In this document: positions 1-64,000 of the stretch, in pieces
Layout of the letters: each line of letters begins with the position of its first letter
How positions within the stretch are numbered: the first letter of the stretch is position 1
Source of the DNA: Candidatus Pacearchaeota archaeon
GTDB lineage: Archaea; Nanobdellota; Nanobdellia; Pacearchaeales; UBA284
Assembly: GCA_038886195.1 (NCBI GenBank)
Contig: JAVZYK010000001.1
Span: forward strand, 529,106 to 593,105
Length of the DNA stretch: 64,000 bases
Reading direction: 5' to 3'
Notes under the pieces: generated by a model
Databases searched by the model: none
Told to the model about the DNA's origin: nothing
Seen by the model: the letters and a program-made list of their open reading frames with translations, nothing else
Program-made: the position numbers and the translations under genes

Positions 1-274
1 CAGCTTCAGCTTCTATTTTTCTTTTTTCCGTTTCAGAAATTTTCTTTTTTGGAAAAAATTGTTGTAATGCTCGTTCAAGATATGATGTTTTTAACTCAAT
101 GTCATTAAGTTTTTTATTCAATATTGCCAAAGCGATCCATAATTGCGCTTTTCCCTTATCAGAAGCGTGTTCAAGAGCATATCTGTGAGAAAAACTTTCG
201 AGAATTATTTTTTCAAGATAGTATTTTAATTCTTTATTAAGATAATTGCGCCAGTTATTTATGTTTTTGTTCAT
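1..274 (-). CDS. Hypothetical protein, N-terminal part only (gene runs off the window start)
   Basis: Reverse-complement reading from ATG (complement at 272..274) gives MNKNINNWRNYLNKELKYYLEKIILESFSHRYALEHASDKGKAQLW... with no stop before position 1. Absent from the ORF track because it is incomplete. No recognisable family. Confidence 0.35.
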   Translation of the reverse strand, partial: MNKNINNWRNYLNKELKYYLEKIILESFSHRYALEHASDKGKAQLWIALAILNKKLNDIELKTSYLERALQQFFPKKKISETEKRKIEAEA

Positions 275-376
275 CTTTATAGCAAATTTTTTAATATTTG
301 TAGATATATAAAATTTTCGTTTGATGTAATGATAGAGTGATAAAATTATAAAAACTAAAAAATTTAAAAATATATT

Positions 377-1009
377 TTGTTTTTTGTTTTAATGAAGACA
401 AAAAAAGGAGATTTTATAGAACTGGACTTTAGTGCTTACGTTAATGGTTCTCTTTTTGATACTACTAGAAAAGAAGATGCTGAGAAAATGGGTTTAGATC
501 CCAAAAAAGTAGAGCCAGTAGTCGTTTGTATAGGGGAAGGCATGATTTTAAAAGGTCTTGATAATGAACTCGAAAACAAAGAGGTAGGAAAAGATTATGA
601 AATTGTATTGAAACCAGAAGCTGCTTTTGGTAAGAGAGATGCCAAATTAATAAAACCAGTTCCACTAAGCGCTTTTAAAGAAAGACCTTATGTTGGTATG
701 TTTGTTAATGTCGATGGTTTTGTAGCTAAAGTAGTTTCTATTGCAGGAGGAAGAGTGTTGATTGATTTAAATAATCCTCTTGCTGGAAAAGAAATTACCT
801 ACAAATTTAAAATAAATTCTATTATTGAAGAAAATGATAAAAAAATTAAAGCAATAGCAAAGATGTTTGATATAGGTATAGAAAAAATAGAAGAAAATAA
901 AATCTATATTAAAGATTTAAAAAAACTAAGAAAAGAAATTTTAGATTTGTTTAGAAAAAAGATTAAAGATCTTGCAGGGTTAGAAATCGAATTAATAAAT
1001 GTTGAATAA
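377..1009 (+). CDS. FKBP-type peptidyl-prolyl cis-trans isomerase (long archaeal SlyD/FKBP type with C-terminal extension)
   Basis: N-terminal 'GDFIELDFSAYVNGSLFDTTR' and 'YVGMFVNVDGFVAKVVSIAGGRVLIDLNNPLAGKEITYKFKI' match FKBP-domain beta-strand signatures with an IF-type insertion. The true start may be the internal Met (MKTKKGD, nt 392). Confidence 0.7.
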   Translation: MFFVLMKTKKGDFIELDFSAYVNGSLFDTTRKEDAEKMGLDPKKVEPVVVCIGEGMILKGLDNELENKEVGKDYEIVLKPEAAFGKRDAKLIKPVPLSAFKERPYVGMFVNVDGFVAKVVSIAGGRVLIDLNNPLAGKEITYKFKINSIIEENDKKIKAIAKMFDIGIEKIEENKIYIKDLKKLRKEILDLFRKKIKDLAGLEIELINVE

Positions 1010-1035
1010 AAAAATACTAAAATTTATATATGCTG

Positions 1036-1045
1036 TTTTTATAAT
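1036..1045 (+). promoter_or_regulatory. Putative archaeal TATA box for ftsZ (leaderless-type spacing)
   Basis: 'TTTTTATAAT' is centred ~27 nt upstream of the ftsZ ATG at 1067, as expected for an archaeal TATA box with a TSS at or near the start codon. This is weak evidence in such an AT-rich genome. Confidence 0.25.
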
Positions 1046-1066
1046 TTATTTTAAATATTAAATAAA

Positions 1067-2152
1067 ATGGCTGAACTTTATCATTTAAGAGAGGAAGCAA
1101 CTAGCGAGATTGATAAAGAATTAGAAGAAATAATAGCTAAGCAGAAGGCAGCCATTAAAGTTTTTGGTTGTGGAGGCGGCGGCAACAATACATTGACAAG
1201 GATGCGCGAAATAGGAATTAAAGGCGCAGAACTCATTGCTGTAAATACAGATGCTCAAGATTTATTATATACTGCTGCAGATTATAAGATTCTTATTGGT
1301 AAAGAATTGACCCATGGCCTTGGCGCAGGAAGCAATCCCCAAATAGGTGAAGAAGCGGCTAGAGAGTCAGAACATGAGATTAAACAAAAGCTGCAAGGTG
1401 CGGATATGGTTTTCATTACTTGCGGTTTGGGAGGAGGCACAGGTACTGGAGCTGCCCCTGTTGTAGCAGAATTGGCAAAAAAAATGGGAGCATTGACTAT
1501 AGGTGTTGTTACTTTGCCATTCACAATAGAAGGACAAAGACGCTATGAAAACGCAATGTTGGGATTGGAGAAATTAGAAAATGTAGTTGATACTTTAATA
1601 GTTATTCCCAATGATAAGTTGTTAGAATTGGCTCCTGATTTGCCTTTACATACTGCTTTTAAAGTTGCTGATGAAATTCTTACAAACTCTGTTAAAGGAA
1701 TTACTGAACTGATTACAAAAGCAGGTTTAGTTAATCTTGATTTTGCAGATATTAAGGCAGTTATGAGTAATGGAGGAGTGGCAATGATAGGTGTTGGGGA
1801 AAGCGATTCACAAAATAGAGCTATAGAAGCGGTTGAAAAGGCTATTGAAAATCCTTTACTTGATGTTGATATTGAAAATGCGAGTGGAGCCCTAATTAAT
1901 ATTGTTGGAGGTTTAGATTTGACACTTGAAGAAGCAAAGAAAGTTATAGAAACTGTTGGTAACAGGATAAATCCTAATGCAAAGATGATTTGGGGAGCTC
2001 AATTAAGCGAAGATATGGATAAGACTTTAAGAGTTTTGCTGATTGTTACAGGAGTGAAATCACCACAAATATTAGGGCCTGGCGAAAGACGCGCTGATAA
2101 AGAACTTAGACAAATAGGTGAAGAGCTTGGAATAGATTTTGTTAATGAGTAA
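1067..2152 (+). CDS. ftsZ: Cell division GTPase FtsZ
   Basis: Tubulin/FtsZ glycine-rich GTP-binding motifs 'GCGGGGNN' and '[16 protein letters not shown]', plus the T7 region 'LIVIPND'. 361 aa. Confidence 0.95.
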
Positions 2153-2190
2153 TGATAAGATTTTTAAGCTTTTTATTTCTTTAGTTTGTT

Positions 2191-2388
2191 ATGGAAGAGG
2201 AAATTAAAAAAAATATTTTTCATAAAAGCAAAGATTTTTTTAATAAATGTGTTAGGGTTTTAAAAGTGGCTAGAAAACCTACAGTTGAAGAAGTAAAACA
2301 AGTTTCTAAAGTTTCAGCTTTAGGAATTTTGATTATAGGAATTATAGGCTTTATAATAGGTCTAATTTATGTTTTGCTTTTTAGTTAA
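2191..2388 (+). CDS. secE: Protein translocase subunit SecE / Sec61-gamma
   Basis: 65 aa: basic N-terminus, single C-terminal TM helix 'ALGILIIGIIGFIIGLIYVLLF'. It sits between ftsZ and spt5/nusG, the conserved archaeal secE–nusG arrangement. Confidence 0.6.
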   Translation: MEEEIKKNIFHKSKDFFNKCVRVLKVARKPTVEEVKQVSKVSALGILIIGIIGFIIGLIYVLLFS

Positions 2389-2397
2389 ATCTCAAAA

Positions 2398-2715
2398 ATG
2401 AAAATAAAAATTTTGGCGATTTTATTTTTATTATTAGTTACAACTTTATTAGTTTCGAGTTGTGGAGTTGTTAGTTTAAAGGAGCTTAAAGAAAATCCCG
2501 AAAAATATATAGGTAAAGAGATATATGTGAGGGGAATAGTTAAAAATACGGTAAAGATAGGCAGTTTGTCAGGATTTAGTTTAACTGAAGGAAATTATAG
2601 CATCATTGTTAGGAGTGATGAACTTCCCGCAGAAGGCAAAAAAGTTACGGTTCAAGGAACAGTTATGAAAGAAATGTTGATAGGCCATTATATTTACGCT
2701 AAAAAAATTTATTAA
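2398..2715 (+). CDS. Small secreted/lipoprotein-like protein, unknown function
   Basis: Signal peptide 'MKIKILAILFLLLVTTLLVSSCG' with Cys at the predicted cleavage site; short beta-rich body. Confidence 0.4.
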   Translation: MKIKILAILFLLLVTTLLVSSCGVVSLKELKENPEKYIGKEIYVRGIVKNTVKIGSLSGFSLTEGNYSIIVRSDELPAEGKKVTVQGTVMKEMLIGHYIYAKKIY

Positions 2716-2746
2716 TAGTAAAAAATTGTAAAGATTTGCAAATAAA

Positions 2747-3223
2747 ATGATATTTGTTGTTAAAGTAACTACAAATAAAGAAGATCATGCAGTGGAAATG
2801 ATTGCAGAAAGAGCTGAAAAGAAGAATTTAAATGTGTTTTCAGTTGCTAGACCTCACGGGTTGAGAGGATATATCTTGCTAGAAGCTGCAGATTTAGATT
2901 CTGCTGAACAAGCAATTCATAATTTGCCTTATGTGAAGAATTTAATTACGAAACCAATAAGTTATAAGGAGATAGAATCTATGATGCAACCAGTCGCTGC
3001 AGCAATTAACATTGAAAAGGGAGATATAGTTGAAATGTTAACAGAGCCTTTCAAAAGAGAAAAAGCCAAAGTAACAAGAGTTGACAAAACTAGAGAAGAA
3101 GTTGTTGTAGAGCTTCTCGAAGCAGCAGTGCCTATTCCAATAACTGTTAAGATAGATAATGTTAAAGTTATAAGAAGAGGAAAAACAGAAGGCGAAAGTG
3201 AAGAAGCTGAAGAAGAAAAATAA
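2747..3223 (+). CDS. spt5: Transcription elongation factor Spt5 (NusG homolog)
   Basis: NGN domain 'IFVVKVTTNKEDHAVEMIAERAE...VFSVARPHGLRGYILLEA' followed by the KOW motif 'GDIVEMLTEPFKREKAKVTRVD', plus an acidic tail. Position after secE. Confidence 0.8.
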   Translation: MIFVVKVTTNKEDHAVEMIAERAEKKNLNVFSVARPHGLRGYILLEAADLDSAEQAIHNLPYVKNLITKPISYKEIESMMQPVAAAINIEKGDIVEMLTEPFKREKAKVTRVDKTREEVVVELLEAAVPIPITVKIDNVKVIRRGKTEGESEEAEEEK

Positions 3224-3964
3224 TCATTTCTCATACAATATATAGTAAGCTAAAGTAGCTAAAACTGCAAAGATAATTGACATAAAAACTATTGCGAAGG
3301 TATTGCTAATTCTTATCAATAAAAGTAAAGCTATTGAAAAGAAAAAAGAAAAGAACCATAAGATTCTTGAACTATTAAGCAATTTGAAACCAGAACCTAT
3401 AGGAATTAATGATAAGAAGGCAAGCCAGATGCATAAGAAACTAAAATTTGTAAATGTCGGGCTAATGATTTTCGTTATTATTCCTAAAGCAATTACTGCT
3501 AAAGGACCAGAAATTGCTATTTTCCCTATGTCACTTTCTGTTATGTTAGGCCAACTTCTTCTTACATGAGTTGGCTTTGGTTCTGCATCAAAGTTCAATA
3601 TAGCGAGCCATTTAATGTTTACAAAAGCAAGCAATATTGGAAGAACGAGCCATGCAGGGAATTCAAAAGGCAATATTGCTTTACCATGTTCTGATAATGG
3701 TTGAAACCAATATCTACGGAAGCTTATTAGTTTTGTTCTTGTAGTGCAATCTAAAAAATAAGCAGTAAGTTTTTGAGCCCCTATGAAAACAACAAATAAT
3801 GAAAGGCAAATAAAAAAACTATAAAGTATGTTTATAGGTTCAATACTAATTATAGGCCATTTAAATTGTATTGCTAAAATTATTCCTAAGAATAAAGAAG
3901 CTACTATTAATATAACAACTTCATTGAGCCATTCTTTTTCTTGAAGTTTATTAATAAATGACAT
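3224..3964 (-). CDS. Polytopic membrane protein, unknown function
   Basis: 246 aa with about 6 hydrophobic helices; no protease or transporter motif recognised. Confidence 0.35.
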   Translation of the reverse strand: MSFINKLQEKEWLNEVVILIVASLFLGIILAIQFKWPIISIEPINILYSFFICLSLFVVFIGAQKLTAYFLDCTTRTKLISFRRYWFQPLSEHGKAILPFEFPAWLVLPILLAFVNIKWLAILNFDAEPKPTHVRRSWPNITESDIGKIAISGPLAVIALGIITKIISPTFTNFSFLCIWLAFLSLIPIGSGFKLLNSSRILWFFSFFFSIALLLLIRISNTFAIVFMSIIFAVLATLAYYILYEK

Positions 3965-4048
3965 ATTTTAATAAAGCTTTAGTATTTTATTTATTTTTCG
4001 TTTCTTTAATAATTATTTTGAAGATTAGAATTCAAAAATTCGATTTTT

Positions 4049-6340
4049 TTATATTTTTTTTCTCTTTATTTCATGTTCTAGCCAGGTTTGCCATTCTTTG
4101 AAAACGCGTTTGCCTTCTGGTAAACCTATTTCTTGCCTTACTTTGTCGCTAATTTCATGAAAAGCATTGTTGCTTTTAACTACAAAAGGAGCTTCTAGTA
4201 ATTCTGGCATTTTCAATTTGATGCTTGTTTCTACAAGCAATTGTTTGATTTTCGCTCTCAATAATATATTATCCCAAACAGCATCCCACGAACCAGCCCA
4301 ACCTTTGACTTGGCCTGCAATTTCTTTAAGAACTTCTGATTCTCCATTAATTAAATCATCTGTAGCAACAAGCTCATCTTTTGTAACATCATATTTTAAA
4401 AGATCTACAAAACCATGCTCTGTTGAAGGATCTATAGACCAATGTTTTCTTACTTCTGTAAGCTGTAACATACGACGCCATCTATGTAAGCCATCAGGAC
4501 TTTTTATAGGGTTTACTATAATTATGATGTCTGTTGCCTTAAAGCTTGTTGGGGGAACTTTTAAATCATTAACAACTCTGTCAAATACGCCATAAGGAGA
4601 AGCTCCATGAATTGTTCCTGCTACAACATTGGCCAATGCTCCAACTCTCATAGCTTCATAAAGGCTTAGAGCTTCTTCGCTTCTGACTTCACCAACTATC
4701 AAAGCAGAGTCTCCAAGTCTTAAACTTGTTCTTATTCCTTCTGCTGCGCTTAGCTCTGTAGATTCTTTTGTTAAAGCTTCTCTAACTTTCATTCTTAAGA
4801 TGTCATAATTCAACTCTCGCATCGAATCTACAGGCAATTCTAAAGTTCCTTCACAAACTATAATTCTGTAACGAGGCATAATTTCAAGCATGCAAGCCTG
4901 AAGCATTGAGGTTTTACCAGAACTTCTAGTTCCTGCTATTAACATTGTTCTTGAGCCATCTATTAAGAAAGATAGCAAGCCAGCTGCAAGAGGATTTAAC
5001 ATTCTGTTTTTAATATAAAGAGGTAAAGTCCATGGTTTTTCTCTATGCCTTCTAAATGCATAAGCCAAACCATAGGGCGACAAAGGTTGCTGAATTATTG
5101 CAACTCTCGCTCTTGCAGTTCCTATAACAAGTTCTGTATCAAGAACTGGATTGGCTTCATCAAGAGGCCTGCCAGACATCATTCTAAATTTGGCAGCCCA
5201 TGATTCGGCATCTTCATGTGATGGAATGATGTTTGTATCACATTCATCAAAATCTTGATGTCTAACAAATATTGGTACAGAACCTATGGGAGCATTTATA
5301 ACAATATCTTGAAGTTTTTCATCTTGCATTAACACTTCTATTAATCCAAAACCAATTGTATGTCTTACAAGTATAGTGGCCAATTTATTTAGTTGTCTAT
5401 AGCTAAGATTGATTTTTTTCGTTTCACTTAGTTCTTGTAATAAGTCGCGAGAAATATTAAAAAAAACCTGTCTTATGCGTGCAGGATCGGTAAATTCTTC
5501 TGCTTTTGGTTTATGTTCTAACAAAACATTTCTTGCTATATTTATTAGAGTTTGCAAATCTTCATTCAAGGTGAATTCAGGAGCCATAAGGTGATATAGA
5601 TATTTAGTGGAATTGGGAACTTTCAAGATAGTTACAGTGCTTTTATCATGTTCTGGTCCTATTTCATATTCATCAATAATTTCTGCTTCAGATGGCATTG
5701 AAGCCATTAGTCTTGTGAATGTAAAGTTCGGAACAATTTCGGGCCTGAAAAGTTCAGCATATAAGCTTCTATCTCCTAATTTATAGCCCAGTAGCTTGTC
5801 GGAAACCTGTTTTATTAAAGTGAGGTTGCTTAACATATTTACTATTTTTGTTAAAAGCCGAATATAATGATTTTCACAAGCAAGTTCTGTTGCTGAAGCT
5901 TTTTTTGCGGCAATTCTTTCTTCTCTTAACAATCTTTTAGCTTCTACATAACATCCTATAGGATCTTGTTTTAAAAGAGTTAAAATAAGATAACGCATGG
6001 TATCATAGCGTTGGGCTAAGTGCATTTTGCATTTATAAGGCTCAAGAGTAGTGGTAGAAAGAACTTTTTCTTGTTTGAGAAGATGGACGTAAAGTTGTGC
6101 TATTTCGTTTAGAAGGAAAACTTGTCTAGAATCATAGCTATAATTTCTTTGTTGTACAAAAACTATTCTTGTAACGCTTGGAGCTTCTATAAGATAGTCT
6201 ATTGTTCGAGCCATCACCACTGGCAAATCTGCTATACTTGGAACATAGGGAGCGCCCAAATAATTGACATACATCACATCTTGTCCGGCTTCTCGAACAA
6301 CTTCATAAGCATAAAGTTTTGTACTTTCTTTAAAAATCAT
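4049..6340 (-). CDS. Type II/IV secretion-family ATPase (GspE/FlaI/PilB-like; pilus assembly ATPase)
   Basis: Walker A 'AGTRSSGKTS', Walker B/Asp box 'GDSALIVGEVRSEEA', His box 'NVVAGTIHGASPYGVFDRV'. 763 aa with a long N-terminal domain. Confidence 0.85.
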   Translation of the reverse strand: MIFKESTKLYAYEVVREAGQDVMYVNYLGAPYVPSIADLPVVMARTIDYLIEAPSVTRIVFVQQRNYSYDSRQVFLLNEIAQLYVHLLKQEKVLSTTTLEPYKCKMHLAQRYDTMRYLILTLLKQDPIGCYVEAKRLLREERIAAKKASATELACENHYIRLLTKIVNMLSNLTLIKQVSDKLLGYKLGDRSLYAELFRPEIVPNFTFTRLMASMPSEAEIIDEYEIGPEHDKSTVTILKVPNSTKYLYHLMAPEFTLNEDLQTLINIARNVLLEHKPKAEEFTDPARIRQVFFNISRDLLQELSETKKINLSYRQLNKLATILVRHTIGFGLIEVLMQDEKLQDIVINAPIGSVPIFVRHQDFDECDTNIIPSHEDAESWAAKFRMMSGRPLDEANPVLDTELVIGTARARVAIIQQPLSPYGLAYAFRRHREKPWTLPLYIKNRMLNPLAAGLLSFLIDGSRTMLIAGTRSSGKTSMLQACMLEIMPRYRIIVCEGTLELPVDSMRELNYDILRMKVREALTKESTELSAAEGIRTSLRLGDSALIVGEVRSEEALSLYEAMRVGALANVVAGTIHGASPYGVFDRVVNDLKVPPTSFKATDIIIIVNPIKSPDGLHRWRRMLQLTEVRKHWSIDPSTEHGFVDLLKYDVTKDELVATDDLINGESEVLKEIAGQVKGWAGSWDAVWDNILLRAKIKQLLVETSIKLKMPELLEAPFVVKSNNAFHEISDKVRQEIGLPEGKRVFKEWQTWLEHEIKRKKI

Positions 6341-6481
6341 TTTTATTTTTCCTCTTTTTGGAATTATATTATTAATTATACTGCCTAAATGTTTTTAATT
6401 TTTATGTTTTTGGGATAAATATTTAAATCAAAATTTCTTTTTTATTGTAATTGAAGAAAGATAATAAAAGGGTGAGTAAAA

Positions 6482-6877
6482 ATGGATGAACAAAGCTTGG
6501 GAGCCGTTTCTGCACTACTTTCAGATTTTAGTACTAGAATGAATGATTTAGAAGAAAATATGAGACTACTTAAAGAAAGAATGTTTGTACTGAGTCAAAC
6601 TGTTTTGAAACAGAATGAAAGACTGAATAAAGAAATCGCCATAATAAAGGATGATATTCAAAATTTAAGAAATGAAATAGAAAGAATTAAAGACGCTGTA
6701 GATCATATAGTTAGAGAAAGTGCCGAACTTGCTAGAAAAGAAGAAGTGCGTGTTCTTGAGCGTTACATCAAAATGTTCGAACCAATGAAATTTGCTACAG
6801 AAGATGATGTCAAAAGAATCGTTAAGAAAATGTTAAGCGAAAAGGAAGAAAGCATTATAAAAGTTGAAGAAGAATAA
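6482..6877 (+). CDS. Coiled-coil protein, unknown function
   Basis: 131 aa of heptad-repeat sequence rich in E/K/R/L. Confidence 0.4.
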   Translation: MDEQSLGAVSALLSDFSTRMNDLEENMRLLKERMFVLSQTVLKQNERLNKEIAIIKDDIQNLRNEIERIKDAVDHIVRESAELARKEEVRVLERYIKMFEPMKFATEDDVKRIVKKMLSEKEESIIKVEEE

Positions 6878-6937
6878 AGAGATAAAAACTAAGTAAAGTA
6901 AAGAACTGCAAAGAAAAGTAAAAATTAAAATAATAAA

Positions 6938-7792
6938 ATGCCAAAAAAAGTTCCTGTAGATGTTGTTTTGAAATTAACTAAGCAAGGTTATAATGATGCA
7001 GAGATTATAAAATATCTTAGAAGCGAAGGTTATAGTGCTACACAAATTAATGACGCTATAAATCAAGCGAAAATTAAAATCGAACTAGCAAAAACTGCCG
7101 GTATAGAGCCGGAAGAAACAATTGGAGTGGAAGAAAGTTATCCTGAAGAGTATGTAGAAGAAGAAATGCCTGAAGAAGAAATGCAACCTTCTATAATGGA
7201 AGAAGAATACGTATCTGAAGAAGCTCCTAGTGCCTATCCAGAATATGCGCCAGAATATTCAGAAACAGAAGGCGAATACGTATCAACTCCCGGCGGAGAA
7301 GTTCCTTCTGGCACAGTTCCAGAAGGAACCGAAGCTTATCCAGCTTATTATTATCAGCCAGCAAGTGCTGCTTCAGCTTCTACAGAAGCAGTTGAAGAAC
7401 TTGTTGAAGAAATTATTAATGAAAAGTGGGAAGAGTTTAAAACAAAGGTAGGAGATATTTCTGAATTTAAAAATTATATAGAAGCAAGATTTAAGAATAT
7501 TGAAGATAGAATGAAAAGATTGGAATTGTCATTTGATAAAGTTCAGATGAATGTTACAACACAGACACAACAATCGATAAGAGATGTTAAAACTTTAGAA
7601 TCAGAATTCGAAGCTTTACAACAAGTTTTTAGTAAGATAATGCAGCCATTAATGAACTCTATAAAAGAACTCAAAGATTTAGTAGAAGAAATAAAAGAAG
7701 TGAAAGAAAAGAAACCTGAAAAGATTAAAGCTAAGAAAGAAAAAATAAAAAGCACTATAGAAAAATTAGAAAAAATTAATTCTAAAAAATAA
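6938..7792 (+). CDS. Acidic coiled-coil protein with a small N-terminal helical domain, unknown function
   Basis: N-terminal domain 'VDVVLKLTKQGYNDAEIIKYLRSEGYSATQINDAI', an E/Y/P-rich acidic low-complexity linker, and a C-terminal coiled coil similar in character to the product of 6482..6877. Confidence 0.4.
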   Translation: MPKKVPVDVVLKLTKQGYNDAEIIKYLRSEGYSATQINDAINQAKIKIELAKTAGIEPEETIGVEESYPEEYVEEEMPEEEMQPSIMEEEYVSEEAPSAYPEYAPEYSETEGEYVSTPGGEVPSGTVPEGTEAYPAYYYQPASAASASTEAVEELVEEIINEKWEEFKTKVGDISEFKNYIEARFKNIEDRMKRLELSFDKVQMNVTTQTQQSIRDVKTLESEFEALQQVFSKIMQPLMNSIKELKDLVEEIKEVKEKKPEKIKAKKEKIKSTIEKLEKINSKK

Positions 7793-8962
7793 TTATTCTT
7801 CGCTCAACATTTTTTCTAAAAGTATTGTTCTATCCTTCGAAGTTACAGGTTCATTTAAAGCTTCTATTTTTTCTATAAACGAAGACATTCCATCACCTAC
7901 ACCAACTCTTCTTTTGTTGCACTCAAGAAGGCAGTCACACCATTTACAATGGAAACCATAAAAAGGAGTAAAATTGCCTTCTTTTATATCTCTATCCACT
8001 GTTCTTATTAGCTGATATAAATACTCATAATCTTTATCGCTCCTTTTTGTTTCAAAAGTATTTCCAGAACGAAGATGATAAAGTAGTAATCTACTTTCAT
8101 CAGGCAAGTTTAATGATTTTGATTTTTTCCACTCTCTATAAACTTTACTATATTGTGTAAATTGCGGATGATGATGTAACACAAATTCTATTTCAGGGCT
8201 AAAATCTGGAGAATCTTTTCCAGTTTTATAATCTACAATCTCTATATCACCTTCTGAATTTTTTTGAATTTTATCGAATTTTGCAACTAGTTTATAACCT
8301 TCAAATTTTTCAACAACTCTTTTTTCATGAAATAAAACATTGGCTTTTTTGTTTATATTTTCATCATAATATTTTGATAGAATTTTCATTGCTAATAGGC
8401 CGTAAAGTTTAGCTTCATTTTCAATTCTTAAACCAACTTCTGCGAAAGCGAGAGCTTGCTCAAGCGATATATTTATTCCATATTCTTTAAACTGTTTTGC
8501 TTGGAATTCTGCATTAAAATATTTTTTATCAAAAAAATTTGAATTAATGTTATAATAATTGTAATTATTCTGAGTTATTAATTTTATTCCTTTTTCAGCA
8601 AAAATTTTTGCTTGGCCATCTGTTATTTTAATTCCATATTTTTCGAACATAAATTTTTGTCTTATGGGATTGCTCCACGCTATTCTTATTTTTTGTTTAA
8701 ATTTTCCTTCCACACTGCCAAACCAATAAAACCAAGCCCAATTTAGAAAAGAACGTTTTGATTTGAAATTTTTTTTATGAAATTGGTCAAGAATATAATG
8801 AATTTGCTGTCCGAAAAATGCTGCAGGGGTTGCCGGAACTTTTATTCTTTCGATATATTTTATTTCATAAGCTAAAGGGCAACCTCTATAAGTAGTTAAT
8901 TTTGTTGCGCTTACTATACCAATTCCTTTAGTATAATCTCCCTTTATAATTATAGAAGGCAT
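7793..8962 (-). CDS. PD-(D/E)XK family nuclease with Cas4/RecB-like Fe-S cysteine cluster
   Basis: N-terminal Cys ('YRGCPLAYE'), a core 'EGDIEIVDYKTGK' (D...E.K nuclease motif) and C-terminal 'FHCKWCDCLLEC', as in Cas4/AddB-type nuclease domains. No CRISPR array or other cas genes nearby. Confidence 0.6.
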   Translation of the reverse strand: MPSIIIKGDYTKGIGIVSATKLTTYRGCPLAYEIKYIERIKVPATPAAFFGQQIHYILDQFHKKNFKSKRSFLNWAWFYWFGSVEGKFKQKIRIAWSNPIRQKFMFEKYGIKITDGQAKIFAEKGIKLITQNNYNYYNINSNFFDKKYFNAEFQAKQFKEYGINISLEQALAFAEVGLRIENEAKLYGLLAMKILSKYYDENINKKANVLFHEKRVVEKFEGYKLVAKFDKIQKNSEGDIEIVDYKTGKDSPDFSPEIEFVLHHHPQFTQYSKVYREWKKSKSLNLPDESRLLLYHLRSGNTFETKRSDKDYEYLYQLIRTVDRDIKEGNFTPFYGFHCKWCDCLLECNKRRVGVGDGMSSFIEKIEALNEPVTSKDRTILLEKMLSEE

Positions 8963-8964
8963 TT

Positions 8965-9936
8965 TTATTCTTCTCCATCTTCTATACCTCTAGGTGTAAT
9001 AAAGAAAATAGTTTCGGCTTCAGGCAAATTTGGCGAATCTATCATTTTGGCAATTCTAGAATCTTTTTTACCTTTTCTTAAATATATTCTATATGTTGAT
9101 CCATGAGCTACTATGTGACCTCCTATTGGCGTAGTTGGATCTCCGAACATAATTGCAGGATTTGCCATGACTTGATTTGTTATATAAACAGCAATATTGT
9201 ATGCTTGAGCGATTCTCATCAAATCGTGCATATGTTTATTTATTTTTTGTTGTCTGTCGGCCAGCATACCACGTCCAACAAATTCAGCTCGAAAATGAGC
9301 CATTAGCGAATCAACGATAATTAACTTTATTGGTTCTCCATTTTTTATTAAATCTTTAATTTTTTCGACAAGCAGTATTTGATGGTCAGCATTAAATGCT
9401 CTTGCTACAAAAATGTTTTTTAAAGCAGTTTCAGGATCAAGACCTTTAAATTGAGCGATTTGTTTTATTCTTTCAGGCCTAAAAGTTGATTCCGTATCTA
9501 TCCATGCTGCTTTGCCATCCGCTCCTCCTTGCTCTTTTGGTAATTGTACATTTACTGCAAGGCAATGAGCTAATTGCGTTTTGCCGCAACCAAATGCGCC
9601 AGCAGCTTCTGTTATTGCGCCAGCTTCAATACCACCTCCAAGCAATAAGTCAAGATTTTTACTTCCAGTTGTTATTTTAAAAATTTTTTCTCTTTTTTTT
9701 GAAAATTCATCAGCACTTTCAAATTCAAGATGCAACATCTTACGAGCTGCAGCTATCGCCTTTCTTGCAGCGGTTTCACTCAAATCTGTAACAGTACTTA
9801 AATCAGCAGGAGTCATTACAGCTATAGCCATTAAATCGCCATAACCAGCTTCTTCTAATTTAGCAGCAGTTGTAGGTCCTATTCCTGGCAAGTCAGTTAA
9901 TTTTAATTCAGCAGCATCTTTCTTTTCCTTAGCCAT
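8965..9936 (-). CDS. radA: DNA repair and recombination protein RadA
   Basis: N-terminal HhH '[20 protein letters not shown]', Walker A '[12 protein letters not shown]', and RecA-fold motifs '[15 protein letters not shown]' and 'AVYITNQV'. 323 aa. Confidence 0.95.
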
Positions 9937-9995
9937 TATAAATTAAGAGAGTTTAGTTTTATAAAGATTATTCTGGCGTGAAATATATTTAGAAT

Positions 9996-11009
9996 TTATT
10001 TAATATCGCTTAACTCTTTTATTAATTCGTCTGGTTCTAGTTCTTTAACAGAATCTATAATAAATTCATTTCTATCGAATAAGATGTTTTTGCGAGTTCT
10101 ACCAGTAAAAAGCCACTCGGTTCCTAAAAGTTCTGATTTTTTTTCTAAAAAAAATGAAGAGTCTTGCAATTTATCAAATTCAGTTTCTTCAATTTTTAGT
10201 AATTTATTTATATTTTCGCTAAATGCTAAAGACCTTATATTTTCTGTTCCATCATCTATGATTAAATTGAGCAGGGCTCTTTTGTTTGGAATAACCACGC
10301 CATGTCTTATGCATATGGCTTTATCGGCTTCGTAGCTTACTTTCATATTACATTCAGGACAAACTAAAAAGAAAGCTGGCTGAAATAACTGGACTATTGT
10401 GGCTCTAACAGAAGCTCTTTCATTTGTTTTTAATTCTGAAATTTTAGAAATTTTTAATTTTTCTTCATAATGAACTATTTTTTCTATTTTGGCATCACTT
10501 AAGGAAATTTCTGAATTTGAACTTAAATGGAGTTCTCTTGCTGTAGTGCCTCTAACATCAGCGTTTTTTATTTCTATTACAGAATCTTTGTTTATAGTTC
10601 CATTTTTTATTAATTCAATGTGCTTAGTGTCCCATAGTACAACTCTAATTGAAGAAGTGTCATCAGCAATAAGCATTGTAGCAATTTCTCCTTCATGTTC
10701 TCCTCTCCTGTATTTGCGAACAGGGTATATTTCAAGAACTTTTCCTACGACTTGGACTTTCTTCATGCCTATAAGCAGATCAATAATTTTGTATTTCTGT
10801 TTTTCAAAAGAAATTCCCAATTCTGCAGCTACAACTTGTATTGCGCCTTCATTGCTTATTAAACCGCTTAACTTGGCCTTTTTCGCTTCAACTTTTCTTA
10901 AAATTTCATCTTTAGTTAAACCACTAAGTTTTGCTACTTTTTCTACAAGCTGCTCAAAAGTTGCTTGAATCATTTTTCTAATTTTTTGTTTTTCAATAAA
11001 AATATTCAA
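9996..11009 (-). CDS. Replication protein A-like single-stranded DNA-binding protein (OB folds plus zinc ribbon)
   Basis: OB-fold pattern 'VQVVGKVLEIYPVRKYRRGEHEGEIATMLIADDTSSIRVVLWD', a second OB-like region, and C-terminal zinc ribbon 'CPECNMKV...CIRHG'. Confidence 0.65.
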   Translation of the reverse strand: MNIFIEKQKIRKMIQATFEQLVEKVAKLSGLTKDEILRKVEAKKAKLSGLISNEGAIQVVAAELGISFEKQKYKIIDLLIGMKKVQVVGKVLEIYPVRKYRRGEHEGEIATMLIADDTSSIRVVLWDTKHIELIKNGTINKDSVIEIKNADVRGTTARELHLSSNSEISLSDAKIEKIVHYEEKLKISKISELKTNERASVRATIVQLFQPAFFLVCPECNMKVSYEADKAICIRHGVVIPNKRALLNLIIDDGTENIRSLAFSENINKLLKIEETEFDKLQDSSFFLEKKSELLGTEWLFTGRTRKNILFDRNEFIIDSVKELEPDELIKELSDIK

Positions 11010-11067
11010 ATAAAAAATATTTTGAATTTTTAAAGTTTTATTTACTTCATTAATATTTTAAAATTAA

Positions 11068-11871
11068 TTATTCTAAAATAAATTCTAATTTAATCGGCTC
11101 AAATTTTATGTTGTTATTTTCTATAAAGAAAAAAGCTCTTTTTGTTTTAAGATTAAAAAAGTAATAATTGTTTTGTTTTTCAACTTTAACATTCCAATTT
11201 TCAAAATTTAAATTTTTGAAACAATCTTCATTTTCATTGCATTTTGATTTTTCTTCCATGATTTTATCATATATTTTTAAAAAATCATTAAGATATATTC
11301 CTTGTTCTTCAAGTTTAGTATTTATTGTTTGTTCTTTCGAAAGAATTATATCATAGTTAACAAAAATTCCTTTCTTTTCTATTTCAATAGTTGCCGGTTC
11401 ATTTTTTGATATTATGATATTTTCTTGCTCATTGAAAATGTGAGTGTAATTTTGCCTTAATTTTTCATTAGGGTATGATTTTATTAGAAAATCAAAACTT
11501 TTGTTAAATTCCTCTAGGAATGCTTTTTTGATGTATTCTGTTTCTGGTTTACATTCTAGATTCCAAATTGGTAAATGCGTTTCTGGTTCTATTTTGCAAG
11601 CTGATTTTTTTTCTACAGCGCCATTTTTTGCTATAATATGGAATGCTTGCGACGCCGCAAGCTTTTTTGTTTCTTCTATATATAAAGAAAATCTGTCTTG
11701 CTCATTGTAAATGCTTGTTAAAATTGGAAGCAATTCAATTTCTGTGGCTACATTTTTATTTGTTGTAGAAAATGCAAACCAGGCAGTAACTATAAAAATT
11801 ATCGTTGCTAAAACCATTCCTGCCGCAAAAATTCCAGCTTTTCTATTTTTCATTTTATTCTTTAATTTCAA
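11068..11871 (-). CDS. Membrane-anchored extracellular protein; possible pilin-like N-terminus
   Basis: 'MKLKNKMKNRKAG|IFAAGMVLATIIFIVTAWFAF': basic segment, small residue, then a hydrophobic helix, resembling a class III signal. Confidence 0.35.
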   Translation of the reverse strand: MKLKNKMKNRKAGIFAAGMVLATIIFIVTAWFAFSTTNKNVATEIELLPILTSIYNEQDRFSLYIEETKKLAASQAFHIIAKNGAVEKKSACKIEPETHLPIWNLECKPETEYIKKAFLEEFNKSFDFLIKSYPNEKLRQNYTHIFNEQENIIISKNEPATIEIEKKGIFVNYDIILSKEQTINTKLEEQGIYLNDFLKIYDKIMEEKSKCNENEDCFKNLNFENWNVKVEKQNNYYFFNLKTKRAFFFIENNNIKFEPIKLEFILE

Positions 11872-12352
11872 GATTTGCTATTATAGTTTCATTTGAAGGA
11901 ATATAAAAAAAAGAACCTTTGTATTTTAAGTAAGGTACGAAAATTATTGAAGGGCCGGCCAATGTTGGTTTAAATGTTAGTTTAGTTAAATCTTCTAGTT
12001 TCAATATATCGAATTTATAGTCATAAATATTAAAAGCTGAACTTTCTTGTTCTAAAATGGCTTTATAAGTAGAATTTATTTTTGAAAGTATTATTAGTTC
12101 TGCGATGGTTAAATTTTGTTCTTCGTTATTAAATATTATTGTTACTGGTTTTTGAAGCCAGGATTGTAACGACAAGTGTTCTTGATTATGAATTGATTGT
12201 TCTTCTGAAGATTTTTTAATTTCAGTTACAGCTCCTCCCCAAAACACTTTTGATAATACGAAAAATATTATTAAAAGAACAATTATTATGGCGGCTCCTA
12301 CAACATCTTGGAGAGCTTCTCCTATTTGCCCTTTCTTATTCGTTCTTTTCAT
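11855..12352 (-). CDS. Type IV pilin-like protein (class III signal peptide)
   Basis: 'MKRTNKKG|QIGEALQDVVGAAIIIVLLIIFFVL' closely resembles archaeal prepilin/archaellin signals (KKGQIG...). Confidence 0.55.
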   Translation of the reverse strand: MKRTNKKGQIGEALQDVVGAAIIIVLLIIFFVLSKVFWGGAVTEIKKSSEEQSIHNQEHLSLQSWLQKPVTIIFNNEEQNLTIAELIILSKINSTYKAILEQESSAFNIYDYKFDILKLEDLTKLTFKPTLAGPSIIFVPYLKYKGSFFYIPSNETIIANLEIKE

Positions 12353-12354
12353 TT

Positions 12355-12825
12355 TTATAGATTCTTTTCAGTTTTTCTTATTGCTATAAATATTTTTGCT
12401 GTTGAAAGTTTTTGTTGGTTTAAAACCAAATATTTTGTTTCTGAGCAACTAGGATATGTTTTTATGTTAACTTTTTTTTCTTTTGCTTCACATAGGGTGG
12501 CTAAAAAACTTTTTCCAGTTTCTATAGAATTATCATCAAGAGTTAATTTGATATATAATTCATTTTCATTTATTGGAATGCAGTCAGTTAAATTCTTAAT
12601 TTCTATGTTATTATTGATAATGCCTTTAGGAGCTATACATTCTATAATTTTTCTAGAAATTGCTGCTGTTTCTAGAGGTCTAACATCTAATTGTCTAGAA
12701 TAATGAGATATCACAATAGCTACTACTCCGCCTATTACCAATACAAGAAGAATAAATTTCCAAAGCCAACTAATTCCATGGCCTAGCTGCGCTTTCTTTT
12801 CTTTAAATATAAATTTTATTTTCAT
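12355..12825 (-). CDS. Membrane-anchored protein, possibly pilin-like
   Basis: 'KEKKAQLGHGISWLWKFILLVLVIGGVVAIV': basic stretch followed by a hydrophobic helix. Confidence 0.35.
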   Translation of the reverse strand: MKIKFIFKEKKAQLGHGISWLWKFILLVLVIGGVVAIVISHYSRQLDVRPLETAAISRKIIECIAPKGIINNNIEIKNLTDCIPINENELYIKLTLDDNSIETGKSFLATLCEAKEKKVNIKTYPSCSETKYLVLNQQKLSTAKIFIAIRKTEKNL

Positions 12826-13172
12826 TTTATTTCAATTACAGTTATATTGCCTTTTGATGTAAATATGACATTATCTTGCAAATAACAAGGATAAATATAA
12901 CCAGGATCGAAAGAACCTTCTCTAATTATGATGTCTGTTCTTTTTTTTTCTATTGAAATTTTTTTATCGTGTTCTATTATAATGTTTGTTCCAGCTCTTC
13001 CTTGCGCTTCCGTTATTGCAATACACAAATCTTTAGCCAGAATCTGTTTTTTTAATGCCTTGCCAGAAGCTTGACTGTTTATCCAAAAAACTACCATTAT
13101 TAGAATCATTATAATGAAAAACAAGTTAAAGAAAAATTGCCACCCTAATTCAAAACCTCTTTTATTAAACAT
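12822..13172 (-). CDS. Type IV pilin-like protein (class III signal peptide)
   Basis: 'MFNKRG|FELGWQFFFNLFFIIMILIMVV'; 116 aa. Confidence 0.5.
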   Translation of the reverse strand: MFNKRGFELGWQFFFNLFFIIMILIMVVFWINSQASGKALKKQILAKDLCIAITEAQGRAGTNIIIEHDKKISIEKKRTDIIIREGSFDPGYIYPCYLQDNVIFTSKGNITVIEIK

Positions 13173-13273
13173 TTTAATAAATTATAATAATTTTTATAAA
13201 GAAAAAGGATTAATAAATTTAGTGATTATGATAATATGGACGAGAATCTATTGAATAATTTTTAAATTAAAAA

Positions 13274-14224
13274 ATGTTAGACTATCGTATTGAAGTTGAA
13301 AATACAAAAAGCACGATAAACGAAATAAATAAAGAAGACTTTGAATTAACGTTCAAAATTAGTTTACCAAAACAAAACTATTTATCAAATATAAAAAAAT
13401 TTTTTGAGACGAGAAAAGAAAATAACCCTTTTTTGAAAAAAAGTTGCTCAGAGGAAATTAAAAAATATGAGAAATGTGTTGAAGAAAAATATTTTGAAGA
13501 AGTAAAAGATGTATTGTTGCAAAGATTAATTTTATCAGATTTTTATATTGAATTGAAAGAAGAATTTGATGAAGAAAAGAATGAAAAAAACCTTCTTGTC
13601 AATATAAAGAGAGAAAATTTTGATAGCTTCTTTAAGTTAAGTTTTTTAATGCCAAGAATAGAGACTAAAAAATCTATTTTTGGTTCTAGTATAAAAAAAG
13701 TTTCTTTACCAGATTTAATTTATTATTATACTCTTTCAGGAACTGGAGATCCTACGGCTGTTGATAAAATAAAAGACGAATATGCGAGAGAAGTTCCGAT
13801 TGCAAAAGAATTTAAAAATTATTTTATTAATGGAGAATGGATTAAAATTAAGGATGTTCAATTAACTGAAGAAAATTTCAAAATAGAAGTTGTTGGAAAA
13901 ATAATGTTTGAAATTTATTATTCGGAACAACTCAAACAAAAATCGCCAAATTTGTCTGATTTAAATGCTTTATTATTTGAAGAAAAAAAGCAGAGCTTGC
14001 TAACAAAACTTGCTTTTGATAATAATTTGTCGCATAAAGTTGAAATAAGAAAAAATGAAATGGAAACGATCGTTAAAAGTAGAAATAAGGATTTTGAAGC
14101 AAAAATTATTTTAGCTCCTAATGCCGATTTTCTACCATTGTTTTTAAGTTTTTATTATTCTATCCATGGTAATGGTAAAAATTTTCATACTTTTTTAAAA
14201 GAGTATTGGCCATCGACAGAATAA
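13274..14224 (+). CDS. Hypothetical protein
   Basis: 316 aa, no TM segment, no recognised motif. Lies inside the pilin-like cluster. Confidence 0.4.
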   Translation: MLDYRIEVENTKSTINEINKEDFELTFKISLPKQNYLSNIKKFFETRKENNPFLKKSCSEEIKKYEKCVEEKYFEEVKDVLLQRLILSDFYIELKEEFDEEKNEKNLLVNIKRENFDSFFKLSFLMPRIETKKSIFGSSIKKVSLPDLIYYYTLSGTGDPTAVDKIKDEYAREVPIAKEFKNYFINGEWIKIKDVQLTEENFKIEVVGKIMFEIYYSEQLKQKSPNLSDLNALLFEEKKQSLLTKLAFDNNLSHKVEIRKNEMETIVKSRNKDFEAKIILAPNADFLPLFLSFYYSIHGNGKNFHTFLKEYWPSTE

Positions 14225-15027
14225 AAATGCCTCTAAAGAGAACATTTTATAAATACGGAAGTAATAAAATAAATAAAATACAATTAAAGCAAGAATCAAA
14301 AAATCACAAAATAAAAAATTTTTTATTAACTGCTTTTGCTTTTTGTACTATTGGAGTTGTTGCTTATTTGGCGTGGCCGAAAACTAAAGCTAGCGAAGGC
14401 GCTTTTGAAAAAAACAAAATTAATAAAGAAAAGCTTGAACAACAATATGTTTATAAAAAATCGAAAAGAGCTCCTCTAGAAATAAGAATAGATGAAATTA
14501 CATTTAATAATAGTTTACAAAGAAGATATTTAACGACTAGAACTTTAGAAGATGCGGTTATTAAACTAGAAATAGAAGCAACATTTCCTTCTGATGCATA
14601 TGTGTATAGCGATTTTAAAAGTATAAGTGAGCCAAGTTCGAGTGAAATTGAATATATGAGAAATTATTTTATTAATCGTTTTACGCAAAAATTTTCTGAG
14701 GAAGTTCCTTTTTTTATGATTGATTTTTATGTTAATGGCAATAAAGTTCATGAAGAAATAAAATTAAATTTTCCGAACATAGCGGAAAGATCGATATCTT
14801 CTTATCCTAAAGAAATTAAAATAAGAAATAAAAATTTTATTTTAACATGCAATGTAGGAGGAACAATAAATAGAAATATTTATGGAACTGTAGAAACAAA
14901 AATTAGAGAAAGACATTATAATGGCCTAGGAACTTATACTACTTTTTATTATTATGATGTTAAGGGCTACATATTTATAACAAAAAGTTGGCTTAAAGAC
15001 GTGTATATTAGAAAAGAACGTGATTAG
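14206..15027 (+). CDS. Hypothetical membrane-anchored protein
   Basis: Single TM 'FLLTAFAFCTIGVVAYLAW' after a basic N-terminus. Confidence 0.4.
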   Translation: MAIDRIKMPLKRTFYKYGSNKINKIQLKQESKNHKIKNFLLTAFAFCTIGVVAYLAWPKTKASEGAFEKNKINKEKLEQQYVYKKSKRAPLEIRIDEITFNNSLQRRYLTTRTLEDAVIKLEIEATFPSDAYVYSDFKSISEPSSSEIEYMRNYFINRFTQKFSEEVPFFMIDFYVNGNKVHEEIKLNFPNIAERSISSYPKEIKIRNKNFILTCNVGGTINRNIYGTVETKIRERHYNGLGTYTTFYYYDVKGYIFITKSWLKDVYIRKERD

Positions 15028-15039
15028 CAGCCAAATGCA

Positions 15040-15942
15040 TTAAGGAATGCTTTCTATGTTTTGACAATTGGCAACTACGTCTTGAGCAGTTAGTGGAGTT
15101 AAAATTATAGCATTACAACCTTTGCGTTCACCTTCACAATGTACTGCAGCAGCATGTCCTGAAGTTAAAAAAGTAATTACATGTCCTGCCGCTTCTGCGG
15201 TCGCCATAATCCATCCAATAACTGGAATTAATTTTACTGCTGATTTTACTCCTATTTTAGTTAAACCTTTAGCTAAAAGACGAGGAACAAAAAAAGCACT
15301 TGTTCCACCCAATCCTATATAATTTTTAATTTCTTCTCCTAAATCTTCTCCCTTTATAGACATAAAGATTATTGCATAATCTTGATTTGTATCTAATTTT
15401 TCTATTTTAATTTCTGTTGGAAGTTCTGCTTTTTCTTCTTGACTAAAATATTCTAAATAAGTTAAATTTTTTGATGGAATTTTTGTTCGTTCAAGAAAAC
15501 TTAACAAATCGATTTGTTTTCTTTTAGCCTTTTCATCAAATCTAATTATTGAGCATATAATACAATTTGCTTTTGCAGTTCCCTTTCCTGGAACCCCCCA
15601 CTCACGCCAACCGCTTTCCGAGAAAAACTGCATTTTGCCTTCACCCAGCATCCACCAGCAATCATACATAGCATTTGCTATTTCTCTTTTAATGAAATCT
15701 TCATTAGTGGAACTAATTGTTATTTCTTGAGTTTTACAGTTTAAAGGAATTGTTTCTGGAAGCATTCCTTCTCCTCTTAAAATTGCATTATTTCTTAAAA
15801 TTACAGAATTTCTACAAGCTTCTTTATCAACAGTTTCTTTATAAGGTAGTGCTTTTAGGAAAAAGAAAATTATTGCAGCAATTAGGAGAACTATGATTAT
15901 GCCTATTAACATTGATTGAACTGTTACGCCTCTTTTATTCAT
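15040..15942 (-). CDS. Pilin-like secreted protein, Cys-containing
   Basis: 'MNKRG|VTVQSMLIGIIIVLLIAAIIFFFL' class III-like signal. The 300-aa body has 8 Cys. Confidence 0.45.
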   Translation of the reverse strand: MNKRGVTVQSMLIGIIIVLLIAAIIFFFLKALPYKETVDKEACRNSVILRNNAILRGEGMLPETIPLNCKTQEITISSTNEDFIKREIANAMYDCWWMLGEGKMQFFSESGWREWGVPGKGTAKANCIICSIIRFDEKAKRKQIDLLSFLERTKIPSKNLTYLEYFSQEEKAELPTEIKIEKLDTNQDYAIIFMSIKGEDLGEEIKNYIGLGGTSAFFVPRLLAKGLTKIGVKSAVKLIPVIGWIMATAEAAGHVITFLTSGHAAAVHCEGERKGCNAIILTPLTAQDVVANCQNIESIP

Positions 15943-15999
15943 AAATTTTATAAATAAAAAAGGATTAATAAATTTAATGATAATTTAACTGAATAAAAA

Positions 16000-16668
16000 A
16001 TGGGGAAAATTGGTTGTTTTAGTTTATTGACTTTAATAGCTGGTGGCATTTTGGCTGCAAGTTATTGGATAGGAATTTTACAAGATTTAAAATATGAAAT
16101 TATTTTGCCTTCTAGAGGACGTTTAGCTAAGCGCAAAATAGAAAGCAAACTTAATGCAGACTGTTTCGAAAGATATTGGGAATATGGAAAAACTTATTGT
16201 GAAGGAGGCAAAGTCAGCGGAAACTATTATTTTATTTATTTTAAAAAAAATCCTGATTTTTTAGAACCTTTTTTTGGAAAATTTAATATCATTGATATCA
16301 AATTTCCTAAAGCCAATACTCTTGATGAGGCATTTATGTATGTTTCAGATATGTTGTCTAACAAGATTTTGGGTATTGAAAGAAGAATTTCAGAAGAGAA
16401 ATTATCCGTTTTAGAAAAAGAGATTAGAAACTCTGGAATTACTCCAGAAATCGAAACAGAATTGTTTAAAATTTTTAATCCATTTTTGGGAGAAGAAAAA
16501 ACAAGAAGAATTATTGATATCGCCACTGATGAAAATTTATCTGCAGAAGAAGCGACAAAGAGATTTATAGATGAAGTTCCAACTAATTTAAGTTCAGAAG
16601 AAGAAAAATTTGTCAAAGACGTTGTGAAAAAAATATTAGAACATCCTAAAGTAAAAGAAAATTATTAA
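16000..16668 (+). CDS. Hypothetical membrane-anchored protein
   Basis: N-terminal TM 'FSLLTLIAGGILAASYWIGIL'; 222 aa. Confidence 0.4.
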   Translation: MGKIGCFSLLTLIAGGILAASYWIGILQDLKYEIILPSRGRLAKRKIESKLNADCFERYWEYGKTYCEGGKVSGNYYFIYFKKNPDFLEPFFGKFNIIDIKFPKANTLDEAFMYVSDMLSNKILGIERRISEEKLSVLEKEIRNSGITPEIETELFKIFNPFLGEEKTRRIIDIATDENLSAEEATKRFIDEVPTNLSSEEEKFVKDVVKKILEHPKVKENY

Positions 16669-17003
16669 ATTCTATAACGATATTTTAGTTTGCTCTTCAT
16701 AATGGGATGCGAGACTAATGGAATTCCTGAGAAGTCAAAAGCGCTATTGGAATAGGCAATAGGCTATTTAAGCTATACTGAGGCTTTATGATAAAAAAAA
16801 GCAATCTTTATAAGCGGCATTGTTACAGGTGCTGAAGGAAGATTATTGAGTAATACAAATTTACAGATACTCTCGTTGTTAGAGAAGAAGATGGAAAATT
16901 ATATTATTCCAAAACGTTTAAGTAAAAATAAAATTGCAGATCCGATTAAAACGAAAAGTAAAATTATTATTATCAGTTTAACAAGAGTTTGAGTTTCCAT
17001 TTT

Positions 17004-18116
17004 CTATGAAATAGCGGCCTTCACTTTTTGAAGATAATCTAAACCTTTGAAAGATTTGCAATTTTCAACTTCTAAAGGAACACAATACTTTTCAACCATA
17101 GAGGGACCTGTATTGTAAGCCATCACTCCTAACTCCCAATCTTTAAATTTATCTATCATTGAAATCAAATGTCTTGTGCCGACATCAATATTCTTTGCTT
17201 CATCAAAACGTTCATCCAAAGCAATAAGTTCTTCTTTTGTTTTTGTATTTTTTAAATTTTTCAATTCTGTAACATAATCAGTTTTTAAATAGTTTAAAAT
17301 TTCGTCACTCCATCTTGCTTCTAGAGGGGTGTTTTTTATCTTATCATTTGGATCATAAATTTTTAATCCAAAATCTAAAGCGACTTGAGGCATTAATTGC
17401 ATCAATCCAACTTCACCAGTTGTGCCAATAGCATTCCAAGAACCTTGAGATTCAATTGTAATGATTGCTTTAATTAATTTTTCAAATTCTTGTTCATTGG
17501 CTATGTAGTTTTTATCTTTAATTTGAGGATAGTATTTTTTTACTATTTCGGTTATAATAGAGTTATAATTTTTTTCAATTATTTGATTAGTCTGTTTTAA
17601 TTGAAGTTGAATTTCTGCTTTTTCTTCTTCTGTTAAAGATATTGGAATGGTTGGTTTTATTTTGCTTACATTGTAGTATTCTTTCATATTGGTTAACCAT
17701 ATCTCGCTAATTTGAATTTGTATTATAGCAAGCTCATTATCTTTTTTTAAAGGCAATTTTATTGTTTGGCAAATTTTACATTCTTTTTTTTCACAAATGC
17801 AAAGAATGTTTTGCTGAAAATATTTAGAAGGTTTGATATAGTCTTTGTTTTTGTTGTGTTGAGTATCGAAAGCAACTATATGCCAACCTATTGGAGCATA
17901 AAGAAAATAATTTTTAGATTCAGCTTCTGTTAAGTTATTTAAAATTTGAGTTAGTCTATCTAAAGTGCCTTTTGCTTGCATTTCTTTTTGTTTGCCAAAA
18001 TAAGTTGCGAAAAGCCTTTGAGCAGCAAAAATTAAAATGATTATTATCATTATAGCAAGAATTATTTCTAAAATTTGTTTTAAACCCCATTCGTCACCTT
18101 TTTTGTTAATATTCAT
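17004..18116 (-). CDS. Lytic transglycosylase (SLT/GH23 domain) with pilin-like class III signal peptide
   Basis: N-terminus 'MNINKKG|DEWGLKQILEIILAIMIIIILIF'. The C-terminal domain 'IESQGSWNAIGTTGEVGLMQLMPQVA ... VMAYNTGPSMV' matches the SLT catalytic-region motifs (E-S ... GLMQ ... AYN.G). Confidence 0.7.
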   Translation of the reverse strand: MNINKKGDEWGLKQILEIILAIMIIIILIFAAQRLFATYFGKQKEMQAKGTLDRLTQILNNLTEAESKNYFLYAPIGWHIVAFDTQHNKNKDYIKPSKYFQQNILCICEKKECKICQTIKLPLKKDNELAIIQIQISEIWLTNMKEYYNVSKIKPTIPISLTEEEKAEIQLQLKQTNQIIEKNYNSIITEIVKKYYPQIKDKNYIANEQEFEKLIKAIITIESQGSWNAIGTTGEVGLMQLMPQVALDFGLKIYDPNDKIKNTPLEARWSDEILNYLKTDYVTELKNLKNTKTKEELIALDERFDEAKNIDVGTRHLISMIDKFKDWELGVMAYNTGPSMVEKYCVPLEVENCKSFKGLDYLQKVKAAIS

Positions 18117-18152
18117 AAATAGAGTAAAGAAATATAATATTTAAAATTTTGT

Positions 18153-18332
18153 TTAAGGTTTAATTTGGGTTTCATTCCATAAGCCAAATGTAATTTTTAT
18201 TCTAGTCATTAAATTTGCAATAACTTCTTTCATTGTTCCAGAAAAAATTAATAGAATTACAATTAGAGCCACTAAAGCTAAAATTATAATTATGATTGTA
18301 TTGATAGAGAGTTCTGCGGCCTTTTTGTTCAT
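18153..18332 (-). CDS. Small type IV pilin-like protein
   Basis: From the internal Met: 'MNKKA|AELSINTIIIIILALVALIVILLIF'. Paralogous to the N-terminus of the 18338..18721 product. The track ORF extends to 18371 but would then overlap the upstream gene. Confidence 0.45.
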   Translation of the reverse strand: MNKKAAELSINTIIIIILALVALIVILLIFSGTMKEVIANLMTRIKITFGLWNETQIKP

Positions 18333-18337
18333 CTTTT

Positions 18338-18721
18338 TTATTCTGAAGGAGGATAACCAAGCTCTTCGCACCTTTCTCTCGTAGCTATCGTTATTTCCTT
18401 ATTTGTGGCAGGGTCGATGTATTTTAGTTTCGCTTCTATTGGCTTTTCGAAACAGTAAAAGTAATCTGTAGTTTTGTTTACTGTATTGTAAAGAGGTTGT
18501 TTTACTTGACAAAAAGTTTCTATTGTTGCTTGGGAACAATAGTCTTTTACAATTCTAATTCTATCACCACCATAAACTTGATAAGCTGTTTTTATGCTTC
18601 CAAAAAGATTTTGTAAGCCTCCAGTAAACCACAATACTAAAACTACGAGCACTACTATGGCTAAAATTATTATAATCACTGTTGTAACATTTATTTCTAC
18701 GGCTTTTTTATTTATTTTCAT
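18338..18721 (-). CDS. Type IV pilin-like protein (class III signal peptide)
   Basis: 'MKINKKA|VEINVTTVIIIILAIVVLVVLVLWF'; 127 aa. Confidence 0.5.
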   Translation of the reverse strand: MKINKKAVEINVTTVIIIILAIVVLVVLVLWFTGGLQNLFGSIKTAYQVYGGDRIRIVKDYCSQATIETFCQVKQPLYNTVNKTTDYFYCFEKPIEAKLKYIDPATNKEITIATRERCEELGYPPSE

Positions 18722-18787
18722 TTTTCCTCTTTTATCTTTTTTATTTAATTTTATAAAGCAAGATTGTTTTTAAAACTTTCTAACTAT

Positions 18788-19357
18788 TTAACTGCCGCAC
18801 ATTCTAATGTCAACCTCGGTTGTCGGTTTATTTGAAATTAAAAAGTAGAGGGCATCTTCTTTTTTGTAAACTAAATTGCTAACAACATAATATTTATTTT
18901 TTTCAACTCCTGTTTGCAAAAATAATGGAGGTTCGGTTTTCCAGTCTATAGTTTTTGTCGGTACTAAATGTAGTGGCTTGTTCGTTTCTATTATTTGTGC
19001 TTTTGTTAATAAATTATCTATTGTAGCGTTTTTGTGAATTTTTTTATCATAAGTTAATTCTAAAATAGTTGATTTTCCTACAGTTCTAATTACTAGTTTA
19101 TAATTTTTTGCAAAAGTGGCAGGCCAAGAAGGAAAAACTTCGCAGACGCAATCGTTTTCTTTTAATGAATTACATCTTTCTATATTTTCTACCATTATGT
19201 CAAAATTACTTTTACTTGCTTCTTCTGCTTCTTTTGGTAAACTTGCAATTAAGCCAATACCTTTTAGAAGCTCTTTTCCTGGGCCAAAGAATAAAATATA
19301 AATTACGACAAGAATTATAACTAGTCCTAAAATCCATTTTATGATTGTCCAAATCAT
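18788..19357 (-). CDS. Membrane-anchored extracellular protein
   Basis: N-terminal TM 'IIKWILGLVIILVVIYILFF'; 189 aa. Confidence 0.4.
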   Translation of the reverse strand: MIWTIIKWILGLVIILVVIYILFFGPGKELLKGIGLIASLPKEAEEASKSNFDIMVENIERCNSLKENDCVCEVFPSWPATFAKNYKLVIRTVGKSTILELTYDKKIHKNATIDNLLTKAQIIETNKPLHLVPTKTIDWKTEPPLFLQTGVEKNKYYVVSNLVYKKEDALYFLISNKPTTEVDIRMCGS

Positions 19358-19566
19358 TTTAAGCTATCTTCCAAATCTTATAAAGTCTTTTATCCATTCA
19401 ATTAAATTAGAGCCCTGTTTTTTTAACAAAATTGCTAGAGCAAATAAAAAGGCAAGAACTATTATGGCAATTATCCAAGCAACAACTTCCCATTCAATGC
19501 CTCTTTTCATGCAAATATGTTTCATAAAACAACAATGTTTTTTAACTTTAAAAATTTAATTAGATC

Positions 19567-20283
19567 ATGAAATGGAAAGAATGGCTTTTAGGGCTAGGAT
19601 TATTAATTCCTATAACTAATGTTGCGCAAGAAGCTGAAGAATATCCGGAATATTGGCAAGAAGAAATTGAAAGGAAAACTAATGCTGGAACGAAAATAGA
19701 TTGGAATTATTGGGAGCCCTGGGAATTTTATGTTGAAGGAGGCTCTTGGAGAGTTCTTGATGATGTTGCAATTCAGATTAAAAAAATATATCTTGATTCT
19801 CTAATAGATCCTTTACCTCCTGATGATCCACCAGGAAAAGAAATGAGAAGATATTATCTTGTTATAGATGCTTCTTTTAGAGCTTTAAATAATAACAAGA
19901 CAATTGATCCGGCTTCGGATTTTTTATTAAAAGATGAAAAGAGAGAAATATGTAGTTCTGATTATGAAGGTCGTGATGTAAATGGTTTTCCAAAATTAGG
20001 AAATAGAGTTTCAATGTACGAAAAACTAAATCCAGGAAAACTTAAAAGAATTTATCCACACAGTTCTTATTCTGATAAAATAACTGTTGGAGCTGCCAGA
20101 GAATTTGCTGTTTCAAGGAAAATCTGTTTTGCTATTGGTGAAAATGAGATTTATGGAAATGGAAGAAGAATTAGTTCCTATCTAAATGAAAATCTTTGGC
20201 TTTGTTATGGTAGAGGCTCTATTCCTTTAACAAATATTGAAAACATTTTGAGAGAAGGTTATTACGAAGAACACGAAGAATAA
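19567..20283 (+). CDS. Secreted hypothetical protein
   Basis: Signal peptide 'MKWKEWLLGLGLLIPITNVAQEA'; 238 aa. Confidence 0.4.
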   Translation: MKWKEWLLGLGLLIPITNVAQEAEEYPEYWQEEIERKTNAGTKIDWNYWEPWEFYVEGGSWRVLDDVAIQIKKIYLDSLIDPLPPDDPPGKEMRRYYLVIDASFRALNNNKTIDPASDFLLKDEKREICSSDYEGRDVNGFPKLGNRVSMYEKLNPGKLKRIYPHSSYSDKITVGAAREFAVSRKICFAIGENEIYGNGRRISSYLNENLWLCYGRGSIPLTNIENILREGYYEEHEE

Positions 20284-20334
20284 TTTGCTTTTTAAAGCTG
20301 TTTCTTATTTATTTTATAAAAATGATTTTTTGAA

Positions 20335-22500
20335 CTAAATAATTCCCGAAATAGCAACTGCCGCAAGAGCGCCGAGGGCTATTATTGCCATAAAAGCAGC
20401 TATAACATACAAAGTTATGCCAGTCATAAGCATTTTACTTATTTGATATTTTTCACTTAATCTATCTTCTCCCGATTCTATTGTTACAAGAGTCTGTGTT
20501 AAAATAAATATTATTTCAATAAGATAAATACCAACAATTATTTGAAGCCAATAAGGAGGAATCATTTTTACTACATTAAACATAGAGGTTATCATTCCAA
20601 CATTGCCAAAACCAGCTATAGTTTGCTCAGCACTTAATTCGCCACTCTCGATCATTAATTGTAAAGTTCCAAGAATGATTGTAATCATACTTGCCAATCC
20701 AACAACTATTGCTGCAAGCAAAGGAGCAAGAAAAGTCATGTTACTTTTCATACCGCTTGTTATTTCTGCCAACAGATCTTTAAGCCTTTCATTTACTTTA
20801 TGAATATTTTTAACATAATCGCTTATTGCCATTAGGGCTCTTGCCGCAACTTGCAAACCTTTTTTTACTGATTCTATCAAAATTTGCATACTGGTTCTTA
20901 GTAGCTCAGAAGGATAATAGTTTATAGCTCCTCTAGATTTATTGAATATTGCTTCTTCTACACTCATGCCTGCTTGTTGAATATTTATGTTAACTGTGTT
21001 AAAAAAGCCCGCGGCCGGAGTGCCTTTAAGGCTATAGGCAACTCTTCCGAATGCCATTTCTGCAGGAATGCCGTCTGCAAGCCTATTGCCTAGTTGAAAA
21101 ATAGCAGAAGAGAATTCCTGTTCTAGTGTTTTTGTTTGATTTCTAACAATTATGAGTTTTTGTGTTTTTAATTTATACGCTATAGCAAAGAAAAGTGCAA
21201 TTGAAAGAGGAATAAAGATGCTTAAAAGCAACGCTATAGGGCCAAAAGGTCCTACAGTAGCATCAGTCTCAGGATCTACTTTAAAGTCAAATATTGTTTG
21301 ATTTCCAAAAAAACTTAAGCCTAGTTGTTCGAAACTGTAGTCTGATTGTATGCCTAAAGCATCAGCCATGCCATAATGTAAAAGTAATGGCAGAATTCCA
21401 AGAATAAAGAAAGGCAAAGCAATAATGGCTGCCGTGAAATAGTGGCTTTTATCTTGATAATTTCTGTATTCTGGATTTCTTTCTAAAAGTTCTGTTTCAC
21501 CGAAACCGCCGGGACGTTTACTTAAAATTTGATTTGTCATATAAAAAACAAAAAAAGGAACTATTATGTTAAATAGAAGCGCAACATGATACCATTTAAT
21601 TGCTCCTTGTAATAGTGTAGAAGCAAGAGGCAATAGTGCCAAACCAAGAGTTGGTAAAACTATTCCTAACATGTAGATATTTGTTATTGGTGATTTTACA
21701 TCATGAGTGTAATGCATCATTTTTTCATAAACGCCGTCTAGAATTACTTCAAGCGCTTTTTCAAGTATTGCAATTCTTCTATGTTCATTAGGTTCATAAA
21801 GAGAAGATTCAATCATATGAATAGATTCAACAAATTCCATAGAATAATCGCGCCAATTTTCAAGATATGCATCTAGAGCATCTTTTATTGTAGGAAATTT
21901 TGCTGTCTCAACATCCCAAAAAATTTTTTTTAAATCAAGCGACAAAGGCGGTTGTAAATGTTGAGAAGCGAATCTTATTGCTCTTTCTAAATTGCTAGTG
22001 TGTCTCATATAAATGACTATATAAAGAATACAAGAAACCATTTGCGATGATGCTTTTAAACGCCATTTTTGTGCAATTCTCGTAGGCAGTGTGTTAAGAT
22101 AATAAAACAAGAAGAAAGATACAAATAGTAATAACATAAAAAGAAGAAATGGAAAACTTTCAGTAAAGAAAAAAATCGCAACCGATGTGAGAAGAGATAT
22201 TAAAATAGAAACTATAAGAGCAAAGACAGCTAATCCGGCAGCTTCGCTCGGCTCTATTTCAAGATGAGCAGTTTTGAGATCTTTGGATATTCTTTCTTCA
22301 TCTTTAGATGAAAGTTTCAACTTTAAAATTTTACCAAAATTTTTACAAGCTCGCTCATAAGAGCTAAGTGGCGCAAGAGTTTCTGTGCGAAATTTTCTAT
22401 ATTCTACAGAATAATCGCTTGGAGCTTCTTCTCGAAGTTCTTTTTCTATTTTAGTTTCAAATTTTTTCAAAATATCTTTTAGTTCTTCTTTACTAACCAT
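20335..22500 (-). CDS. Polytopic membrane protein, FlaJ/TadC/PilC-like pilus-assembly platform protein (inferred)
   Basis: 721 aa with a cytoplasmic N-terminal helical domain followed by clustered TM helices. The call rests on that topology plus a size typical of archaeal FlaJ-like proteins and the neighbouring pilin and ATPase genes, not on a confirmed GspF domain. Confidence 0.5.
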   Translation of the reverse strand: MVSKEELKDILKKFETKIEKELREEAPSDYSVEYRKFRTETLAPLSSYERACKNFGKILKLKLSSKDEERISKDLKTAHLEIEPSEAAGLAVFALIVSILISLLTSVAIFFFTESFPFLLFMLLLFVSFFLFYYLNTLPTRIAQKWRLKASSQMVSCILYIVIYMRHTSNLERAIRFASQHLQPPLSLDLKKIFWDVETAKFPTIKDALDAYLENWRDYSMEFVESIHMIESSLYEPNEHRRIAILEKALEVILDGVYEKMMHYTHDVKSPITNIYMLGIVLPTLGLALLPLASTLLQGAIKWYHVALLFNIIVPFFVFYMTNQILSKRPGGFGETELLERNPEYRNYQDKSHYFTAAIIALPFFILGILPLLLHYGMADALGIQSDYSFEQLGLSFFGNQTIFDFKVDPETDATVGPFGPIALLLSIFIPLSIALFFAIAYKLKTQKLIIVRNQTKTLEQEFSSAIFQLGNRLADGIPAEMAFGRVAYSLKGTPAAGFFNTVNINIQQAGMSVEEAIFNKSRGAINYYPSELLRTSMQILIESVKKGLQVAARALMAISDYVKNIHKVNERLKDLLAEITSGMKSNMTFLAPLLAAIVVGLASMITIILGTLQLMIESGELSAEQTIAGFGNVGMITSMFNVVKMIPPYWLQIIVGIYLIEIIFILTQTLVTIESGEDRLSEKYQISKMLMTGITLYVIAAFMAIIALGALAAVAISGII

Positions 22501-22622
22501 TGTTTCCTCTTTTTTCTTTTTAATAAAAATAAACAGATTATAAAAAGATTTCTTTATAATAGCAAAAAATATATAAAGTCGTTTCTTTTTGAAAATTAAT
22601 AAATGTCAGAATAAATAAAAAG

Positions 22623-22907
22623 ATGGCATTAAAAATTTTAAGAATAAGCGAAGTTATTGGAATGAAAGTTTTTACTGATGGTGGCGACTATCTCGGTACA
22701 GTAGAAGAAGCAAATATAATTGAAAATAAAATTGATGGATGGAGAATCAGAATAGCAAAAGATAGTAGTTTAATTGCTTTGTTAGGAGGAGCCAGAGGTT
22801 TAATCATTCCTCATCAATATGTAAAAGCCTTTGGCGAAGTGATTATAATAAGCAAAGCAGCTGTTCCAGTAACAGAAGAAAAAGTAGAAGAGGCAATTAC
22901 AGAGTAA
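22623..22907 (+). CDS. PRC-barrel domain protein
   Basis: 'VIGMKVFTDGGDYLGTVEEANIIENKIDGWRI' is a typical PRC-barrel pattern; 94 aa. Confidence 0.55.
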   Translation: MALKILRISEVIGMKVFTDGGDYLGTVEEANIIENKIDGWRIRIAKDSSLIALLGGARGLIIPHQYVKAFGEVIIISKAAVPVTEEKVEEAITE

Positions 22908-22947
22908 TCTCTGTGAATAAAAAATAGATAGTTGGTGTTACAGAAAA

Positions 22948-23430
22948 ATGGCCGATGTCCAAATTAGTTTATTTACCCATCCTTTTTTAACAAATTTCTT
23001 ACTTCCATTTTTATTAGTATTTGTTGTTATTTTTGCTATACTTGAAAAGTCTAATGTGCTTGGTGAAGGCAAAAAATATGCTAACTTAATCGTAGCTATA
23101 GTTATAGGATTGCTCTTTATAGGTATGCAAAGTGTTGTTGGTTTTACCATTAAACTTTTGCCTTTAGTAGCAGTGTTGGTGGTTGTTTTACTAGGCTATT
23201 ATATTATTTTCGGCTTTATTGGAATTCATGAAAAGACTGGTTTAAAAATTACTTTAGGCATAGTTTTTGGTTTAGCTTTAATAATTTCAATTTTATGGGC
23301 AACCGGAGTATTGGAAAAGATTGGCGGATCTTTTTCTCCAGAAACTGTTGGAACGATTATTTTTTTAGCTATTTTAGGAGGAGCAATAGCGTTAGTTTTG
23401 ACTACAAAAGTAAAAGAAAAAGGAGAATAA
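22948..23430 (+). CDS. Small polytopic membrane protein, paralog 1 of 3
   Basis: 'FLLPFLLVFVVIFAILEKSNVLGEGKKYANLIVAIVIGLLFIGMQSVV'. This core is shared with the next two genes. Confidence 0.45.
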   Translation: MADVQISLFTHPFLTNFLLPFLLVFVVIFAILEKSNVLGEGKKYANLIVAIVIGLLFIGMQSVVGFTIKLLPLVAVLVVVLLGYYIIFGFIGIHEKTGLKITLGIVFGLALIISILWATGVLEKIGGSFSPETVGTIIFLAILGGAIALVLTTKVKEKGE

Positions 23431-23499
23431 CAAAAAAAGCAAAATATAAAAAGGTACTTTATTTAATATTTAAGAATAAGATATAGAAAAGAGGAAAAA

Positions 23500-24039
23500 A
23501 TGGTGGATGGTTTTTATTTTGGTGGAATGACTGAATTTAGACAAGTTATAGAACAGTGGGCCCAATTTGGTTTGTTCGATGTGCTTTTGCCTTTATTGTT
23601 AGTTTTTACACTTGTTTTTGCAATTTTAGAGAAAATCAACATATTTAAAAATAGAGGAGTTCATCTTGTAATTTCTCTTGTATTGGCATTTTTTGCAATA
23701 ACAAATCCGGTTGTTTCAGTATTTTTTATGTATCTGTTTTCTAATTTGGCAATAGGCGTTGCAATTATATTGGCGATGATCGTGTTAGTTGGTTTTGCAT
23801 TAAAACCAGAAGGAGACACTTGGCAATGGGTTTTCGGAATAGGAGGAGCATTTTTACTTCTCATAGCTTTAGCAAAATCAGGATTTTTTACTTATGTTTT
23901 TGGTCCTAATGCTTGGTATTGGATGCAACAAAATGCTTCATGGATGATTTTACTAATTATAATTGCTCTTGCCGTGATTGGAGTGGTTGTAGGAGTCGGT
24001 GGAGAGAAAGGAAAATCATTTAAAATATCTCAAGAATAA
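23500..24039 (+). CDS. Small polytopic membrane protein, paralog 2 of 3
   Basis: 'LLPLLLVFTLVFAILEKINIFKNRGVHLVISLVLAFFAITNPVV'. Confidence 0.45.
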   Translation: MVDGFYFGGMTEFRQVIEQWAQFGLFDVLLPLLLVFTLVFAILEKINIFKNRGVHLVISLVLAFFAITNPVVSVFFMYLFSNLAIGVAIILAMIVLVGFALKPEGDTWQWVFGIGGAFLLLIALAKSGFFTYVFGPNAWYWMQQNASWMILLIIIALAVIGVVVGVGGEKGKSFKISQE

Positions 24040-24086
24040 ATTTTTAATATAAAAAATAAAAAAACTAAGAGTCAATAAAAGTTAAA

Positions 24087-24569
24087 ATGGTAGAAATCGA
24101 TTTAAGCGGAATTGCAGCATTTGTTCCAATTTTCGGCTTTTTACTTGTTTTTGCAGTTGTTTATGCTTTGTTAGGTAAAACGAAAGTTTTAGGAGAAAAT
24201 AAGTTTGTTCATATTTTTGTTAGTTTTGCCGTAGCCATAATATTTCTCGTATCTGCAAATGCTATAGAGTATGTTAAAGTTGCTACTCCTTGGTTTGCAG
24301 CTTTTATTGTTTCGTTGTTGTTTATAGCTTTAGTTGTAGGTTTGATAAAAGGAAATGTAGAAGAATTTTTTAAAGGTAAAGGATTTGCTTGGTTTGTGAT
24401 TATTGTATTGATTGTAATTTTCGTATTTTCTGCAATATATGTTTTTGCTGATGTGATTAATAAATATTTTGGACAACCGAAATCTCTTTTATTAGAACCT
24501 CAAATTTTAGGAGTATTGGTTCTTATTGGGATAACTGTTTTTGTTTCTTGGCTTTTAACAAAAAAATAG
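24087..24569 (+). CDS. Small polytopic membrane protein, paralog 3 of 3
   Basis: 'FVPIFGFLLVFAVVYALLGKTKVLGENKFVHIFVSFAVAIIFLVSANAIEYV'. Confidence 0.45.
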   Translation: MVEIDLSGIAAFVPIFGFLLVFAVVYALLGKTKVLGENKFVHIFVSFAVAIIFLVSANAIEYVKVATPWFAAFIVSLLFIALVVGLIKGNVEEFFKGKGFAWFVIIVLIVIFVFSAIYVFADVINKYFGQPKSLLLEPQILGVLVLIGITVFVSWLLTKK

Positions 24570-24600
24570 TTGTGTTTCATGTATTTATATAATAAATAGG

Positions 24601-25971
24601 CTATAAAATTCTTCTTCCTAATTTTTGTGCTAGTTTTCTTAAAGTTTTTTGATCAATTTGACCTGAAGCCAAATTTGACACGCCTGCGGTTTGGCTCGTA
24701 ATTAGTTCTTTCATTAGCTTGTATTGTTTTATCATTTCTCTTATTTCGTTAGTTGGTACATTCGAGCCTTTTGAGATTCTGGCAATTCTACTAGAATTTA
24801 ATATTTCAGGGTTTTCTCTTTCATAAGGAGTCATTGAGTCTATAGCATATTTCCATCTTTTGAGTTTAGCTTCTTGAATTTCAAACATATTTGGCATTTT
24901 TGTTTTAAAACCACTCATTCCTGGAATTAGCTCAGCTAATTTATCTAAAGGACCCATGTTTTGCATCGCTTTTATTTGATCATACAAATCATTCAATGTA
25001 AATTTTCCTTCTTCAAGTCTTGATTTTATTTTTTCTTGTTGTTTTTTTTCTATTGCAAGTTTGGCCTTTTCAATTAGAGCCTTAATATCACCCATTCCTA
25101 ACAGTCTTGAAACAAATGATGTAGGATTAAAAACTTCAATATCTTGAAGCTTTTCTCCTGTACCAATAAAAAGCACATGCGAATTGGTTTCATGACATGA
25201 GGCAAGAGCACCACCACCTTTAGCTGTACCATCAAGTCTTGTTATTATAACGCCATTGATTGGGCAGGCTTTTTTGAAACCCTGGGCTTGAGTAGCGGCT
25301 GATTTACCTATGTCTGCCGCCATAACTAAAATTATCAAATCAGGTTTAATTTCATGGTAAAGCTGATTAATTTCGTGTATCAATGAAGCATTTAAAACAT
25401 CACGACCAGCAGTATCTATTATAACAGCATCATATTGCTTTATTTTATTTTCAAATTTTTTCCAAATAGCCAGAGAATTTTTTTCCTGTTTGTCAATAAA
25501 ACAAGGCAAATTTGCTTTAACTGCTAATTGTTCTAGCTGTTCTGGAGCAGCAGGCCTATGAACGTCTAAACCCAATAAACAAGTTTTGTAGCCTCTTTTA
25601 CTGTAATAAAAAGCCAGCTTGGCTGCGGTTGTTGTTTTTCCACAACCATAAAGGCCAAGAAGCATTATTTTGAACGGCTTTTTTTTCTTGTCTATTTTAA
25701 CTTCATATTCTTCTTTACCTAGAATTTCTACAAGTTCGTCGTAAATTAATTTAACTAAATGTTCTTTCTTTTCTAATCCTGTTATTTTTTCTTCAGCCTT
25801 TTTCTTTATTTTTTCAATCAATTCTTGAACTAGTTTAGTATCAACATCTGCTTCTAGAAGTGAGCGTTGTAATTCTTTACAGATTTCTTCAATAGTCTTT
25901 TTATCAATAAAAATAGCGCCAGCTATTTTTGATACTGTTCTTTTTAATGCATCTCCTAATTTGTCTAACAT
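24601..25971 (-). CDS. srp54: Signal recognition particle protein SRP54
   Basis: NG domain with Walker A 'GLYGCGKTTTAAKLA' and 'DTAGR'; C-terminal Met-rich M domain ('MQNMGPLDKLAELIPGM'). 456 aa. Confidence 0.9.
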   Translation of the reverse strand: MLDKLGDALKRTVSKIAGAIFIDKKTIEEICKELQRSLLEADVDTKLVQELIEKIKKKAEEKITGLEKKEHLVKLIYDELVEILGKEEYEVKIDKKKKPFKIMLLGLYGCGKTTTAAKLAFYYSKRGYKTCLLGLDVHRPAAPEQLEQLAVKANLPCFIDKQEKNSLAIWKKFENKIKQYDAVIIDTAGRDVLNASLIHEINQLYHEIKPDLIILVMAADIGKSAATQAQGFKKACPINGVIITRLDGTAKGGGALASCHETNSHVLFIGTGEKLQDIEVFNPTSFVSRLLGMGDIKALIEKAKLAIEKKQQEKIKSRLEEGKFTLNDLYDQIKAMQNMGPLDKLAELIPGMSGFKTKMPNMFEIQEAKLKRWKYAIDSMTPYERENPEILNSSRIARISKGSNVPTNEIREMIKQYKLMKELITSQTAGVSNLASGQIDQKTLRKLAQKLGRRIL

Positions 25972-26047
25972 CTATATTTAAAAAATACAATTATTTATAA
26001 AAGTTTATAAACTAGATAATTTAATAAAAATTAAAAAAGAGAAAAAA

Positions 26048-26953
26048 ATGAGGAAACTTTTTATTTCGATTAAATTTATTATGATCATTGAAATGGTTTT
26101 ATTTTTCTTATTTCTATTTTCAATTCAAAATGTAAAAGCCATTACAGAAAGACATGCTAGAGTTGACGTATCTTTTTTAAATCAAAATCCTTATCCAGCG
26201 CAGCCGAATGATTACGTAGAATTAGTTTTTAAAATAGAAAACACTGGCGGAGTTGATGTACATGATGTTCTTGTAGAATTGTTGCCAGAATATCCTTTTT
26301 CTTTAGATGTTGGAGTAAATGCTGTTAGAAATATAGGTAATTTAACATTAGTGCAATATGGCGAAAAAGCGGTTTTTATTAAATATAAAGTTAGAGTTGA
26401 TAAAGATGCTATAGATGGTGAAAATAAAATAAAGTTGAGATATGTTTACGATAGTGGCGGAAAATGGGATAATTATATGATTAAAGAATTCAATGTTACT
26501 ATCGAAGATCCTAAAACAGATTTCGATATAGCAATTCAAGATTATTCACCGATTACAGGAACTTTATCTATTGCGGTTTCAAATATAGGAAAAAAGGATG
26601 CGAAATCTGTTACTGTTATGTTGCCAGAACAGAATTCTATAGATATTATAGGTTCAAATAAAGAAATTACTGGGGGTATTGAACAAAACGATTACACTAT
26701 AGTTTCATTTAAAGTGATTCCAAAAGAAGATGGGCCAATTATAGTGAAAATAAGTTATACAGATTCTATTGGAATTAGAAGAGAAGTAGAAAAAGCCATT
26801 TTATTCAAGGCATCTAGTTACAATTATAAATTAACTAAAGAAGCTACAGCAAATAGCAAAGCTTTAGTTTATATAGGTGTTGGAGTTGTAGGAGTGATTG
26901 TTGTTTTGGTATTGTTGGGAATTCTCAGAAAAAGAAGAAAAACGCATAATTAA
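26048..26953 (+). CDS. Secreted beta-rich protein with C-terminal TM anchor (partner of the downstream ABC exporter)
   Basis: N-terminal signal, then a repetitive beta-strand body with a CARDB/DUF11-like feel, ending 'VGVVGVIVVLVLLGILRKRRKTHN'. Confidence 0.4.
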   Translation: MRKLFISIKFIMIIEMVLFFLFLFSIQNVKAITERHARVDVSFLNQNPYPAQPNDYVELVFKIENTGGVDVHDVLVELLPEYPFSLDVGVNAVRNIGNLTLVQYGEKAVFIKYKVRVDKDAIDGENKIKLRYVYDSGGKWDNYMIKEFNVTIEDPKTDFDIAIQDYSPITGTLSIAVSNIGKKDAKSVTVMLPEQNSIDIIGSNKEITGGIEQNDYTIVSFKVIPKEDGPIIVKISYTDSIGIRREVEKAILFKASSYNYKLTKEATANSKALVYIGVGVVGVIVVLVLLGILRKRRKTHN

Positions 26954-26956
26954 AAG

Positions 26957-28192
26957 ATGAAATTTAAAGATTCGCTAAAATTTGCCTTAAACAATCTAAC
27001 TACTAGAGGTCTTAGAAGTTGGTTAACTATAATAGGTGTTGTAATTGGTGTTGCAGCTATTGTAGCTATAGTTTCAGTAGGACAGGGATTGCAAGAAACA
27101 ATTTCTTTGCAATTGGGTGCTTTGGGAGGAGATCAAGTTTATATTATGGCGGGAAGCGCCTTTGAAGGAGGCTTTATACAAGGTGCTAAAGAACCTGGTG
27201 AGTTGACTGATGTTGATTTAAAAAATATTAAAGCAGTAGAAGGAGTTATTTATGCAGCTCCAGATACTTTTGGTTTTGTAAATGTCAAATATTTGGGTGA
27301 AACTAAAAGGCTTTATCTTATAGGTACTGATGAAAATTGGATTAAAGTTAGAGAAGCAAGCGTAAAGATGAAAGAAGGAAGATTTCTTAAAGATGGCGAC
27401 AAAGGTGTGGCGGTTTTAGGCTATCGTGCTGCTAAAGAAATTTTTAATAAAGACATATTTGTTGGTTCACAAATTAAAATTGAAAATGAAAGCTTTAAAG
27501 TTATAGGAATAATGGAAGAAATAGGAGGGATTGGAGGCGCACAAGAAGATAAATCTGTTTTTTTAAGTTTAGAAGATTCAGAGCCTTATGTAGGCGGTTT
27601 TGGAGTTGATAATTATTATGCTATAGAAGTAAGAGTAGAACCAGAAAGAACAGATGAAATTGCTGAGAAAATTAAAGAAAAATTAATGGTAACAAGACAT
27701 GTAAAAGAAGAAAATATTGATTTTAGTGTCTATACTCCCAAAATAATTACGGCAACAGTGCTTAGTATTGTAGGAACTATTAATTTGTTCGTTTATGGAA
27801 TTGCAGCAATTTCTTTAGTTGTCGGAGCTGTTGGTATTGCCAATACCATGTTTACTTCGGTTATGGAAAGAACAAGACAAATAGGAATTTTAAAAGCTCT
27901 TGGTATGACTAATAAAGATGTTATGAACTTATTTTTAATAGAATCTGCACTTATTGGATTAGTTGGTGGTGTTATTGGGCTATTTATTGGTTTTATATTT
28001 TCTGGAATAATAGGTTATGTCGCTTCAATTTTTTTAGCAGGTACGAGAATAAGCGGAATGATGGTTTCAATTAGTCCGATGTTAGTTGTTTTCTCTTTAA
28101 TATTTTCAACAGCGATAGGAATAGTTTCAGGAATTTTACCAGCAAGAAGAGCGGCAAGACTGGAACCTGTTGAAGCTTTGCGATATGAGTAA
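26957..28192 (+). CDS. ABC transporter permease, FtsX/MacB family
   Basis: N-terminal TM, large extracytoplasmic domain, and three C-terminal TMs ending '[15 protein letters not shown]'. 411 aa. Confidence 0.75.
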   Translation: MKFKDSLKFALNNLTTRGLRSWLTIIGVVIGVAAIVAIVSVGQGLQETISLQLGALGGDQVYIMAGSAFEGGFIQGAKEPGELTDVDLKNIKAVEGVIYAAPDTFGFVNVKYLGETKRLYLIGTDENWIKVREASVKMKEGRFLKDGDKGVAVLGYRAAKEIFNKDIFVGSQIKIENESFKVIGIMEEIGGIGGAQEDKSVFLSLEDSEPYVGGFGVDNYYAIEVRVEPERTDEIAEKIKEKLMVTRHVKEENIDFSVYTPKIITATVLSIVGTINLFVYGIAAISLVVGAVGIANTMFTSVMERTRQIGILKALGMTNKDVMNLFLIESALIGLVGGVIGLFIGFIFSGIIGYVASIFLAGTRISGMMVSISPMLVVFSLIFSTAIGIVSGILPARRAARLEPVEALRYE

Positions 28193-28910
28193 GAAAAAAA
28201 TAAAAATGAAAGAAAAAGAAATAGCTTTACGTGTAGAAAATTTAACAAAAATATATGATTTAGGAGAAATAAAAGTCAAAGCAGTTGATGATGTCACTTT
28301 TTCTGTTCCTAAGAATAAAGTTATAGCCATAATGGGTCCTAGCGGGTCTGGTAAATCAACTCTTCTGCATTTAATTGGATGTTTAGATAAACCTACAAAA
28401 GGCAAAGTTTATATTGATAACATTGATACTTCCAAACTTAATGACAATCAACTTGCCAAATTAAGAAATGAAAAAATAGGTTTTGTATTTCAATTTTTTA
28501 ATTTACATCCTCTACTTACAGCTATAGAAAATGTTGAACTGCCAGAAACAATTAAAGGCATTAATGAGAATGAAAGAAAAAAGAAAGCTCTAGAGTTATT
28601 AAAACTTGTTGGATTAGAAACAAGAGCAAATCATTTTCCCAATCAGCTAAGTGGAGGAGAACAACAGAGAGTTGCTATAGCCAGAGCATTGATAAATGAT
28701 CCTTCTATAATTCTGGCTGATGAACCGACTGGTAATCTAGATACTAAATCAAGCCACGAGATTATGAAATTGTTAGTTAAACTGAAAGAAAAGGCAACAA
28801 TAATTGTTATAACGCACGATATTGATATTGCAGAACATGCAGATCATATTATAAAAATTAGAGATGGCAAGATTGAGTATATTGACGGATTTAAAAGAAA
28901 ATTGCTTTGA
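28170..28910 (+). CDS. ABC transporter ATP-binding protein (MacB/LolD-like)
   Basis: Walker A 'GPSGSGKST', signature '[15 protein letters not shown]', Walker B '[11 protein letters not shown]'. The true start is probably 28185 or 28206. Confidence 0.9.
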
Positions 28911-28925
28911 TTATTTTAATCTTTT

Positions 28926-29975
28926 TTATCCAAATATTTTATTGATAATTTCTTTTTTATCGAATTTTTTTAAGTCATCATATTCTTGCCCAACTCCGAG
29001 GAACAAAATCGGTTTTTTTGTCACATAACTTATTGATATTGTAGCGCCTCCTTTTTCGTCAACATCAGCCTTTGTAAGAATAATCGCATCTATACCTACA
29101 GCATCATTAAATGCTTTTGCTTGTTCTATAACATCATTGCCTGTTATCGCTTCTCCAACAAAAATTTTTAATTGAGGTTTTGTTACACGACAAATTTTTT
29201 CCATTTCTCTAAGCAAATCATGTTTAGTATGCATCCTGCCAGCAGTATCTATAAGTACTACATCTATCGCTTTTGCTTTGGCATGAGCTATTGCATCGAA
29301 AGCTACTGCTGCAGGATCAGAACCATATTTTTGTTTTATAACTTCGATACCAAGTTTTGAACCATGTTTTTCGAGTTGTTCAATTGAAGCGGCTCGAAAC
29401 GTATCAGCCGCTGCAAAAACAGAAGTTATGTCATTATTTTTTAACATATAAGCAATTTTAGCTATAGTGGTTGTTTTCCCGCTTCCATTAATTCCAAAGA
29501 ACACTATGATAAAAGGTTTTTGTTTTTCAGTTTTTATTTTATCAATTAAATCAAAAGGCTCAATAAATAAAGAATCTATAGCCTGTTTTAAACTTTCTTC
29601 AATTTTCCTTTCCCACTCTTTTCTTGAAATTTCTTTATTAATTAAATCATTTTTCAATTTTTCGCGCAATGAGTCTATAGCTTCTAGGGCTACATTATTT
29701 TCTATAAGAATTATTTCTAATTTATCAAATAATTTATTAAATTCTTGTTCATTTAGTTTGGTTGTAAAAACCTTTTTTAATTTTGAAAAAAGTCCTTCTT
29801 TCTTTTCTTCAAGTTCTTTTATTTCCTTATCTTCTTTTAAAATTTGTTTTTCAGTTTTTTCTATCTCTTTTATTTCCTGTTTTATTTCTCGCTCTTCTTT
29901 TTCTTCTTCTTTTTTTATTTCTTCTTTAGTTCCTGTAATAAATTCCTTTATTTTTTTCTTTAAAAAACCAAACAT
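28926..29975 (-). CDS. ftsY: Signal recognition particle receptor FtsY
   Basis: NG domain 'FFGINGSGKTTTIAKIA', 'DTAGR', 'TKADVDEKGG'; N-terminal E/K-rich acidic region. Confidence 0.85.
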   Translation of the reverse strand: MFGFLKKKIKEFITGTKEEIKKEEEKEEREIKQEIKEIEKTEKQILKEDKEIKELEEKKEGLFSKLKKVFTTKLNEQEFNKLFDKLEIILIENNVALEAIDSLREKLKNDLINKEISRKEWERKIEESLKQAIDSLFIEPFDLIDKIKTEKQKPFIIVFFGINGSGKTTTIAKIAYMLKNNDITSVFAAADTFRAASIEQLEKHGSKLGIEVIKQKYGSDPAAVAFDAIAHAKAKAIDVVLIDTAGRMHTKHDLLREMEKICRVTKPQLKIFVGEAITGNDVIEQAKAFNDAVGIDAIILTKADVDEKGGATISISYVTKKPILFLGVGQEYDDLKKFDKKEIINKIFG

Positions 29976-30055
29976 TTTTCCTAGATTTTTAAAAATTTAT
30001 TTAATTTTTATTTAAAACAGGAAATATTAATAAATGTTGCTTTGTTTGAGTTTTT

Positions 30056-30673
30056 ATGGTTAAAAAGAGTAAAAATAAAAAAAAGCAAAGAAAGTCTTGT
30101 ATTTGTAAAATATATCTATTCAGGCATGGTCAGACTTTTTACAATAAAAAGAAAATTTTTACTGGATGGAAGGATTCTAAATTAACTTCTCTTGGTAAAA
30201 AGCAAGCAAAAATTATTGCTAAAAAATTAAAAAACAAGAAATTTCAAATTGCTTATACAAGCGATTTATCACGATGTAAAGATACCTTAAAAGAAGTTCT
30301 AAAATATCATCCGGAATGTAAAAAAATAATAATTGATTGGAGATTGCGTGAAAGAAGTTATGGTAAATTAGAGGGTATGAGCCACAAAAAATTTATAGAA
30401 AGATATGGAAAAGAAAAATTCGATATATATCATAGAAGTTATGATATACCTCCCCCAAAAGGTGAAAGCATTAAAATGGTTGAAAAAAGAGTATTGGCTT
30501 TTATTAAAGATTTATTGAAAATTATAAAGAAAGAAAAAGTCAATGTAGCAATTTGCGCTTCCGGAAATAGTATGAGGCCTTTTAGGAGATATTTTGAACA
30601 TTTAAGTATTAAAGAAATGATGAAACTTGAAAATCCTTGGGATGATTATTTTGAGTATTCTCTAAGATGTTAA
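30056..30673 (+). CDS. Histidine phosphatase family protein (phosphoglycerate mutase-like)
   Basis: 'IYLFRHGQTFYN' RHG catalytic motif; 205 aa. Confidence 0.6.
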   Translation: MVKKSKNKKKQRKSCICKIYLFRHGQTFYNKKKIFTGWKDSKLTSLGKKQAKIIAKKLKNKKFQIAYTSDLSRCKDTLKEVLKYHPECKKIIIDWRLRERSYGKLEGMSHKKFIERYGKEKFDIYHRSYDIPPPKGESIKMVEKRVLAFIKDLLKIIKKEKVNVAICASGNSMRPFRRYFEHLSIKEMMKLENPWDDYFEYSLRC

Positions 30674-30733
30674 AGTTTTTAAATTTAAAGTTATTTTTAA
30701 ATTGGCTAAGGGAAAAACCGAAAAGATAAAAAG

Positions 30734-31297
30734 ATGATAACTTATCAAGAAATTTATGAAGCTTTGCGTAAAGAAAAATATAATGAAGCACTTCAGCAAT
30801 TGCCTTCTAATTTTTTGCAAGAAGTATCTGAATATATAAATGATAAAAAAAACATTTTATCTAGAGAGAGTGATTTTTTCTCTGATACTTTAAGAATGAC
30901 TAGGAAACAATTAGATAATGCTTTAAGTATAGTTAAAGAGTTATTAATTATAAGACAAAGAAAAGTATTAAATTTAGCTTTTGTTGCAGCAGTTACCGGA
31001 ATAAGTAAAAGAGATACAGAATCTTTATTAGAGCACGAAAAAGAGCTTTTTGACATTTCTGTGAGGCAGTTAGAACAAAATCAAAAATTGATATCAGAAA
31101 TTTTAAATGGCAAGATTGAGAAGAAAGATTTAAAAAATCTTTTTGTTAGATTCAAAGAAGATGTGCCTGCTTTTCTTGATGGAAGCGGTGTGGAGCTAGG
31201 ACCTTTCAAGAAAGGCGATGTAGCAAACTTGCCTAAAGAAATTGCAGAGATACTTTTGGCAGATGATAAGGTGGCACAAATCGAGGAAGAAAATTAG
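30734..31297 (+). CDS. GINS subunit-like protein (Gins51/Sld5-Psf1 family), tentative
   Basis: N-terminus 'ITYQEIYEALRKEKYNEALQQLPSNFLQEVSEYI' resembles the archaeal GINS A-domain opening (..L.elp.dfy..). Size of 187 aa is appropriate. Confidence 0.35.
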   Translation: MITYQEIYEALRKEKYNEALQQLPSNFLQEVSEYINDKKNILSRESDFFSDTLRMTRKQLDNALSIVKELLIIRQRKVLNLAFVAAVTGISKRDTESLLEHEKELFDISVRQLEQNQKLISEILNGKIEKKDLKNLFVRFKEDVPAFLDGSGVELGPFKKGDVANLPKEIAEILLADDKVAQIEEEN

Positions 31298-31313
31298 ATA
31301 AAAAAAATAAAAA

Positions 31314-31637
31314 ATGAAATTTCCAAAGAAAAGAAGAAGATATTGTCCCTATTGTAAAAAACACACTGAACATAAGATTGTGATAGTTAGTAGCGCAAAA
31401 CAAAGAGGCGCATTGAAAAAATTTTCAATAAATAGAGCAAGAAAACGAGGCAGAGGAAGGGGTTTTGGAAATCTTGGAAAATGGGGAAGTAAGCCTGCAG
31501 TTTCCAAATGGAAAAGGAAAACAAAAAGTACTAAAAAAACAAATATAATTTATAGCTGTACTGTTTGTGGTAAAAGTACGTTACAAAGAAAAGGAATAAG
31601 AACGGGCAAAGTTCAACTTAAGGAGGAAAGTAAGTAA
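31314..31637 (+). CDS. rpl44e: 50S ribosomal protein L44e (eL42)
   Basis: Highly basic, with zinc-binding Cys pairs 'CPYCKKHTEHK ... CTVCGKS'. Confidence 0.8.
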   Translation: MKFPKKRRRYCPYCKKHTEHKIVIVSSAKQRGALKKFSINRARKRGRGRGFGNLGKWGSKPAVSKWKRKTKSTKKTNIIYSCTVCGKSTLQRKGIRTGKVQLKEESK

Positions 31638-31638
31638 A

Positions 31639-32166
31639 ATGGTAGAAAAGAAGAAATTTATTGATGTTAAATTAAATGTGTTATCTACAACTGTCCAACT
31701 TTTAGCATTTAAACAAGAAGATCTTGTAGGAAAGGTTGTTAATTTAGATTTAACAAAATTTTTAAAAGGCAAAGGCGCAGAAGCAAAATTTTTAATTGTT
31801 AAACAAGACGATAATATTTTTGGAGATATTTTTTCATTTGAAATGTATCCTTCTTATATAAGAAGACTTATAGGACATAATGTAAGTATTGTAGAAGATT
31901 CATTTGTTATTAAAACTCAAGAAGCTCCTTTAAGGATAAAACCTTTTTTAATAACAAGAAAAAAAGTACATAGAAGTGTAAGAAAGGCTTTAAGGCAAGC
32001 GGCAAAGGATTTTATTGAAAAAATGATTAAAGACAAAACAAAAGAAAAAATCTTTCAAACAGTCATATCTGGACTTTTACAAAAACAACTTTCAAAGAAA
32101 TTAAAAAAGATCTATCCTTTAGCTGTTTGTGAATTGAGAGTTGTGAAAGTTGAAAAAACAAAATAA
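31639..32166 (+). CDS. rps3ae: 30S ribosomal protein S3Ae (eS1)
   Basis: C-terminal 'KKIYPLAVCELRVVKVEK' matches the conserved S3Ae C-terminus; basic; sits in a ribosomal-protein context. Confidence 0.6.
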   Translation: MVEKKKFIDVKLNVLSTTVQLLAFKQEDLVGKVVNLDLTKFLKGKGAEAKFLIVKQDDNIFGDIFSFEMYPSYIRRLIGHNVSIVEDSFVIKTQEAPLRIKPFLITRKKVHRSVRKALRQAAKDFIEKMIKDKTKEKIFQTVISGLLQKQLSKKLKKIYPLAVCELRVVKVEKTK

Positions 32167-32227
32167 AAATATTGCTAATAAATAAGAAAAAATTAAAAAG
32201 TATCTTTTTCTAATTTTTTATAAATGC

Positions 32228-32315
32228 GCCTCAGTAGCTCAGCGGTAGAGCGGCTGCCTTGTAATATCGAAAACAAGCAAGCAGTAGGTCGAGGGTTCGA
32301 TTCCCTCCTGAGGCT
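32228..32315 (+). tRNA. tRNA-Thr (anticodon TGT) with a ~16-nt intron at the canonical 37/38 position
   Basis: Acceptor GCCTCAG/CTGAGGC, D-arm GCTC-AGCGGTA-GAGC, anticodon stem GCTGC with loop CTTGTA[A], T-arm GAGGG-TTCGATT-CCCTC. The inserted 'ATATCGAAAACAAGCA' contains ACAAG, complementary to the loop's CTTGT, consistent with a bulge-helix-bulge fold. Confidence 0.6.
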
Positions 32316-32335
32316 TTAACAGAATAGGAATTGAA

Positions 32336-33616
32336 ATGTTAAATACTGAAACTCCTGTTATTTTGCCTTTGCTTAATGAAACTAGAGTTGCTCCTGCTGA
32401 GTCGATTTCCTTTGTGGAAGTCAATAATCCGGGTTTTTGGATTTGCCTTTTTTTTCTTGTTGTTATTTTCTTTTATTGTTGCTATCTAATTTATTTTTCA
32501 TTAACTATTAAAATAAAGAAACAAAAATTCAATTATTTTCCAACAGTTTCTGTGTTGGTTGACGCAAAAAATGCAGGCAATACTATAAAAAGAAGAATAG
32601 AAAATTTGTTAAAACAAAACTATCCTAAGAACAAGTACGAAATAATAGTTTATGATAGAAATTCTAAAGACAATACAGAAGCCATTTGTAGAGAATATGA
32701 AAAGAAAGGAAAAATCAAATACATTCGTGGAAAATATGAAATAAAAGGCCCTTTGCTTGATTTGGCTATAGAAAAATTAGCTAAAGGAGAGATTTTATTG
32801 TTAAGCGATCCTGATGTTATTTCTGAAAAGAACTGGATTCTTGGAATGGTCCAACCTTTTAAAGATCCCAAAGTTGGAGTAGTTGCTGGAACAGTTCATT
32901 GTGGAAACTATTATAAAGGCTTTTTTCCTTTGATGAGGGCTGTTGAAGACGAGTGGAGATTTGTAGCTCCGATGTTAAGAAACAGCGATACTGTTTTTCC
33001 TGTAGGAGCAAATCAGGCTTTGAGAAGAAAAGCTTGGGAACAAACAAAATTTGGAAATAAAGTTCTTGATGATTTGGACATAACGACGAGAATTATTGAT
33101 AAAGGTTGGAAATCTGTAGGAGTTAGTGCTACGGGAGTCGAAGAAGAAGTTGAAACTTTGCAACAATATTGGAGGCAGAGAACTAGATGGTATAAGGTTA
33201 ATATTGGAGAATATTTTGGTAAAACTAAATTCTGGAAAAAATTTTTAGAGGCGTTGCCACATTCAATACAATTGGTTATGGCCATATTAATGGTAGTTTT
33301 CTTTTTTTCATTATTTTCAAAAACCTTGTTATTTTTAGTATTATTGAATTTTATAATGTTAAATGCTGCCATGGTTATTGCTTTTATAAGAATAAAAACT
33401 GGCGTGAATTTTATTCCATATATTTCTTTATATCTTATTGTTGATACTTGGTTTTTTGTAGTGACGCTAATATACGTTCAAACAATAGGCAGATTTGTCA
33501 ATGTAACAAAGGAAGCTTGGCCTAGTTTACAAGCCGGAACTTATCACGCTGGAACTGAACTTAGAACCTGGTTTTTTAAATTCGGAAAAAAAGTTAAGGA
33601 TTATACTAAAATGTAA
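32336..33616 (+). CDS. Family 2 glycosyltransferase, processive type (membrane-integrated)
   Basis: 'LLSDPDVIS' (DxD) and 'QRTRW' (QxxRW motif of processive GT2 beta-glycan synthases), plus several TM helices. Confidence 0.8.
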   Translation: MLNTETPVILPLLNETRVAPAESISFVEVNNPGFWICLFFLVVIFFYCCYLIYFSLTIKIKKQKFNYFPTVSVLVDAKNAGNTIKRRIENLLKQNYPKNKYEIIVYDRNSKDNTEAICREYEKKGKIKYIRGKYEIKGPLLDLAIEKLAKGEILLLSDPDVISEKNWILGMVQPFKDPKVGVVAGTVHCGNYYKGFFPLMRAVEDEWRFVAPMLRNSDTVFPVGANQALRRKAWEQTKFGNKVLDDLDITTRIIDKGWKSVGVSATGVEEEVETLQQYWRQRTRWYKVNIGEYFGKTKFWKKFLEALPHSIQLVMAILMVVFFFSLFSKTLLFLVLLNFIMLNAAMVIAFIRIKTGVNFIPYISLYLIVDTWFFVVTLIYVQTIGRFVNVTKEAWPSLQAGTYHAGTELRTWFFKFGKKVKDYTKM

Positions 33617-33650
33617 AAAAGTTTAAGAAGGTTTTTTAATTAGATTTATT

Positions 33651-34034
33651 ATGATAAAAATATATGAAATTGAGCCAAATAATTTACAAAAGATAAAAAA
33701 TATTCTTGAGGCTCCAGACAGTGTTACAAATGAACTTGATTTCGAGATTGAAAAAGAGCAGGGTAAGGGAGTTATGGAGAAAGCAAAAGAATGGAAAATT
33801 AATGAATGGAAAAAAAATGGCTATATTTTAAGAGATGCTAAAGCTTTGGGAATTAATAAAAAAGTAAGTTTCTTGTATGTCTCTGCTTCAGAAGATTTTT
33901 TTGAGAGAAATGAAAAAAACATCATTGATTTGGGAGCAAAACCTCTAAGTGGCGAAGATTATGAGAATGTTAAAAATAAAATAGAAGAAAGTGAGGAAGA
34001 GGTGGCCGAAGGTCTTGGTTTCATTTTTAGTTGA
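33651..34034 (+). CDS. Hypothetical protein
   Basis: 127 aa, acidic C-terminus; no motif recognised. Confidence 0.35.
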   Translation: MIKIYEIEPNNLQKIKNILEAPDSVTNELDFEIEKEQGKGVMEKAKEWKINEWKKNGYILRDAKALGINKKVSFLYVSASEDFFERNEKNIIDLGAKPLSGEDYENVKNKIEESEEEVAEGLGFIFS

Positions 34035-34037
34035 GAG

Positions 34038-34556
34038 ATGGCAAAAAATAAAAATAAATCAGATATTTTAGAAAAAATTATTGTTAATGAAGCAATTGAC
34101 GAAACATTTTCTTGTGATTTTAAAGAAGACTTATATTCTGGAGGAAAAAATTTGACAATAAAATTTGAACTTGAACCTGAAGATGTATTGTATAGCCTTT
34201 GTTTTCAAAAGAAAATAAGTTTTGAAGATTTAAGTAACTTATTTGATTGGTTTGAACGAGAAAATAAAATATATGTTATAAGTAAAAAATTCAATGCGAA
34301 TTTAGAATTGTTAAGAAAAATGTCCAATAAACAAATAATGGAGTTTTTCAAAAATCATTACGATATCAAATATTTCTCTTATAATTTTTGTGGAAAAGAA
34401 ATTTATTTTTTCAGTTATTTAGAATCGAACACATCTTATCCGTATTATGGTAATAAAAAAGCAAATAGGATAGCTAAAAAAGGCATTTTTGATGAACAAA
34501 ACTGTAAAAATCTTATTTATTGTGCCGCAAGATACAAAGCAGACCACCGCTTTTAA
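34038..34556 (+). CDS. Hypothetical protein
   Basis: 172 aa; no motif recognised. Confidence 0.35.
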   Translation: MAKNKNKSDILEKIIVNEAIDETFSCDFKEDLYSGGKNLTIKFELEPEDVLYSLCFQKKISFEDLSNLFDWFERENKIYVISKKFNANLELLRKMSNKQIMEFFKNHYDIKYFSYNFCGKEIYFFSYLESNTSYPYYGNKKANRIAKKGIFDEQNCKNLIYCAARYKADHRF

Positions 34557-34632
34557 TTAAATCAGGTTTTTAAAAACTCAATCTTTTTAAATCGCATTTT
34601 CTTAGATATTTTTGAGTTGGAAGAAATGGAAA

Positions 34633-34705
34633 GGACCCGTGGTCTAGTGGTTAAGACGCAACCTTGACGTGGTTGAAATCGCTGGTTCGACTCCAGCCGG
34701 GTCCA
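34633..34705 (+). tRNA. tRNA-Val (anticodon GAC)
   Basis: GGACCCG acceptor; anticodon stem CAACC/GGTTG with loop TTGACGT; T-arm GCTGG-TTCGACT-CCAGC; discriminator A. Confidence 0.8.
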
Positions 34706-34743
34706 TCTATATAAAAATATAAAAAGAAACAAAAAGTAAAAAA

Positions 34744-35091
34744 ATGGCGAAAGAAGATAAAAAAACAAAAGAGGATGAAGATAAGATTTTTGCCTTTTTG
34801 TGTTATTTGATTTCAATAATTGGAGTGATTATTGTTTTGGCAACTAAAAAAGAAAGGACAGAGTTCAGCATTTATCATGCAAAACAAGGTTTGGTTTTGT
34901 TTATAACATGGATAATTCTTTGGGTAATTACAGTGGTTTTGGCTTTTATACCTGTTTTGGGATGGATAATTAACATAGTGATTTGGGCTTGTTTAGTTTT
35001 GCTGTGGATTTTAGGAATGATAAATGCGCTAACAGGAAAGAAAGTTCCATTGCCAGTAATAGGTGTTTTTGGAGAAAAATTTAATTTTTAG
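34744..35091 (+). CDS. Small membrane protein (DUF4870-like)
   Basis: 'IFAFLCYLISIIGVIIVLATKKERTEFSIYHAKQGLVLFITWIILWVI' fits the YLISIIG/HAKQ pattern of that family. Confidence 0.4.
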   Translation: MAKEDKKTKEDEDKIFAFLCYLISIIGVIIVLATKKERTEFSIYHAKQGLVLFITWIILWVITVVLAFIPVLGWIINIVIWACLVLLWILGMINALTGKKVPLPVIGVFGEKFNF

Positions 35092-35171
35092 AGATAACTA
35101 ATATTGGAGAGTAAAGAATTTAAGCAAAAAAACTTATTTAAGAAAAAAAAATAAAAGAGGCAAAATCTGAA

Positions 35172-37040
35172 ATGCCTTTACAAAAGAAAGCACAAGTTTC
35201 GCTATTTATAATTATAGCCATAGTTATTGTAGCTGTTGCTTTATTGATTTTTTTTATTTTAAGAGCCAGAGTAGCTGTTTTGCCATTAAATGTTCAGCCA
35301 ATTGAATCTTATTTTAAAGATTGTATCGATTTAAAGATTAAAGAAGCTACACAAGTAGCAGGATTGCAAGGCGGTTACATTGAACTGCCTGCATTTGAAG
35401 CAGGTTCTAGCTATATGCCCTTTTCTAATCAGTTGAATTTTTTAGGAATTTCTATTCCTTATTGGTTTTATATTTCAGGAAATAATGTGGTTAAAGAACA
35501 GAGGCCATCTTTGGAAGAGATAGAGAAGCAATTTTCAAAATATTTAAAAGAAAGAATTAAAGAGTGCGATTTTGCTGGCTTTAAAGAGCAAGGATATTTA
35601 GTTAATTTTTCAGGGGAACCTCAAATAGATGTTACAATTAAAGCTTCATCTATCGAAACTATTGTTTATTGGCCTTTAAGCATAGGTTTTGGCGAGGAAA
35701 TTGCCACTATTTCAGAACATAAAATTTCTACTAAAAGCAATTTTGGTTCATTATTTAATGACGCTTCTACAATATTTGATTATCAGCAAGAGAAATTTTT
35801 CTTAGAAAATTATTCTTTAGATGTTTTAAGACTCTATGCGCCAGTAGATGGTATAGAGATTAGTTGTGCTCCAAAAATTTGGCAAAAATCACAAGTTGAA
35901 AATGAAACAAAAAAAGCTTTAGAAGCTAATTTGGCTTTTATTAAGGTGAAAGGCACAGATTATAATTTAGCAAAGGAGCAAAACAGATATTTTGTTATTG
36001 ACACTGGTAAAAATATAAAGAGCAATGTAAATTTTTTATACAATCCTTTGTGGCCTTCTCGTTTTGAAATCTGGCCAAGCGAAAATGATTTTATGATTGC
36101 AGAACCTATTGGAATGCAGCCAGGCTTGGGAATTCTTAGCAGTTTTGGTTTTTGTTATGTTCCTTATCATTTTGTTTATGATGTTTATTTTCCTGTTGTT
36201 GTACAATTGACAAAAGGAAATGAGTTTTTTCAATTTCCTATCGTTGTGGTTATTGAAAAGACACAAATTAGAAATGCGACTATTGCAGAAGTGGGTAAAG
36301 TTGTTTTTGATATATGTAATTATAAAACTCAAAGCGCTACTTTTTTCAGTTATGATGAGAATTTAAATCCTTTAGAAGCAGAAGTTTATTTCAAATGCTT
36401 TAATCAAATATGTAATTTAGGCAAAACTAAAATGGAAGAAGGCAAATTTAGATTAGATGCCAACTTACCAAGATGCTATAATGGATTTATCATTGCAAAA
36501 GCTCCAGGTTTTAGAGAGAGAAAAATACAATTTACAACAACAGAACCATTTGTTATGAATCTATTTTTAGCACCTTTGCATGAGCTTGAAATAGAAATTC
36601 CAGATTTAAAAACTGGAGAATATGCTTTAATTAGTTTCATTTCTTCAGATTATAGTTTCAATTTATATTATCCTGAACAAAAAAGAATTAATTTAAGTGA
36701 AGGGAATTATAATATTTCAGTTTATGTTTTTAAAGAATCTTCAATAACCTTAGAATCACAAAAAGGGGAAAGTTGCATAAAAATGCCATCTTCGGGCATT
36801 GCAGGCATATTTGGCGGCATGGAGGAACAATGTTTTGAAGTTGAATTGCCTCAACAATCTTTCACTAATGTTTTATTTGGCGGAGGCAAAGTTCCTTGGA
36901 GTATTACAGAATCTGAGCTGAAAGGAAAATCAAAATTGATTATAGAAATAGAAAAATTTTCAGTCCCTAGAACTTTAAATGAACTTACAGATATTTACGA
37001 CTTGATTGAAAATGCTCAAGTTAATGTTCAACTTAGATAA
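35172..37040 (+). CDS. Large membrane-anchored extracellular protein, unknown function
   Basis: Signal anchor 'VSLFIIIAIVIVAVALLIFFIL'; 622 aa. Lies immediately upstream of the giant protein. Confidence 0.4.
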   Translation: MPLQKKAQVSLFIIIAIVIVAVALLIFFILRARVAVLPLNVQPIESYFKDCIDLKIKEATQVAGLQGGYIELPAFEAGSSYMPFSNQLNFLGISIPYWFYISGNNVVKEQRPSLEEIEKQFSKYLKERIKECDFAGFKEQGYLVNFSGEPQIDVTIKASSIETIVYWPLSIGFGEEIATISEHKISTKSNFGSLFNDASTIFDYQQEKFFLENYSLDVLRLYAPVDGIEISCAPKIWQKSQVENETKKALEANLAFIKVKGTDYNLAKEQNRYFVIDTGKNIKSNVNFLYNPLWPSRFEIWPSENDFMIAEPIGMQPGLGILSSFGFCYVPYHFVYDVYFPVVVQLTKGNEFFQFPIVVVIEKTQIRNATIAEVGKVVFDICNYKTQSATFFSYDENLNPLEAEVYFKCFNQICNLGKTKMEEGKFRLDANLPRCYNGFIIAKAPGFRERKIQFTTTEPFVMNLFLAPLHELEIEIPDLKTGEYALISFISSDYSFNLYYPEQKRINLSEGNYNISVYVFKESSITLESQKGESCIKMPSSGIAGIFGGMEEQCFEVELPQQSFTNVLFGGGKVPWSITESELKGKSKLIIEIEKFSVPRTLNELTDIYDLIENAQVNVQLR

Positions 37041-37083
37041 ATAAAAAATAGAATAAAAAGAAAATAAAAAACAGGAAATAAAA

Positions 37084-40000
37084 ATGAAAAGAATAGTTTT
37101 AATATTTTTTGTAGTTTTATTTTCAATTGTATTAATTAGAGCTCAAAATTTGCCTTTAGAAACTCTTCAAACGCCTTCTCCTCCTTCAGAATTTTATCAG
37201 AGTTTAGAAGCTTCGCCTTATCTTTATCCTAGTTATGAATCCAATCCTTGGATGCAGACACAATGGCAACAAGACTATTGTAATAAAACTGGAATGGACT
37301 TTTTAGTTATGATTGAGCCTTCTGCTTGCTCTCCAGCAGTTGTAAGAAGCGATTTGCTTGAAGAAGAAGATGTTCCTGTGCTTTGCAGGATGACTGCCGT
37401 TAAGATCAATCCTTTGATTCAAGTTCCTTATATTAAAAGCATTATTCCTACTGTAGAGAACAAATCTAATGAAATAGGGTTTGTTAATTTTATTCCTGCC
37501 AGGATTGCTTTGAGTTATGCTGCTCCTTTTGATAAAAAAAACGCAAACTTTGAGGGCGTGCCCACAATGAACAATTTAGGTTATTTATGGATACAATTGA
37601 AACAACAACCAACAGAATCGAAAATGCCAGATAATGTAAAAGTAAATATGTCTGTTAAGATAAAATACGATGTTGCAAGAACTTATGGAATTGTAGAAAA
37701 TCAGTTTGTATTGCCCTTGTTAAATCAGGATGAATGGCAACAACGTTACAAAGAATTTGGATTTTGGCGTGGAAAAGGCTACCTTAGATTACAAGAAGTT
37801 ACTGGGCCCAATACCGCGAAAATTGCCATTTACACAAATCCAAATAGTGCGCCGATTAGAGTTGTAGAACTTAGAGAAGGCGCTGATCCAAGTTTAAAGG
37901 ATGAAATAAAATTGCCAGGATTTTATTGCGGTGCAGGCGTTAGATTGAAACTTGATAAAATAACTACTCCAACAACAAGGGTAAGGCTATTAGTTAATGG
38001 AAACGAAATGGTTTTAGAAGGTGGAGACTATATTGGAGATTCTGGCTGTAAAGTTGATTTTATTAGTTCTAGTTCGAGTTATGGTGGCAGTGTAACTATA
38101 TGGTGTCCTACTGAAAGCAGAGTTTTAACAATTAAAGATCACAGTGCTCAAATACAAATAGAGGATGATGTTTTTGAAGCAGCAGTAGGAACTGAATTGA
38201 ATTTTAGTTTAAAAGAAAATAAAACAGGACATATTTATGTTGGTTTTATTGGTAAAGAATATAGCACAGAGGGCTTTACTGATTTTGTTTTGCTTTTCAG
38301 CAAAGGCAAAGATTATGAATCTATAAAAGAAGGAGATTCTAAAAAAATAATAAATGAAATTAACGAATATATTAAAAGAAATAGAGGAGCCAATTTAGAT
38401 GTATCTTATACCGAAACTCGATGGGTAACCGAATTAAAGAACTTTATAAAAGATAAACCTTATGCTAGGAATTTGAATTTTAATATCTTAAAACTTGGAA
38501 CGACAATAGAAATTGAAGGTCATAGATTTAAAGTTTTATCAGTTTCGGGTCCTGAACAAGTTTATTATACAAAAGACGTAGAAGCTCGTTATAAAGAAGC
38601 TATACAACGATGGAGAGATCTATCTTATGCTTATGCCAATCAACCAAGCCCTCAGGGATCTTATTATGGAGTTATTGCTTTAAGAAATGCGGCGAACTTG
38701 GCAAAAGATATGCATAAGAGAATAGATGAAGCTGAGTTGCTTAGAGAATTGATAAATAAATATGCTTCAAGTGAAGAACCAGAAATTATTGCAGAGGTAG
38801 ATGCTGCTAGAGAGGATCTAAGAAGAGCGACATTTGGTGGCAATAGAGTTACTTCAATAATGACTTCAATGGGAAGTTATTCTATAGAACTTATATCTAT
38901 AGAAAAACCAGGATTGGGAACAAAAGAAGCAAGAGTAGAGATTAATGATAGTCCTGCTGTATTGATAATTGATGATAATGTGGATAGCTGGGATGTTATC
39001 GATATTACAGAAAATAGTGTTAAATTTAGAAATGCTTCAAATGTAGAAGAAACTATTTCTGTTGGAAATTATAAATATTTAGGAAACACGAAAGTAAAAG
39101 TTTTAGGAACAACATTGAAAAGAGAAGCCAAAGTAACCATTTTGCCTTTTGAAAAAGAAAGAGAAACTATAACTAATTTTAGCGTTCAAATAGGTATCGA
39201 AAAAAGAGCCATAAAACTTGCTCCGGAAAAAACCAATGAACTTATAGAAAAATTGAACAAACAAATAGCAACTTTAGAAAACGTGAAAAATAACTTAGAA
39301 AAAATACTTTCTGTGTGGAGAAAAGCCTGTTTTGTTACTGCAGGAAGTTTATGGATTAAAAATTTTGTTACTGGATTGAGCGGTGAAGCTTACGCTAGAA
39401 AAATAGCGATGAAATCTTGGACTAAAGCCTGTGCTGACGTTGGCTTTAGACGAGAAATTAATGCTAAGAGTATTTCTGATTGTTACAGAATTAAAGAAAA
39501 AGAAATTAATGATGATATAAAACTTGTAAAAGAGGCGGTTAATAAAGCAAACAAATTCATTAAAGAAGTAAAGTCAGTAGAAGGGGTTCAAGTCAGAGGC
39601 GGCTTGTTTGGATTAAGTCAGATGACCGATGATAAAAAATTTATGGAAGTAGCTCAAAAGAACTTTCCATCTGATTTAAAAAATATTGAAATTTATGAGT
39701 ATAAAGAATTGCGAAGAATTACTAAAGGAGATGGCAAAATCGAATTTAGAGGAGAAATTTTTGATGATATAGATTCTTTATATGCGAAATATAAAGATGT
39801 TGACAGAAGCGAAGTTGCAAAAGTATTAGAAAGAAAAGTAACCTCTGGAGAGATTGTTTCAAAGATTGATGTGCTTTATAAAAATAATAGACTTTTCAAA
39901 GATGATGTTAAAGAACTTGTAGTAGATTTAGAACTTTATAAACAATGTCAAGAAAAACAATCTGTTTTATGTGAAGATATATTTAAAGGAAGTTTTGGCA

Positions 40001-43000
40001 AATCAATTGAGATGGCAAATTTTGTTAACGAAATTAATGAAATTAATGAATTCTACAATGATTTTGGGTTCAATAAAGTAATAATTAGAGCTAAAGAAGC
40101 GATGACTATAAAAGCTCCTATAAGAAAAGCAGATAATGATTTTATCAACAAAATAGATTTTAATAATTTTGAAAAGATTTCTAATGACGAATTATTTGCA
40201 GTTTTTTATATTGGCGGTGCTGATTATATTGCGATAGTTGAAAGAGCAGAAGGCAACAGATTTAGTATCAAAAGACTTTATCAAATTTATAAACAAGGAA
40301 CTGGTTGGCGTGTAAAAGAATTTTATAATGTTAGTACAACTCCTAGTTTGGCGGCAAAACTTAACGAACTTCAAATTTCTGATATTCAAGAAATCGATGT
40401 AAGTTTATGTAATAATAATGAAATAAAGTCTCCTCATAATAAAGAGATAAAATTCTGGGAGTCTGGACCTTACAACGGATTTGTTGCCTGGATGCCTATA
40501 GATGTTAATAATGGATGGTATATGGCAACGATGAGTTATAGTGGATTAGAAGGAGCGATGATTGCCTGGAAAGAAAATGCAGATATAAATACATTTTGGA
40601 TTTGTAATGTAGGGCCTGACGGCATTCCTAATTTTGATCATACACAAGGACCTAAAGGAGATGATTGTTGTACGCAAGTTGTTTTAGCTACTGGTTTTAT
40701 TCCTGAAATTGCTGGTTGCATTACTCCAGCGTGTTCTGATACTCTTGTAAAAAAAGCAAAAAATTGTGCAGCTAAAGCAATAAGAGATTTTGCAGCAGGC
40801 AATAAAAAAATAGTTACAGAGTGTGGCAATTTTAATTTAGGAAAGCCTCCAAGTGCTGTGCCAGCAAGGCAGTGTGAAGATTTCATGAGTCCAACTGATT
40901 GTAGAATTATGTATAATGTTTGTGATCCTGTGATGTGTCCTGCGTCTAGATGTGATTTTGGTGGCAGGATGTCTGTAGAAAATGTAGTACAATCAGGAAT
41001 TATAGGAAGTATAATGTTGTGCTTGCCGAATTTCGAAGATGGTAAAGGTGTTCTAGTTCCTGTTTGCTTGACAGGAATACATGCAGGTATAGAGAGCTTC
41101 ATTGGAGTTCTAAAAGCTGGTCGTGATTGTTTACAAGAACAATTGAAGAGCGGCAAAACTGTAGGTATTTGTGATCAAATAATGTCTATTTATATTTGTG
41201 AATTTTTTTGGAAGCAAATGGATCCTTTTTTAAAACAAGGAATTCCTGCTATTACAGAATCATTAATAGGAAGGGGTGGTGGAGAATATGTTTTGTTTAG
41301 CGAATCATGGAAACAGAGCATTGATGCAGCAAGATACTTTACAGATTATTATGCTGTAAATTCAGTTAAAGCATTCAAAGCCAGAAGCACAGCACAACTA
41401 GGAACAGAAATTTGTAAAAGATATGCTAGCATAGCTTATCCTACTCAAGCGAAATTCTGGGAAGAACTGGCAAAGCCTGAAAGTCCTACACAAGCCACTG
41501 CATGCTTCCAGGAAATTTCTATGGGAACTGCAACTCCTGAATCGCATTATAAAGTTTTCATTTACATTTTTGCTGGCAATGACCAAGGAGTTTATTATAG
41601 TGTTGTATTAAGAAGACCTGCAGCTCCCGGTTATTATGGACAATTCATTCCAGAAGAATATTTAGTTAAAGACGGATTTGGTTATTTGCCTGCTGGTCAA
41701 TATTTGGCCATATCTCCTGATTTCAGAGCTCCTAGCGGTTATAAAGAAATATGCATAAGACTTAATGATAAAGAAATATGCGGTTTTGGAGATTGTGCTA
41801 GCACTAGTTTCGCTATTCAAGAAATGCAAAATTATTATTTGAAACATCAACTTGAACAGGAAGTTTCTTCAATTAAAGAGTGTGTGAGTGGAAAGCCTAC
41901 GATTATGCCTACTCTGACATTAAATATACAAAGTGCAGTTGAACATGCTTTAGAGCCTCAGTTGTATAGAAGAGGCATTATAAGAGTATGCTCAACTAGC
42001 AATCCTGGAGAAAGCGTCGGTGAAAAAGATAGATGGAAAAAGATAGGTTATTGCGGTGACAAAAATGTTGGCTGTTGGCTTGATATGAATAGTGTAAATG
42101 AAAGTATTAGCGATTTAGGAATTAGAGCAGAAATTTATAATAAGTCAGAAGAGAGAGATCTTGCAAGATTGCTCGAGGAATTTAATTTAAGCACTCCTAA
42201 AGAAAGCCAGAACGCTTTAGACAATCTTGAACCAAAAATTATTAATTTAGAAAAAGAAATTGACGAGTTTATAAAGGAAATAAAAAATAAGAATCCAGAA
42301 GAGCTTAAAAATACCAAAGCACAGATTGAAAATAAAATTAAAGAAATCGATAACAAAATTTTGCCATTAATTAAAGAATTCAAAGCAATTAAAGACAAAT
42401 GTGCAAGAAATGAAGAAAAAGCCAGGGCAGAAAATAACATAGCAAAATTATATGATTTGAGAGCAAGACTTTATGCACAGCCGGAAGTTTTTGTTGTTGA
42501 ATTAACTGCAATAAAAAAGAAAAGTTGTGAAGCTCAAGGAGGTGGATGGTATGAAAAATGTCCTCAAGGATATTTTGAAATAACCGACGCGAGCGATGCA
42601 AATGAATATCCTGGCAAAAAATGTTGCAAGATAATTGAAACAAAAGTTGAAATAGGCGAAACCTTTGATTGGCCTTTAGATGATTATTATTTAATAACTT
42701 CTTGTTATGGCTATAGAACTTTAGACGGAAAAAAAGATTTTCATGATGGAATTGATATTTATGCACCTAAAGGAACTGTAGTTCGTGCGATAGCAAGTGG
42801 AGAAGTTATTAAAGCAGATAATTTTTGTGGAGAAAATAATGTGAATTGCAATAGCGGTTTTGGAAATAGAGTTGTTATAAAACATGCTGATAATTTTTAT
42901 AGCGCTTATCATCATTTAAGTAAAGTTCATGTAAGTGTTAATGATAAAGTAAAAAAAGGAGACAAAATAGGAGAAGTTGGAAATACCGGTTACAGTACTG

Positions 43001-44448
43001 GTTCACATCTTGATTTTAAAGTTTATATAAACTCACAAGATATTGAAAAGGAAGATGCTGGAAAACATCCTTTGTGTTTCTTTCCTAGGGATATATTATA
43101 TAGAATAGGAGTTGATTCTGAAGCTGTGAATAATTTTAATAATTATAGTGAAAATAAAGAATATGGAGGTTGTATACCTAACGAGAGTTATTGTGATAAA
43201 TTGTTAGAAGAGATCCCTAAGGAAACTGGTATAATATCTAGAGTTTTTCTTGTTTCAAAAGTCAATAATGGAAATTTTGGATTAGGGAATAGATTAGTTG
43301 ATTATGAAGATGATGTTAAAATTTGTGCTGTAATTAAAATAGGAGAAAACTATTATTCCTACGAGAATTTTAATTTGAATAATAACATTCAAGTTGAAAG
43401 ATACAACGGCAATTTGAATTTTAATTTTAGATGGTATAATATTGTTCCTTATCAGAAGCCTACTGATGGAAATGGAAGGCCCTATAAAGTTGCCAATTTT
43501 GAAGAAAATGGCGAGCATTACTGGGACCTTATTCAATATCAACAAAAAAAATTGTCAGAAAATGGTTGGTGTATAAATCAAACAGAAGTTAATCCTCGTG
43601 AAGGAACATATTGGTATAGGGTTGAAGTTGAAGTTAATGGCATTATATATTCTTCATTAGGAAGGCCGGCAACGGCTCAAGATAAATATGAATTTGAAGA
43701 TGATCTTTATTATTGTGGAAATGGTGCAATAAATTTTGATAGATACAATAACATATGGAATACTCTTTTAGAACCAAGAGCATATGAAGGTTGTGTTGGG
43801 ATAAGTAGAGAGGTAATGAGAATAAGCAGGAAGTCAAATTATAGTGAAACTATTTGTGTTCAAAACGGTTATGATTCTAATCACATAAGATGTAAATTTT
43901 TATCTACAGTAGAGGCATTTAAAAATGTTCCTTTTGCTTATGGCGTTGATTTTTATGATAATTATAGAGAACATCATTCTAAGAATTTTATTGCTATAGA
44001 TTGTGTGGATTTGATGCTTTCTTCTTTAAGTCATGCTACAGGAAAAGATTTATATCAGGAGCTTAAAGAAGAAAATAGATTATTTGAAGGATTTATTAAG
44101 AAAAACAATATATTTAAACAGGATAATGTCAATAAGGTAGAAAAATGGAATATCAATGTTATTTTAGGATCGCAATTGCCTTTTAATCAATTCGCAAGAA
44201 GCACTTTGGAAATAGGAGATATTTTGTTTCAATTTGATGAAAAAAAAGGAGTTTATGATAATACTCTAATTCTTTATAGCGATAAAAATAGAAATAAAAT
44301 TTTAGATAGAGATGATTTAGTGATTTGCGCAAATTCTGATTGTCATCAAGGTGATTTGCATCAAGGTGATTTGTGTTTATTGAGACCTGATTACTATAGC
44401 GGTAATTTTACGATAGTTAAACCTAATTCTTTATCTTTGCCGAGTTGA
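37084..44448 (+). CDS. Giant secreted protein (2454 aa) with Cys-rich module, coiled coil and M23/LytM peptidase domain
   Basis: Signal peptide 'MKRIVLIFFVVLFSIVLIRAQN'. M23 signature 'DFHDGIDIYAPKGTVVRAIASGEV...GNRVVIKHADNFYSAYHHL...GEVGNTGYSTGSHLDFKV' at nt ~42650..43040. Cys-dense region at ~40600..41250. K/E-rich coiled coil at ~42130..42480. Confidence 0.8.
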   Translation: MKRIVLIFFVVLFSIVLIRAQNLPLETLQTPSPPSEFYQSLEASPYLYPSYESNPWMQTQWQQDYCNKTGMDFLVMIEPSACSPAVVRSDLLEEEDVPVLCRMTAVKINPLIQVPYIKSIIPTVENKSNEIGFVNFIPARIALSYAAPFDKKNANFEGVPTMNNLGYLWIQLKQQPTESKMPDNVKVNMSVKIKYDVARTYGIVENQFVLPLLNQDEWQQRYKEFGFWRGKGYLRLQEVTGPNTAKIAIYTNPNSAPIRVVELREGADPSLKDEIKLPGFYCGAGVRLKLDKITTPTTRVRLLVNGNEMVLEGGDYIGDSGCKVDFISSSSSYGGSVTIWCPTESRVLTIKDHSAQIQIEDDVFEAAVGTELNFSLKENKTGHIYVGFIGKEYSTEGFTDFVLLFSKGKDYESIKEGDSKKIINEINEYIKRNRGANLDVSYTETRWVTELKNFIKDKPYARNLNFNILKLGTTIEIEGHRFKVLSVSGPEQVYYTKDVEARYKEAIQRWRDLSYAYANQPSPQGSYYGVIALRNAANLAKDMHKRIDEAELLRELINKYASSEEPEIIAEVDAAREDLRRATFGGNRVTSIMTSMGSYSIELISIEKPGLGTKEARVEINDSPAVLIIDDNVDSWDVIDITENSVKFRNASNVEETISVGNYKYLGNTKVKVLGTTLKREAKVTILPFEKERETITNFSVQIGIEKRAIKLAPEKTNELIEKLNKQIATLENVKNNLEKILSVWRKACFVTAGSLWIKNFVTGLSGEAYARKIAMKSWTKACADVGFRREINAKSISDCYRIKEKEINDDIKLVKEAVNKANKFIKEVKSVEGVQVRGGLFGLSQMTDDKKFMEVAQKNFPSDLKNIEIYEYKELRRITKGDGKIEFRGEIFDDIDSLYAKYKDVDRSEVAKVLERKVTSGEIVSKIDVLYKNNRLFKDDVKELVVDLELYKQCQEKQSVLCEDIFKGSFGKSIEMANFVNEINEINEFYNDFGFNKVIIRAKEAMTIKAPIRKADNDFINKIDFNNFEKISNDELFAVFYIGGADYIAIVERAEGNRFSIKRLYQIYKQGTGWRVKEFYNVSTTPSLAAKLNELQISDIQEIDVSLCNNNEIKSPHNKEIKFWESGPYNGFVAWMPIDVNNGWYMATMSYSGLEGAMIAWKENADINTFWICNVGPDGIPNFDHTQGPKGDDCCTQVVLATGFIPEIAGCITPACSDTLVKKAKNCAAKAIRDFAAGNKKIVTECGNFNLGKPPSAVPARQCEDFMSPTDCRIMYNVCDPVMCPASRCDFGGRMSVENVVQSGIIGSIMLCLPNFEDGKGVLVPVCLTGIHAGIESFIGVLKAGRDCLQEQLKSGKTVGICDQIMSIYICEFFWKQMDPFLKQGIPAITESLIGRGGGEYVLFSESWKQSIDAARYFTDYYAVNSVKAFKARSTAQLGTEICKRYASIAYPTQAKFWEELAKPESPTQATACFQEISMGTATPESHYKVFIYIFAGNDQGVYYSVVLRRPAAPGYYGQFIPEEYLVKDGFGYLPAGQYLAISPDFRAPSGYKEICIRLNDKEICGFGDCASTSFAIQEMQNYYLKHQLEQEVSSIKECVSGKPTIMPTLTLNIQSAVEHALEPQLYRRGIIRVCSTSNPGESVGEKDRWKKIGYCGDKNVGCWLDMNSVNESISDLGIRAEIYNKSEERDLARLLEEFNLSTPKESQNALDNLEPKIINLEKEIDEFIKEIKNKNPEELKNTKAQIENKIKEIDNKILPLIKEFKAIKDKCARNEEKARAENNIAKLYDLRARLYAQPEVFVVELTAIKKKSCEAQGGGWYEKCPQGYFEITDASDANEYPGKKCCKIIETKVEIGETFDWPLDDYYLITSCYGYRTLDGKKDFHDGIDIYAPKGTVVRAIASGEVIKADNFCGENNVNCNSGFGNRVVIKHADNFYSAYHHLSKVHVSVNDKVKKGDKIGEVGNTGYSTGSHLDFKVYINSQDIEKEDAGKHPLCFFPRDILYRIGVDSEAVNNFNNYSENKEYGGCIPNESYCDKLLEEIPKETGIISRVFLVSKVNNGNFGLGNRLVDYEDDVKICAVIKIGENYYSYENFNLNNNIQVERYNGNLNFNFRWYNIVPYQKPTDGNGRPYKVANFEENGEHYWDLIQYQQKKLSENGWCINQTEVNPREGTYWYRVEVEVNGIIYSSLGRPATAQDKYEFEDDLYYCGNGAINFDRYNNIWNTLLEPRAYEGCVGISREVMRISRKSNYSETICVQNGYDSNHIRCKFLSTVEAFKNVPFAYGVDFYDNYREHHSKNFIAIDCVDLMLSSLSHATGKDLYQELKEENRLFEGFIKKNNIFKQDNVNKVEKWNINVILGSQLPFNQFARSTLEIGDILFQFDEKKGVYDNTLILYSDKNRNKILDRDDLVICANSDCHQGDLHQGDLCLLRPDYYSGNFTIVKPNSLSLPS

Positions 44449-44459
44449 CTCTAATATTT

Positions 44460-44723
44460 CTAATATTGTCCGCCGTAAACGCCTTGACCTTGTCCTTTCT
44501 TTTTGGTTGGCATGTAAACGCCTTGACCTTGTCCTTTCTTTTTGATTGGTTTGTATGAACCAGATTCATAAACTATTGTTGGTTCTTCTCTAACTTTTTC
44601 TTCTATCGTTTTAGGCGCTGTAGCTCTTCCGATGTAAAAGGTTCCAGCTGCTACGCCTATTAAGATAGGCCATCTTGCTATTTTCCATATTCTATCCCAT
44701 CTAATTCTCATTTTATTTTTCAC
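44460..44723 (-). CDS. Small membrane protein with tandem KKKGQGQGVY repeat
   Basis: TM 'IARWPILIGVAAGTFYIG'; C-terminal twice-repeated 13-aa unit encoded by a 39-bp tandem DNA repeat. Confidence 0.4.
   Translation of the reverse strand: MKNKMRIRWDRIWKIARWPILIGVAAGTFYIGRATAPKTIEEKVREEPTIVYESGSYKPIKKKGQGQGVYMPTKKKGQGQGVYGGQY
44475..44552. repeat. Two tandem copies of a 39-bp direct repeat inside the 44460..44723 CDS
   Basis: 'gtaaacgccttgaccttgtcctttctttttg' recurs with a 39-nt period (44475 and 44514). Confidence 0.8.
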
Positions 44724-44793
44724 CTCCTAAAATATCAAAGAAAAACGTCTTTATAAATCTTTCGTTTTGTAGTAATCGTGCAGTGGTTACAAA

Positions 44794-44877
44794 TGCGGGG
44801 AGTAGGATTCGAACCTACGCAGGCACTAAGCCACATGGTCCTAAGCCATGCCCGTTTGACCACTCCGGCATCCCCGC
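44794..44877 (-). tRNA. tRNA-Leu (anticodon TAG), class II with long variable arm
   Basis: Reverse complement GCGGGGA...; anticodon stem CATGG/CCATG with loop CTTAGGA; extra arm; T-arm TAGG-TTCGAAT-CCTA; 84 nt. Confidence 0.8.
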
Positions 44878-44959
44878 TCAAAGTTATTTTTTAAAATAAA
44901 GTTTAACGACTTTTAAAAACTTTGTAAAGTTCTGAAGAATTTTGAAAGAAATCTTTAAT

Positions 44960-45283
44960 TTAAGATGCTGCTGTTGATGGTGAAATATAGATTATCGTGT
45001 CGCCACGTACAAAAGCCAACCCTATGTTTCTTTTAATTTCTCCGTTAACTAGTTCTTTTGTATTTTCTAGAACAATGTTGATATGTATGTCGAATGCCAT
45101 CAAAGTACCAACAAGCTGAGTGTCGTTTTTAAGAGTCACTAAAATTTCCTTTCCTTTTGACTGATTCAACAAATCTAAAGGTCTTTCAATTCCATTTCCC
45201 ATTTTAGTTTTTTCTTGCACAAGCAAGATTTCGTTTATTTTTAAACTTTTCTTCTTTTTCATTTTCTTGTCTTTGCTCACCAA
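44960..45283 (-). CDS. Sm-like (LSm) archaeal protein with Lys-rich N-terminal extension
   Basis: Sm1/Sm2 motifs 'ILVTLKNDTQLVGTLMAFDIHINIVLENTKE ... IGLAFVRGDTIIYIS'. Confidence 0.7.
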   Translation of the reverse strand: MVSKDKKMKKKKSLKINEILLVQEKTKMGNGIERPLDLLNQSKGKEILVTLKNDTQLVGTLMAFDIHINIVLENTKELVNGEIKRNIGLAFVRGDTIIYISPSTAAS

Positions 45284-45381
45284 ATTTTTTTACTTTAGTT
45301 GTCATTTTATAGTTATTACAATAGAAAAATTTAAAAAGGTCAAAAATCTCTAAATTTAGTTAAAAATTAAAATAAATTAAA

Positions 45382-46725
45382 ATGACAATAGCAAATTTTA
45401 TTTTGCCTTTATTTTTGATTAATGACATAGGTTATGAAATTAGAAACGACACTATATTTGTTCGAGCACACTTTTATCCAGAAGAAAAAACAATCTACAA
45501 TTCTGTAAATAATAAATTAAGAGCGTTAGAAAAACATTTAGAAAAGAAGACGGGAAAAGATTTGGTTTTTCCTAGCGCTAAGAAAGTTGTTGAAGAATGC
45601 GGGCTAGGCTGCATTCAGCCTTGTAATGATTACTTTTTTTTCCTGTATCCAAAATCACACAAAAAACCAATGCCAAAGCCGACACCAAAACCAACTCCGA
45701 AGCCAGCACCAAAAATTCCAGAAAAGATTGAAATTAAAATTCCAGATAGTTTAAAAGTAAAAGTGGATTTAGACACTCTGGTATTGAAAGTTCCTGATGT
45801 GTTGCCAGAATCTATAATAGTAAGACATGAAATTGCGGCGGATTCTACTTTGTTAAAATATTTAGAAGAACTTAAAAGACAAGTTAAAAGCGAAACTGTT
45901 TTTGTTGCTCCGACAGTTCCCACAATTCCAACTGTTCCAGATTCAAATAAAGCAGAGGAAGGATTTTTTGAAATAGACAATATTAAAGGAAATAGTTTTT
46001 ATATAGGAACTTTTTATAGAAAAGACAATCAGGAATTGTTGGTTTTTCCTTTAGGTTTTGATTTTAAAACACAAGGAAAAATTCGTTTTGATTGTGCCTT
46101 GGATTTATTGATTTTAAATTTGATTAATTCTAGCAATGAATTAACTAATAATGGTTTGGTTGATTGTCGCGCTGGAATTTATAATAAAAATTTAGGAGGA
46201 GGATTAGACTTTGTTGCAGATTCTAGTAGAGCTTTTTATTCTGGCATTTATGGAAAAGGAGCCTTGAGTTTAGGAAAACCGGTTGTTTATGGAATTGTAG
46301 GAGTAAACTTTAATTTGAATGGAAATAACGATAATAAGTACAGGCACTATGTTATTTCTGGAATAACTTATGAGGCCGGTTCAAGAAAATTTATGTTTAA
46401 TCTCGAAGGAAAAAGCAGTCATGATTTGTTGCAAGATAAATATTTGAATTCTGCAAAATTAGATTTAGGATTTGGAGACAAGACCAGATTGTTGGTGGGA
46501 ATTGGAGGCAAGACAGAATTGGATATGGAAACTATAGGGGATGCTACTTTTAAAGAATTTATGCAAAAAACAGAATTATCTGGAAGCATAGGAGCTGAAT
46601 GGCATTTAGATGAAAAAAGCAGTTTATATATTAAAGCAAGCACTAGTGGGAAGTGGAATGAAGATAGAGAATATAAAACAGTACAACAAGGTGTAGAAAC
46701 AGGAGTTAAATTTTATTTTAAGTAA
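45382..46725 (+). CDS. Hypothetical secreted protein with Pro/Lys/Thr linker and beta-rich C-terminal domain
   Basis: 'KKPMPKPTPKPTPKPAPKIPEK' low-complexity linker; Gly/aromatic-rich alternating C-terminal half. Confidence 0.4.
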   Translation: MTIANFILPLFLINDIGYEIRNDTIFVRAHFYPEEKTIYNSVNNKLRALEKHLEKKTGKDLVFPSAKKVVEECGLGCIQPCNDYFFFLYPKSHKKPMPKPTPKPTPKPAPKIPEKIEIKIPDSLKVKVDLDTLVLKVPDVLPESIIVRHEIAADSTLLKYLEELKRQVKSETVFVAPTVPTIPTVPDSNKAEEGFFEIDNIKGNSFYIGTFYRKDNQELLVFPLGFDFKTQGKIRFDCALDLLILNLINSSNELTNNGLVDCRAGIYNKNLGGGLDFVADSSRAFYSGIYGKGALSLGKPVVYGIVGVNFNLNGNNDNKYRHYVISGITYEAGSRKFMFNLEGKSSHDLLQDKYLNSAKLDLGFGDKTRLLVGIGGKTELDMETIGDATFKEFMQKTELSGSIGAEWHLDEKSSLYIKASTSGKWNEDREYKTVQQGVETGVKFYFK

Positions 46726-46730
46726 TTGTT

Positions 46731-47141
46731 TTGCAGTTTTTTAGAAAGATATTTAAATCACTGCAAGATATTTTTTTCATGCCAACTGGAAGAAAAATAA
46801 CTGGTGGAAAATATAAGAAATTCAGAAAGAAAAAGTTACATGAATTACAAAGACAACCAAGGTATGTTCTCTTAGGAGAAGAGAAAAAAAAGATAATTAG
46901 ATGCAGAGGTGGAAAATTAAAAACAGTTCTTCTTAGAACTAATAAAGCGAATGTTATGGATACTAAAAACCATAAAGCCAAAGTAGTCAAAATAGTGAAT
47001 GTTTTGGAGGTTCCTAGCAATAGATTTTTAGCAAGAAAAAACGTTCTTGTTAAAGGGGCAATAATCGAAACAGAAATAGGAAAAGCAAAAATAACTAATA
47101 GACCAAGTCAAGAAGCTTCTGTTGAGGCGGTTCTTATTTAA
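46731..47141 (+). CDS. rps8e: 30S ribosomal protein S8e
   Basis: 'TGRKITGGKYKKFRKKKLHELQRQP ... IRCRGGKLKTVLLRTNKANV' matches the S8e signature. The likely true start is the internal Met (MPTGRK, nt 46779). Confidence 0.8.
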   Translation: MQFFRKIFKSLQDIFFMPTGRKITGGKYKKFRKKKLHELQRQPRYVLLGEEKKKIIRCRGGKLKTVLLRTNKANVMDTKNHKAKVVKIVNVLEVPSNRFLARKNVLVKGAIIETEIGKAKITNRPSQEASVEAVLI

Positions 47142-47237
47142 GATTTATGTTTTCTATTTTTTTAAAAAGATTTAAAAATCTTTTCATAGAAAGATTTATA
47201 AAGCTTTTTTAACTCGCTTAAAGTGAATTAGTTTAAG

Positions 47238-48182
47238 ATGCCTACCACTTTTATAAAAAAATGCCCGGAATGTGGTTCTACAGAATTAATCTATGATGAG
47301 CAAAAAGGTGAAATAATTTGTTCGAAATGCGGACTTGTTGTTGAAGAAAAGATGATTGATTTAGGACAAGAGTGGCAGCAGTTTGAAGAAGGAGAGAAAA
47401 AAGGGAGAGGCGGCGCTCCATTGACAATGCAGAAATTCGATCAAGGTTTAACTACCAATGTTGGAGAAATTAGTGATATTTATCAGCTAGGTTCTGAAAA
47501 AAGAATTAGGAAATTTTTTAGACTTAAAAAATGGCAAGAAAGAGTTTCTACGAGCATTGAAAGGAATTTAAGATTGGCTATGGCAGAACTTCGTCGTGTT
47601 GCTTCTTTTTTGAATTTGCCAAACTTCGTTAAAGAAGAAGCTTCGAGAATTTATAATCTTGTATTGCAACGAGGACTTGTAAGAGGTCGTTCAATGGAAT
47701 CTGTAGTTTCATCTTGTATTTATGCTGCTTGCAGAATTTACAACATTCCTAGAACTTTAGATGAAATTTCAGCAGCAAGCGAAGTTGAAAGAAAAGAAAT
47801 AGGTAGAACATATCGTTTTATAGCCAGGAAGTTGGCATTAAAAATAGTTCCTAGCAGTCCTAAAGATTATATTGCTCGTTTCGCTACAATGTTACATCTT
47901 TCGCCTAAGACACAAAGTGATGCATTAAGAATATTGAAAAAGGCAGAAACATCTGAATTGACAAGTGGTCGCGGTCCTGCAGGAATTGCAGCAGCTGCCT
48001 TATATGTGGCGGCTTTACTTAACGATGAAAAAAAGACTCAGAGAGAAGTGGCAGATGTTGCAGGAATAACAGAAGTTACGATTAGAAATAGATATAAAGA
48101 GCTTTTAGAAAAATTAGGAATGGAAGAGAAGCTGAAAATTAAAGAAGCTGAAGCAAGAGCTGAAAAAGAGAAAAAGAAATAA
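47238..48182 (+). CDS. tfb: Transcription initiation factor TFB (TFIIB)
   Basis: N-terminal zinc ribbon 'CPECGSTELIYDEQKGEIICSKCG', B-reader/linker, and two cyclin-fold repeats. 314 aa. Confidence 0.9.
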   Translation: MPTTFIKKCPECGSTELIYDEQKGEIICSKCGLVVEEKMIDLGQEWQQFEEGEKKGRGGAPLTMQKFDQGLTTNVGEISDIYQLGSEKRIRKFFRLKKWQERVSTSIERNLRLAMAELRRVASFLNLPNFVKEEASRIYNLVLQRGLVRGRSMESVVSSCIYAACRIYNIPRTLDEISAASEVERKEIGRTYRFIARKLALKIVPSSPKDYIARFATMLHLSPKTQSDALRILKKAETSELTSGRGPAGIAAAALYVAALLNDEKKTQREVADVAGITEVTIRNRYKELLEKLGMEEKLKIKEAEARAEKEKKK

Positions 48183-48204
48183 AAACGTTAGATTTGAAAG
48201 GAAA

Positions 48205-49104
48205 TTATAGAGAAATTTTCATAAAATCTTTTGCTAAAAAACTGTTTTTGAAAGTTTTTTTTGCTTCTTCAAGAATCACGTTTTCTTTTTTGGCATAACG
48301 TTGAGAAAGATGCAGCAATATTAATTTTTCAACTTTAGCCTTTTTTGCTATAGTTGCCGCTTGTTGAGCGGTTAAATGACCTCGCTCTAAAGCTTTATTC
48401 AAATGTTCTTTATGTAAAAAAGTGGCTTCTGAAATAAGAATATTTGAGCCTTTTGCAGCTTTAATACAATTTTCATTATATAATGTATCGATAATAAAGG
48501 AAATTTTTCTACCTTTTCTTAAGGTCGTAACATCTTTGGCTTTTATTCTTTTTCCTTGATATGTTATGTTTTTACCTTCCTGTAATTGTTTTAATATTGG
48601 GCCTTGTTTTATTCCCAATTTTTTTATTTTATCAATATTTATTTTATATTTATCTTTTTCAACAAATTTATAAGCAAGACAAGGAGTGAAATGTTTCATA
48701 AAATGAGCTTCAATATAAAAGTCAGAAGTTTCAAGGAATTTTCCTTCATGTAGCAATTCGTGAATTTCTGTTTTTAACTTTTCTTTAAAAACAAAAGTTT
48801 TTAGAAGCAGACTGAAAAACTTTTTAGTTCCTTTCGGGCCATAAATATGTAAAACTTTAGAATAGTTATTTAAAGCAAGTGTTTGAATTAAGCCAGGCAG
48901 GCCAAGAACATGATCGCCATGCCAGTGTGTTATTAATATTCTAGTAATTTTACAAGGATTTAGTTTCGCTATCTTAAGTTGTCTTTGAGTACCTTCACCA
49001 CAATCTATTAGAATGTTTTCATTTTTGTAGTTTAAAAGTATGGCTAATTGATTCCTTTCTGGAGTAGGAGTTGCTTCACTTGTCCCTAGAAATGTGATTT
49101 CCAT
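48205..49104 (-). CDS. rnz: Ribonuclease Z (tRNA 3' endonuclease, metallo-beta-lactamase fold)
   Basis: 'ILIDCGEGTQRQL' and the 'ITHWHGDHVLGLPGL' HxHxDH motif; 299 aa. Confidence 0.8.
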   Translation of the reverse strand: MEITFLGTSEATPTPERNQLAILLNYKNENILIDCGEGTQRQLKIAKLNPCKITRILITHWHGDHVLGLPGLIQTLALNNYSKVLHIYGPKGTKKFFSLLLKTFVFKEKLKTEIHELLHEGKFLETSDFYIEAHFMKHFTPCLAYKFVEKDKYKINIDKIKKLGIKQGPILKQLQEGKNITYQGKRIKAKDVTTLRKGRKISFIIDTLYNENCIKAAKGSNILISEATFLHKEHLNKALERGHLTAQQAATIAKKAKVEKLILLHLSQRYAKKENVILEEAKKTFKNSFLAKDFMKISL

Positions 49105-49162
49105 AATTAATTTAATAAAGCAAGTTTTAAATATTTATCTTATTTTTTAGAAAGATAAAAAG

Positions 49163-49762
49163 ATGATAAAAGAAGCAAAAAAAAGAAAAAATAGAAATAA
49201 AGAAAAAAAAGAAAAAAGAAAAATAAAAAGTGTAGAGAAAAAGAAAAAAACGTTTAAAGCTTTTTTAGCTGGCGAACGCGTTTTTTCAACTGCTAAAGAA
49301 GCTTTTGATCTTTATAATAGAAGTCATTTTGGCGAGCCAATTGAAAAGAAAATATATTATTCTCTTGTTGAAGCTTTATATTTATTAGATATGAAAAAAA
49401 TAGCAATTTATGAAGGAAAGAAAAAATTAAGTCATGATACTTTTATTGAAAGAGCACAAAAACTTGAACAAAATTTTTGGACTCGCTATTGTGTTTTTCG
49501 CGATATTCGGTCTAGAGGATATATTGTTAAAACTGCTTTAAAGTTTGGAGCAGATTTTAGAGTTTATGATAGAGGCGTTAAACCTGGAAAAGAACATGCT
49601 AAATGGATAGTTTATCCTGTTTTTGAAACCAATACACTAACATGGCACGAATTTGCGGCAAAAAGCAGAGTAGCGCATAGCACAAGAAAAAATTTATTGA
49701 TTGCAATAGTTGATGATGAAGGCGATGTTACTTATTATCAAGTTTCTTGGATACGACCTTAA
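49163..49762 (+). CDS. endA: tRNA-splicing endonuclease EndA
   Basis: 'VKTALKFGADFRVYDRG...HAKWIVYPV...AHSTRKNLLIAIVDDEGDVTYY' matches the catalytic domain of archaeal tRNA intron endonuclease. Basic K-rich N-terminus. Confidence 0.75.
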   Translation: MIKEAKKRKNRNKEKKEKRKIKSVEKKKKTFKAFLAGERVFSTAKEAFDLYNRSHFGEPIEKKIYYSLVEALYLLDMKKIAIYEGKKKLSHDTFIERAQKLEQNFWTRYCVFRDIRSRGYIVKTALKFGADFRVYDRGVKPGKEHAKWIVYPVFETNTLTWHEFAAKSRVAHSTRKNLLIAIVDDEGDVTYYQVSWIRP

Positions 49763-49784
49763 ATTTTAAAATCTCAAAGTAGAA

Positions 49785-50681
49785 ATGGAGCACACACTAA
49801 ATGTAAATAATATTTTGGAAAAGAAAAATAAAATTTTAGAAATCTTAAAAAATAAAGGGCCTTCTTTACCAAGCGCTATTTCTAGAGAAATAGGAGTTTC
49901 TTTACTTTTTACTTCAGCCTTACTTAGCGAAATGATTAATGATAAATTGCTGAAATGCAGTTATTTAAAAATAGGAGGTTCTCCTCTGTATTATTTACAG
50001 GGCCAAGAAGCAATGTTAGAAAATTTCACAAAACATTTACAAGCTAAAGAGAGGGAGGTTTTTGATTTATTGAAAGAAAAACAAATTCTAGATGAAGAAT
50101 TGCTTGAACCAGCGCATCGTGTAGCAATTAAAAATATTAAAGATTTTGCTTTTTCATTTAAAATGAATGTTCAGGATAAAGAAAAAACTTTTTGGCGTTA
50201 TCATTTGTTAAGTCAAGAAGATGCTATTGAACTAGTTCAGAAATTATTTAAGAAAGGAGAAAAAAGCGAAGAAATAAAAGAAAAAATTGAAGATAAAGAA
50301 AATATTGAAGAAATAAAAGAAAAAATTGAAAAAATTAAGAAAGATATAAAGCCAAAAGTTTCTAGAAAAAAAAGCAAAATTGAATTTTATGATAGAGTTT
50401 ATGAATGGCTTAGTAAGTTTAATGATTTAGGAATTGATGAAAAAATAAATCAAGAAAATGTTGTTTGTATAATCTCGGCAAAATTTTCTTTTGGTATTAT
50501 AAAATTTTTAGTTGTAGCTAATGATAAAAAAAGAATTAATGAAGCAGATTTAAGTATTGCATATCAACAAGGTCTTTCAAGAAAAATGCCAGTTCTTTTT
50601 TTAACTGGAGGAGAATTAACAAAAAAAGCCAAAGAGCATTTAAAAATGCTAGGAAATTATATATTCGTGAAAGAACTTTAA
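49785..50681 (+). CDS. Hypothetical protein with N-terminal winged-helix-like domain
   Basis: 'LEILKNKGPSLPSAISREIGVSLLFTSALLSEMINDKLLKCSYLKIGGSPLYYLQG' resembles a TFE/RPC34-type winged helix. No zinc ribbon; E/K-rich middle. Confidence 0.3.
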   Translation: MEHTLNVNNILEKKNKILEILKNKGPSLPSAISREIGVSLLFTSALLSEMINDKLLKCSYLKIGGSPLYYLQGQEAMLENFTKHLQAKEREVFDLLKEKQILDEELLEPAHRVAIKNIKDFAFSFKMNVQDKEKTFWRYHLLSQEDAIELVQKLFKKGEKSEEIKEKIEDKENIEEIKEKIEKIKKDIKPKVSRKKSKIEFYDRVYEWLSKFNDLGIDEKINQENVVCIISAKFSFGIIKFLVVANDKKRINEADLSIAYQQGLSRKMPVLFLTGGELTKKAKEHLKMLGNYIFVKEL

Positions 50682-50717
50682 CAAGATTTTTAAAATCTGT
50701 AAACATAATTCTTATAA

Positions 50718-50790
50718 AGCCCTGTAGTATAGCGGTCAAGTATGCTGGCCTTTGGAGCCAGCGGCCCAGGTTCGAATCCTGGCAGGGCTA
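50718..50790 (+). tRNA. tRNA-Gln (anticodon TTG)
   Basis: AGCCCTG acceptor; D-arm GTAT-AGCGGTCAA-GTAT; anticodon stem CTGGC/GCCAG with loop CTTTGGA; T-arm CCAGG-TTCGAAT-CCTGG. The overall pattern is that of archaeal tRNA-Gln. Confidence 0.75.
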
Positions 50791-50873
50791 TTTTTTATTT
50801 TTTCTAAATTATAGTTACAAAAGATTTAAAAAGAAAATTAAATAAAATTATTTACATTATCAAAAAATCTAAA

Positions 50874-51272
50874 ATGGCAACGCTTTATGGACATGGAAGA
50901 GGAAAAGCAGGAAGTCATGCACCTGTACAAGAAAAGCCTTACTGGTTAAAATTTGAACCTAAAGAAGTTGAAGAGCTCGTTGTAAAGATGGCAAGGCAAG
51001 GAATCGATAGCGCAAAAATTGGATTGATTTTAAGAGATAGTTATGGCATTCCTAGTGTAAAGACAATAACTGGAAAGAAAATACAACAAATATTAAAAGA
51101 AAATAAAATAGAAACGCAGCCATTAGAATTAATTTCTTTAGAAAAAAAGTTAAAATCACTTAAAAAACATCTTGAGAAGAATAAAAAAGATATGACCGCT
51201 AAAAGAGGATTACAATTAACAGAAGCTAAAATAAGAAGGCTTAAAAAATATTATGAAAGAAAACAGAAATAG
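50874..51272 (+). CDS. rps15: 30S ribosomal protein S15 (uS15/S13e)
   Basis: 'GHGRGKAGSHAPV...PYWLKFEPKEVEELVVKMARQGIDSAKIGLILRDSYGIP' and the C-terminal 'LQLTEAKIRRLKKYY'. Confidence 0.85.
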   Translation: MATLYGHGRGKAGSHAPVQEKPYWLKFEPKEVEELVVKMARQGIDSAKIGLILRDSYGIPSVKTITGKKIQQILKENKIETQPLELISLEKKLKSLKKHLEKNKKDMTAKRGLQLTEAKIRRLKKYYERKQK

Positions 51273-51290
51273 TTAGAAATCTCGAAGGCT

Positions 51291-52688
51291 TTGGGGAAAA
51301 AGAGGAAAATGCTTGAGAAGGCTGTAGAGAAATTGAAAGAAATTTTTTCAAAAGAAGGAGTTATAAGGATAATAACACATCTTGATACAGATGGACTGAC
51401 TTCTGCAGTTATTTTTTCTGAGGCTTTGAAAAAGAACAAACAGATTTTTTGGATAACAACTGTTAAGCAGCTCGAAGATGAATTTCTTCAAGATTTACGA
51501 CAACAGGCAGAACGACAAAAGTGGAAAGCTCTAGTTTTTCTTGATTTAGGTTCTAGCATGTTAAGCAAATTGAAAGTTTTTAGTACTTATACTGACGTTT
51601 TTGTTATAGATCATCATGAATTAGAACAAAATTTTGATAAATCTATGAACTTAGAAAATTTTTATTTTTTAAGTTCTTCTTTTTATCATGAAAAAATCAG
51701 CGCTTCTTGTTTGACCTATTTATTTGTAAAGAAATTTTTTGATAATAAAAAACTTGCACAAGTTGCAATTATTGGTCTTATCGGAGATGTTCTTGATAAA
51801 AATATTGGCAAGATTGCTAAAGGAATTTTGCAGGATGCTCAAGAGAGCGGCATGCAAATAAAAAAAGGTTTAACTGTGTTTTCGTCTATGAGGCCCGTCC
51901 ACAAAGCTTTGGAATTTTCAAACATTTTCATTCCAGGAGTTACTGGTTATGCTAATGGAGCCTTAGAGATGCTTAAAGAATTAGGAATTGAAGTTAAAAC
52001 AAATCAAGGTTATAGGACTTTACTTGATCTTAATAAAGAAGAACTTTCTAGATTAATTACGGGAATTTTATTGAGACGAATAAATAATGGTCATGATCAA
52101 GAAATTTTAGACAACATATATTTGATAAAAATAGGTTCAAGGCTATTTGATGCGAGAGAAGTAAGTTCTATGATAAATGCTTGCGGAAGGTTTGGTTATA
52201 GCTCTTTGGCAATAGCGTTTTTAAGTGGTTCAAAAAGAGCACAAGAAAAAATAGAGGATGTTTATACTAAATACAGGAGCTATATAATAAGAGCTCTTAA
52301 TCTAGTCAATGGAATGAAAAAGATTCAGGGAGAAGATTTTGTGATAATTAATGCTAAAAATGCTATAAAAGATACAATCATAGGAACTGTAGTAAGTATT
52401 CTTTCTTCTTCTTTTTTATATAAACCGGGAACAATAATTGTAGGAATGGCATATAGAACTGACAATAAAATAAAAGTTTCTGCAAGAATTGTTAAAGGTT
52501 CAGATAGTGAAATTAATTTATATCATCTATTATATTCTATAGTCAGTATAATTGGTGGAGAAGTTGGCGGGCATTCTAATGCTGCTGGTTGTTTAATTTC
52601 AAAAGAAAAAGAACAAGAGTTTTTAGAGCTATTAGAAAAAAAATTGAATGCACAAGAAATAAAACTAGTTGTTAAAGAAAAGCTTTAA
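51291..52688 (+). CDS. DHH-family phosphoesterase, RecJ/Cdc45 (GAN)-like
   Basis: 'IITHLDTDGLTSAVIFSEAL' and the 'VFVIDHH' DHH motif, plus a DHHA1-like C-terminus 'GGHSNAAGC'. S15–RecJ adjacency is common in archaea. Confidence 0.75.
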   Translation: MGKKRKMLEKAVEKLKEIFSKEGVIRIITHLDTDGLTSAVIFSEALKKNKQIFWITTVKQLEDEFLQDLRQQAERQKWKALVFLDLGSSMLSKLKVFSTYTDVFVIDHHELEQNFDKSMNLENFYFLSSSFYHEKISASCLTYLFVKKFFDNKKLAQVAIIGLIGDVLDKNIGKIAKGILQDAQESGMQIKKGLTVFSSMRPVHKALEFSNIFIPGVTGYANGALEMLKELGIEVKTNQGYRTLLDLNKEELSRLITGILLRRINNGHDQEILDNIYLIKIGSRLFDAREVSSMINACGRFGYSSLAIAFLSGSKRAQEKIEDVYTKYRSYIIRALNLVNGMKKIQGEDFVIINAKNAIKDTIIGTVVSILSSSFLYKPGTIIVGMAYRTDNKIKVSARIVKGSDSEINLYHLLYSIVSIIGGEVGGHSNAAGCLISKEKEQEFLELLEKKLNAQEIKLVVKEKL

Positions 52689-52712
52689 AACTATAAGTTT
52701 TCTTAAAGAATT

Positions 52713-52898
52713 ATGAAAGAAATAAGAATTACTAAAAGCAAGTTTGTTAGAGTGAGATGTCCCAAATGTAATGCCGAACAAATCATATTTGGTAAAGCTA
52801 CTACAAATATTAAATGTTTAAACTGCAATTATTTGCTTGCAAAACCAGCAGCAAGCAAGGCAAAAATAAGAGCAAAGGTTCTGGAAGTCTTTAAATAG
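52713..52898 (+). CDS. rps27e: 30S ribosomal protein S27e
   Basis: C4 zinc finger 'VRCPKCNAEQIIFGKATTNIKCLNCNYLL'; 61 aa. Confidence 0.85.
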   Translation: MKEIRITKSKFVRVRCPKCNAEQIIFGKATTNIKCLNCNYLLAKPAASKAKIRAKVLEVFK

Positions 52899-52950
52899 AT
52901 TTTTAGATAAATCTTAATGATATATTAAATTTTTAATAATCGATTTAAAA

Positions 52951-53721
52951 ATGGAAGAAATAGAAAATAAAAAAGAATTTCCAGAAGAAGACGAAGTATT
53001 GTTTGGAACTGTAGATAGAATAACCGGAACAAGTGTTTTTGTAAAATTAGATGATTATAATAAAGAAGGAGTTATTAGTTTTAGTGAGATTGCTCCAGGA
53101 AGAATAAGAAATATTAGAGACTATGTTAGAATTGGACAAAAAATCGTAGTTAAAGTTCTTAGAGTTAATAAAGAAAAGGAGCATATAGATTTATCTTTAA
53201 GAAGAGTAACTGCTAAAGAAAAGAAAGAAATTATTGAAGAGAATAAAAGAGAAAAAGAATTTGAAGCTATATTGAATTTGGTAATAAAAAACAAGAGCAA
53301 GACTAGTTCTATAATAAACGAATTGAAAAGGAAGATAAAATTTAAAGAATTTTTTTCTAAATTCATTTCTGAACCAAAAGAAATAGAGAATTTATTAAAA
53401 AACACGGGTTTAAATGAAGAAGAGTTAAAAAATATTATTGAGATAATGTCTGAGAAAATAAAAGAAAAGAAAGTAGTAGTTAAATCAAAATTTTCTTTAA
53501 ATTGCGACGCTTCTGATGGAATAGAAAGAATAAAAACTTTACTTTTAGATTTAGAAAAAACTGGAGCTAAAATAAGTTATTTAGGAGCTCCAAATTATCT
53601 AATCAGTTTAGAAAGTAAAGATTATAAAGAAGCAAATAAAAAATTAAAAGAATTGTTAGATACATTAACTTTAAAAGCTAAAGAATTTAGTTGTAAATTA
53701 GAAATTTTTAAAGAAAAATAA
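52951..53721 (+). CDS. eif2a: Translation initiation factor 2 alpha subunit (aIF2-alpha)
   Basis: N-terminal S1 domain 'PEEDEVLFGTVDRITGTSVFVKLDDYNKEGVISFSEIAPGRIRNIRDYVRIGQKIVVKVLRVNKEKEHIDLSLRRV', followed by helical and alpha-beta domains. Confidence 0.85.
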   Translation: MEEIENKKEFPEEDEVLFGTVDRITGTSVFVKLDDYNKEGVISFSEIAPGRIRNIRDYVRIGQKIVVKVLRVNKEKEHIDLSLRRVTAKEKKEIIEENKREKEFEAILNLVIKNKSKTSSIINELKRKIKFKEFFSKFISEPKEIENLLKNTGLNEEELKNIIEIMSEKIKEKKVVVKSKFSLNCDASDGIERIKTLLLDLEKTGAKISYLGAPNYLISLESKDYKEANKKLKELLDTLTLKAKEFSCKLEIFKEK

Positions 53722-53742
53722 AAGAAATAAAAAAACAAAAAA

Positions 53743-53907
53743 ATGAGCAAAGAAAACATCAGATGTTTGAGTTGTGGAAAAGAGCTTTTGGAAGACGAGG
53801 GAGTTATTTTTAAATGTCCCTCTTGCGAAAAGAAAATAATAAGATGTAGCAAATGCAGAAAACTCAGCGTTAAATATAAGTGTGAATGTGGTTTCGAAGG
53901 ACCTTAA
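53743..53907 (+). CDS. Small zinc-ribbon protein (4 x CxxC, 54 aa). Not in the ORF track because it is under 60 aa.
   Basis: MSKENIRCLSCGKELLEDEGVIFKCPSCEKKIIRCSKCRKLSVKYKCECGFEGP. It sits exactly between eIF2-alpha and aEF1-beta, the slot often occupied by Nop10 or another small Zn-ribbon protein in archaeal operons. Confidence 0.45.
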   Translation: MSKENIRCLSCGKELLEDEGVIFKCPSCEKKIIRCSKCRKLSVKYKCECGFEGP

Positions 53908-53911
53908 TAAA

Positions 53912-54184
53912 ATGGCAATGTCTATTTTAAAAATAAAAATCATGCCAGTTTCTCCTGAAACTGATCTCGAAAAAATTAAAGAAGCGGCAAGGAAAGATAT
54001 TGAAGAACTTGGAGCTAAACTGCATAATACAGAAATGGAGCCCATTGCGTTTGGCCTAAAAGCTTTAATCTTAACTATATTGTGGCCGGAAGATAAAGAG
54101 TTGGATTTAATAGAAAACGCATTAGGAAAGATTGAAGATGTTAATTCTGTTCAAGTTATAGATTTTAGAAGAGCCATAGGTTAA
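53912..54184 (+). CDS. ef1b: Elongation factor 1-beta (aEF-1B)
   Basis: 'MAMSILKIKIMPVSPETDLEKIKEAA...GAKLHNTEMEPIAFGLKAL' has the typical aEF1B fold signature and is ~90 aa from the internal Met. The track ORF starts earlier at 53882. Confidence 0.7.
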   Translation: MAMSILKIKIMPVSPETDLEKIKEAARKDIEELGAKLHNTEMEPIAFGLKALILTILWPEDKELDLIENALGKIEDVNSVQVIDFRRAIG

Positions 54185-54191
54185 AAATAAG

Positions 54192-54893
54192 ATGTTAACT
54201 GAAGAACAAGTAGAAGAATTAAGAAAAAGGTTATTGAAGCAACTAGAATTGATGGAAGAAACGGAACAAGTAATGATGCTTAAGGAACAAATTAAAAATG
54301 CCAGCAAAGAGGAGTTGGAGGAATTTATTAAATCTCAGATGGCTGTAGCTAAAGAAAATGTTGATGATGCTGGATGTATTTTTTGTCAAATTGTTAAAGG
54401 AAAAATTGAAACAATAAAGATTTACGAAGATGCCGAAATTATTGCATTTCTTGATATTTATCCAGCTTCTATAGGACATGTGCTTATAATGCCAAAAAAG
54501 CATTTCGAAACTATTGAAGAGATTCCTGATATTTTATTGAGTAAATTGTTTATTTTTATAAAAACAATAATGCCTTCTTTTTTGAAAATAACTAAAGCTA
54601 AAGGTTTTAATATCCTTATTTCACAAGGAGAAAAGGCAGGACAAAGAATAAAGCATTTTTATCTAAATTTAATTCCCCGTTATGACGAAGATAATATAAA
54701 TTTAACTTGGAGTCAACTTAAAGTGGATAAAAAAGAATTGGAAATTCTAGGAGAAAATCTAAGAAAAGAAGCTTTGCGAGAACTAGAGAGTAAGCTCGAA
54801 TATGAAAAAACAAAAGCAGAGAAACGCAAAAAAGCAGAAGAGGAGAGCGAAGTCGAGAAAATAATGAAGCATATTAAAAGAAGATTGCCCTGA
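54192..54893 (+). CDS. HIT-family protein with N-terminal coiled coil and a degenerate histidine triad
   Basis: 'CIFCQIVKGKIETIKIYEDAEIIAFLDIYPASIGHVLIMPKKH' and 'GEKAGQRIKHFYLNLIPRY'. The canonical H-x-H-x-H is replaced by H-F-Y-L-N-L. Confidence 0.7.
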   Translation: MLTEEQVEELRKRLLKQLELMEETEQVMMLKEQIKNASKEELEEFIKSQMAVAKENVDDAGCIFCQIVKGKIETIKIYEDAEIIAFLDIYPASIGHVLIMPKKHFETIEEIPDILLSKLFIFIKTIMPSFLKITKAKGFNILISQGEKAGQRIKHFYLNLIPRYDEDNINLTWSQLKVDKKELEILGENLRKEALRELESKLEYEKTKAEKRKKAEEESEVEKIMKHIKRRLP

Positions 54894-55758
54894 TTAGTAA
54901 TATCAATAAATCGCCAAACAAAATGGTACAAATTAGTGAGATTAGAAATACTGGCACAAAAGGAAGGCCATATTTTATCAGAACTTTTTTATTATGTTTT
55001 TTTAATAAAACAATGTCTCTTTTACTTAAGCCGTGAACACTTGGGTTAATTTTTTGATTTTTTAACTTTATTGGTTGAACAAGCCAGTCACCTTCTGTTA
55101 AATTAGAAGGAGAAACTTTTTTTATCATGCTTGTATTTTCAGCAGCTTTTATTGTAATGTAAATGTATGGAAAAGTCAAAGTTAAAATAAAAATTAAAAA
55201 GAAAACATTAAAGAAAAAGGAAATTATTAAAGAAATTGAAGCAAGAATCAAAAAAGAAGTTCTTAATGTTTTTGTTTGATCGAATATTTTTTTAAATTCT
55301 TTAGAAAATTTCTTTTTATTTTTAATTGCAAAGAAAATAACGAAAATAATGCTATAAATGGAACCTATTGTAAAAATGTTGATTAAAAAACCCAATAAGA
55401 ATGGCTCTGAGAAAATATTGACTTGGTTAGGCGTGGTTTTTGATAAATATAAGGGAGTTGTAGCAAAAGCTATTGCTAGAGCAATAAGAAGTTTGGCATC
55501 GCCACCACCAAAAAATTTAGTATAATAAAGGATAGCGCTTAAAGAAAAAAATAGTACGAGAGAAATAATGGCATAAACAAAATAATAAAATTGCAACGTT
55601 ATTAGGGCCGCAAGTCCTCTAATTGTTAGTGCAATTGCTATTAATGAAAAACTTAGCCAATTAGGAACCTCTCTTTTTTTAATATCTGTAATCGAAGCAA
55701 AAATAAGATATGCTGCAGTGATTATTAAAAGCAAAATATCGCTTATTAAAAGGTCCAT
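54874..55758 (-). CDS. A24-family prepilin peptidase (PibD/FlaK/EppA-like)
   Basis: First catalytic Asp region 'ASITDIKKREVPNWLSF', second Asp in 'KFFGGGDAKLLIALAIAF' (the GGGD.KL motif). Polytopic, with a C-terminal extracytoplasmic extension. Confidence 0.6.
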   Translation of the reverse strand: MDLLISDILLLIITAAYLIFASITDIKKREVPNWLSFSLIAIALTIRGLAALITLQFYYFVYAIISLVLFFSLSAILYYTKFFGGGDAKLLIALAIAFATTPLYLSKTTPNQVNIFSEPFLLGFLINIFTIGSIYSIIFVIFFAIKNKKKFSKEFKKIFDQTKTLRTSFLILASISLIISFFFNVFFLIFILTLTFPYIYITIKAAENTSMIKKVSPSNLTEGDWLVQPIKLKNQKINPSVHGLSKRDIVLLKKHNKKVLIKYGLPFVPVFLISLICTILFGDLLILLIRAIFF

Positions 55759-55954
55759 TTTTATTTTTTAATTGTCCTTTCAAAGCCACCTCTTTTATAA
55801 ATTCTATATTTTCTTTTTTTCTTCAAAGCTTTTTTACTTTTTCTTTGTTCTGGAATTGCGTATTCCATAACAAGAGAAAAGATTATATATTAATAAATTT
55901 TAACTTTATAGATCAAAAAAGGCAAAAATTAAAAAAGATGGTGAAAAAAAGAAA

Positions 55955-57232
55955 ATGCCTGATGTCAATCAACCTGTTGGGCCAACTTATAGTATTGGAG
56001 AGTCTTTAAGAGCCTCTTTACCAGCAGGACTCGCAGGAGCAATTATCGGAGCAATAATCGGAGTTTTATTGAGTTTATTTGCAATTTTTAACCTCGGTTT
56101 AAGTGGTTTAATTGGAACTATCATTCTAGCAACCTTTGGTTTGATTATCGGTTTTATAGTTGTCTATATTATAACTTTTGTTTGGTATATATTGCCTTCA
56201 TGGCTAAAGAAACCCGTAACTTATCTTCTTATAATTGTTTTTATTGGTTTAATAATTTGGATCGCAATATTTTTTTGGAGACTTCCTTTGACAGGAGAAT
56301 ATTTGAAATTTGCTTCTCCTGTTTTTGATGGCTTAGCTAAAGGATGGAGAGATTTAAGAACGTCTTGGGGTGCTTGTTTGTATTTGAAACCTCCATGTCC
56401 TTTTCTTGTAGATTGGGAAACGCCCAATGTTCAAAGTGCACAAGAAGAATTGAATATAGACGTTAGATTTTCAGAAGCTAAAATATCTAAGCAAAACGAA
56501 ATATATGTTTTAGTTTCTTTAACCGTTACGAATCCTGAATTGAGTGAATTAATCGTCAAGCCTCGATGTTTTTTGGGAAAGGATAAAGTTCGTGAACTGA
56601 ATGTAGAATCTATGGGTAGTTATGCTAAAGGTGATGAATTTGTTTTTGGAACAACTTCAAGAGGCCAAGAATTGCATACAAGTTTTAGATGTAGTGGCGA
56701 AATATATGAAGCAGGAGATAAGCCCTTATATTCTGACTATCTTGTTGTTGTTCTCGAAAGACCAGTTTCTGTAAAAACTACTTGGCCAGTCCAAATTAAA
56801 AGAGGAGAAGGACCAAATTTAGGATTAGTTAAAAGCACAATGCAATTTAATGCTCCTTATAGCATTGCTTTTGCAAGCGATAATGATATGCCTTTTTTAG
56901 AAGGTAGAGAATATAGTTTTAATATCGTCTTGAAGAGAAGACAAGAAAACGCTAAATTTAAGGAGCTTAATTACATTAGTGTGAAATTTCCTGATGATTT
57001 GATGATAGAATGTAAAGGTTTCGTTGGTTCAGATCATAAATTAGAATTAAGAGAGCACGATTATGAATCCTTAAAGAAAATTGCTCAATATAGCGAAAGC
57101 GAAGACAAATTTTCATGGCCTTGTAAACTTTATGTTTCAGAAGCGCCTCCTCAAGCAGTGTTGGCCCCTGTTAGTTTAGAATCTAAATATGTAGTTTATT
57201 CAGAAAGCAGTGTAAGAATAATTAAATCTTAG
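55955..57232 (+). CDS. Membrane protein with 4 N-terminal TM helices and a large extracellular domain
   Basis: Gly/Ile-rich TM helices in the first ~130 aa, followed by a ~290-aa beta-rich domain. Confidence 0.4.
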   Translation: MPDVNQPVGPTYSIGESLRASLPAGLAGAIIGAIIGVLLSLFAIFNLGLSGLIGTIILATFGLIIGFIVVYIITFVWYILPSWLKKPVTYLLIIVFIGLIIWIAIFFWRLPLTGEYLKFASPVFDGLAKGWRDLRTSWGACLYLKPPCPFLVDWETPNVQSAQEELNIDVRFSEAKISKQNEIYVLVSLTVTNPELSELIVKPRCFLGKDKVRELNVESMGSYAKGDEFVFGTTSRGQELHTSFRCSGEIYEAGDKPLYSDYLVVVLERPVSVKTTWPVQIKRGEGPNLGLVKSTMQFNAPYSIAFASDNDMPFLEGREYSFNIVLKRRQENAKFKELNYISVKFPDDLMIECKGFVGSDHKLELREHDYESLKKIAQYSESEDKFSWPCKLYVSEAPPQAVLAPVSLESKYVVYSESSVRIIKS

Positions 57233-57239
57233 TTAAAAA

Positions 57240-58181
57240 ATGAAAAAGTTCAATATAAAAATAACAAACGTTATTGTAGTTTTGTTAATTTTTATTGTTT
57301 TGATTTTTGTTTCCGGCCAAGAAGGATGCGAGATGCCTGGCAGTAGTGAGAAAACACAGGCAAAAAAAACTGGTGTTGATTTTAATTTGATAACTGGAGT
57401 AGATTATCTAAGTTCTGGCAAAATTATAGAGCAAGGAGAAAGCTTTTATGTTGGAATACATATCGAGAATTATGATAGTAAAGCGAAATCAGGAGAGGTT
57501 TGTATTTATGACGATATTTCTGATGAATATGGAGGCATAAATAGTCAAGGTGAATGTAAACCTTTTATAATTAATGCAGCAACTATAATAAAAAAAGAAA
57601 CAAGCGGAATGATGGGTAAAAAAATAGTAGAAGAAGTTACTCCTGGTAAAGTTGATGTTTATTTTCCTGAAGAAGGTATCTATAAGTATTATGGATTGCC
57701 TTCTCAAAAAGCGCCATGGCAAAGAACTCTTTTTGTTTCGGTTCGTTATAGAGAAAGCTCGCAAATTACAGGCTCTATAAAAGTTCCTAATCCAAGTTAT
57801 GAACAAATAGCTTTGATACAAGAGCCAACACCTCTTTCAATTTCAGTTACTAAATCAATTCATAAGCAACAAGATTCATATAAAGTTAATTTAGATATCC
57901 TTTTAAGCAAAAGAGCTCAATCAAAAATCTATTCTCCCGATTTTAAACAAGAAAACGTTACTGCATTCTATTTAAGACTAGAGCCACAACAGGTTCAATG
58001 TTTTTTGGCAGGAGGAGAGCCGATAAGAAATACAATTTTTATTGAAAACGAAAGACTTATAAAATGTTCTAGTCTCGTATATATGGCTGGCGAACTACAA
58101 CAGACTTTGCCGCTAATAATTGCCCTTGATTATGGAGTAGCTATAGAAAAAAGTTATGGTTTTGGTATAAAAACATTGTAA
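57240..58181 (+). CDS. Secreted/lipoprotein-like protein, paralog A
   Basis: Signal 'VIVVLLIFIVLIFVSGQEGCE', shared with the next gene. Confidence 0.4.
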   Translation: MKKFNIKITNVIVVLLIFIVLIFVSGQEGCEMPGSSEKTQAKKTGVDFNLITGVDYLSSGKIIEQGESFYVGIHIENYDSKAKSGEVCIYDDISDEYGGINSQGECKPFIINAATIIKKETSGMMGKKIVEEVTPGKVDVYFPEEGIYKYYGLPSQKAPWQRTLFVSVRYRESSQITGSIKVPNPSYEQIALIQEPTPLSISVTKSIHKQQDSYKVNLDILLSKRAQSKIYSPDFKQENVTAFYLRLEPQQVQCFLAGGEPIRNTIFIENERLIKCSSLVYMAGELQQTLPLIIALDYGVAIEKSYGFGIKTL

Positions 58182-58292
58182 AAAAAGAATAAAGAAAAAA
58201 GAGGAAAATAAAATGAGCTGCGGAGTTTGTGGAAAAAAGCAAAAAAAGAAGAAAAAGAAATAAGGAAATAAGAAATAAAGAGGAATAAAAAA

Positions 58293-59210
58293 ATGGAAAG
58301 AAAGGTTTTTGTTGCAGTTGTTTTGACTTTGATATTGGTTTTACTTTTTGTTTCTGGACAACAAGGATGCAAAAAAGAAGAAAAAACAACTTTTAATACA
58401 ACTGCTTTGATTGTTAAATTTATAGACGATGCCCCTCCAGTTCAGCTTGTTCCTGGAGAAAAGTACAGAATTTACGCAGAAGTAAAAAATTTAGGAGGAT
58501 ATGATGTAAATCCTGGAAATGCTCATTTTTTCTTAAGCGGCATAGGTGAAAATCTTAAGAATGTTAATTTACATTTGCAAAATAGCAATTTGTTAAACAA
58601 AAAAACAACGATGCAGGAAGGAGGTAAAGAACAAATAATATTTACTAATAATGCTGAAGTTAGTGAGAAGTTGAGTAGTTTGCCAGCTCCTTTTAATTTT
58701 AATATGAGGTTGGATTCTTGTTATAAATACGCAACAATAACTCAGACAGAAGTTTGTGTTGGTAGAGGAGATAATATTTGCAGTATAGCTGGAGAGAAAA
58801 TTGTTAGTGGAAGCAATAGCGCAGCCCCTTTACAAGTTACTAGTCTGAAGGAAAGCGTCCAAGGCAATAAACTATATGTTACATTTTTGATAGAAAATAA
58901 AGGGAATGGCGAAGTATATTTGCCAAATGCGGATTGTGTTAAAATACAAGAACAAAACATTGATGAGAAGTTGAAACAAAACAAAGTTGAATTAGCAATA
59001 GAAGCAGAAGAAGGTTTTAGTTGTAAGCTTCAGTCAACACAGCCTCCTTATGGAACTATAGATAGTTTAAATGGAATAGCTTCTATAGGAACTATAACTT
59101 GTCAAAAAACTTTGACAGAAACCACAGGGCATAAAATACCTTTTAGAATTGTTTTATCATATGTTTATAGAGAAAGTATAACTAAAGGATTAACGATATT
59201 GCCTCCTTAA
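58293..59210 (+). CDS. Secreted/lipoprotein-like protein, paralog B
   Basis: Signal 'VVLTLILVLLFVSGQQGCKKEEK'. Shared features with paralog A are the 'FVSGQ[EQ]GC' motif immediately after the signal-peptide helix, a beta-rich Cys-containing body, and similar length. Confidence 0.4.
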   Translation: MERKVFVAVVLTLILVLLFVSGQQGCKKEEKTTFNTTALIVKFIDDAPPVQLVPGEKYRIYAEVKNLGGYDVNPGNAHFFLSGIGENLKNVNLHLQNSNLLNKKTTMQEGGKEQIIFTNNAEVSEKLSSLPAPFNFNMRLDSCYKYATITQTEVCVGRGDNICSIAGEKIVSGSNSAAPLQVTSLKESVQGNKLYVTFLIENKGNGEVYLPNADCVKIQEQNIDEKLKQNKVELAIEAEEGFSCKLQSTQPPYGTIDSLNGIASIGTITCQKTLTETTGHKIPFRIVLSYVYRESITKGLTILPP

Positions 59211-59325
59211 CTATTTTAAAATGTTAGAATTCTTTAAAAGAATAATTCCTCCTTGGAGCAAAATTTATATTTTAATAGTTTTTTTAGAATTAATTTATTT
59301 AAGAATCTATTTAGCTTAATTTCAA

Positions 59326-59640
59326 TTATTCTAACATTTCTATTTCAACATTAACATCTTTCGGAATCGGCAATCTCATTATGCTATGAAGAACCCGTTC
59401 ATCTGCTGGCAAGTCAATAAGCCTTTTATGGATTCTCATTTCAAATCTATCGAATGTAGCTTTACCATTACCGCATGGACTTTTTCTTGTGGTGATTTTT
59501 AGCCTTTTTGTTGGTAATGGAATAGGGCCTCTAAGAACTATGCCGCTTTTTGAAGCTATCTCTTTAATTGAGCTTATTATTTCATTCATTTTGTCTATAT
59601 CTATACTTGCTAGCTTTATTCTTGTGCGTGCCATTTTCAA
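59326..59640 (-). CDS. rps10: 30S ribosomal protein S10 (uS10)
   Basis: 'ARTRIKLASIDIDKMNEI...IVLRGPIPLPTKRLKITTRKSPCGNGKATFDRFEMRIHKRLIDL'. Confidence 0.85.
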   Translation of the reverse strand: MKMARTRIKLASIDIDKMNEIISSIKEIASKSGIVLRGPIPLPTKRLKITTRKSPCGNGKATFDRFEMRIHKRLIDLPADERVLHSIMRLPIPKDVNVEIEMLE

Positions 59641-59771
59641 ATATTGAAAAAATAAATATGGAGCCTATAAAAAGGTTGCGATTCCAATAACAATCTTAAA
59701 AAAATTAAAATTTATAAAAATTTATAAACTTTATAAACTATTAGATTTTATTAATTTAAGAAATTTAGAAA

Positions 59772-62700
59772 ATGGGAAAAGAGGTAAAAGAAAAAACAAT
59801 TATTTTTTTTATGATCCTTTTTATAATTTTAGCTATAATTTTAATTTTCATTGGTTTTATCAATTTAAAGCCCCATTTTACTGGCAAAGCAATTTCAGTT
59901 GAAAAAGAAAGCTTTGTTATTAGTGAACCAATTAAAGGAACTTTTAATTTAGAATTAAAAGAAGGTGAACTAATTCCTTCAAACACCGAAGTAATTGTAA
60001 CTTTAAAAAAAGATAATAAAAAAATAGTTAAAGAGCTTTCATTGAAAGAACTTGTTGAAATATCAGATTTAAAGGTCGCAGAACAACAAGGAAAATTTTT
60101 TATAGAAAATAAAAAAATTGAAGGTGAAGGTTTTGGTTATGGTTGGCCAGGTCATTATATCGTTTATCCTAATGTTTACTTTCAGTTAAAAGTTTCTAAG
60201 ATTGCTGAAGAAAGTAAAAGTCAAGAAATTGAAGAGCCTTTACCTGAATTGCCTGTTGAACAAGAAGTTGAGCAAGAATCTCAAGAAATAATGTCAGAAC
60301 AAATTGAAGAAGAGCAATCTACAGAACAAGAATCTCAAAAAGAAACATCTCAATCAGAAGAAACAGAGCAATCCATGGAACAAACAGAACAATCTGCAGG
60401 GCAAAATTTAGTTTCAATAACAGCATCTGCTGTTTTTAAAATGATAAAATTCTTTGGGATCTGGAACAGTTTTGCTGTTCTCGAAGAAAATGGAAAATAT
60501 AAAATTATAGAGGCAAGTTGCTCTAATGAAAATCCTTTCTTTTATGATTTAAAAGAAAATGAAAAAGTTGAACTTGTTTCAGGAACCGTTCACACTGAAG
60601 ATAAGAAATTAAAAGACGATGAAGTCAATATTGAAATTAAAAATAATAAAGTTGAAGTTTCAACCAATTATTTCGAAAGCTTTGAAGGATTTGGCGAGGC
60701 TTATTTAAACAAAGAAAAACACTATTTTAGTTTTAATCTTGAAAAATTAAATTTAAAAACAGATGAACCAGGAACTTATGATTTAATTATAACTTTAGTC
60801 TATCGAGGCCAAGAATTGTTGCGAGAAAGTGAAGAGATAGAAATTTTGCCTGGGGCTATTACGATAAAAGTTATTGACAAAGAAGGCAATGTTGAAGACG
60901 AGATTGCTGTTAATAATACAAAAATCAAGTTAAAAATTGGCAAGATAAAAGTTGGACGCGAAATTGAACACGAGCTTGAAATTGAAAAAGAAAATTTAGG
61001 AATAACGGGCAGTGCAATCATCGAGCAACCACTGCCAGAATCAGAAATCAACTTTATTTCGATGCCGGAAGATGTCGTGATTCAGATTGACAAGGTTCCT
61101 GAATATCAGACAGAGGTTTTTGCTATAGAGCCAAGTAAAGACATTGAGATTGAAAGCGCGATAATAACTTTAGAAAAAACAACTGCACAGCCAATAGCAA
61201 GAATCTTGCAGTGTGATGAATGGGACATTGAAGAATTTAAGTGTAATGGCGAATGGAAAGATTCTGGTTTGGAGTTTTTGGATAATGGAACTCACGTTTC
61301 TTTTACAACAAACCACTTCACTGCTTACATAGGCGAAAGCAACATGACTTGTCCTTATTATGTTAATGAAGATGTTGTGCTTGTGAGCAACGTTTCTTGC
61401 AATGGCACTGCCTTTATAATCAATGCCGATGATGTTACGATTGATTGTCAAGGTTATACTATAAATTATGGCATAACAAGTTCTGGCTATGGAATAAGCA
61501 ATAATGGCTTTGATAACATTGCAATTAGAAATTGTGTTATTAATGGAGGCGATTATGCTGATAGTTCAATTTATCAGACAGGCTCTGCAGATAATTTTAC
61601 AATCATGAATAACAATCTTTATTCTACTGCCATTCATACTTTAGATTTGCGAGAGCCACATAACAGCTTTATTTACAATAATACAATTTATGGCCGCATT
61701 TACATTGAGACTGGCTCGAATAATATTTTTGAAGGAAATATTATTGAGGGCAATGACTACCAATACTTTGGCGGAACTGATTATGATATAATTAACAATA
61801 AATTTTATTCAGAATCGATAGAACTTGATACTTATTCTGTTTATTTTGCATACAACTATATTGAAGACGCTGTTTCAGACAATACTGGTAGTGCAGTTTA
61901 TTTGGCAAATCACGAGGGAGGAAACTATGTCATTTTCAACAACACAATTTTAGTTTATGCAGATGGTGATAAAGGAATATACTTGGATAGAGTAGTAGAA
62001 TTGGCCGAAACCAATATAAGTTATAATAACATAACAGCCTATTGCGATGCTTGTAAAGGCATTGTTATTGACTATCCTAGTAACGTTCATATTGAAAACA
62101 ACGCCATTGAGACTTTTGGCAGCGCAATTGAATGGACAATGGACGGCTTGAAAAATAGTTATGGTCTTGTGCTTCGTTATGCTAGCTCAGATGGTTTTAG
62201 ATATATAACTAATAATGCAATCACAACTCATGGCGTTGGAGCTTCTGGGATTTATCTTTATGAAACACGTAACTGGAACGGCCCCGGCAGGAATGTTTTC
62301 CGCGATAATTTCATAGTAACAGAAAAAGGCTACGGCTTTGAGATTAGCGGAGATTGTGACGATCCTTATTCAAGTTATCCGAGCGATATTGATACAAGCA
62401 ACTTAGTTGAAGGCAAACCAGTTTATTATTATTGTAATGTAAGCAATACTGAGATAAGTGACTTGGATGCAGGGCAAATTATGGTAGGGCAAACAGCGAC
62501 TTGGCCTAATCCTTCAAATTTCACTTTGAAAAATGTTGCTTCTGAAGATGGAATAATGCTTATTGACGGCGTTGAAGGTGTCAACATTACAGAATCAACC
62601 ATTAACACAAACAATCAAGAAGGCGTTGCTGCAATTTACATAAAATATGCGGGTGGCTCTAACATCTACAATAATGAATTAACAGGAAATTATTATGGAG

Positions 62701-64000
62701 TTTATGATGAAAGTGGCAATAACTATGTGCATGACAATAATATTTCAAATAACGAGTATGGCGTAGTAGAAAGAGAAGCGTCTTGGTCACAAATTTATTC
62801 TAATGTCATGGATTCAAATAATATTGCTGTATTACTAAACTCAACTTATTCAGGTGGCGGTGGTGGCGGTGGCACAAGTTATCATAATATATCTTTCAAC
62901 AACATTTCAGGCGGCAATTACGGAATTTATTTGAGCGACGAAGACAACAACATTGTTGAGGGGAATACTATCGATAATGTTGACTATGCTTTATACATTT
63001 ATGGCACTCGTTCTGAACAAACCGGAAACAATCAGATTTTAAATAACAATATAACTAATAGTAATGTTTATGATTTCTATACTTTATATTTAAACAATCC
63101 CGGATTCGGAGACGATATCATTACTAACTTAAAAACAGACAATGTTGTTTCTAGTTTGCTTGTTAGAAATATTGCATTAAAAGCAACAACAAGCCCTGCG
63201 CCTGATCCATCGGGATGGCAGAATATCGGCAAGTTTTTAGAAATAAACAACAATACAGAGAATTCTTGGCTGTTGTTAAACATAAGCTATCTTGATTCTG
63301 AAATTGGCTCGATAAATGAATCAACCTTGCGCTTGTGGAAATATAATGGTTCGTGGCATCAGGTTGATAGTGATGTTGATATTGACAATAATGTTGTTTA
63401 TATGAACAACGCTGAGCCGCCTTCTAGTGTTTATGCTGTGATGGGCGAAGGCGGCGCAATTGATGATGAAGCGCCTCGATATAGTCAAGACAATGACAAT
63501 TCAACTGGAAGCGTTGTTCAAGGCAAAACAGTTAAGGTTTATGTTTATTGGCAAGACAATGTTGGCTTGAGCCATGCAATTTTCAGAACAAATGAATCAG
63601 GAACGTGGCAAAATGTTTCTATATGTAGTTTTTCAGGCGCAAACGGATGGTGTAATGCAACTATTGACACGACAGGAGATGCAGGCAAAACAATCTGCTG
63701 GAACCAATATGCTAATGACACAAGCAATAACTGGAACACAACAATGTCAGAAACATTACATTGCTTCAGAGTCACCACTTCTGGCGGAGGCGGAGGTGGT
63801 GGCGGAGGAGCTTATTGTGGCGACGGAATCTGTAACAATAATGAAAACTGCACTACTTGTCCAGAAGATTGTCATAGTTGCGGTGACGGCTGCTGTAGTC
63901 CTGAATATGGTGAGAGTTACAGCAATTGTTGGCAAGATTGCTGCTATCCAGAAGGTGTCAATAGGCCTGTTTTGCCATTACATGTTTGCTGTCCTGGTTT
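59772..64000 (+). CDS. Giant secreted/membrane-anchored protein with parallel beta-helix (PbH1-like) repeats, 5' portion only (more than 1409 aa; runs off the window end)
   Basis: ATG at 59772 is followed by the signal anchor 'IIFFMILFIILAIILIFIGF'. Reading by eye, the frame stays open to nt 64000. An acidic E/Q/S-rich linker precedes many repeats of the form 'N..I.NN.I....GI.L' (e.g. 'IAIRNCVINGG', 'FTIMNNNLYST', 'YVIFNNTILVYADGDKGIYL', 'NNITAYCDACKGIVIDY'). Poly-Gly linkers (GGGGGGG) and a terminal Cys-rich segment 'YCGDGICNNNENCTTCPEDCHSCGDGCCSPEYG' follow. Absent from the ORF track because it has no in-window stop. Confidence 0.6.
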   Translation, partial: MGKEVKEKTIIFFMILFIILAIILIFIGFINLKPHFTGKAISVEKESFVISEPIKGTFNLELKEGELIPSNTEVIVTLKKDNKKIVKELSLKELVEISDLKVAEQQGKFFIENKKIEGEGFGYGWPGHYIVYPNVYFQLKVSKIAEESKSQEIEEPLPELPVEQEVEQESQEIMSEQIEEEQSTEQESQKETSQSEETEQSMEQTEQSAGQNLVSITASAVFKMIKFFGIWNSFAVLEENGKYKIIEASCSNENPFFYDLKENEKVELVSGTVHTEDKKLKDDEVNIEIKNNKVEVSTNYFESFEGFGEAYLNKEKHYFSFNLEKLNLKTDEPGTYDLIITLVYRGQELLRESEEIEILPGAITIKVIDKEGNVEDEIAVNNTKIKLKIGKIKVGREIEHELEIEKENLGITGSAIIEQPLPESEINFISMPEDVVIQIDKVPEYQTEVFAIEPSKDIEIESAIITLEKTTAQPIARILQCDEWDIEEFKCNGEWKDSGLEFLDNGTHVSFTTNHFTAYIGESNMTCPYYVNEDVVLVSNVSCNGTAFIINADDVTIDCQGYTINYGITSSGYGISNNGFDNIAIRNCVINGGDYADSSIYQTGSADNFTIMNNNLYSTAIHTLDLREPHNSFIYNNTIYGRIYIETGSNNIFEGNIIEGNDYQYFGGTDYDIINNKFYSESIELDTYSVYFAYNYIEDAVSDNTGSAVYLANHEGGNYVIFNNTILVYADGDKGIYLDRVVELAETNISYNNITAYCDACKGIVIDYPSNVHIENNAIETFGSAIEWTMDGLKNSYGLVLRYASSDGFRYITNNAITTHGVGASGIYLYETRNWNGPGRNVFRDNFIVTEKGYGFEISGDCDDPYSSYPSDIDTSNLVEGKPVYYYCNVSNTEISDLDAGQIMVGQTATWPNPSNFTLKNVASEDGIMLIDGVEGVNITESTINTNNQEGVAAIYIKYAGGSNIYNNELTGNYYGVYDESGNNYVHDNNISNNEYGVVEREASWSQIYSNVMDSNNIAVLLNSTYSGGGGGGGTSYHNISFNNISGGNYGIYLSDEDNNIVEGNTIDNVDYALYIYGTRSEQTGNNQILNNNITNSNVYDFYTLYLNNPGFGDDIITNLKTDNVVSSLLVRNIALKATTSPAPDPSGWQNIGKFLEINNNTENSWLLLNISYLDSEIGSINESTLRLWKYNGSWHQVDSDVDIDNNVVYMNNAEPPSSVYAVMGEGGAIDDEAPRYSQDNDNSTGSVVQGKTVKVYVYWQDNVGLSHAIFRTNESGTWQNVSICSFSGANGWCNATIDTTGDAGKTICWNQYANDTSNNWNTTMSETLHCFRVTTSGGGGGGGGGAYCGDGICNNNENCTTCPEDCHSCGDGCCSPEYGESYSNCWQDCCYPEGVNRPVLPLHVCCPG

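Follow-up and report, generated by a model that had tools for sequence, protein, structure and literature searches.

The giant gene and its surroundings

The stretch of DNA that was analysed (64 kb, hereafter the window) carries a giant open reading frame (37084..44448, + strand) that encodes 2454 aa plus a stop codon in one unbroken frame and occupies 11.5% of the window by ORF call. At ~30% GC, a chance origin of a frame of this length is not possible. The original prediction had described a continuous frame of 7.4 kb covering more than 11% of the window, and this was confirmed: an independent assembly holds the same gene, with aa 1-1800 being 100% identical, and over 70 homologues, 1800-3000 aa long, are full-length; together these rule out a frameshift or chimera artefact. 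A Sec-type signal peptide was placed by sequence at aa 1-20 (37084..37143, + strand), with predicted cleavage at IRA|QN. As had been claimed, the signal is recognisable: no stretch of the protein other than the N-terminus (MKRIVLIFFVVLFSIVLIRA|QN) is strongly hydrophobic, and the homologues carry equivalent Sec-type signals ending in A|Q. The protein, which has a signal peptide and lacks a membrane or wall anchor, is predicted to be secreted and is probably located outside the cell or at its surface.

Judged by sequence comparison, the protein divides into a conserved scaffold (the first ~1700 aa), which 76 homologues (E of 1e-113 or lower) cover, and a variable cassette as its tail, a division not observed before. 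The N-terminal scaffold module (aa ~60-860; 37261..39663, + strand) is covered by 65-76 of the 76 homologues and contains the invariant motifs CxPAVVRSDLLEE and GIEKRAIxLSPEKT as well as a TPR-like stretch; its sole PDB profile match was a weak one to BamD (TPR, E 1e-3). It is followed by a poorly conserved middle linker (aa ~861-1099; 39664..40380, + strand), where coverage falls to ~50 of the 76, and by the conserved core that defines the family (aa 1100-1700; 40381..42183, + strand), a Cys-rich, moderately hydrophobic helical region between two confident beta-sandwich-like domains. Within the core, the Cys-rich segment (aa 1174-1372; 40603..41199, + strand) contains 17 Cys and not the approximately 30 in 200 aa that had been counted earlier. 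This corresponds to a Cys content of 8.5%, against 2.4% in the entire protein, and ten of the 17 are invariant in the family (C1264, 1273, 1280, 1285, 1290, 1313, 1328, 1349, 1363 and 1372). Outside the signal peptide, four of the protein's most hydrophobic segments lie close together at aa 1199-1375.

The scaffold runs into a K/E-rich coiled-coil-like helical stalk (aa ~1690-1805; 42151..42498, + strand; 27-31% K+E) with profile matches to the coiled coils of EnvC, MacA, GCN4 and Rad50, in agreement with the 120-aa K/E coiled coil described earlier. PDB profile searches with the family alignments returned M23, coiled-coil and weak BamD matches only and gave no homologue of the scaffold. No confident fold beyond the beta-sandwich domains and no interpretable overall fold was obtained for the scaffold, and the label 'adhesin scaffold' in the original prediction gained no direct support.

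Directly upstream lies a gene for a 622-aa protein (35172..37040, + strand) whose first residues, MPLQKKA|QVSLFIIIAIVIVAVALL, are arranged like an archaeal class III (type IV pilin-like) signal, with a short charged N-region, KKA|QVSLFIIIAIVIVAVALL and a hydrophobic helix. A homologue of this partner (600-650 aa, ~620) was found on the same strand and directly upstream of the giant gene in 64 of 64 related loci with enough flank, and the two genes overlap by 4 bp in 30 of these, which suggests that they are often translationally coupled. The motif [KR][GAS]Q[VIL][ST][LIF]F followed by a hydrophobic helix is strict in 56 of the 64 partner orthologues, and the others carry near-variants. Searches of the partner against Pfam, NCBIfam and PHROG gave no match, pilin and class III signal families included; the designation pilin-like is taken from the N-terminal motif alone. 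A constant pilin-like partner directly upstream of the giant gene is a new observation.

A second protein of pilin-like type, with a canonical SLT domain, is encoded in the same window (17004..18116) inside a cluster of pilin-like genes, and this too was not observed before. A T2SSE ATPase is also present, and no prepilin peptidase was identified within the window. Pfam did not support the neighbouring small proteins as pilins or a 721-aa membrane protein as a PilC-like platform. The genes around the giant gene include TFB, GINS, L44e, S3Ae, LSm, RadA and the tRNA-splicing endonuclease, in keeping with the archaeal source that had been proposed, and the syntenic Pacearchaeota genomes measure 0.58-0.71 Mb, as expected for the small-genome lineage that had been assumed. 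An archaeal chromosomal context that is syntenic in genomes of this size indicates that the giant gene belongs to the vertically inherited core and not to a mobile element.

The M23 domain, the C-terminal tail and the exchangeable cassette

The domain at aa 1886-1987 (42739..43044, + strand) was assigned to Pfam Peptidase_M23 (PF01551, MEROPS M23) with an E-value of 1.7e-27 and 95.9 bits, against a cutoff of 28.7, so that the domain passed the profile search suggested as a check. At E below 1e-3 it matched 38 M23 chains in the PDB, the best of which by sequence were zoocin A, lysostaphin and LytM (E 8e-17 to 1e-10), and searches against NCBIfam and PHROGs gave matches in the M23 region only. 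The M23 signature, previously described as canonical, holds in part. Its HxxxD motif (H1887-D-G-I-D1891) aligns with HVGVD of zoocin A and the YHHL His (H1943) is present, but the HxH motif reads HLD (H1975-L-D1977), with Asp where zoocin A (HLHF) has its third zinc-ligand His. Four of the five catalytic or ligand residues are consequently canonical; of the zinc ligands to be inspected, H1887 and D1891 were found, and the third, expected as the final H of SHLDF, is Asp (D1977).

This Asp is strictly conserved in ~9 relatives that are mutually only ~50% identical, and in five of the nine HLD-type relatives the first ligand His is replaced by Thr. HxH is kept in all nearest bacterial M23 domains and in the allele of a sister strain; a word-indexed search restricted to the M23 domain returned 12 matches, which were bacterial M23 proteins only and all HxH. 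The HxD subtype may represent a metal site that is new to peptidase family M23. With Asp as third ligand, Thr as first ligand in relatives and HxH in bacteria, the domain could also be a non-catalytic binding module of the dLytM type, and catalytic competence is uncertain for both the M23 domain and the NlpC/P60-like domain described below.

Compared with zoocin A, lysostaphin and LytM, the domain shares HxxxD, the YxHL His and the first His of HxH; it differs in the Asp at the third zinc ligand, in an extra Cys-containing insertion (NFCGENNVNCNSG), in the lack of an SH3b or zoocin target-recognition domain and in its position inside a 2454-aa archaeal protein. The order of coiled coil and then LytM, with profile matches over both and an incomplete metal site, resembles EnvC, NlpD and DipM, which are periplasmic division regulators in bacteria that make their own murein. 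EnvC is a non-catalytic activator, and degenerate LytM factors have usually lost several active-site residues; EnvC and NlpD lack most ligands, whereas one is replaced in the window domain.

Downstream follow an N/Y-rich Ig-like beta-sandwich region (aa ~2050-2190; 43231..43653, + strand) and a C-terminal domain (aa ~2225-2454; 43756..44445, + strand). The Asn/Tyr-rich, beta-like tail of the original prediction was recovered, with an N+Y content of 20-27% in aa 2001-2300 and mostly beta structure in the first half of the AF2 model. The C-terminal domain was modelled with a papain-like alpha+beta fold of NlpC/P60 type, and the C-terminus of the giant protein thus appears from the model to hide Ig-like domains plus an NlpC/P60-fold domain, which is a new observation. 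Its C2307 is invariant in 19 of 19 sequences; at the putative His position, placed by motif order, the window protein (N2393) and its five closest relatives have Asn, and 13 of the 19 have His. Pfam returned no NlpC/P60 match for the domain even at E up to 10, and hhalign against an approximate sequence of E. coli MepS and against the canonical NlpC/P60 tail of another locus (L016) gave a probability of 0.3-6%, with the Cys and the GD(I/L)LF motif aligned in the same comparisons. By modelled fold the domain would be comparable to the NlpC/P60 superfamily, including the DUF1460 amidases (PDB 2im9, 2p1g), from which it differs in its lack of sequence-profile significance and in Asn in place of His.

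The M23 domain is part of an exchangeable cassette (aa 1808-2050; 42506..43233, + strand) composed of a Cys-containing linker, M23, a PLCFF motif and a further linker. Alignment (blastn) to the corresponding locus of the sister strain (L001) showed no DNA similarity in the cassette and 99.94% identity in the flanks. Windowed protein identity between the two alleles is 14-48% in aa 1801-2050, against 100% in the surrounding scaffold, and the cassettes share 37% amino acid identity by BLASTP. Each is closer to cassettes found elsewhere, that of the window to P0002 and P0003 (53%) and that of the sister strain (GCA_038885395.1), in which the M23 domain is fully canonical (HLHF), to P0008 (49%). 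The 1.2 kb downstream of the cassette are 3% divergent, with 13 amino acid changes between the two strains. Different M23 cassettes thus occupy the same position in two near-identical strains, a swap that is reported here as a new observation. Metagenomes were scanned with the exact flanking DNA of the swap junction and for near relatives of the window M23 cassette; neither was found, nor did the two scans yield a donor or further alleles. In its conserved N-terminal body, its recombining C-terminal cassette and its alleles that differ between near-identical strains, the family may be likened to Rhs/CDI polymorphic toxins and phage receptor-binding proteins. Unlike the polymorphic toxins, the giant gene has no immunity gene or toxin domain, and its cassette is of wall-hydrolase type.

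Distribution and tail variety of the family

The giant protein matched 1027 clusters at 50% identity, and at least 546 species genomes matched the family. Among the 80 genomes listed, the labels were Pacearchaeota, Woesearchaeota, Nanoarchaeota and unclassified 'archaeon', with one Aenigmarchaeum, which suggests that the family is specific to Pacearchaeota and Woesearchaeota. These two groups are among the most abundant uncultured archaea, and it may be chiefly through this family that they deal with bacteria.

All hydrolase domains of the family lie C-terminal to the scaffold. In 76 species loci, the tail domains were SLT (14), M23 (7), Amidase_3 (4), NLPC_P60 (2) and glucosaminidase (2), with GH3, Amidase_6 and DUF2272 in addition, and VanY was also found among family tails. 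SLT occurs in 12 of the 76 homologues, and those that bear it match the window protein, itself without a Pfam SLT match, at E=0 to E-200. In the relatives P0005-P0007, an Amidase_3 domain accompanies a degenerate M23. At least eight domain families of peptidoglycan hydrolases contribute cassettes and, by their assignment, would jointly attack bacterial murein at its glycan, amide and peptide bonds; with so many murein-specific hydrolase domains across the tails, bacterial peptidoglycan is the most likely target. About half of the family has tails without a Pfam-detectable hydrolase, so wall cleavage may not be its core function.

A family of 'large extracellular murein lytic-transglycosylase proteins' was described by Castelle et al. 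2021 as fam00969 (PMC8204110), a type first noted in Woesearchaeota AR20 (Castelle 2015). By the described size, taxa and SLT domain, the giant protein is presumably a member. Both share the taxa (Pacearchaeota and Woesearchaeota), a length of 2000-3000 aa, predicted secretion, a homologous scaffold and the suggestion that they bind or degrade bacterial walls; the window member differs in having M23 and the cryptic NlpC/P60-fold domain where SLT is described. The published accounts of fam00969 that were consulted give the SLT domain only and mention neither exchangeable cassettes nor a swap between strains nor a pilin-like partner (PMC8204110). A host-interaction hypothesis for the family is already in print (PMC8204110, PMC9723730, PMC10936187), and the host-interaction role that was originally proposed for this protein matches it (PMC8204110, PMC9723730).

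Proposed role and competing explanations

We consider it probable that the giant protein is a surface scaffold with a swappable, murein-directed warhead and a pilin-like tether, used at contact with bacteria. In this proposal the protein would be secreted to the cell surface, where the ~1700-aa scaffold, made up of the N-terminal module, the beta-sandwich domains and the ultra-conserved Cys-rich core, would present an exchangeable warhead on the coiled-coil stalk. The warhead of the window would consist of an M23 endopeptidase-type domain with an H/D/D metal site, the Ig-like domains and then the NlpC/P60-fold domain. The ~620-aa protein with the type-IV-pilin-like N-terminus, probably co-transcribed, would most likely tether or present the giant protein at the cell surface, since the latter has no anchor of its own. 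At the contact with a host or prey, the warhead would bind, and probably locally cleave, the peptide cross-links of bacterial peptidoglycan, which may permit attachment, envelope breaching or nutrient release. Recombination would replace warheads even between near-identical strains, probably in adaptation to different or evolving bacterial wall chemotypes. For the giant protein we infer that it interacts with the partner, acts on murein, is catalytically competent and takes part in host contact; penetration and a host are likewise presumed.

A further-reaching version is possible, and we hold it only tentatively: partner and scaffold would form a lineage-wide, vertically inherited wall-breaching organelle, with warheads that set the bacterial host or prey range and a moderately hydrophobic, ultra-conserved Cys-rich core (aa ~1195-1465) that becomes membrane-active once the wall is opened. 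If this were true, Pacearchaeota and Woesearchaeota would be obligate episymbionts or predators of bacteria, and warhead alleles would be a readable marker of host specificity. The recombining cassette, the strain-level difference and the constant partner turn the annotation 'large lytic transglycosylase' into testable hypotheses, namely that the cassette type tracks the peptidoglycan chemotype of co-occurring bacteria, that time-series metagenomes show allele turnover and that the partner tethers the giant protein.

It is rather doubtful, by comparison, that the protein is a peptidoglycan-binding adhesin only, with a dLytM-like M23 and an NlpC/P60 domain (Cys without His) that are both catalytically dead, hold murein and leave the cutting to other proteins such as the pilin-like SLT protein (17004..18116). 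HxD instead of HxH, the first-ligand Thr in five of nine HLD-type relatives, HxH in all nearest bacterial domains and N2393 where most relatives carry His agree with such an adhesin, as do the order of coiled coil and LytM, which resembles that of the non-catalytic activator EnvC, the combination of degenerate M23 with Amidase_3 in P0005-P0007 and the separate canonical SLT protein in the window. However, H1887, D1891, H1943 and H1975 are kept where degenerate LytM factors usually lose several residues, an Asp that is strict in ~9 sequences of only ~50% identity suggests a functional metal site, and the canonical HLHF of the sister-strain allele implies selection for enzymatic function at the cassette position. 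An artefact was considered as well, through chimeric assembly or through fusion or frameshift of the ORF, and a mis-join is possible in principle given a cassette wholly unlike that of a near-identical genome; this is effectively refuted already, as the frame runs on through both cassette junctions, both alleles are built alike (Cys-containing linker, M23, then PLCFF), the full-length layout is common to more than 70 homologues and the window allele has relatives of its own (P0002 and P0003).

A freely secreted scavenging or antibacterial (bacteriocin-like) enzyme, which would digest peptidoglycan of dead or competing bacteria in the medium to gain amino acids and sugars or would act as a weapon, and which would have no role in host attachment, is unlikely. 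The signal peptide without a membrane or wall anchor would fit a diffusible enzyme, Pacearchaeota have been suggested to draw amino acids from necromass peptidoglycan (PMC11537232), and peptidoglycan hydrolases of another archaeal lineage were shown experimentally to kill bacteria (PMC12352652). Such an enzyme would hardly justify a 1700-aa scaffold in more than 1000 clusters, a coupled pilin-like partner in 64 of 64 loci and ~1.3% of a 0.6-0.7 Mb genome spent on the gene pair, and many family members have no detectable hydrolase. Very improbable, finally, is a target in the envelope of an archaeal host (pseudomurein, S-layer) or in the cell's own envelope rather than in bacterial murein. To our knowledge all cultured DPANN live on archaeal hosts, and the conserved housekeeping genes nearby point to a core function in the cell, with an EnvC-like coil and LytM that recall cell-division factors. 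Against this, the cassettes, including SLT, Amidase_3, glucosaminidase, VanY and GH3, act on MurNAc glycan or D-amino-acid peptides, which as far as we know are absent from pseudomurein and S-layers, and the window yielded no genes for murein synthesis.

An origin from a phage tape-measure protein or a mobile element was also considered and rejected, as NCBIfam and PHROG matches are confined to M23 and the housekeeping synteny is conserved. In phage tail lysins and Gram-positive conjugation hydrolases, hydrolase modules open the wall locally. The giant protein resembles phage tape-measure and tail-tip lysins and the conjugation hydrolases PrgK, CwlT and TcpG in combining a long helical or structural protein with variable C-terminal hydrolase modules, and PHROG tape-measure and endolysin families match its M23 region. 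It differs from them in having no homology outside M23, and in being encoded by a chromosomal, vertically inherited gene with housekeeping synteny and a Sec signal.

Integrity and family of the giant gene

The giant gene is one uninterrupted frame of 2454 codons (37084..44448, + strand), as originally predicted, and since stops are frequent at the window's GC content of ~30%, the frame is not a chance one. A chimera or frameshift, which had been named as a possible refutation, is contradicted by the same gene in an independent Pacearchaeota MAG (GCA_038885395.1, locus L001) and by 76 homologues of 1400–3000 aa with the same layout. The proposed secretion signal was recovered as N-terminal MKRIVLIFFVVLFSIVLIRA/QN, the only strongly hydrophobic segment of the protein, and homologues carry equivalent Sec-type signals ending A/Q. 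The K/E-rich helical stretch claimed as a coiled coil (aa ~1690–1805) and the Asn/Tyr-rich tail are also present, but the Cys-rich segment (aa 1174–1372) contains 17 Cys, not the ~30 claimed.

Domains were divided using BLAST coverage across the 76 homologues and alignments, giving a conserved N-module (aa ~60–860), a variable middle region (aa ~860–1100), a highly conserved core (aa ~1100–1700; 10 invariant Cys from C1264 to C1372, motifs including CDPVxCPxSRC and RGGGEY), a helical stalk and, in a subset of homologues only, a tail. Searches of PDB profiles, NCBIfam and PHROGs found no known relative of the scaffold (the first ~1700 aa). With the core alone (aa 1100–1720) as query, 1027 clusters (50% identity) are matched, of which 889 reach E ≤1e-30; nearly all of the 150 cluster matches listed are 1800–3000 aa long, the exceptions being shorter, probably partial sequences. 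At least 546 species-representative genomes are matched, and the 80 listed are labelled Pacearchaeota, Woesearchaeota, Nanoarchaeota or unclassified 'archaeon', with one Aenigmarchaeum.

Archaeal housekeeping genes (GINS, L44e, S3Ae, TFB, tRNA-splicing endonuclease, SRP54, RadA and FtsZ) flank the giant gene, with LSm and S8e also seen at syntenic related loci, and complete or near-complete Pacearchaeota genomes of 0.58–0.71 Mb repeat this neighbourhood. This marks the giant gene as chromosomal and inherited vertically in a DPANN archaeon with a small genome, in agreement with the earlier assignment.

The ORF is thus real and its family has already been flagged. Castelle et al. 2021 (PMC8204110) described fam00969, specific to Pacearchaeota and Woesearchaeota, with proteins of up to 3000 aa and a murein lytic-transglycosylase domain, and proposed that these attach to bacterial host walls or break them down; the same idea recurs in Vigneron 2022, Takamiya 2024 and a 2024 mBio paper (PMC9723730, PMC11537232, PMC10936187). 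Peptidoglycan hydrolases, M23 among them, were noted in Nanoarchaeota by Strock et al. 2025 (PMC12352652), who also showed by experiment that haloarchaeal M23 proteins kill bacteria. Because the fam00969 idea is in the literature, the host-interaction reading is essentially a published hypothesis; new here are a tail built as a cassette, its swap at strain level, an atypical M23 site, a predicted NlpC/P60-fold domain and a universal pilin-like partner.

Tail cassette and M23 site

Pfam domains of the homologues always lie C-terminal to the scaffold and vary in type between relatives, comprising M23, Amidase_3, SLT, glucosaminidase, VanY, M10 plus SLT, or ankyrin repeats. In a set of 76 species loci, post-core tails measure 75–1555 aa (median 390), and Pfam assigns SLT to 14 of them, M23 to seven, Amidase_3 to four, NLPC_P60 and glucosaminidase to two each, and GH3, Trypsin_2, DUF2272, Amidase_6 and ankyrin repeats to one each; to over half of the tails it assigns nothing. 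Together the detectable domains are predicted to attack murein glycan, amide and peptide bonds. Since they appear murein-directed, and SLT, Amidase_3, glucosaminidase and VanY are not known to find a substrate in pseudomurein or S-layers, bacterial peptidoglycan is the most probable target.

The cassette (aa ~1808–2050) differs sharply between the window and L001, the near-identical sister strain. L001 DNA is 99.94% identical to window 27084..42505 and about 99.9% (99.83–99.94%) to 44392..51589, and between 42506..43233 and the corresponding 692 nt of L001 blastn finds no similarity. At the protein level identity is 100% over aa 1–1800, 37% in the cassette and ~95% in the rest. The 15.4 kb upstream of the cassette contain only 7 mismatches; the 1.2 kb downstream are 3% divergent, with 20 mismatches producing 13 amino-acid changes, and this C-terminal tract includes a five-residue tandem duplication, HQGDL-HQGDL (~44344..44373, aa 2421–2430), where the sister strain reads CHR-----GNLCLL. 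Among the homologues, P0002 and P0003 have the cassettes most similar to the window's (53%), and their scaffolds are 71–76% identical to the window protein; the L001 cassette, with a canonical HLHF motif, is most similar to that of P0008 (49%). The effector end of the gene has been replaced by recombination between near-identical strains, a pattern typical of host-range or arms-race determinants.

The predicted M23 domain was found by Pfam (Peptidase_M23, aa 1886–1987, E 1.7e-27) as the sole domain of the giant protein, but its signature is not the canonical one expected. Where zoocin A has HVGVD...YAHLS...GPHLHF, the aligned residues here are HDGID...YHHLS...GSHLDF: the first two motifs align, and the third zinc ligand is Asp1977, giving H1975-L-D1977 (HLD) against the HxH of all nearest bacterial M23 proteins. 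HLD is kept in ~9 family members, their M23 domains ~50% identical to the window's; in all of them the residue following the first ligand position is Asp (xDGID), and in five Thr replaces the first ligand His. Because the variant is conserved, this putative metal site is remodelled and not a product of random decay. The main rival explanation is that the window's giant protein binds peptidoglycan only, without cleaving it. On balance we favour, with some reserve, a surface-presented device targeting bacterial walls.

The AF2 model of aa 2000–2454 is good (pLDDT 79, pTM 0.81), and the family alignment follows the NlpC/P60 motif order VPFAYG, IDC, GDILF, HTxIxY, with Cys2307 invariant and the His position occupied by Asn (N2393) in the giant protein and its five nearest relatives. 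From this fold and motif order only, with no support from Foldseek, Pfam or hhalign, the protein is suggested to end in a cryptic NlpC/P60-fold domain.

Two other tail arrangements were observed. At L003 (CP070794.1) the giant gene stops after the scaffold, and the next ORF downstream (14905..16836, 643 aa, with a faint M23 match) separately encodes the tail, so scaffold and warhead (the effector tail) appear split into two genes. In the tails (aa ~1900–2260) of the homologues P0005, P0006 and P0007 a degenerate M23-like domain without ligand residues is directly followed by Amidase_3, recalling the activator-amidase pairs of bacteria, EnvC/NlpD (dLytM) with AmiA/B/C, although here both form one chain.

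Partner, pilin-like genes and neighbouring loci

The 622-aa partner (35172..37040, + strand) has no protein-family match, yet in all 64 loci with sufficient flank an orthologue immediately precedes the giant gene, overlapping it by 4 bp in 30. The partner begins with KKA/QVSLFIIIAIVIVAV, for which the conserved pattern is [KR][GAS]Q[VIL][ST][LIF]F followed by a hydrophobic helix; from this motif, without profile support, we infer a class III signal of the archaeal, type IV pilin-like kind. The giant protein itself lacks an anchor, which makes the partner the most evident candidate for tethering it.

At 11068..18721 the window has a cluster of genes for small proteins whose N-termini look pilin-like. 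It includes a second putative peptidoglycan hydrolase, a 370-aa SLT protein (17004..18116, − strand; Pfam SLT E 8e-19; ES, GLMQ and AYNTG motifs), whose N-terminus, MNINKKG...ILEIILAIMIIIILIF, resembles a type IV pilin signal. Its neighbours (11068..11871, 11855..12352, 12822..13172, 15040..15942, 18153..18371 and 18338..18721, all − strand) have similar N-termini, [KR][GA] plus a hydrophobic helix, and the SLT protein is therefore apparently a pilin-fused lytic transglycosylase. A 763-aa T2SSE-family ATPase (PilB, FlaI or VirB11-like; 4049..6340, − strand) and a 721-aa polytopic membrane protein without a Pfam match (20335..22500, − strand) are possible motor and platform of a pilus-like system.

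Downstream of the giant gene, a 447-aa ORF (45382..46725, + strand) has no family match and joins a proline-rich linker, PKPTPKPTPKPAPK, to a C-terminal half rich in Gly and Asn; it occupies the same position in L001 and is missing from the more distant syntenic loci L002–L004. L001 carries an extra 2.76-kb segment (19699..22461), absent from the window at ~46734..46742, which codes for a D12-class DNA methyltransferase and four small ORFs and is a strain-specific island or indel. The tRNA-splicing endonuclease gene is located at 49163..49762. An 88-nt tRNA (32228..32315, + strand; Rfam 63.9 bits), given by ARAGORN without anticodon ('tRNA-???'), may contain an intron or depart in some other way from typical archaeal tRNAs.

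Follow-up and report, generated by a model that had tools for sequence, protein, structure and literature searches.

A large beta-helix protein of a Candidatus Pacearchaeota archaeon, a candidate surface adhesin, whose helix core and tip are exchanged between near-identical strains

How DPANN archaea recognize their hosts and stay attached to them has, to our knowledge, yet to be settled, and hardly any Pacearchaeota have been cultivated. Archaeal genomes, those of DPANN archaea included, commonly encode big beta-helix proteins. The adhesin-like proteins of Methanobrevibacter and the SPEARE proteins of Nanohaloarchaea, the latter containing protease and nuclease domains, are large archaeal surface proteins implicated in symbiotic cell-cell attachment, and some of them have parallel beta-helix repeats. 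[quoted passage not shown] The protein described here is similar to known extracellular proteins of a DPANN episymbiont, for which a role in host-surface recognition, attachment or degradation was proposed, in that both are signal-bearing and sequon-rich and combine a parallel beta-helix with Ig-like folds. This is a likeness by fold description across different phylum-level lineages. Those proteins were found by structure prediction only, whereas the Pacearchaeota protein matches Pfam Beta_helix and NosD, and its constant Cys-rich and tip module and its cassette swap are features not described for them. In contrast to the SPEARE proteins, which it resembles by their general description, it is devoid of protease and nuclease domains.

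Phage tailspikes (P22, HK620, Sf6 and the CBA120 TSPs) share with the protein a long right-handed beta-helix, seen as fold-level matches, and an arrangement in which the attachment ends are conserved and the central specificity module can be exchanged. Unlike the tailspikes, it is encoded by a chromosomal cellular gene among ribosomal-protein genes, its C-terminal module had no viral relative when scanned against IMG/VR, an N-terminal membrane helix stands in place of the particle-binding domain, and TM-scores did not exceed 0.29. NosD (7o0y, PF05048) has homologous CASH-type repeats over ~170 residues (profile match at 9.4e-18), but the present protein is ~4 times larger, has unrelated flanking domains and no NosFY/NosZ context, and fails the NCBIfam NosD model TIGR04247. 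Profile homology to the carbohydrate-active CASH beta-helices AlgG and AlgE (4nk6, 4ozz, 2pyg) was observed for the proximal rungs at about 1e-8. In contrast to these, the catalytic DPHD motif, which lies in the helix groove of AlgG, is not conserved: opposite AlgG 'YGIDPHDRS' the family consensus is 'gyGIdNS.gf' and the Pacearchaeota protein has GYGISNNGF, with S-N-N-G at the motif position.

The window, which is the whole 64,000-nucleotide stretch of DNA that was analyzed, carries archaeal genes (TFB, aIF2-alpha, EF-1-beta, tRNA endonuclease and S8e/S10/S15) at ~30% GC, and it is archaeal and DPANN-like, with Candidatus Pacearchaeota as its source. The gene starts with the ATG at 59772 and extends to the window end (59772-64000; this and all features below lie on the + strand), and translation of frame 1 gave 1409 codons without a stop, although stops are expected every ~12.6 codons and the chance of such a run at 30% GC is ~1e-51. 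An earlier note on this DNA had reported an ORF without an in-window stop that was missing from the six-frame track, and both statements were correct; the ORF is absent because the list omits ORFs that run off the source. Comparison of the product with MEM4153137.1, an 1880-aa protein named "NosD domain-containing protein" in GenBank and located on a 620-kb contig of a Candidatus Pacearchaeota MAG, gave 100% identity over 100% of the query. The window thus holds the first 1409 of 1880 codons (75%) and removes the last 471 aa, and since the complete protein is in GenBank, the note's description of it as unannotated and ending with the contig reflected the boundaries of the window. The 3′ end, which the note had proposed to recover, was obtained with the full sequence of this entry; an exact-DNA search of GTDB representative genomes with the last 68 bases of the window gave 0 matches, and a look-up of contigs encoding the full protein returned no record.

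The gene lies in the order A24 peptidase, three unknown secreted proteins, S10 (on the minus strand) and beta-helix gene. This order is kept in the sister strain (L001) and in L002, L007 and L008, at identities as low as 40%, and the slot is present in at least 5 Pacearchaeota genomes. Three TATA-box-like TTTATAAA elements were located upstream of the gene by regular expression at 59711-59737, at distances of 61, 51 and 42 nt from the ATG, and based on the established archaeal TATA consensus they make up a putative promoter region.

Close to the N-terminus lies a hydrophobic helix (aa 10-30; 59799-59861) in which the 19-residue Kyte-Doolittle maximum of 3.49 (aa 10-28) marks the sole strong hydrophobic segment of the 1880 aa. 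The signal-anchor that had been proposed here is therefore present as a helix, which may be either a signal anchor or an uncleaved or cleavable signal peptide, and after it the homologues show the conserved motif [FIL]-[TD]-G-[KR]-[AV]. The next domain, D1 (aa 41-142; 59892-60197), is kept in all orthologues and is putatively membrane-proximal; it had no significant Pfam match and was assigned to no family. The acidic E/Q/S linker that had been noted was found by composition at aa 143-212 (60198-60407; E 33%, Q 19%, S 14%), and in the orthologues this low-complexity spacer varies in composition and in length, from ~60 to >250 aa. Putative beta-rich pre-helix domains (aa 213-519, ending '...THVSFTTNHFTAYIG'; 60408-61328) are conserved in the family, with 38-59% identity to L002 and L007-L009 and only weak, sub-threshold Pfam matches. 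GPS-like autoproteolysis was considered and is unsupported: the GAIN/GPS model PF01825 scored 13.7 bits against a threshold of 22.5 (E 0.092), and three of the four conserved GPS Cys positions are not Cys. The tripeptide 'HFT' (the GPS site is HL|T) is kept in 6 of 7 orthologues.

The central domain (aa 520-1119; 61329-63128) is a right-handed parallel beta-helix of the CASH/NosD type, as the earlier note had read it from the repeats. Both Pfam NosD (PF05048; 3.6e-14, 53.2 bits against a gathering cut-off of 23.6) and Beta_helix (PF13229; 1.8e-11, 44.3 bits against 25.9) were matched, as the profile search suggested in the note called for, and these families were also above the gathering threshold in 5 homologues. 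The AlphaFold2 model (m330dc7caff66) contained ~60 short strands, most of aa 519-1100 had a pLDDT of 85-96, and a structure prediction devoid of a beta-helix, which the note had named as grounds for rejection, was thus not obtained. The NosD and AlgG/AlgE profile homology given above points to the same fold, and a Foldseek search of viral structures (BFVD) gave 30 beta-helix matches at E ≤ 1e-3, with tailspikes among them at 1e-4 to 1e-3. In the PDB, Foldseek with the model found nothing at E ≤ 1e-3, the best match being the Dettilon tailspike (E 2.3e-3), and a single-sequence search returned low-complexity noise only. The NNxI-type repeat was enriched in aa 520-1115 (23 motifs versus 8.05 ± 2.7 in shuffles, with 5 elsewhere in the protein) at a median spacing of 22; simple autocorrelation gave no clean period, but the motif spacing did. 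The repeats had been said to cover more than 900 aa; they span ~600 aa, with beta-rich domains of other kinds at aa 213-519 and 1120-1337. The two poly-Gly runs that had been called hinges both exist, but the first (Gly7, aa 1028-1034; 62853-62873) is a loop within the helix and only the second (aa 1338-1346) is located as a hinge. A conserved 'NLVEGKPVYYY' insertion is present within the helix at aa ~860-920.

The helix is followed by a beta-sandwich (aa 1120-1227; 63129-63452; from the strands of the AlphaFold2 model, model residues 634-727) that follows all helix units of the family, recurring after each unit in P0004, P0007 and L008, and that had no Pfam or NCBIfam match (NCBIfam to E ≤ 5). 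A second, Ig-like beta-sandwich (aa 1234-1337; 63471-63782) is a weak assignment, based on model strands with pLDDT 50-70 and on weak Foldseek matches of the Ig/scFv type over ~200 columns. After the Gly9 hinge (63783-63809) begins a 534-aa C-terminal module (aa 1347-1880; 63810-64000 in the window), recognized from alignment A2, homologues and a profile search. In it, Cys-rich CG[DN]GxC...CPxDC repeats come first, and beyond the window lie an FN3-like domain, a block rich in Cys and a tip of ~125 aa. The Cys-dense, CxxC-rich module that had been noticed at the end of the window is real, with 13 Cys in the final 77 in-window aa and CxxC at 1360 and 1367, and the whole module has 34 Cys. Its AlphaFold2 model was poor (pLDDT 58), and in a PDB fold search its only matches were weak ones to FN3 domains, ~80 residues long. 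Each of the non-helix segments, when scanned, had zero or sub-threshold Pfam and NCBIfam matches.

The C-terminal module also occurs as stand-alone homologues of ~650 aa, the tip domain occurs as a 184-aa protein of anchor plus tip, and an exhaustive profile search found dozens of clusters of small tip-only proteins. The protein ends in '...SSSNWTQI', with no C-terminal hydrophobic segment and no PGF motif; it therefore does not qualify as a PGF-CTERM protein sorted by an archaeosortase (PGF-pre-PGF, TIGR04213), as there is no C-terminal TM segment and the post-helix domain has no NCBIfam match. Glycosylation sequons were enriched (37 versus 23.5 ± 4.1, z ~3.3), with none in the first 300 aa. 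From the N-terminal helix, the sequons and the Cys-rich modules, it is reasonable to place the protein outside the cell.

When the window was aligned by blastn with the sister strain, the flank was 99.85% identical over 11,699 bp, after which all similarity was lost, to resume at 97.25%. The non-matching stretch was 1698 bp in the window (aa 567-1132; 61470-63167) and 711 bp in the sister strain, which has an unrelated beta-helix of 237 aa in its place. As determined by BLASTP, identity between the two strains does not exceed 36% in the helix cores and is 32% in the tips, while the remainder is nearly identical. The helix core and the tip are thus exchanged between near-identical strains. The comparison is of two MAG assemblies, and chimerism from a strain mixture may formally account for it, although each allele is an intact ORF on a long contig. 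The number of helix units in orthologues is 1, 2 or 3. A silent donor copy of either cassette was found neither in the window nor in the 10 kb on either side in the sister strain, and a metagenome scan gave distant orthologues only and no additional near-identical alleles. In a diversity-generating retroelement (DGR), a reverse transcriptase is expected nearby, and differences between the template repeat and the variable region are confined to adenines. The variable tip does not behave as a DGR target: no reverse transcriptase was present among the Pfam-annotated neighbors within 10 kb on each side in the sister strain and L002, and the downstream repeat is a near-identical 68-bp direct repeat (67/68) that marks the tip junction in the sister strain and gives way to general divergence.

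A large beta-helix ORF alone is an ordinary finding. The protein is of a usual kind for a DPANN surface, with a mosaic structure, and is already deposited and automatically annotated. The syntenic surface gene has constant ends, with helix and tip swapped between strains that are 99.85% identical in the flanks, and it is therefore a concrete candidate for a host-specificity factor and a natural experiment with two alleles in one genetic background. The protein is probably, though far from certainly, a surface-exposed adhesin for glycans whose specificity modules can be exchanged. The N-terminal helix would direct it to the Sec pathway, followed by membrane anchoring or by cleavage at the conserved TG[KR]A motif, and the N-terminal end would be cell-proximal if the helix is an anchor rather than cleaved. 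D1, the variable-length spacer and the beta domains ahead of the helix may form a stalk that reaches past the S-layer. As suggested by its fold family, the CASH-type beta-helix would bind, and possibly process, a surface glycan of the host cell or substrate. The poly-Gly hinge, the disulfide-rich repeats and the lineage-specific tip may act as a second recognition or attachment head, a module found in many smaller anchored proteins. The helix core and tip are swapped as cassettes by recombination at conserved junctions, with the result that near-clonal strains would display different specificities.

Among CASH-superfamily beta-helices, enzymes are no rarer than binders, and tailspikes that vary between strains act in both ways. 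A lesser but serious possibility is an enzyme, anchored at the surface or secreted, that depolymerizes or modifies polysaccharides as a lyase, hydrolase or epimerase; a depolymerase was one of the two roles named in the note. It would act on host capsule, S-layer glycan or an environmental polymer for host access or sugars, with the variable cassette setting substrate specificity as in tailspike depolymerases. The homology of the proximal helix to the mannuronan C5-epimerases AlgG and AlgE, the fold matches to tailspikes, pectate lyases and polygalacturonases, and the variability of the cassette are all consistent with it, and a wall-lytic Peptidase_M23 domain (1.7e-27) is present in a 2454-aa protein of the same genome, so that lytic surface proteins belong to its repertoire. 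However, the S-N-N-G at the DPHD position speaks against catalysis of the AlgG type, a search for a conserved catalytic constellation found none, neither Pfam nor NCBIfam gave a lyase or GH match (pectate lyase, GH28) at E ≤ 1, and the PDB matches had the low scores given above.

A structural component of the envelope, such as an S-layer-associated, sheath or fibre protein with a role in wall architecture and not in recognition, is unlikely. Many archaeal envelope proteins are likewise large, sequon-rich and all-beta with Ig-like domains, the gene is a syntenic conserved core gene, and there was one weak Foldseek match to the S-layer protein 7ptp (E 0.057); but no S-layer family was matched in Pfam, the sister strain has a separate S_layer_C gene 8 kb away, and a lattice protein poorly fits 1-3 helix units and the replacement of a central domain between near-clonal strains. 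That the protein is a genuine NosD, the periplasmic NosDFY accessory of nitrous-oxide reductase maturation, is extremely improbable despite the Pfam and 7o0y matches: TIGR04247 scored 25.7 bits against a curated cut-off of 300, only ~170 of 1880 residues are matched, the architecture is entirely different, and no nosF, nosY or nosZ was found among the neighbors in the window, the sister strain or L002. Hardly any weight is given to a pseudogene, misassembly or chance ORF. The source is a MAG and GC3 is atypical (0.27-0.34 versus 0.19-0.22 in neighboring genes), but the long open frame, the intact full-length orthologues at the same locus in at least 5 genomes and the confident folded model argue against an artefact.

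An extension of the adhesin reading is offered tentatively and is rather doubtful as a whole. The gene could be a host-range determinant, the cellular counterpart of a receptor-binding protein of phages, in which a constant membrane-proximal stalk bears two exchangeable modules, the helix cassette and the previously undescribed tip. Homologous recombination at conserved junctions would move both modules between strains and between paralogues, and the tip could represent a new fold, the hallmark of a DPANN attachment family present across the lineage. The conserved junction sequences are 'CNGTAFIINA', 'LKATTSPA' and 'PYFISATQDWDRWTYVGKVPE'.

The open reading frame that begins at 59772 on the forward strand runs to the window end in frame 1 (window 59772-64000), through 1409 codons with no stop. 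Given the window composition, a stop is expected approximately every 12.6 codons, and an open frame of this length would therefore arise by chance with a probability of about 1e-51. The earlier note had remarked on the missing stop and on the absence of this ORF from the mechanical ORF list; the sole cause of that absence is that ORFs running off the source are not listed. A search of a large protein collection recovered P0001, a full-length protein of 1880 aa with 100% identity to the window ORF, which is present in GenBank as MEM4153137.1 on a 620-kb contig under the product name "NosD domain-containing protein". The gene is therefore neither unannotated nor situated at a contig end, as had been proposed, and it is the window edge that cuts away the final 471 residues. 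The product is a DPANN surface beta-helix protein that was already in the database and is truncated here by the window; it is ordinary in kind.

The protein is of an extracellular type, N-terminally targeted, sequon-enriched (37 observed vs 23.5 +/- 4.1), disulfide-rich and modular, with a CASH beta-helix. Several features that had been described from the sequence alone were recovered: one strong, signal-anchor-like hydrophobic segment at aa 10-30, the only one anywhere in the protein; an acidic spacer at aa 143-212 (E 33%, Q 19%, S 14%); Gly runs at aa 1028-1034 and aa 1338-1346; and a Cys-dense end, where the final 77 residues within the window include 13 Cys, with CxxC at 1360 and 1367. Upstream of the start codon (window 59711-59737) are three TTTATAAA elements with a 9-10-bp spacing, which are TATA-box-like and unusual in their triplication.

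The NNxI-like motif occurs in 23 copies in aa 520-1115, compared to 8.05 +/- 2.7 in shuffles, with 5 copies elsewhere and a median spacing of 22 residues. Because the motif is concentrated in this region, the helix measures about 600 aa; the repeats reported earlier are real, but their extent of more than 900 aa is not. The only Pfam families matched were NosD (3.6e-14) and Beta_helix (1.8e-11), both over threshold, and the segments outside the helix had no Pfam or NCBIfam model matches. AlphaFold2 modelling of aa 500-1330 from 12 sequences reached a mean pLDDT of 76.9 and a pTM of 0.70, with approximately 60 short strands at aa 519-1100 (pLDDT mostly 85-96), followed by two beta-sandwiches of lower confidence. 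The family profile reached the NosD structure 7o0y at 9.4e-18 in the distal helix and AlgG mannuronan C5-epimerases at ~1e-8 in the proximal helix, and these profile matches identify the helix as CASH-type. The Pfam, AlphaFold2 and profile results bear out the beta-helix call made from the sequence. Foldseek against the PDB gave no matches at E <= 1e-3, the best weak ones being tailspikes and GH28 enzymes; among predicted viral structures, 30 generic beta-helix proteins and tailspikes matched at E <= 1e-3 (TM-scores 0.09 to 0.26). Just before the helix, aa 478-519 (window 61203-61328) gave a weak, sub-threshold match to the GPS (GPCR proteolysis site) model (E 0.092); autoproteolysis is unsupported. 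The pattern 'C..W...W...HFTAY' is kept here in 6 of 7 orthologues, and the stretch is probably no more than a terminal strand that recurs in beta-sandwiches.

The C-terminal 534 aa (aa 1347-1880) are a composite of a ~42-aa Cys-rich repeat, CG[DN]GxC...CPxDC, which hundreds of proteins carry, frequently as 5-15 copies; a possible FN3-like domain (weak match); a second Cys-rich block; and a tip domain of ~125 aa. The AlphaFold2 model of this module was poor (pLDDT 58). Pacearchaeota proteins of ~650 aa with an N-terminal anchor also carry the whole module, and an exhaustive search found small proteins of 90-230 aa, in dozens of clusters, with the tip domain alone. One such protein, of 184 aa, from a Kamchatka Pacearchaeota MAG (L006, 7851-8405, + strand), comprises just a TM anchor joined to the ~125-aa tip by a short linker, and carries an identical PYFISATQDWDRWTYVGKVPE stretch. 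The module was seen only in Pacearchaeota genomes and in one contig binned as WOR-3, with no occurrences in viral contigs. That 13.8-kb contig (JBBILZ010000057.1, candidate division WOR-3 bacterium MAG) encodes the module at 49% identity and is likely a mis-binned archaeal contig, the alternative being lateral transfer.

Comparison by blastn with the sister-strain locus L001 (GCA_038885395.1) showed 99.85% identity over window 49771-61469, with 17 mismatches in 11,699 bp. Window 61470-63167, which encodes the helix core (aa 567-1132), had no DNA match by blastn to the 711 bp that replace it in L001, and from window 63168 on the match resumed at 97.25% identity. The two proteins are identical at aa 1-566 and nearly identical at aa 1134-1795; their helix cores share at most 36% identity and their C-terminal ends (last 85 vs 102 residues) 32%. 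At the sequence level, helix and tip are thus mosaic between near-clonal strains. The long cassette of the window is of a type common to the orthologues P0003-P0006 (48-64% identity), and that of the sister strain is close to none of the orthologues compared. In L001, a 68-bp direct repeat (14300-14367 and 16022-16089, 67/68 identical), with one copy within the gene and the other downstream of it, flanks the alternative tip and a 423-aa gene with a weak Por_Secre_tail match, and a decayed, orphan third tip variant has been left behind downstream. The repeat has the look of a scar left by recombination or insertion. A DGR was rejected for this tip, as the repeats do not follow the DGR pattern and the neighbourhood has no reverse transcriptase.

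Helix-plus-sandwich units, every one of which starts with the same junction motif, number one in P0001, two in the orthologue P0004 and three in that of L008. The latter (5020-11276, + strand; >2085 aa) is syntenic and has a very long N/E/T-rich linker and its three units in tandem; its later units each open with 'C.G....FTCGE.I.ESCTM......G.CFTIGADDIIVDG'. In terms of composition, GC3 was 0.27-0.34 in the gene body (window 60408-64000) vs 0.19-0.22 in neighbouring genes, which suggests that much of the gene was acquired from a relative of higher GC. Over its first 212 codons the gene had a GC3 of 0.14, and the sister strain's cassette had a genome-typical 0.21.

The protein would project from the cell and bind glycans on the surface of a host or substrate, and the exchangeable modules would set the binding specificity. 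The earlier note's structural call is retained in this reading, but not its framing or helix size, and the function is one that we infer. A binding role fits the strongly host-attached, metabolically minimal character of Pacearchaeota (PMC7906910), the proposal of pectin-lyase-fold extracellular proteins as host-interaction factors in cultivated DPANN Nanobdella (10.1101/2023.10.27.564410), and the finding that in Nanoarchaeota populations no genes are more diversified than those for surface proteins (PMC6142677). The main rival is a possible depolymerase role for the beta-helix protein; the AlgG catalytic motif is absent here, because its 'YGIDPHDRS' stretch aligned to 'GYGISNNGF'. A structural role in the envelope is less likely, because a separate S_layer_C gene exists and whole modules are replaced between strains. 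Genuine NosD function was rejected because the protein scored 25.7 bits with the family model, whose cut-off is 300 bits, and there are no nos genes in the vicinity. What is added here is the strain-level cassette exchange and an uncharacterised, lineage-specific tip module, which together make the locus a reasonable candidate for a host-specificity determinant.

The gene is conserved and syntenic in the lineage. The order Peptidase_A24(-), three secreted or membrane proteins, S10(-) and the giant gene is kept in L001, L002, L007 (partly) and L008, at identities down to ~40%, while downstream genes differ from locus to locus. The three proteins (425, 313 and 305 aa; window 55955-59210, + strand, and 54874-55758, - strand) adjoin the Peptidase_A24 prepilin peptidase and received no family assignments, the best being a weak CARDB match (1.1e-3); the 313- and 305-aa proteins begin with signal-like sequences that end in 'VSGQ[EQ]GC'. 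A second giant ORF (window 37084-44448, + strand; 2454 aa) has a signal-like N-terminus and a strong Peptidase_M23 domain (aa 1886-1987, 1.7e-27). The presence in an archaeon of a domain of the peptidoglycan-endopeptidase type is a hint of a possibly bacterial host or prey. The window as a whole is archaeal and DPANN-like in character (TFB, aIF2-alpha, EF-1-beta, tRNA-splicing endonuclease, S8e/S10/S15, Peptidase_A24; ~30% GC). An 88-nt tRNA at window 32228-32315 (+ strand), reported as 'tRNA-???' by ARAGORN and scoring 63.9 bits with the Rfam tRNA model, is probably an intron-containing archaeal tRNA.
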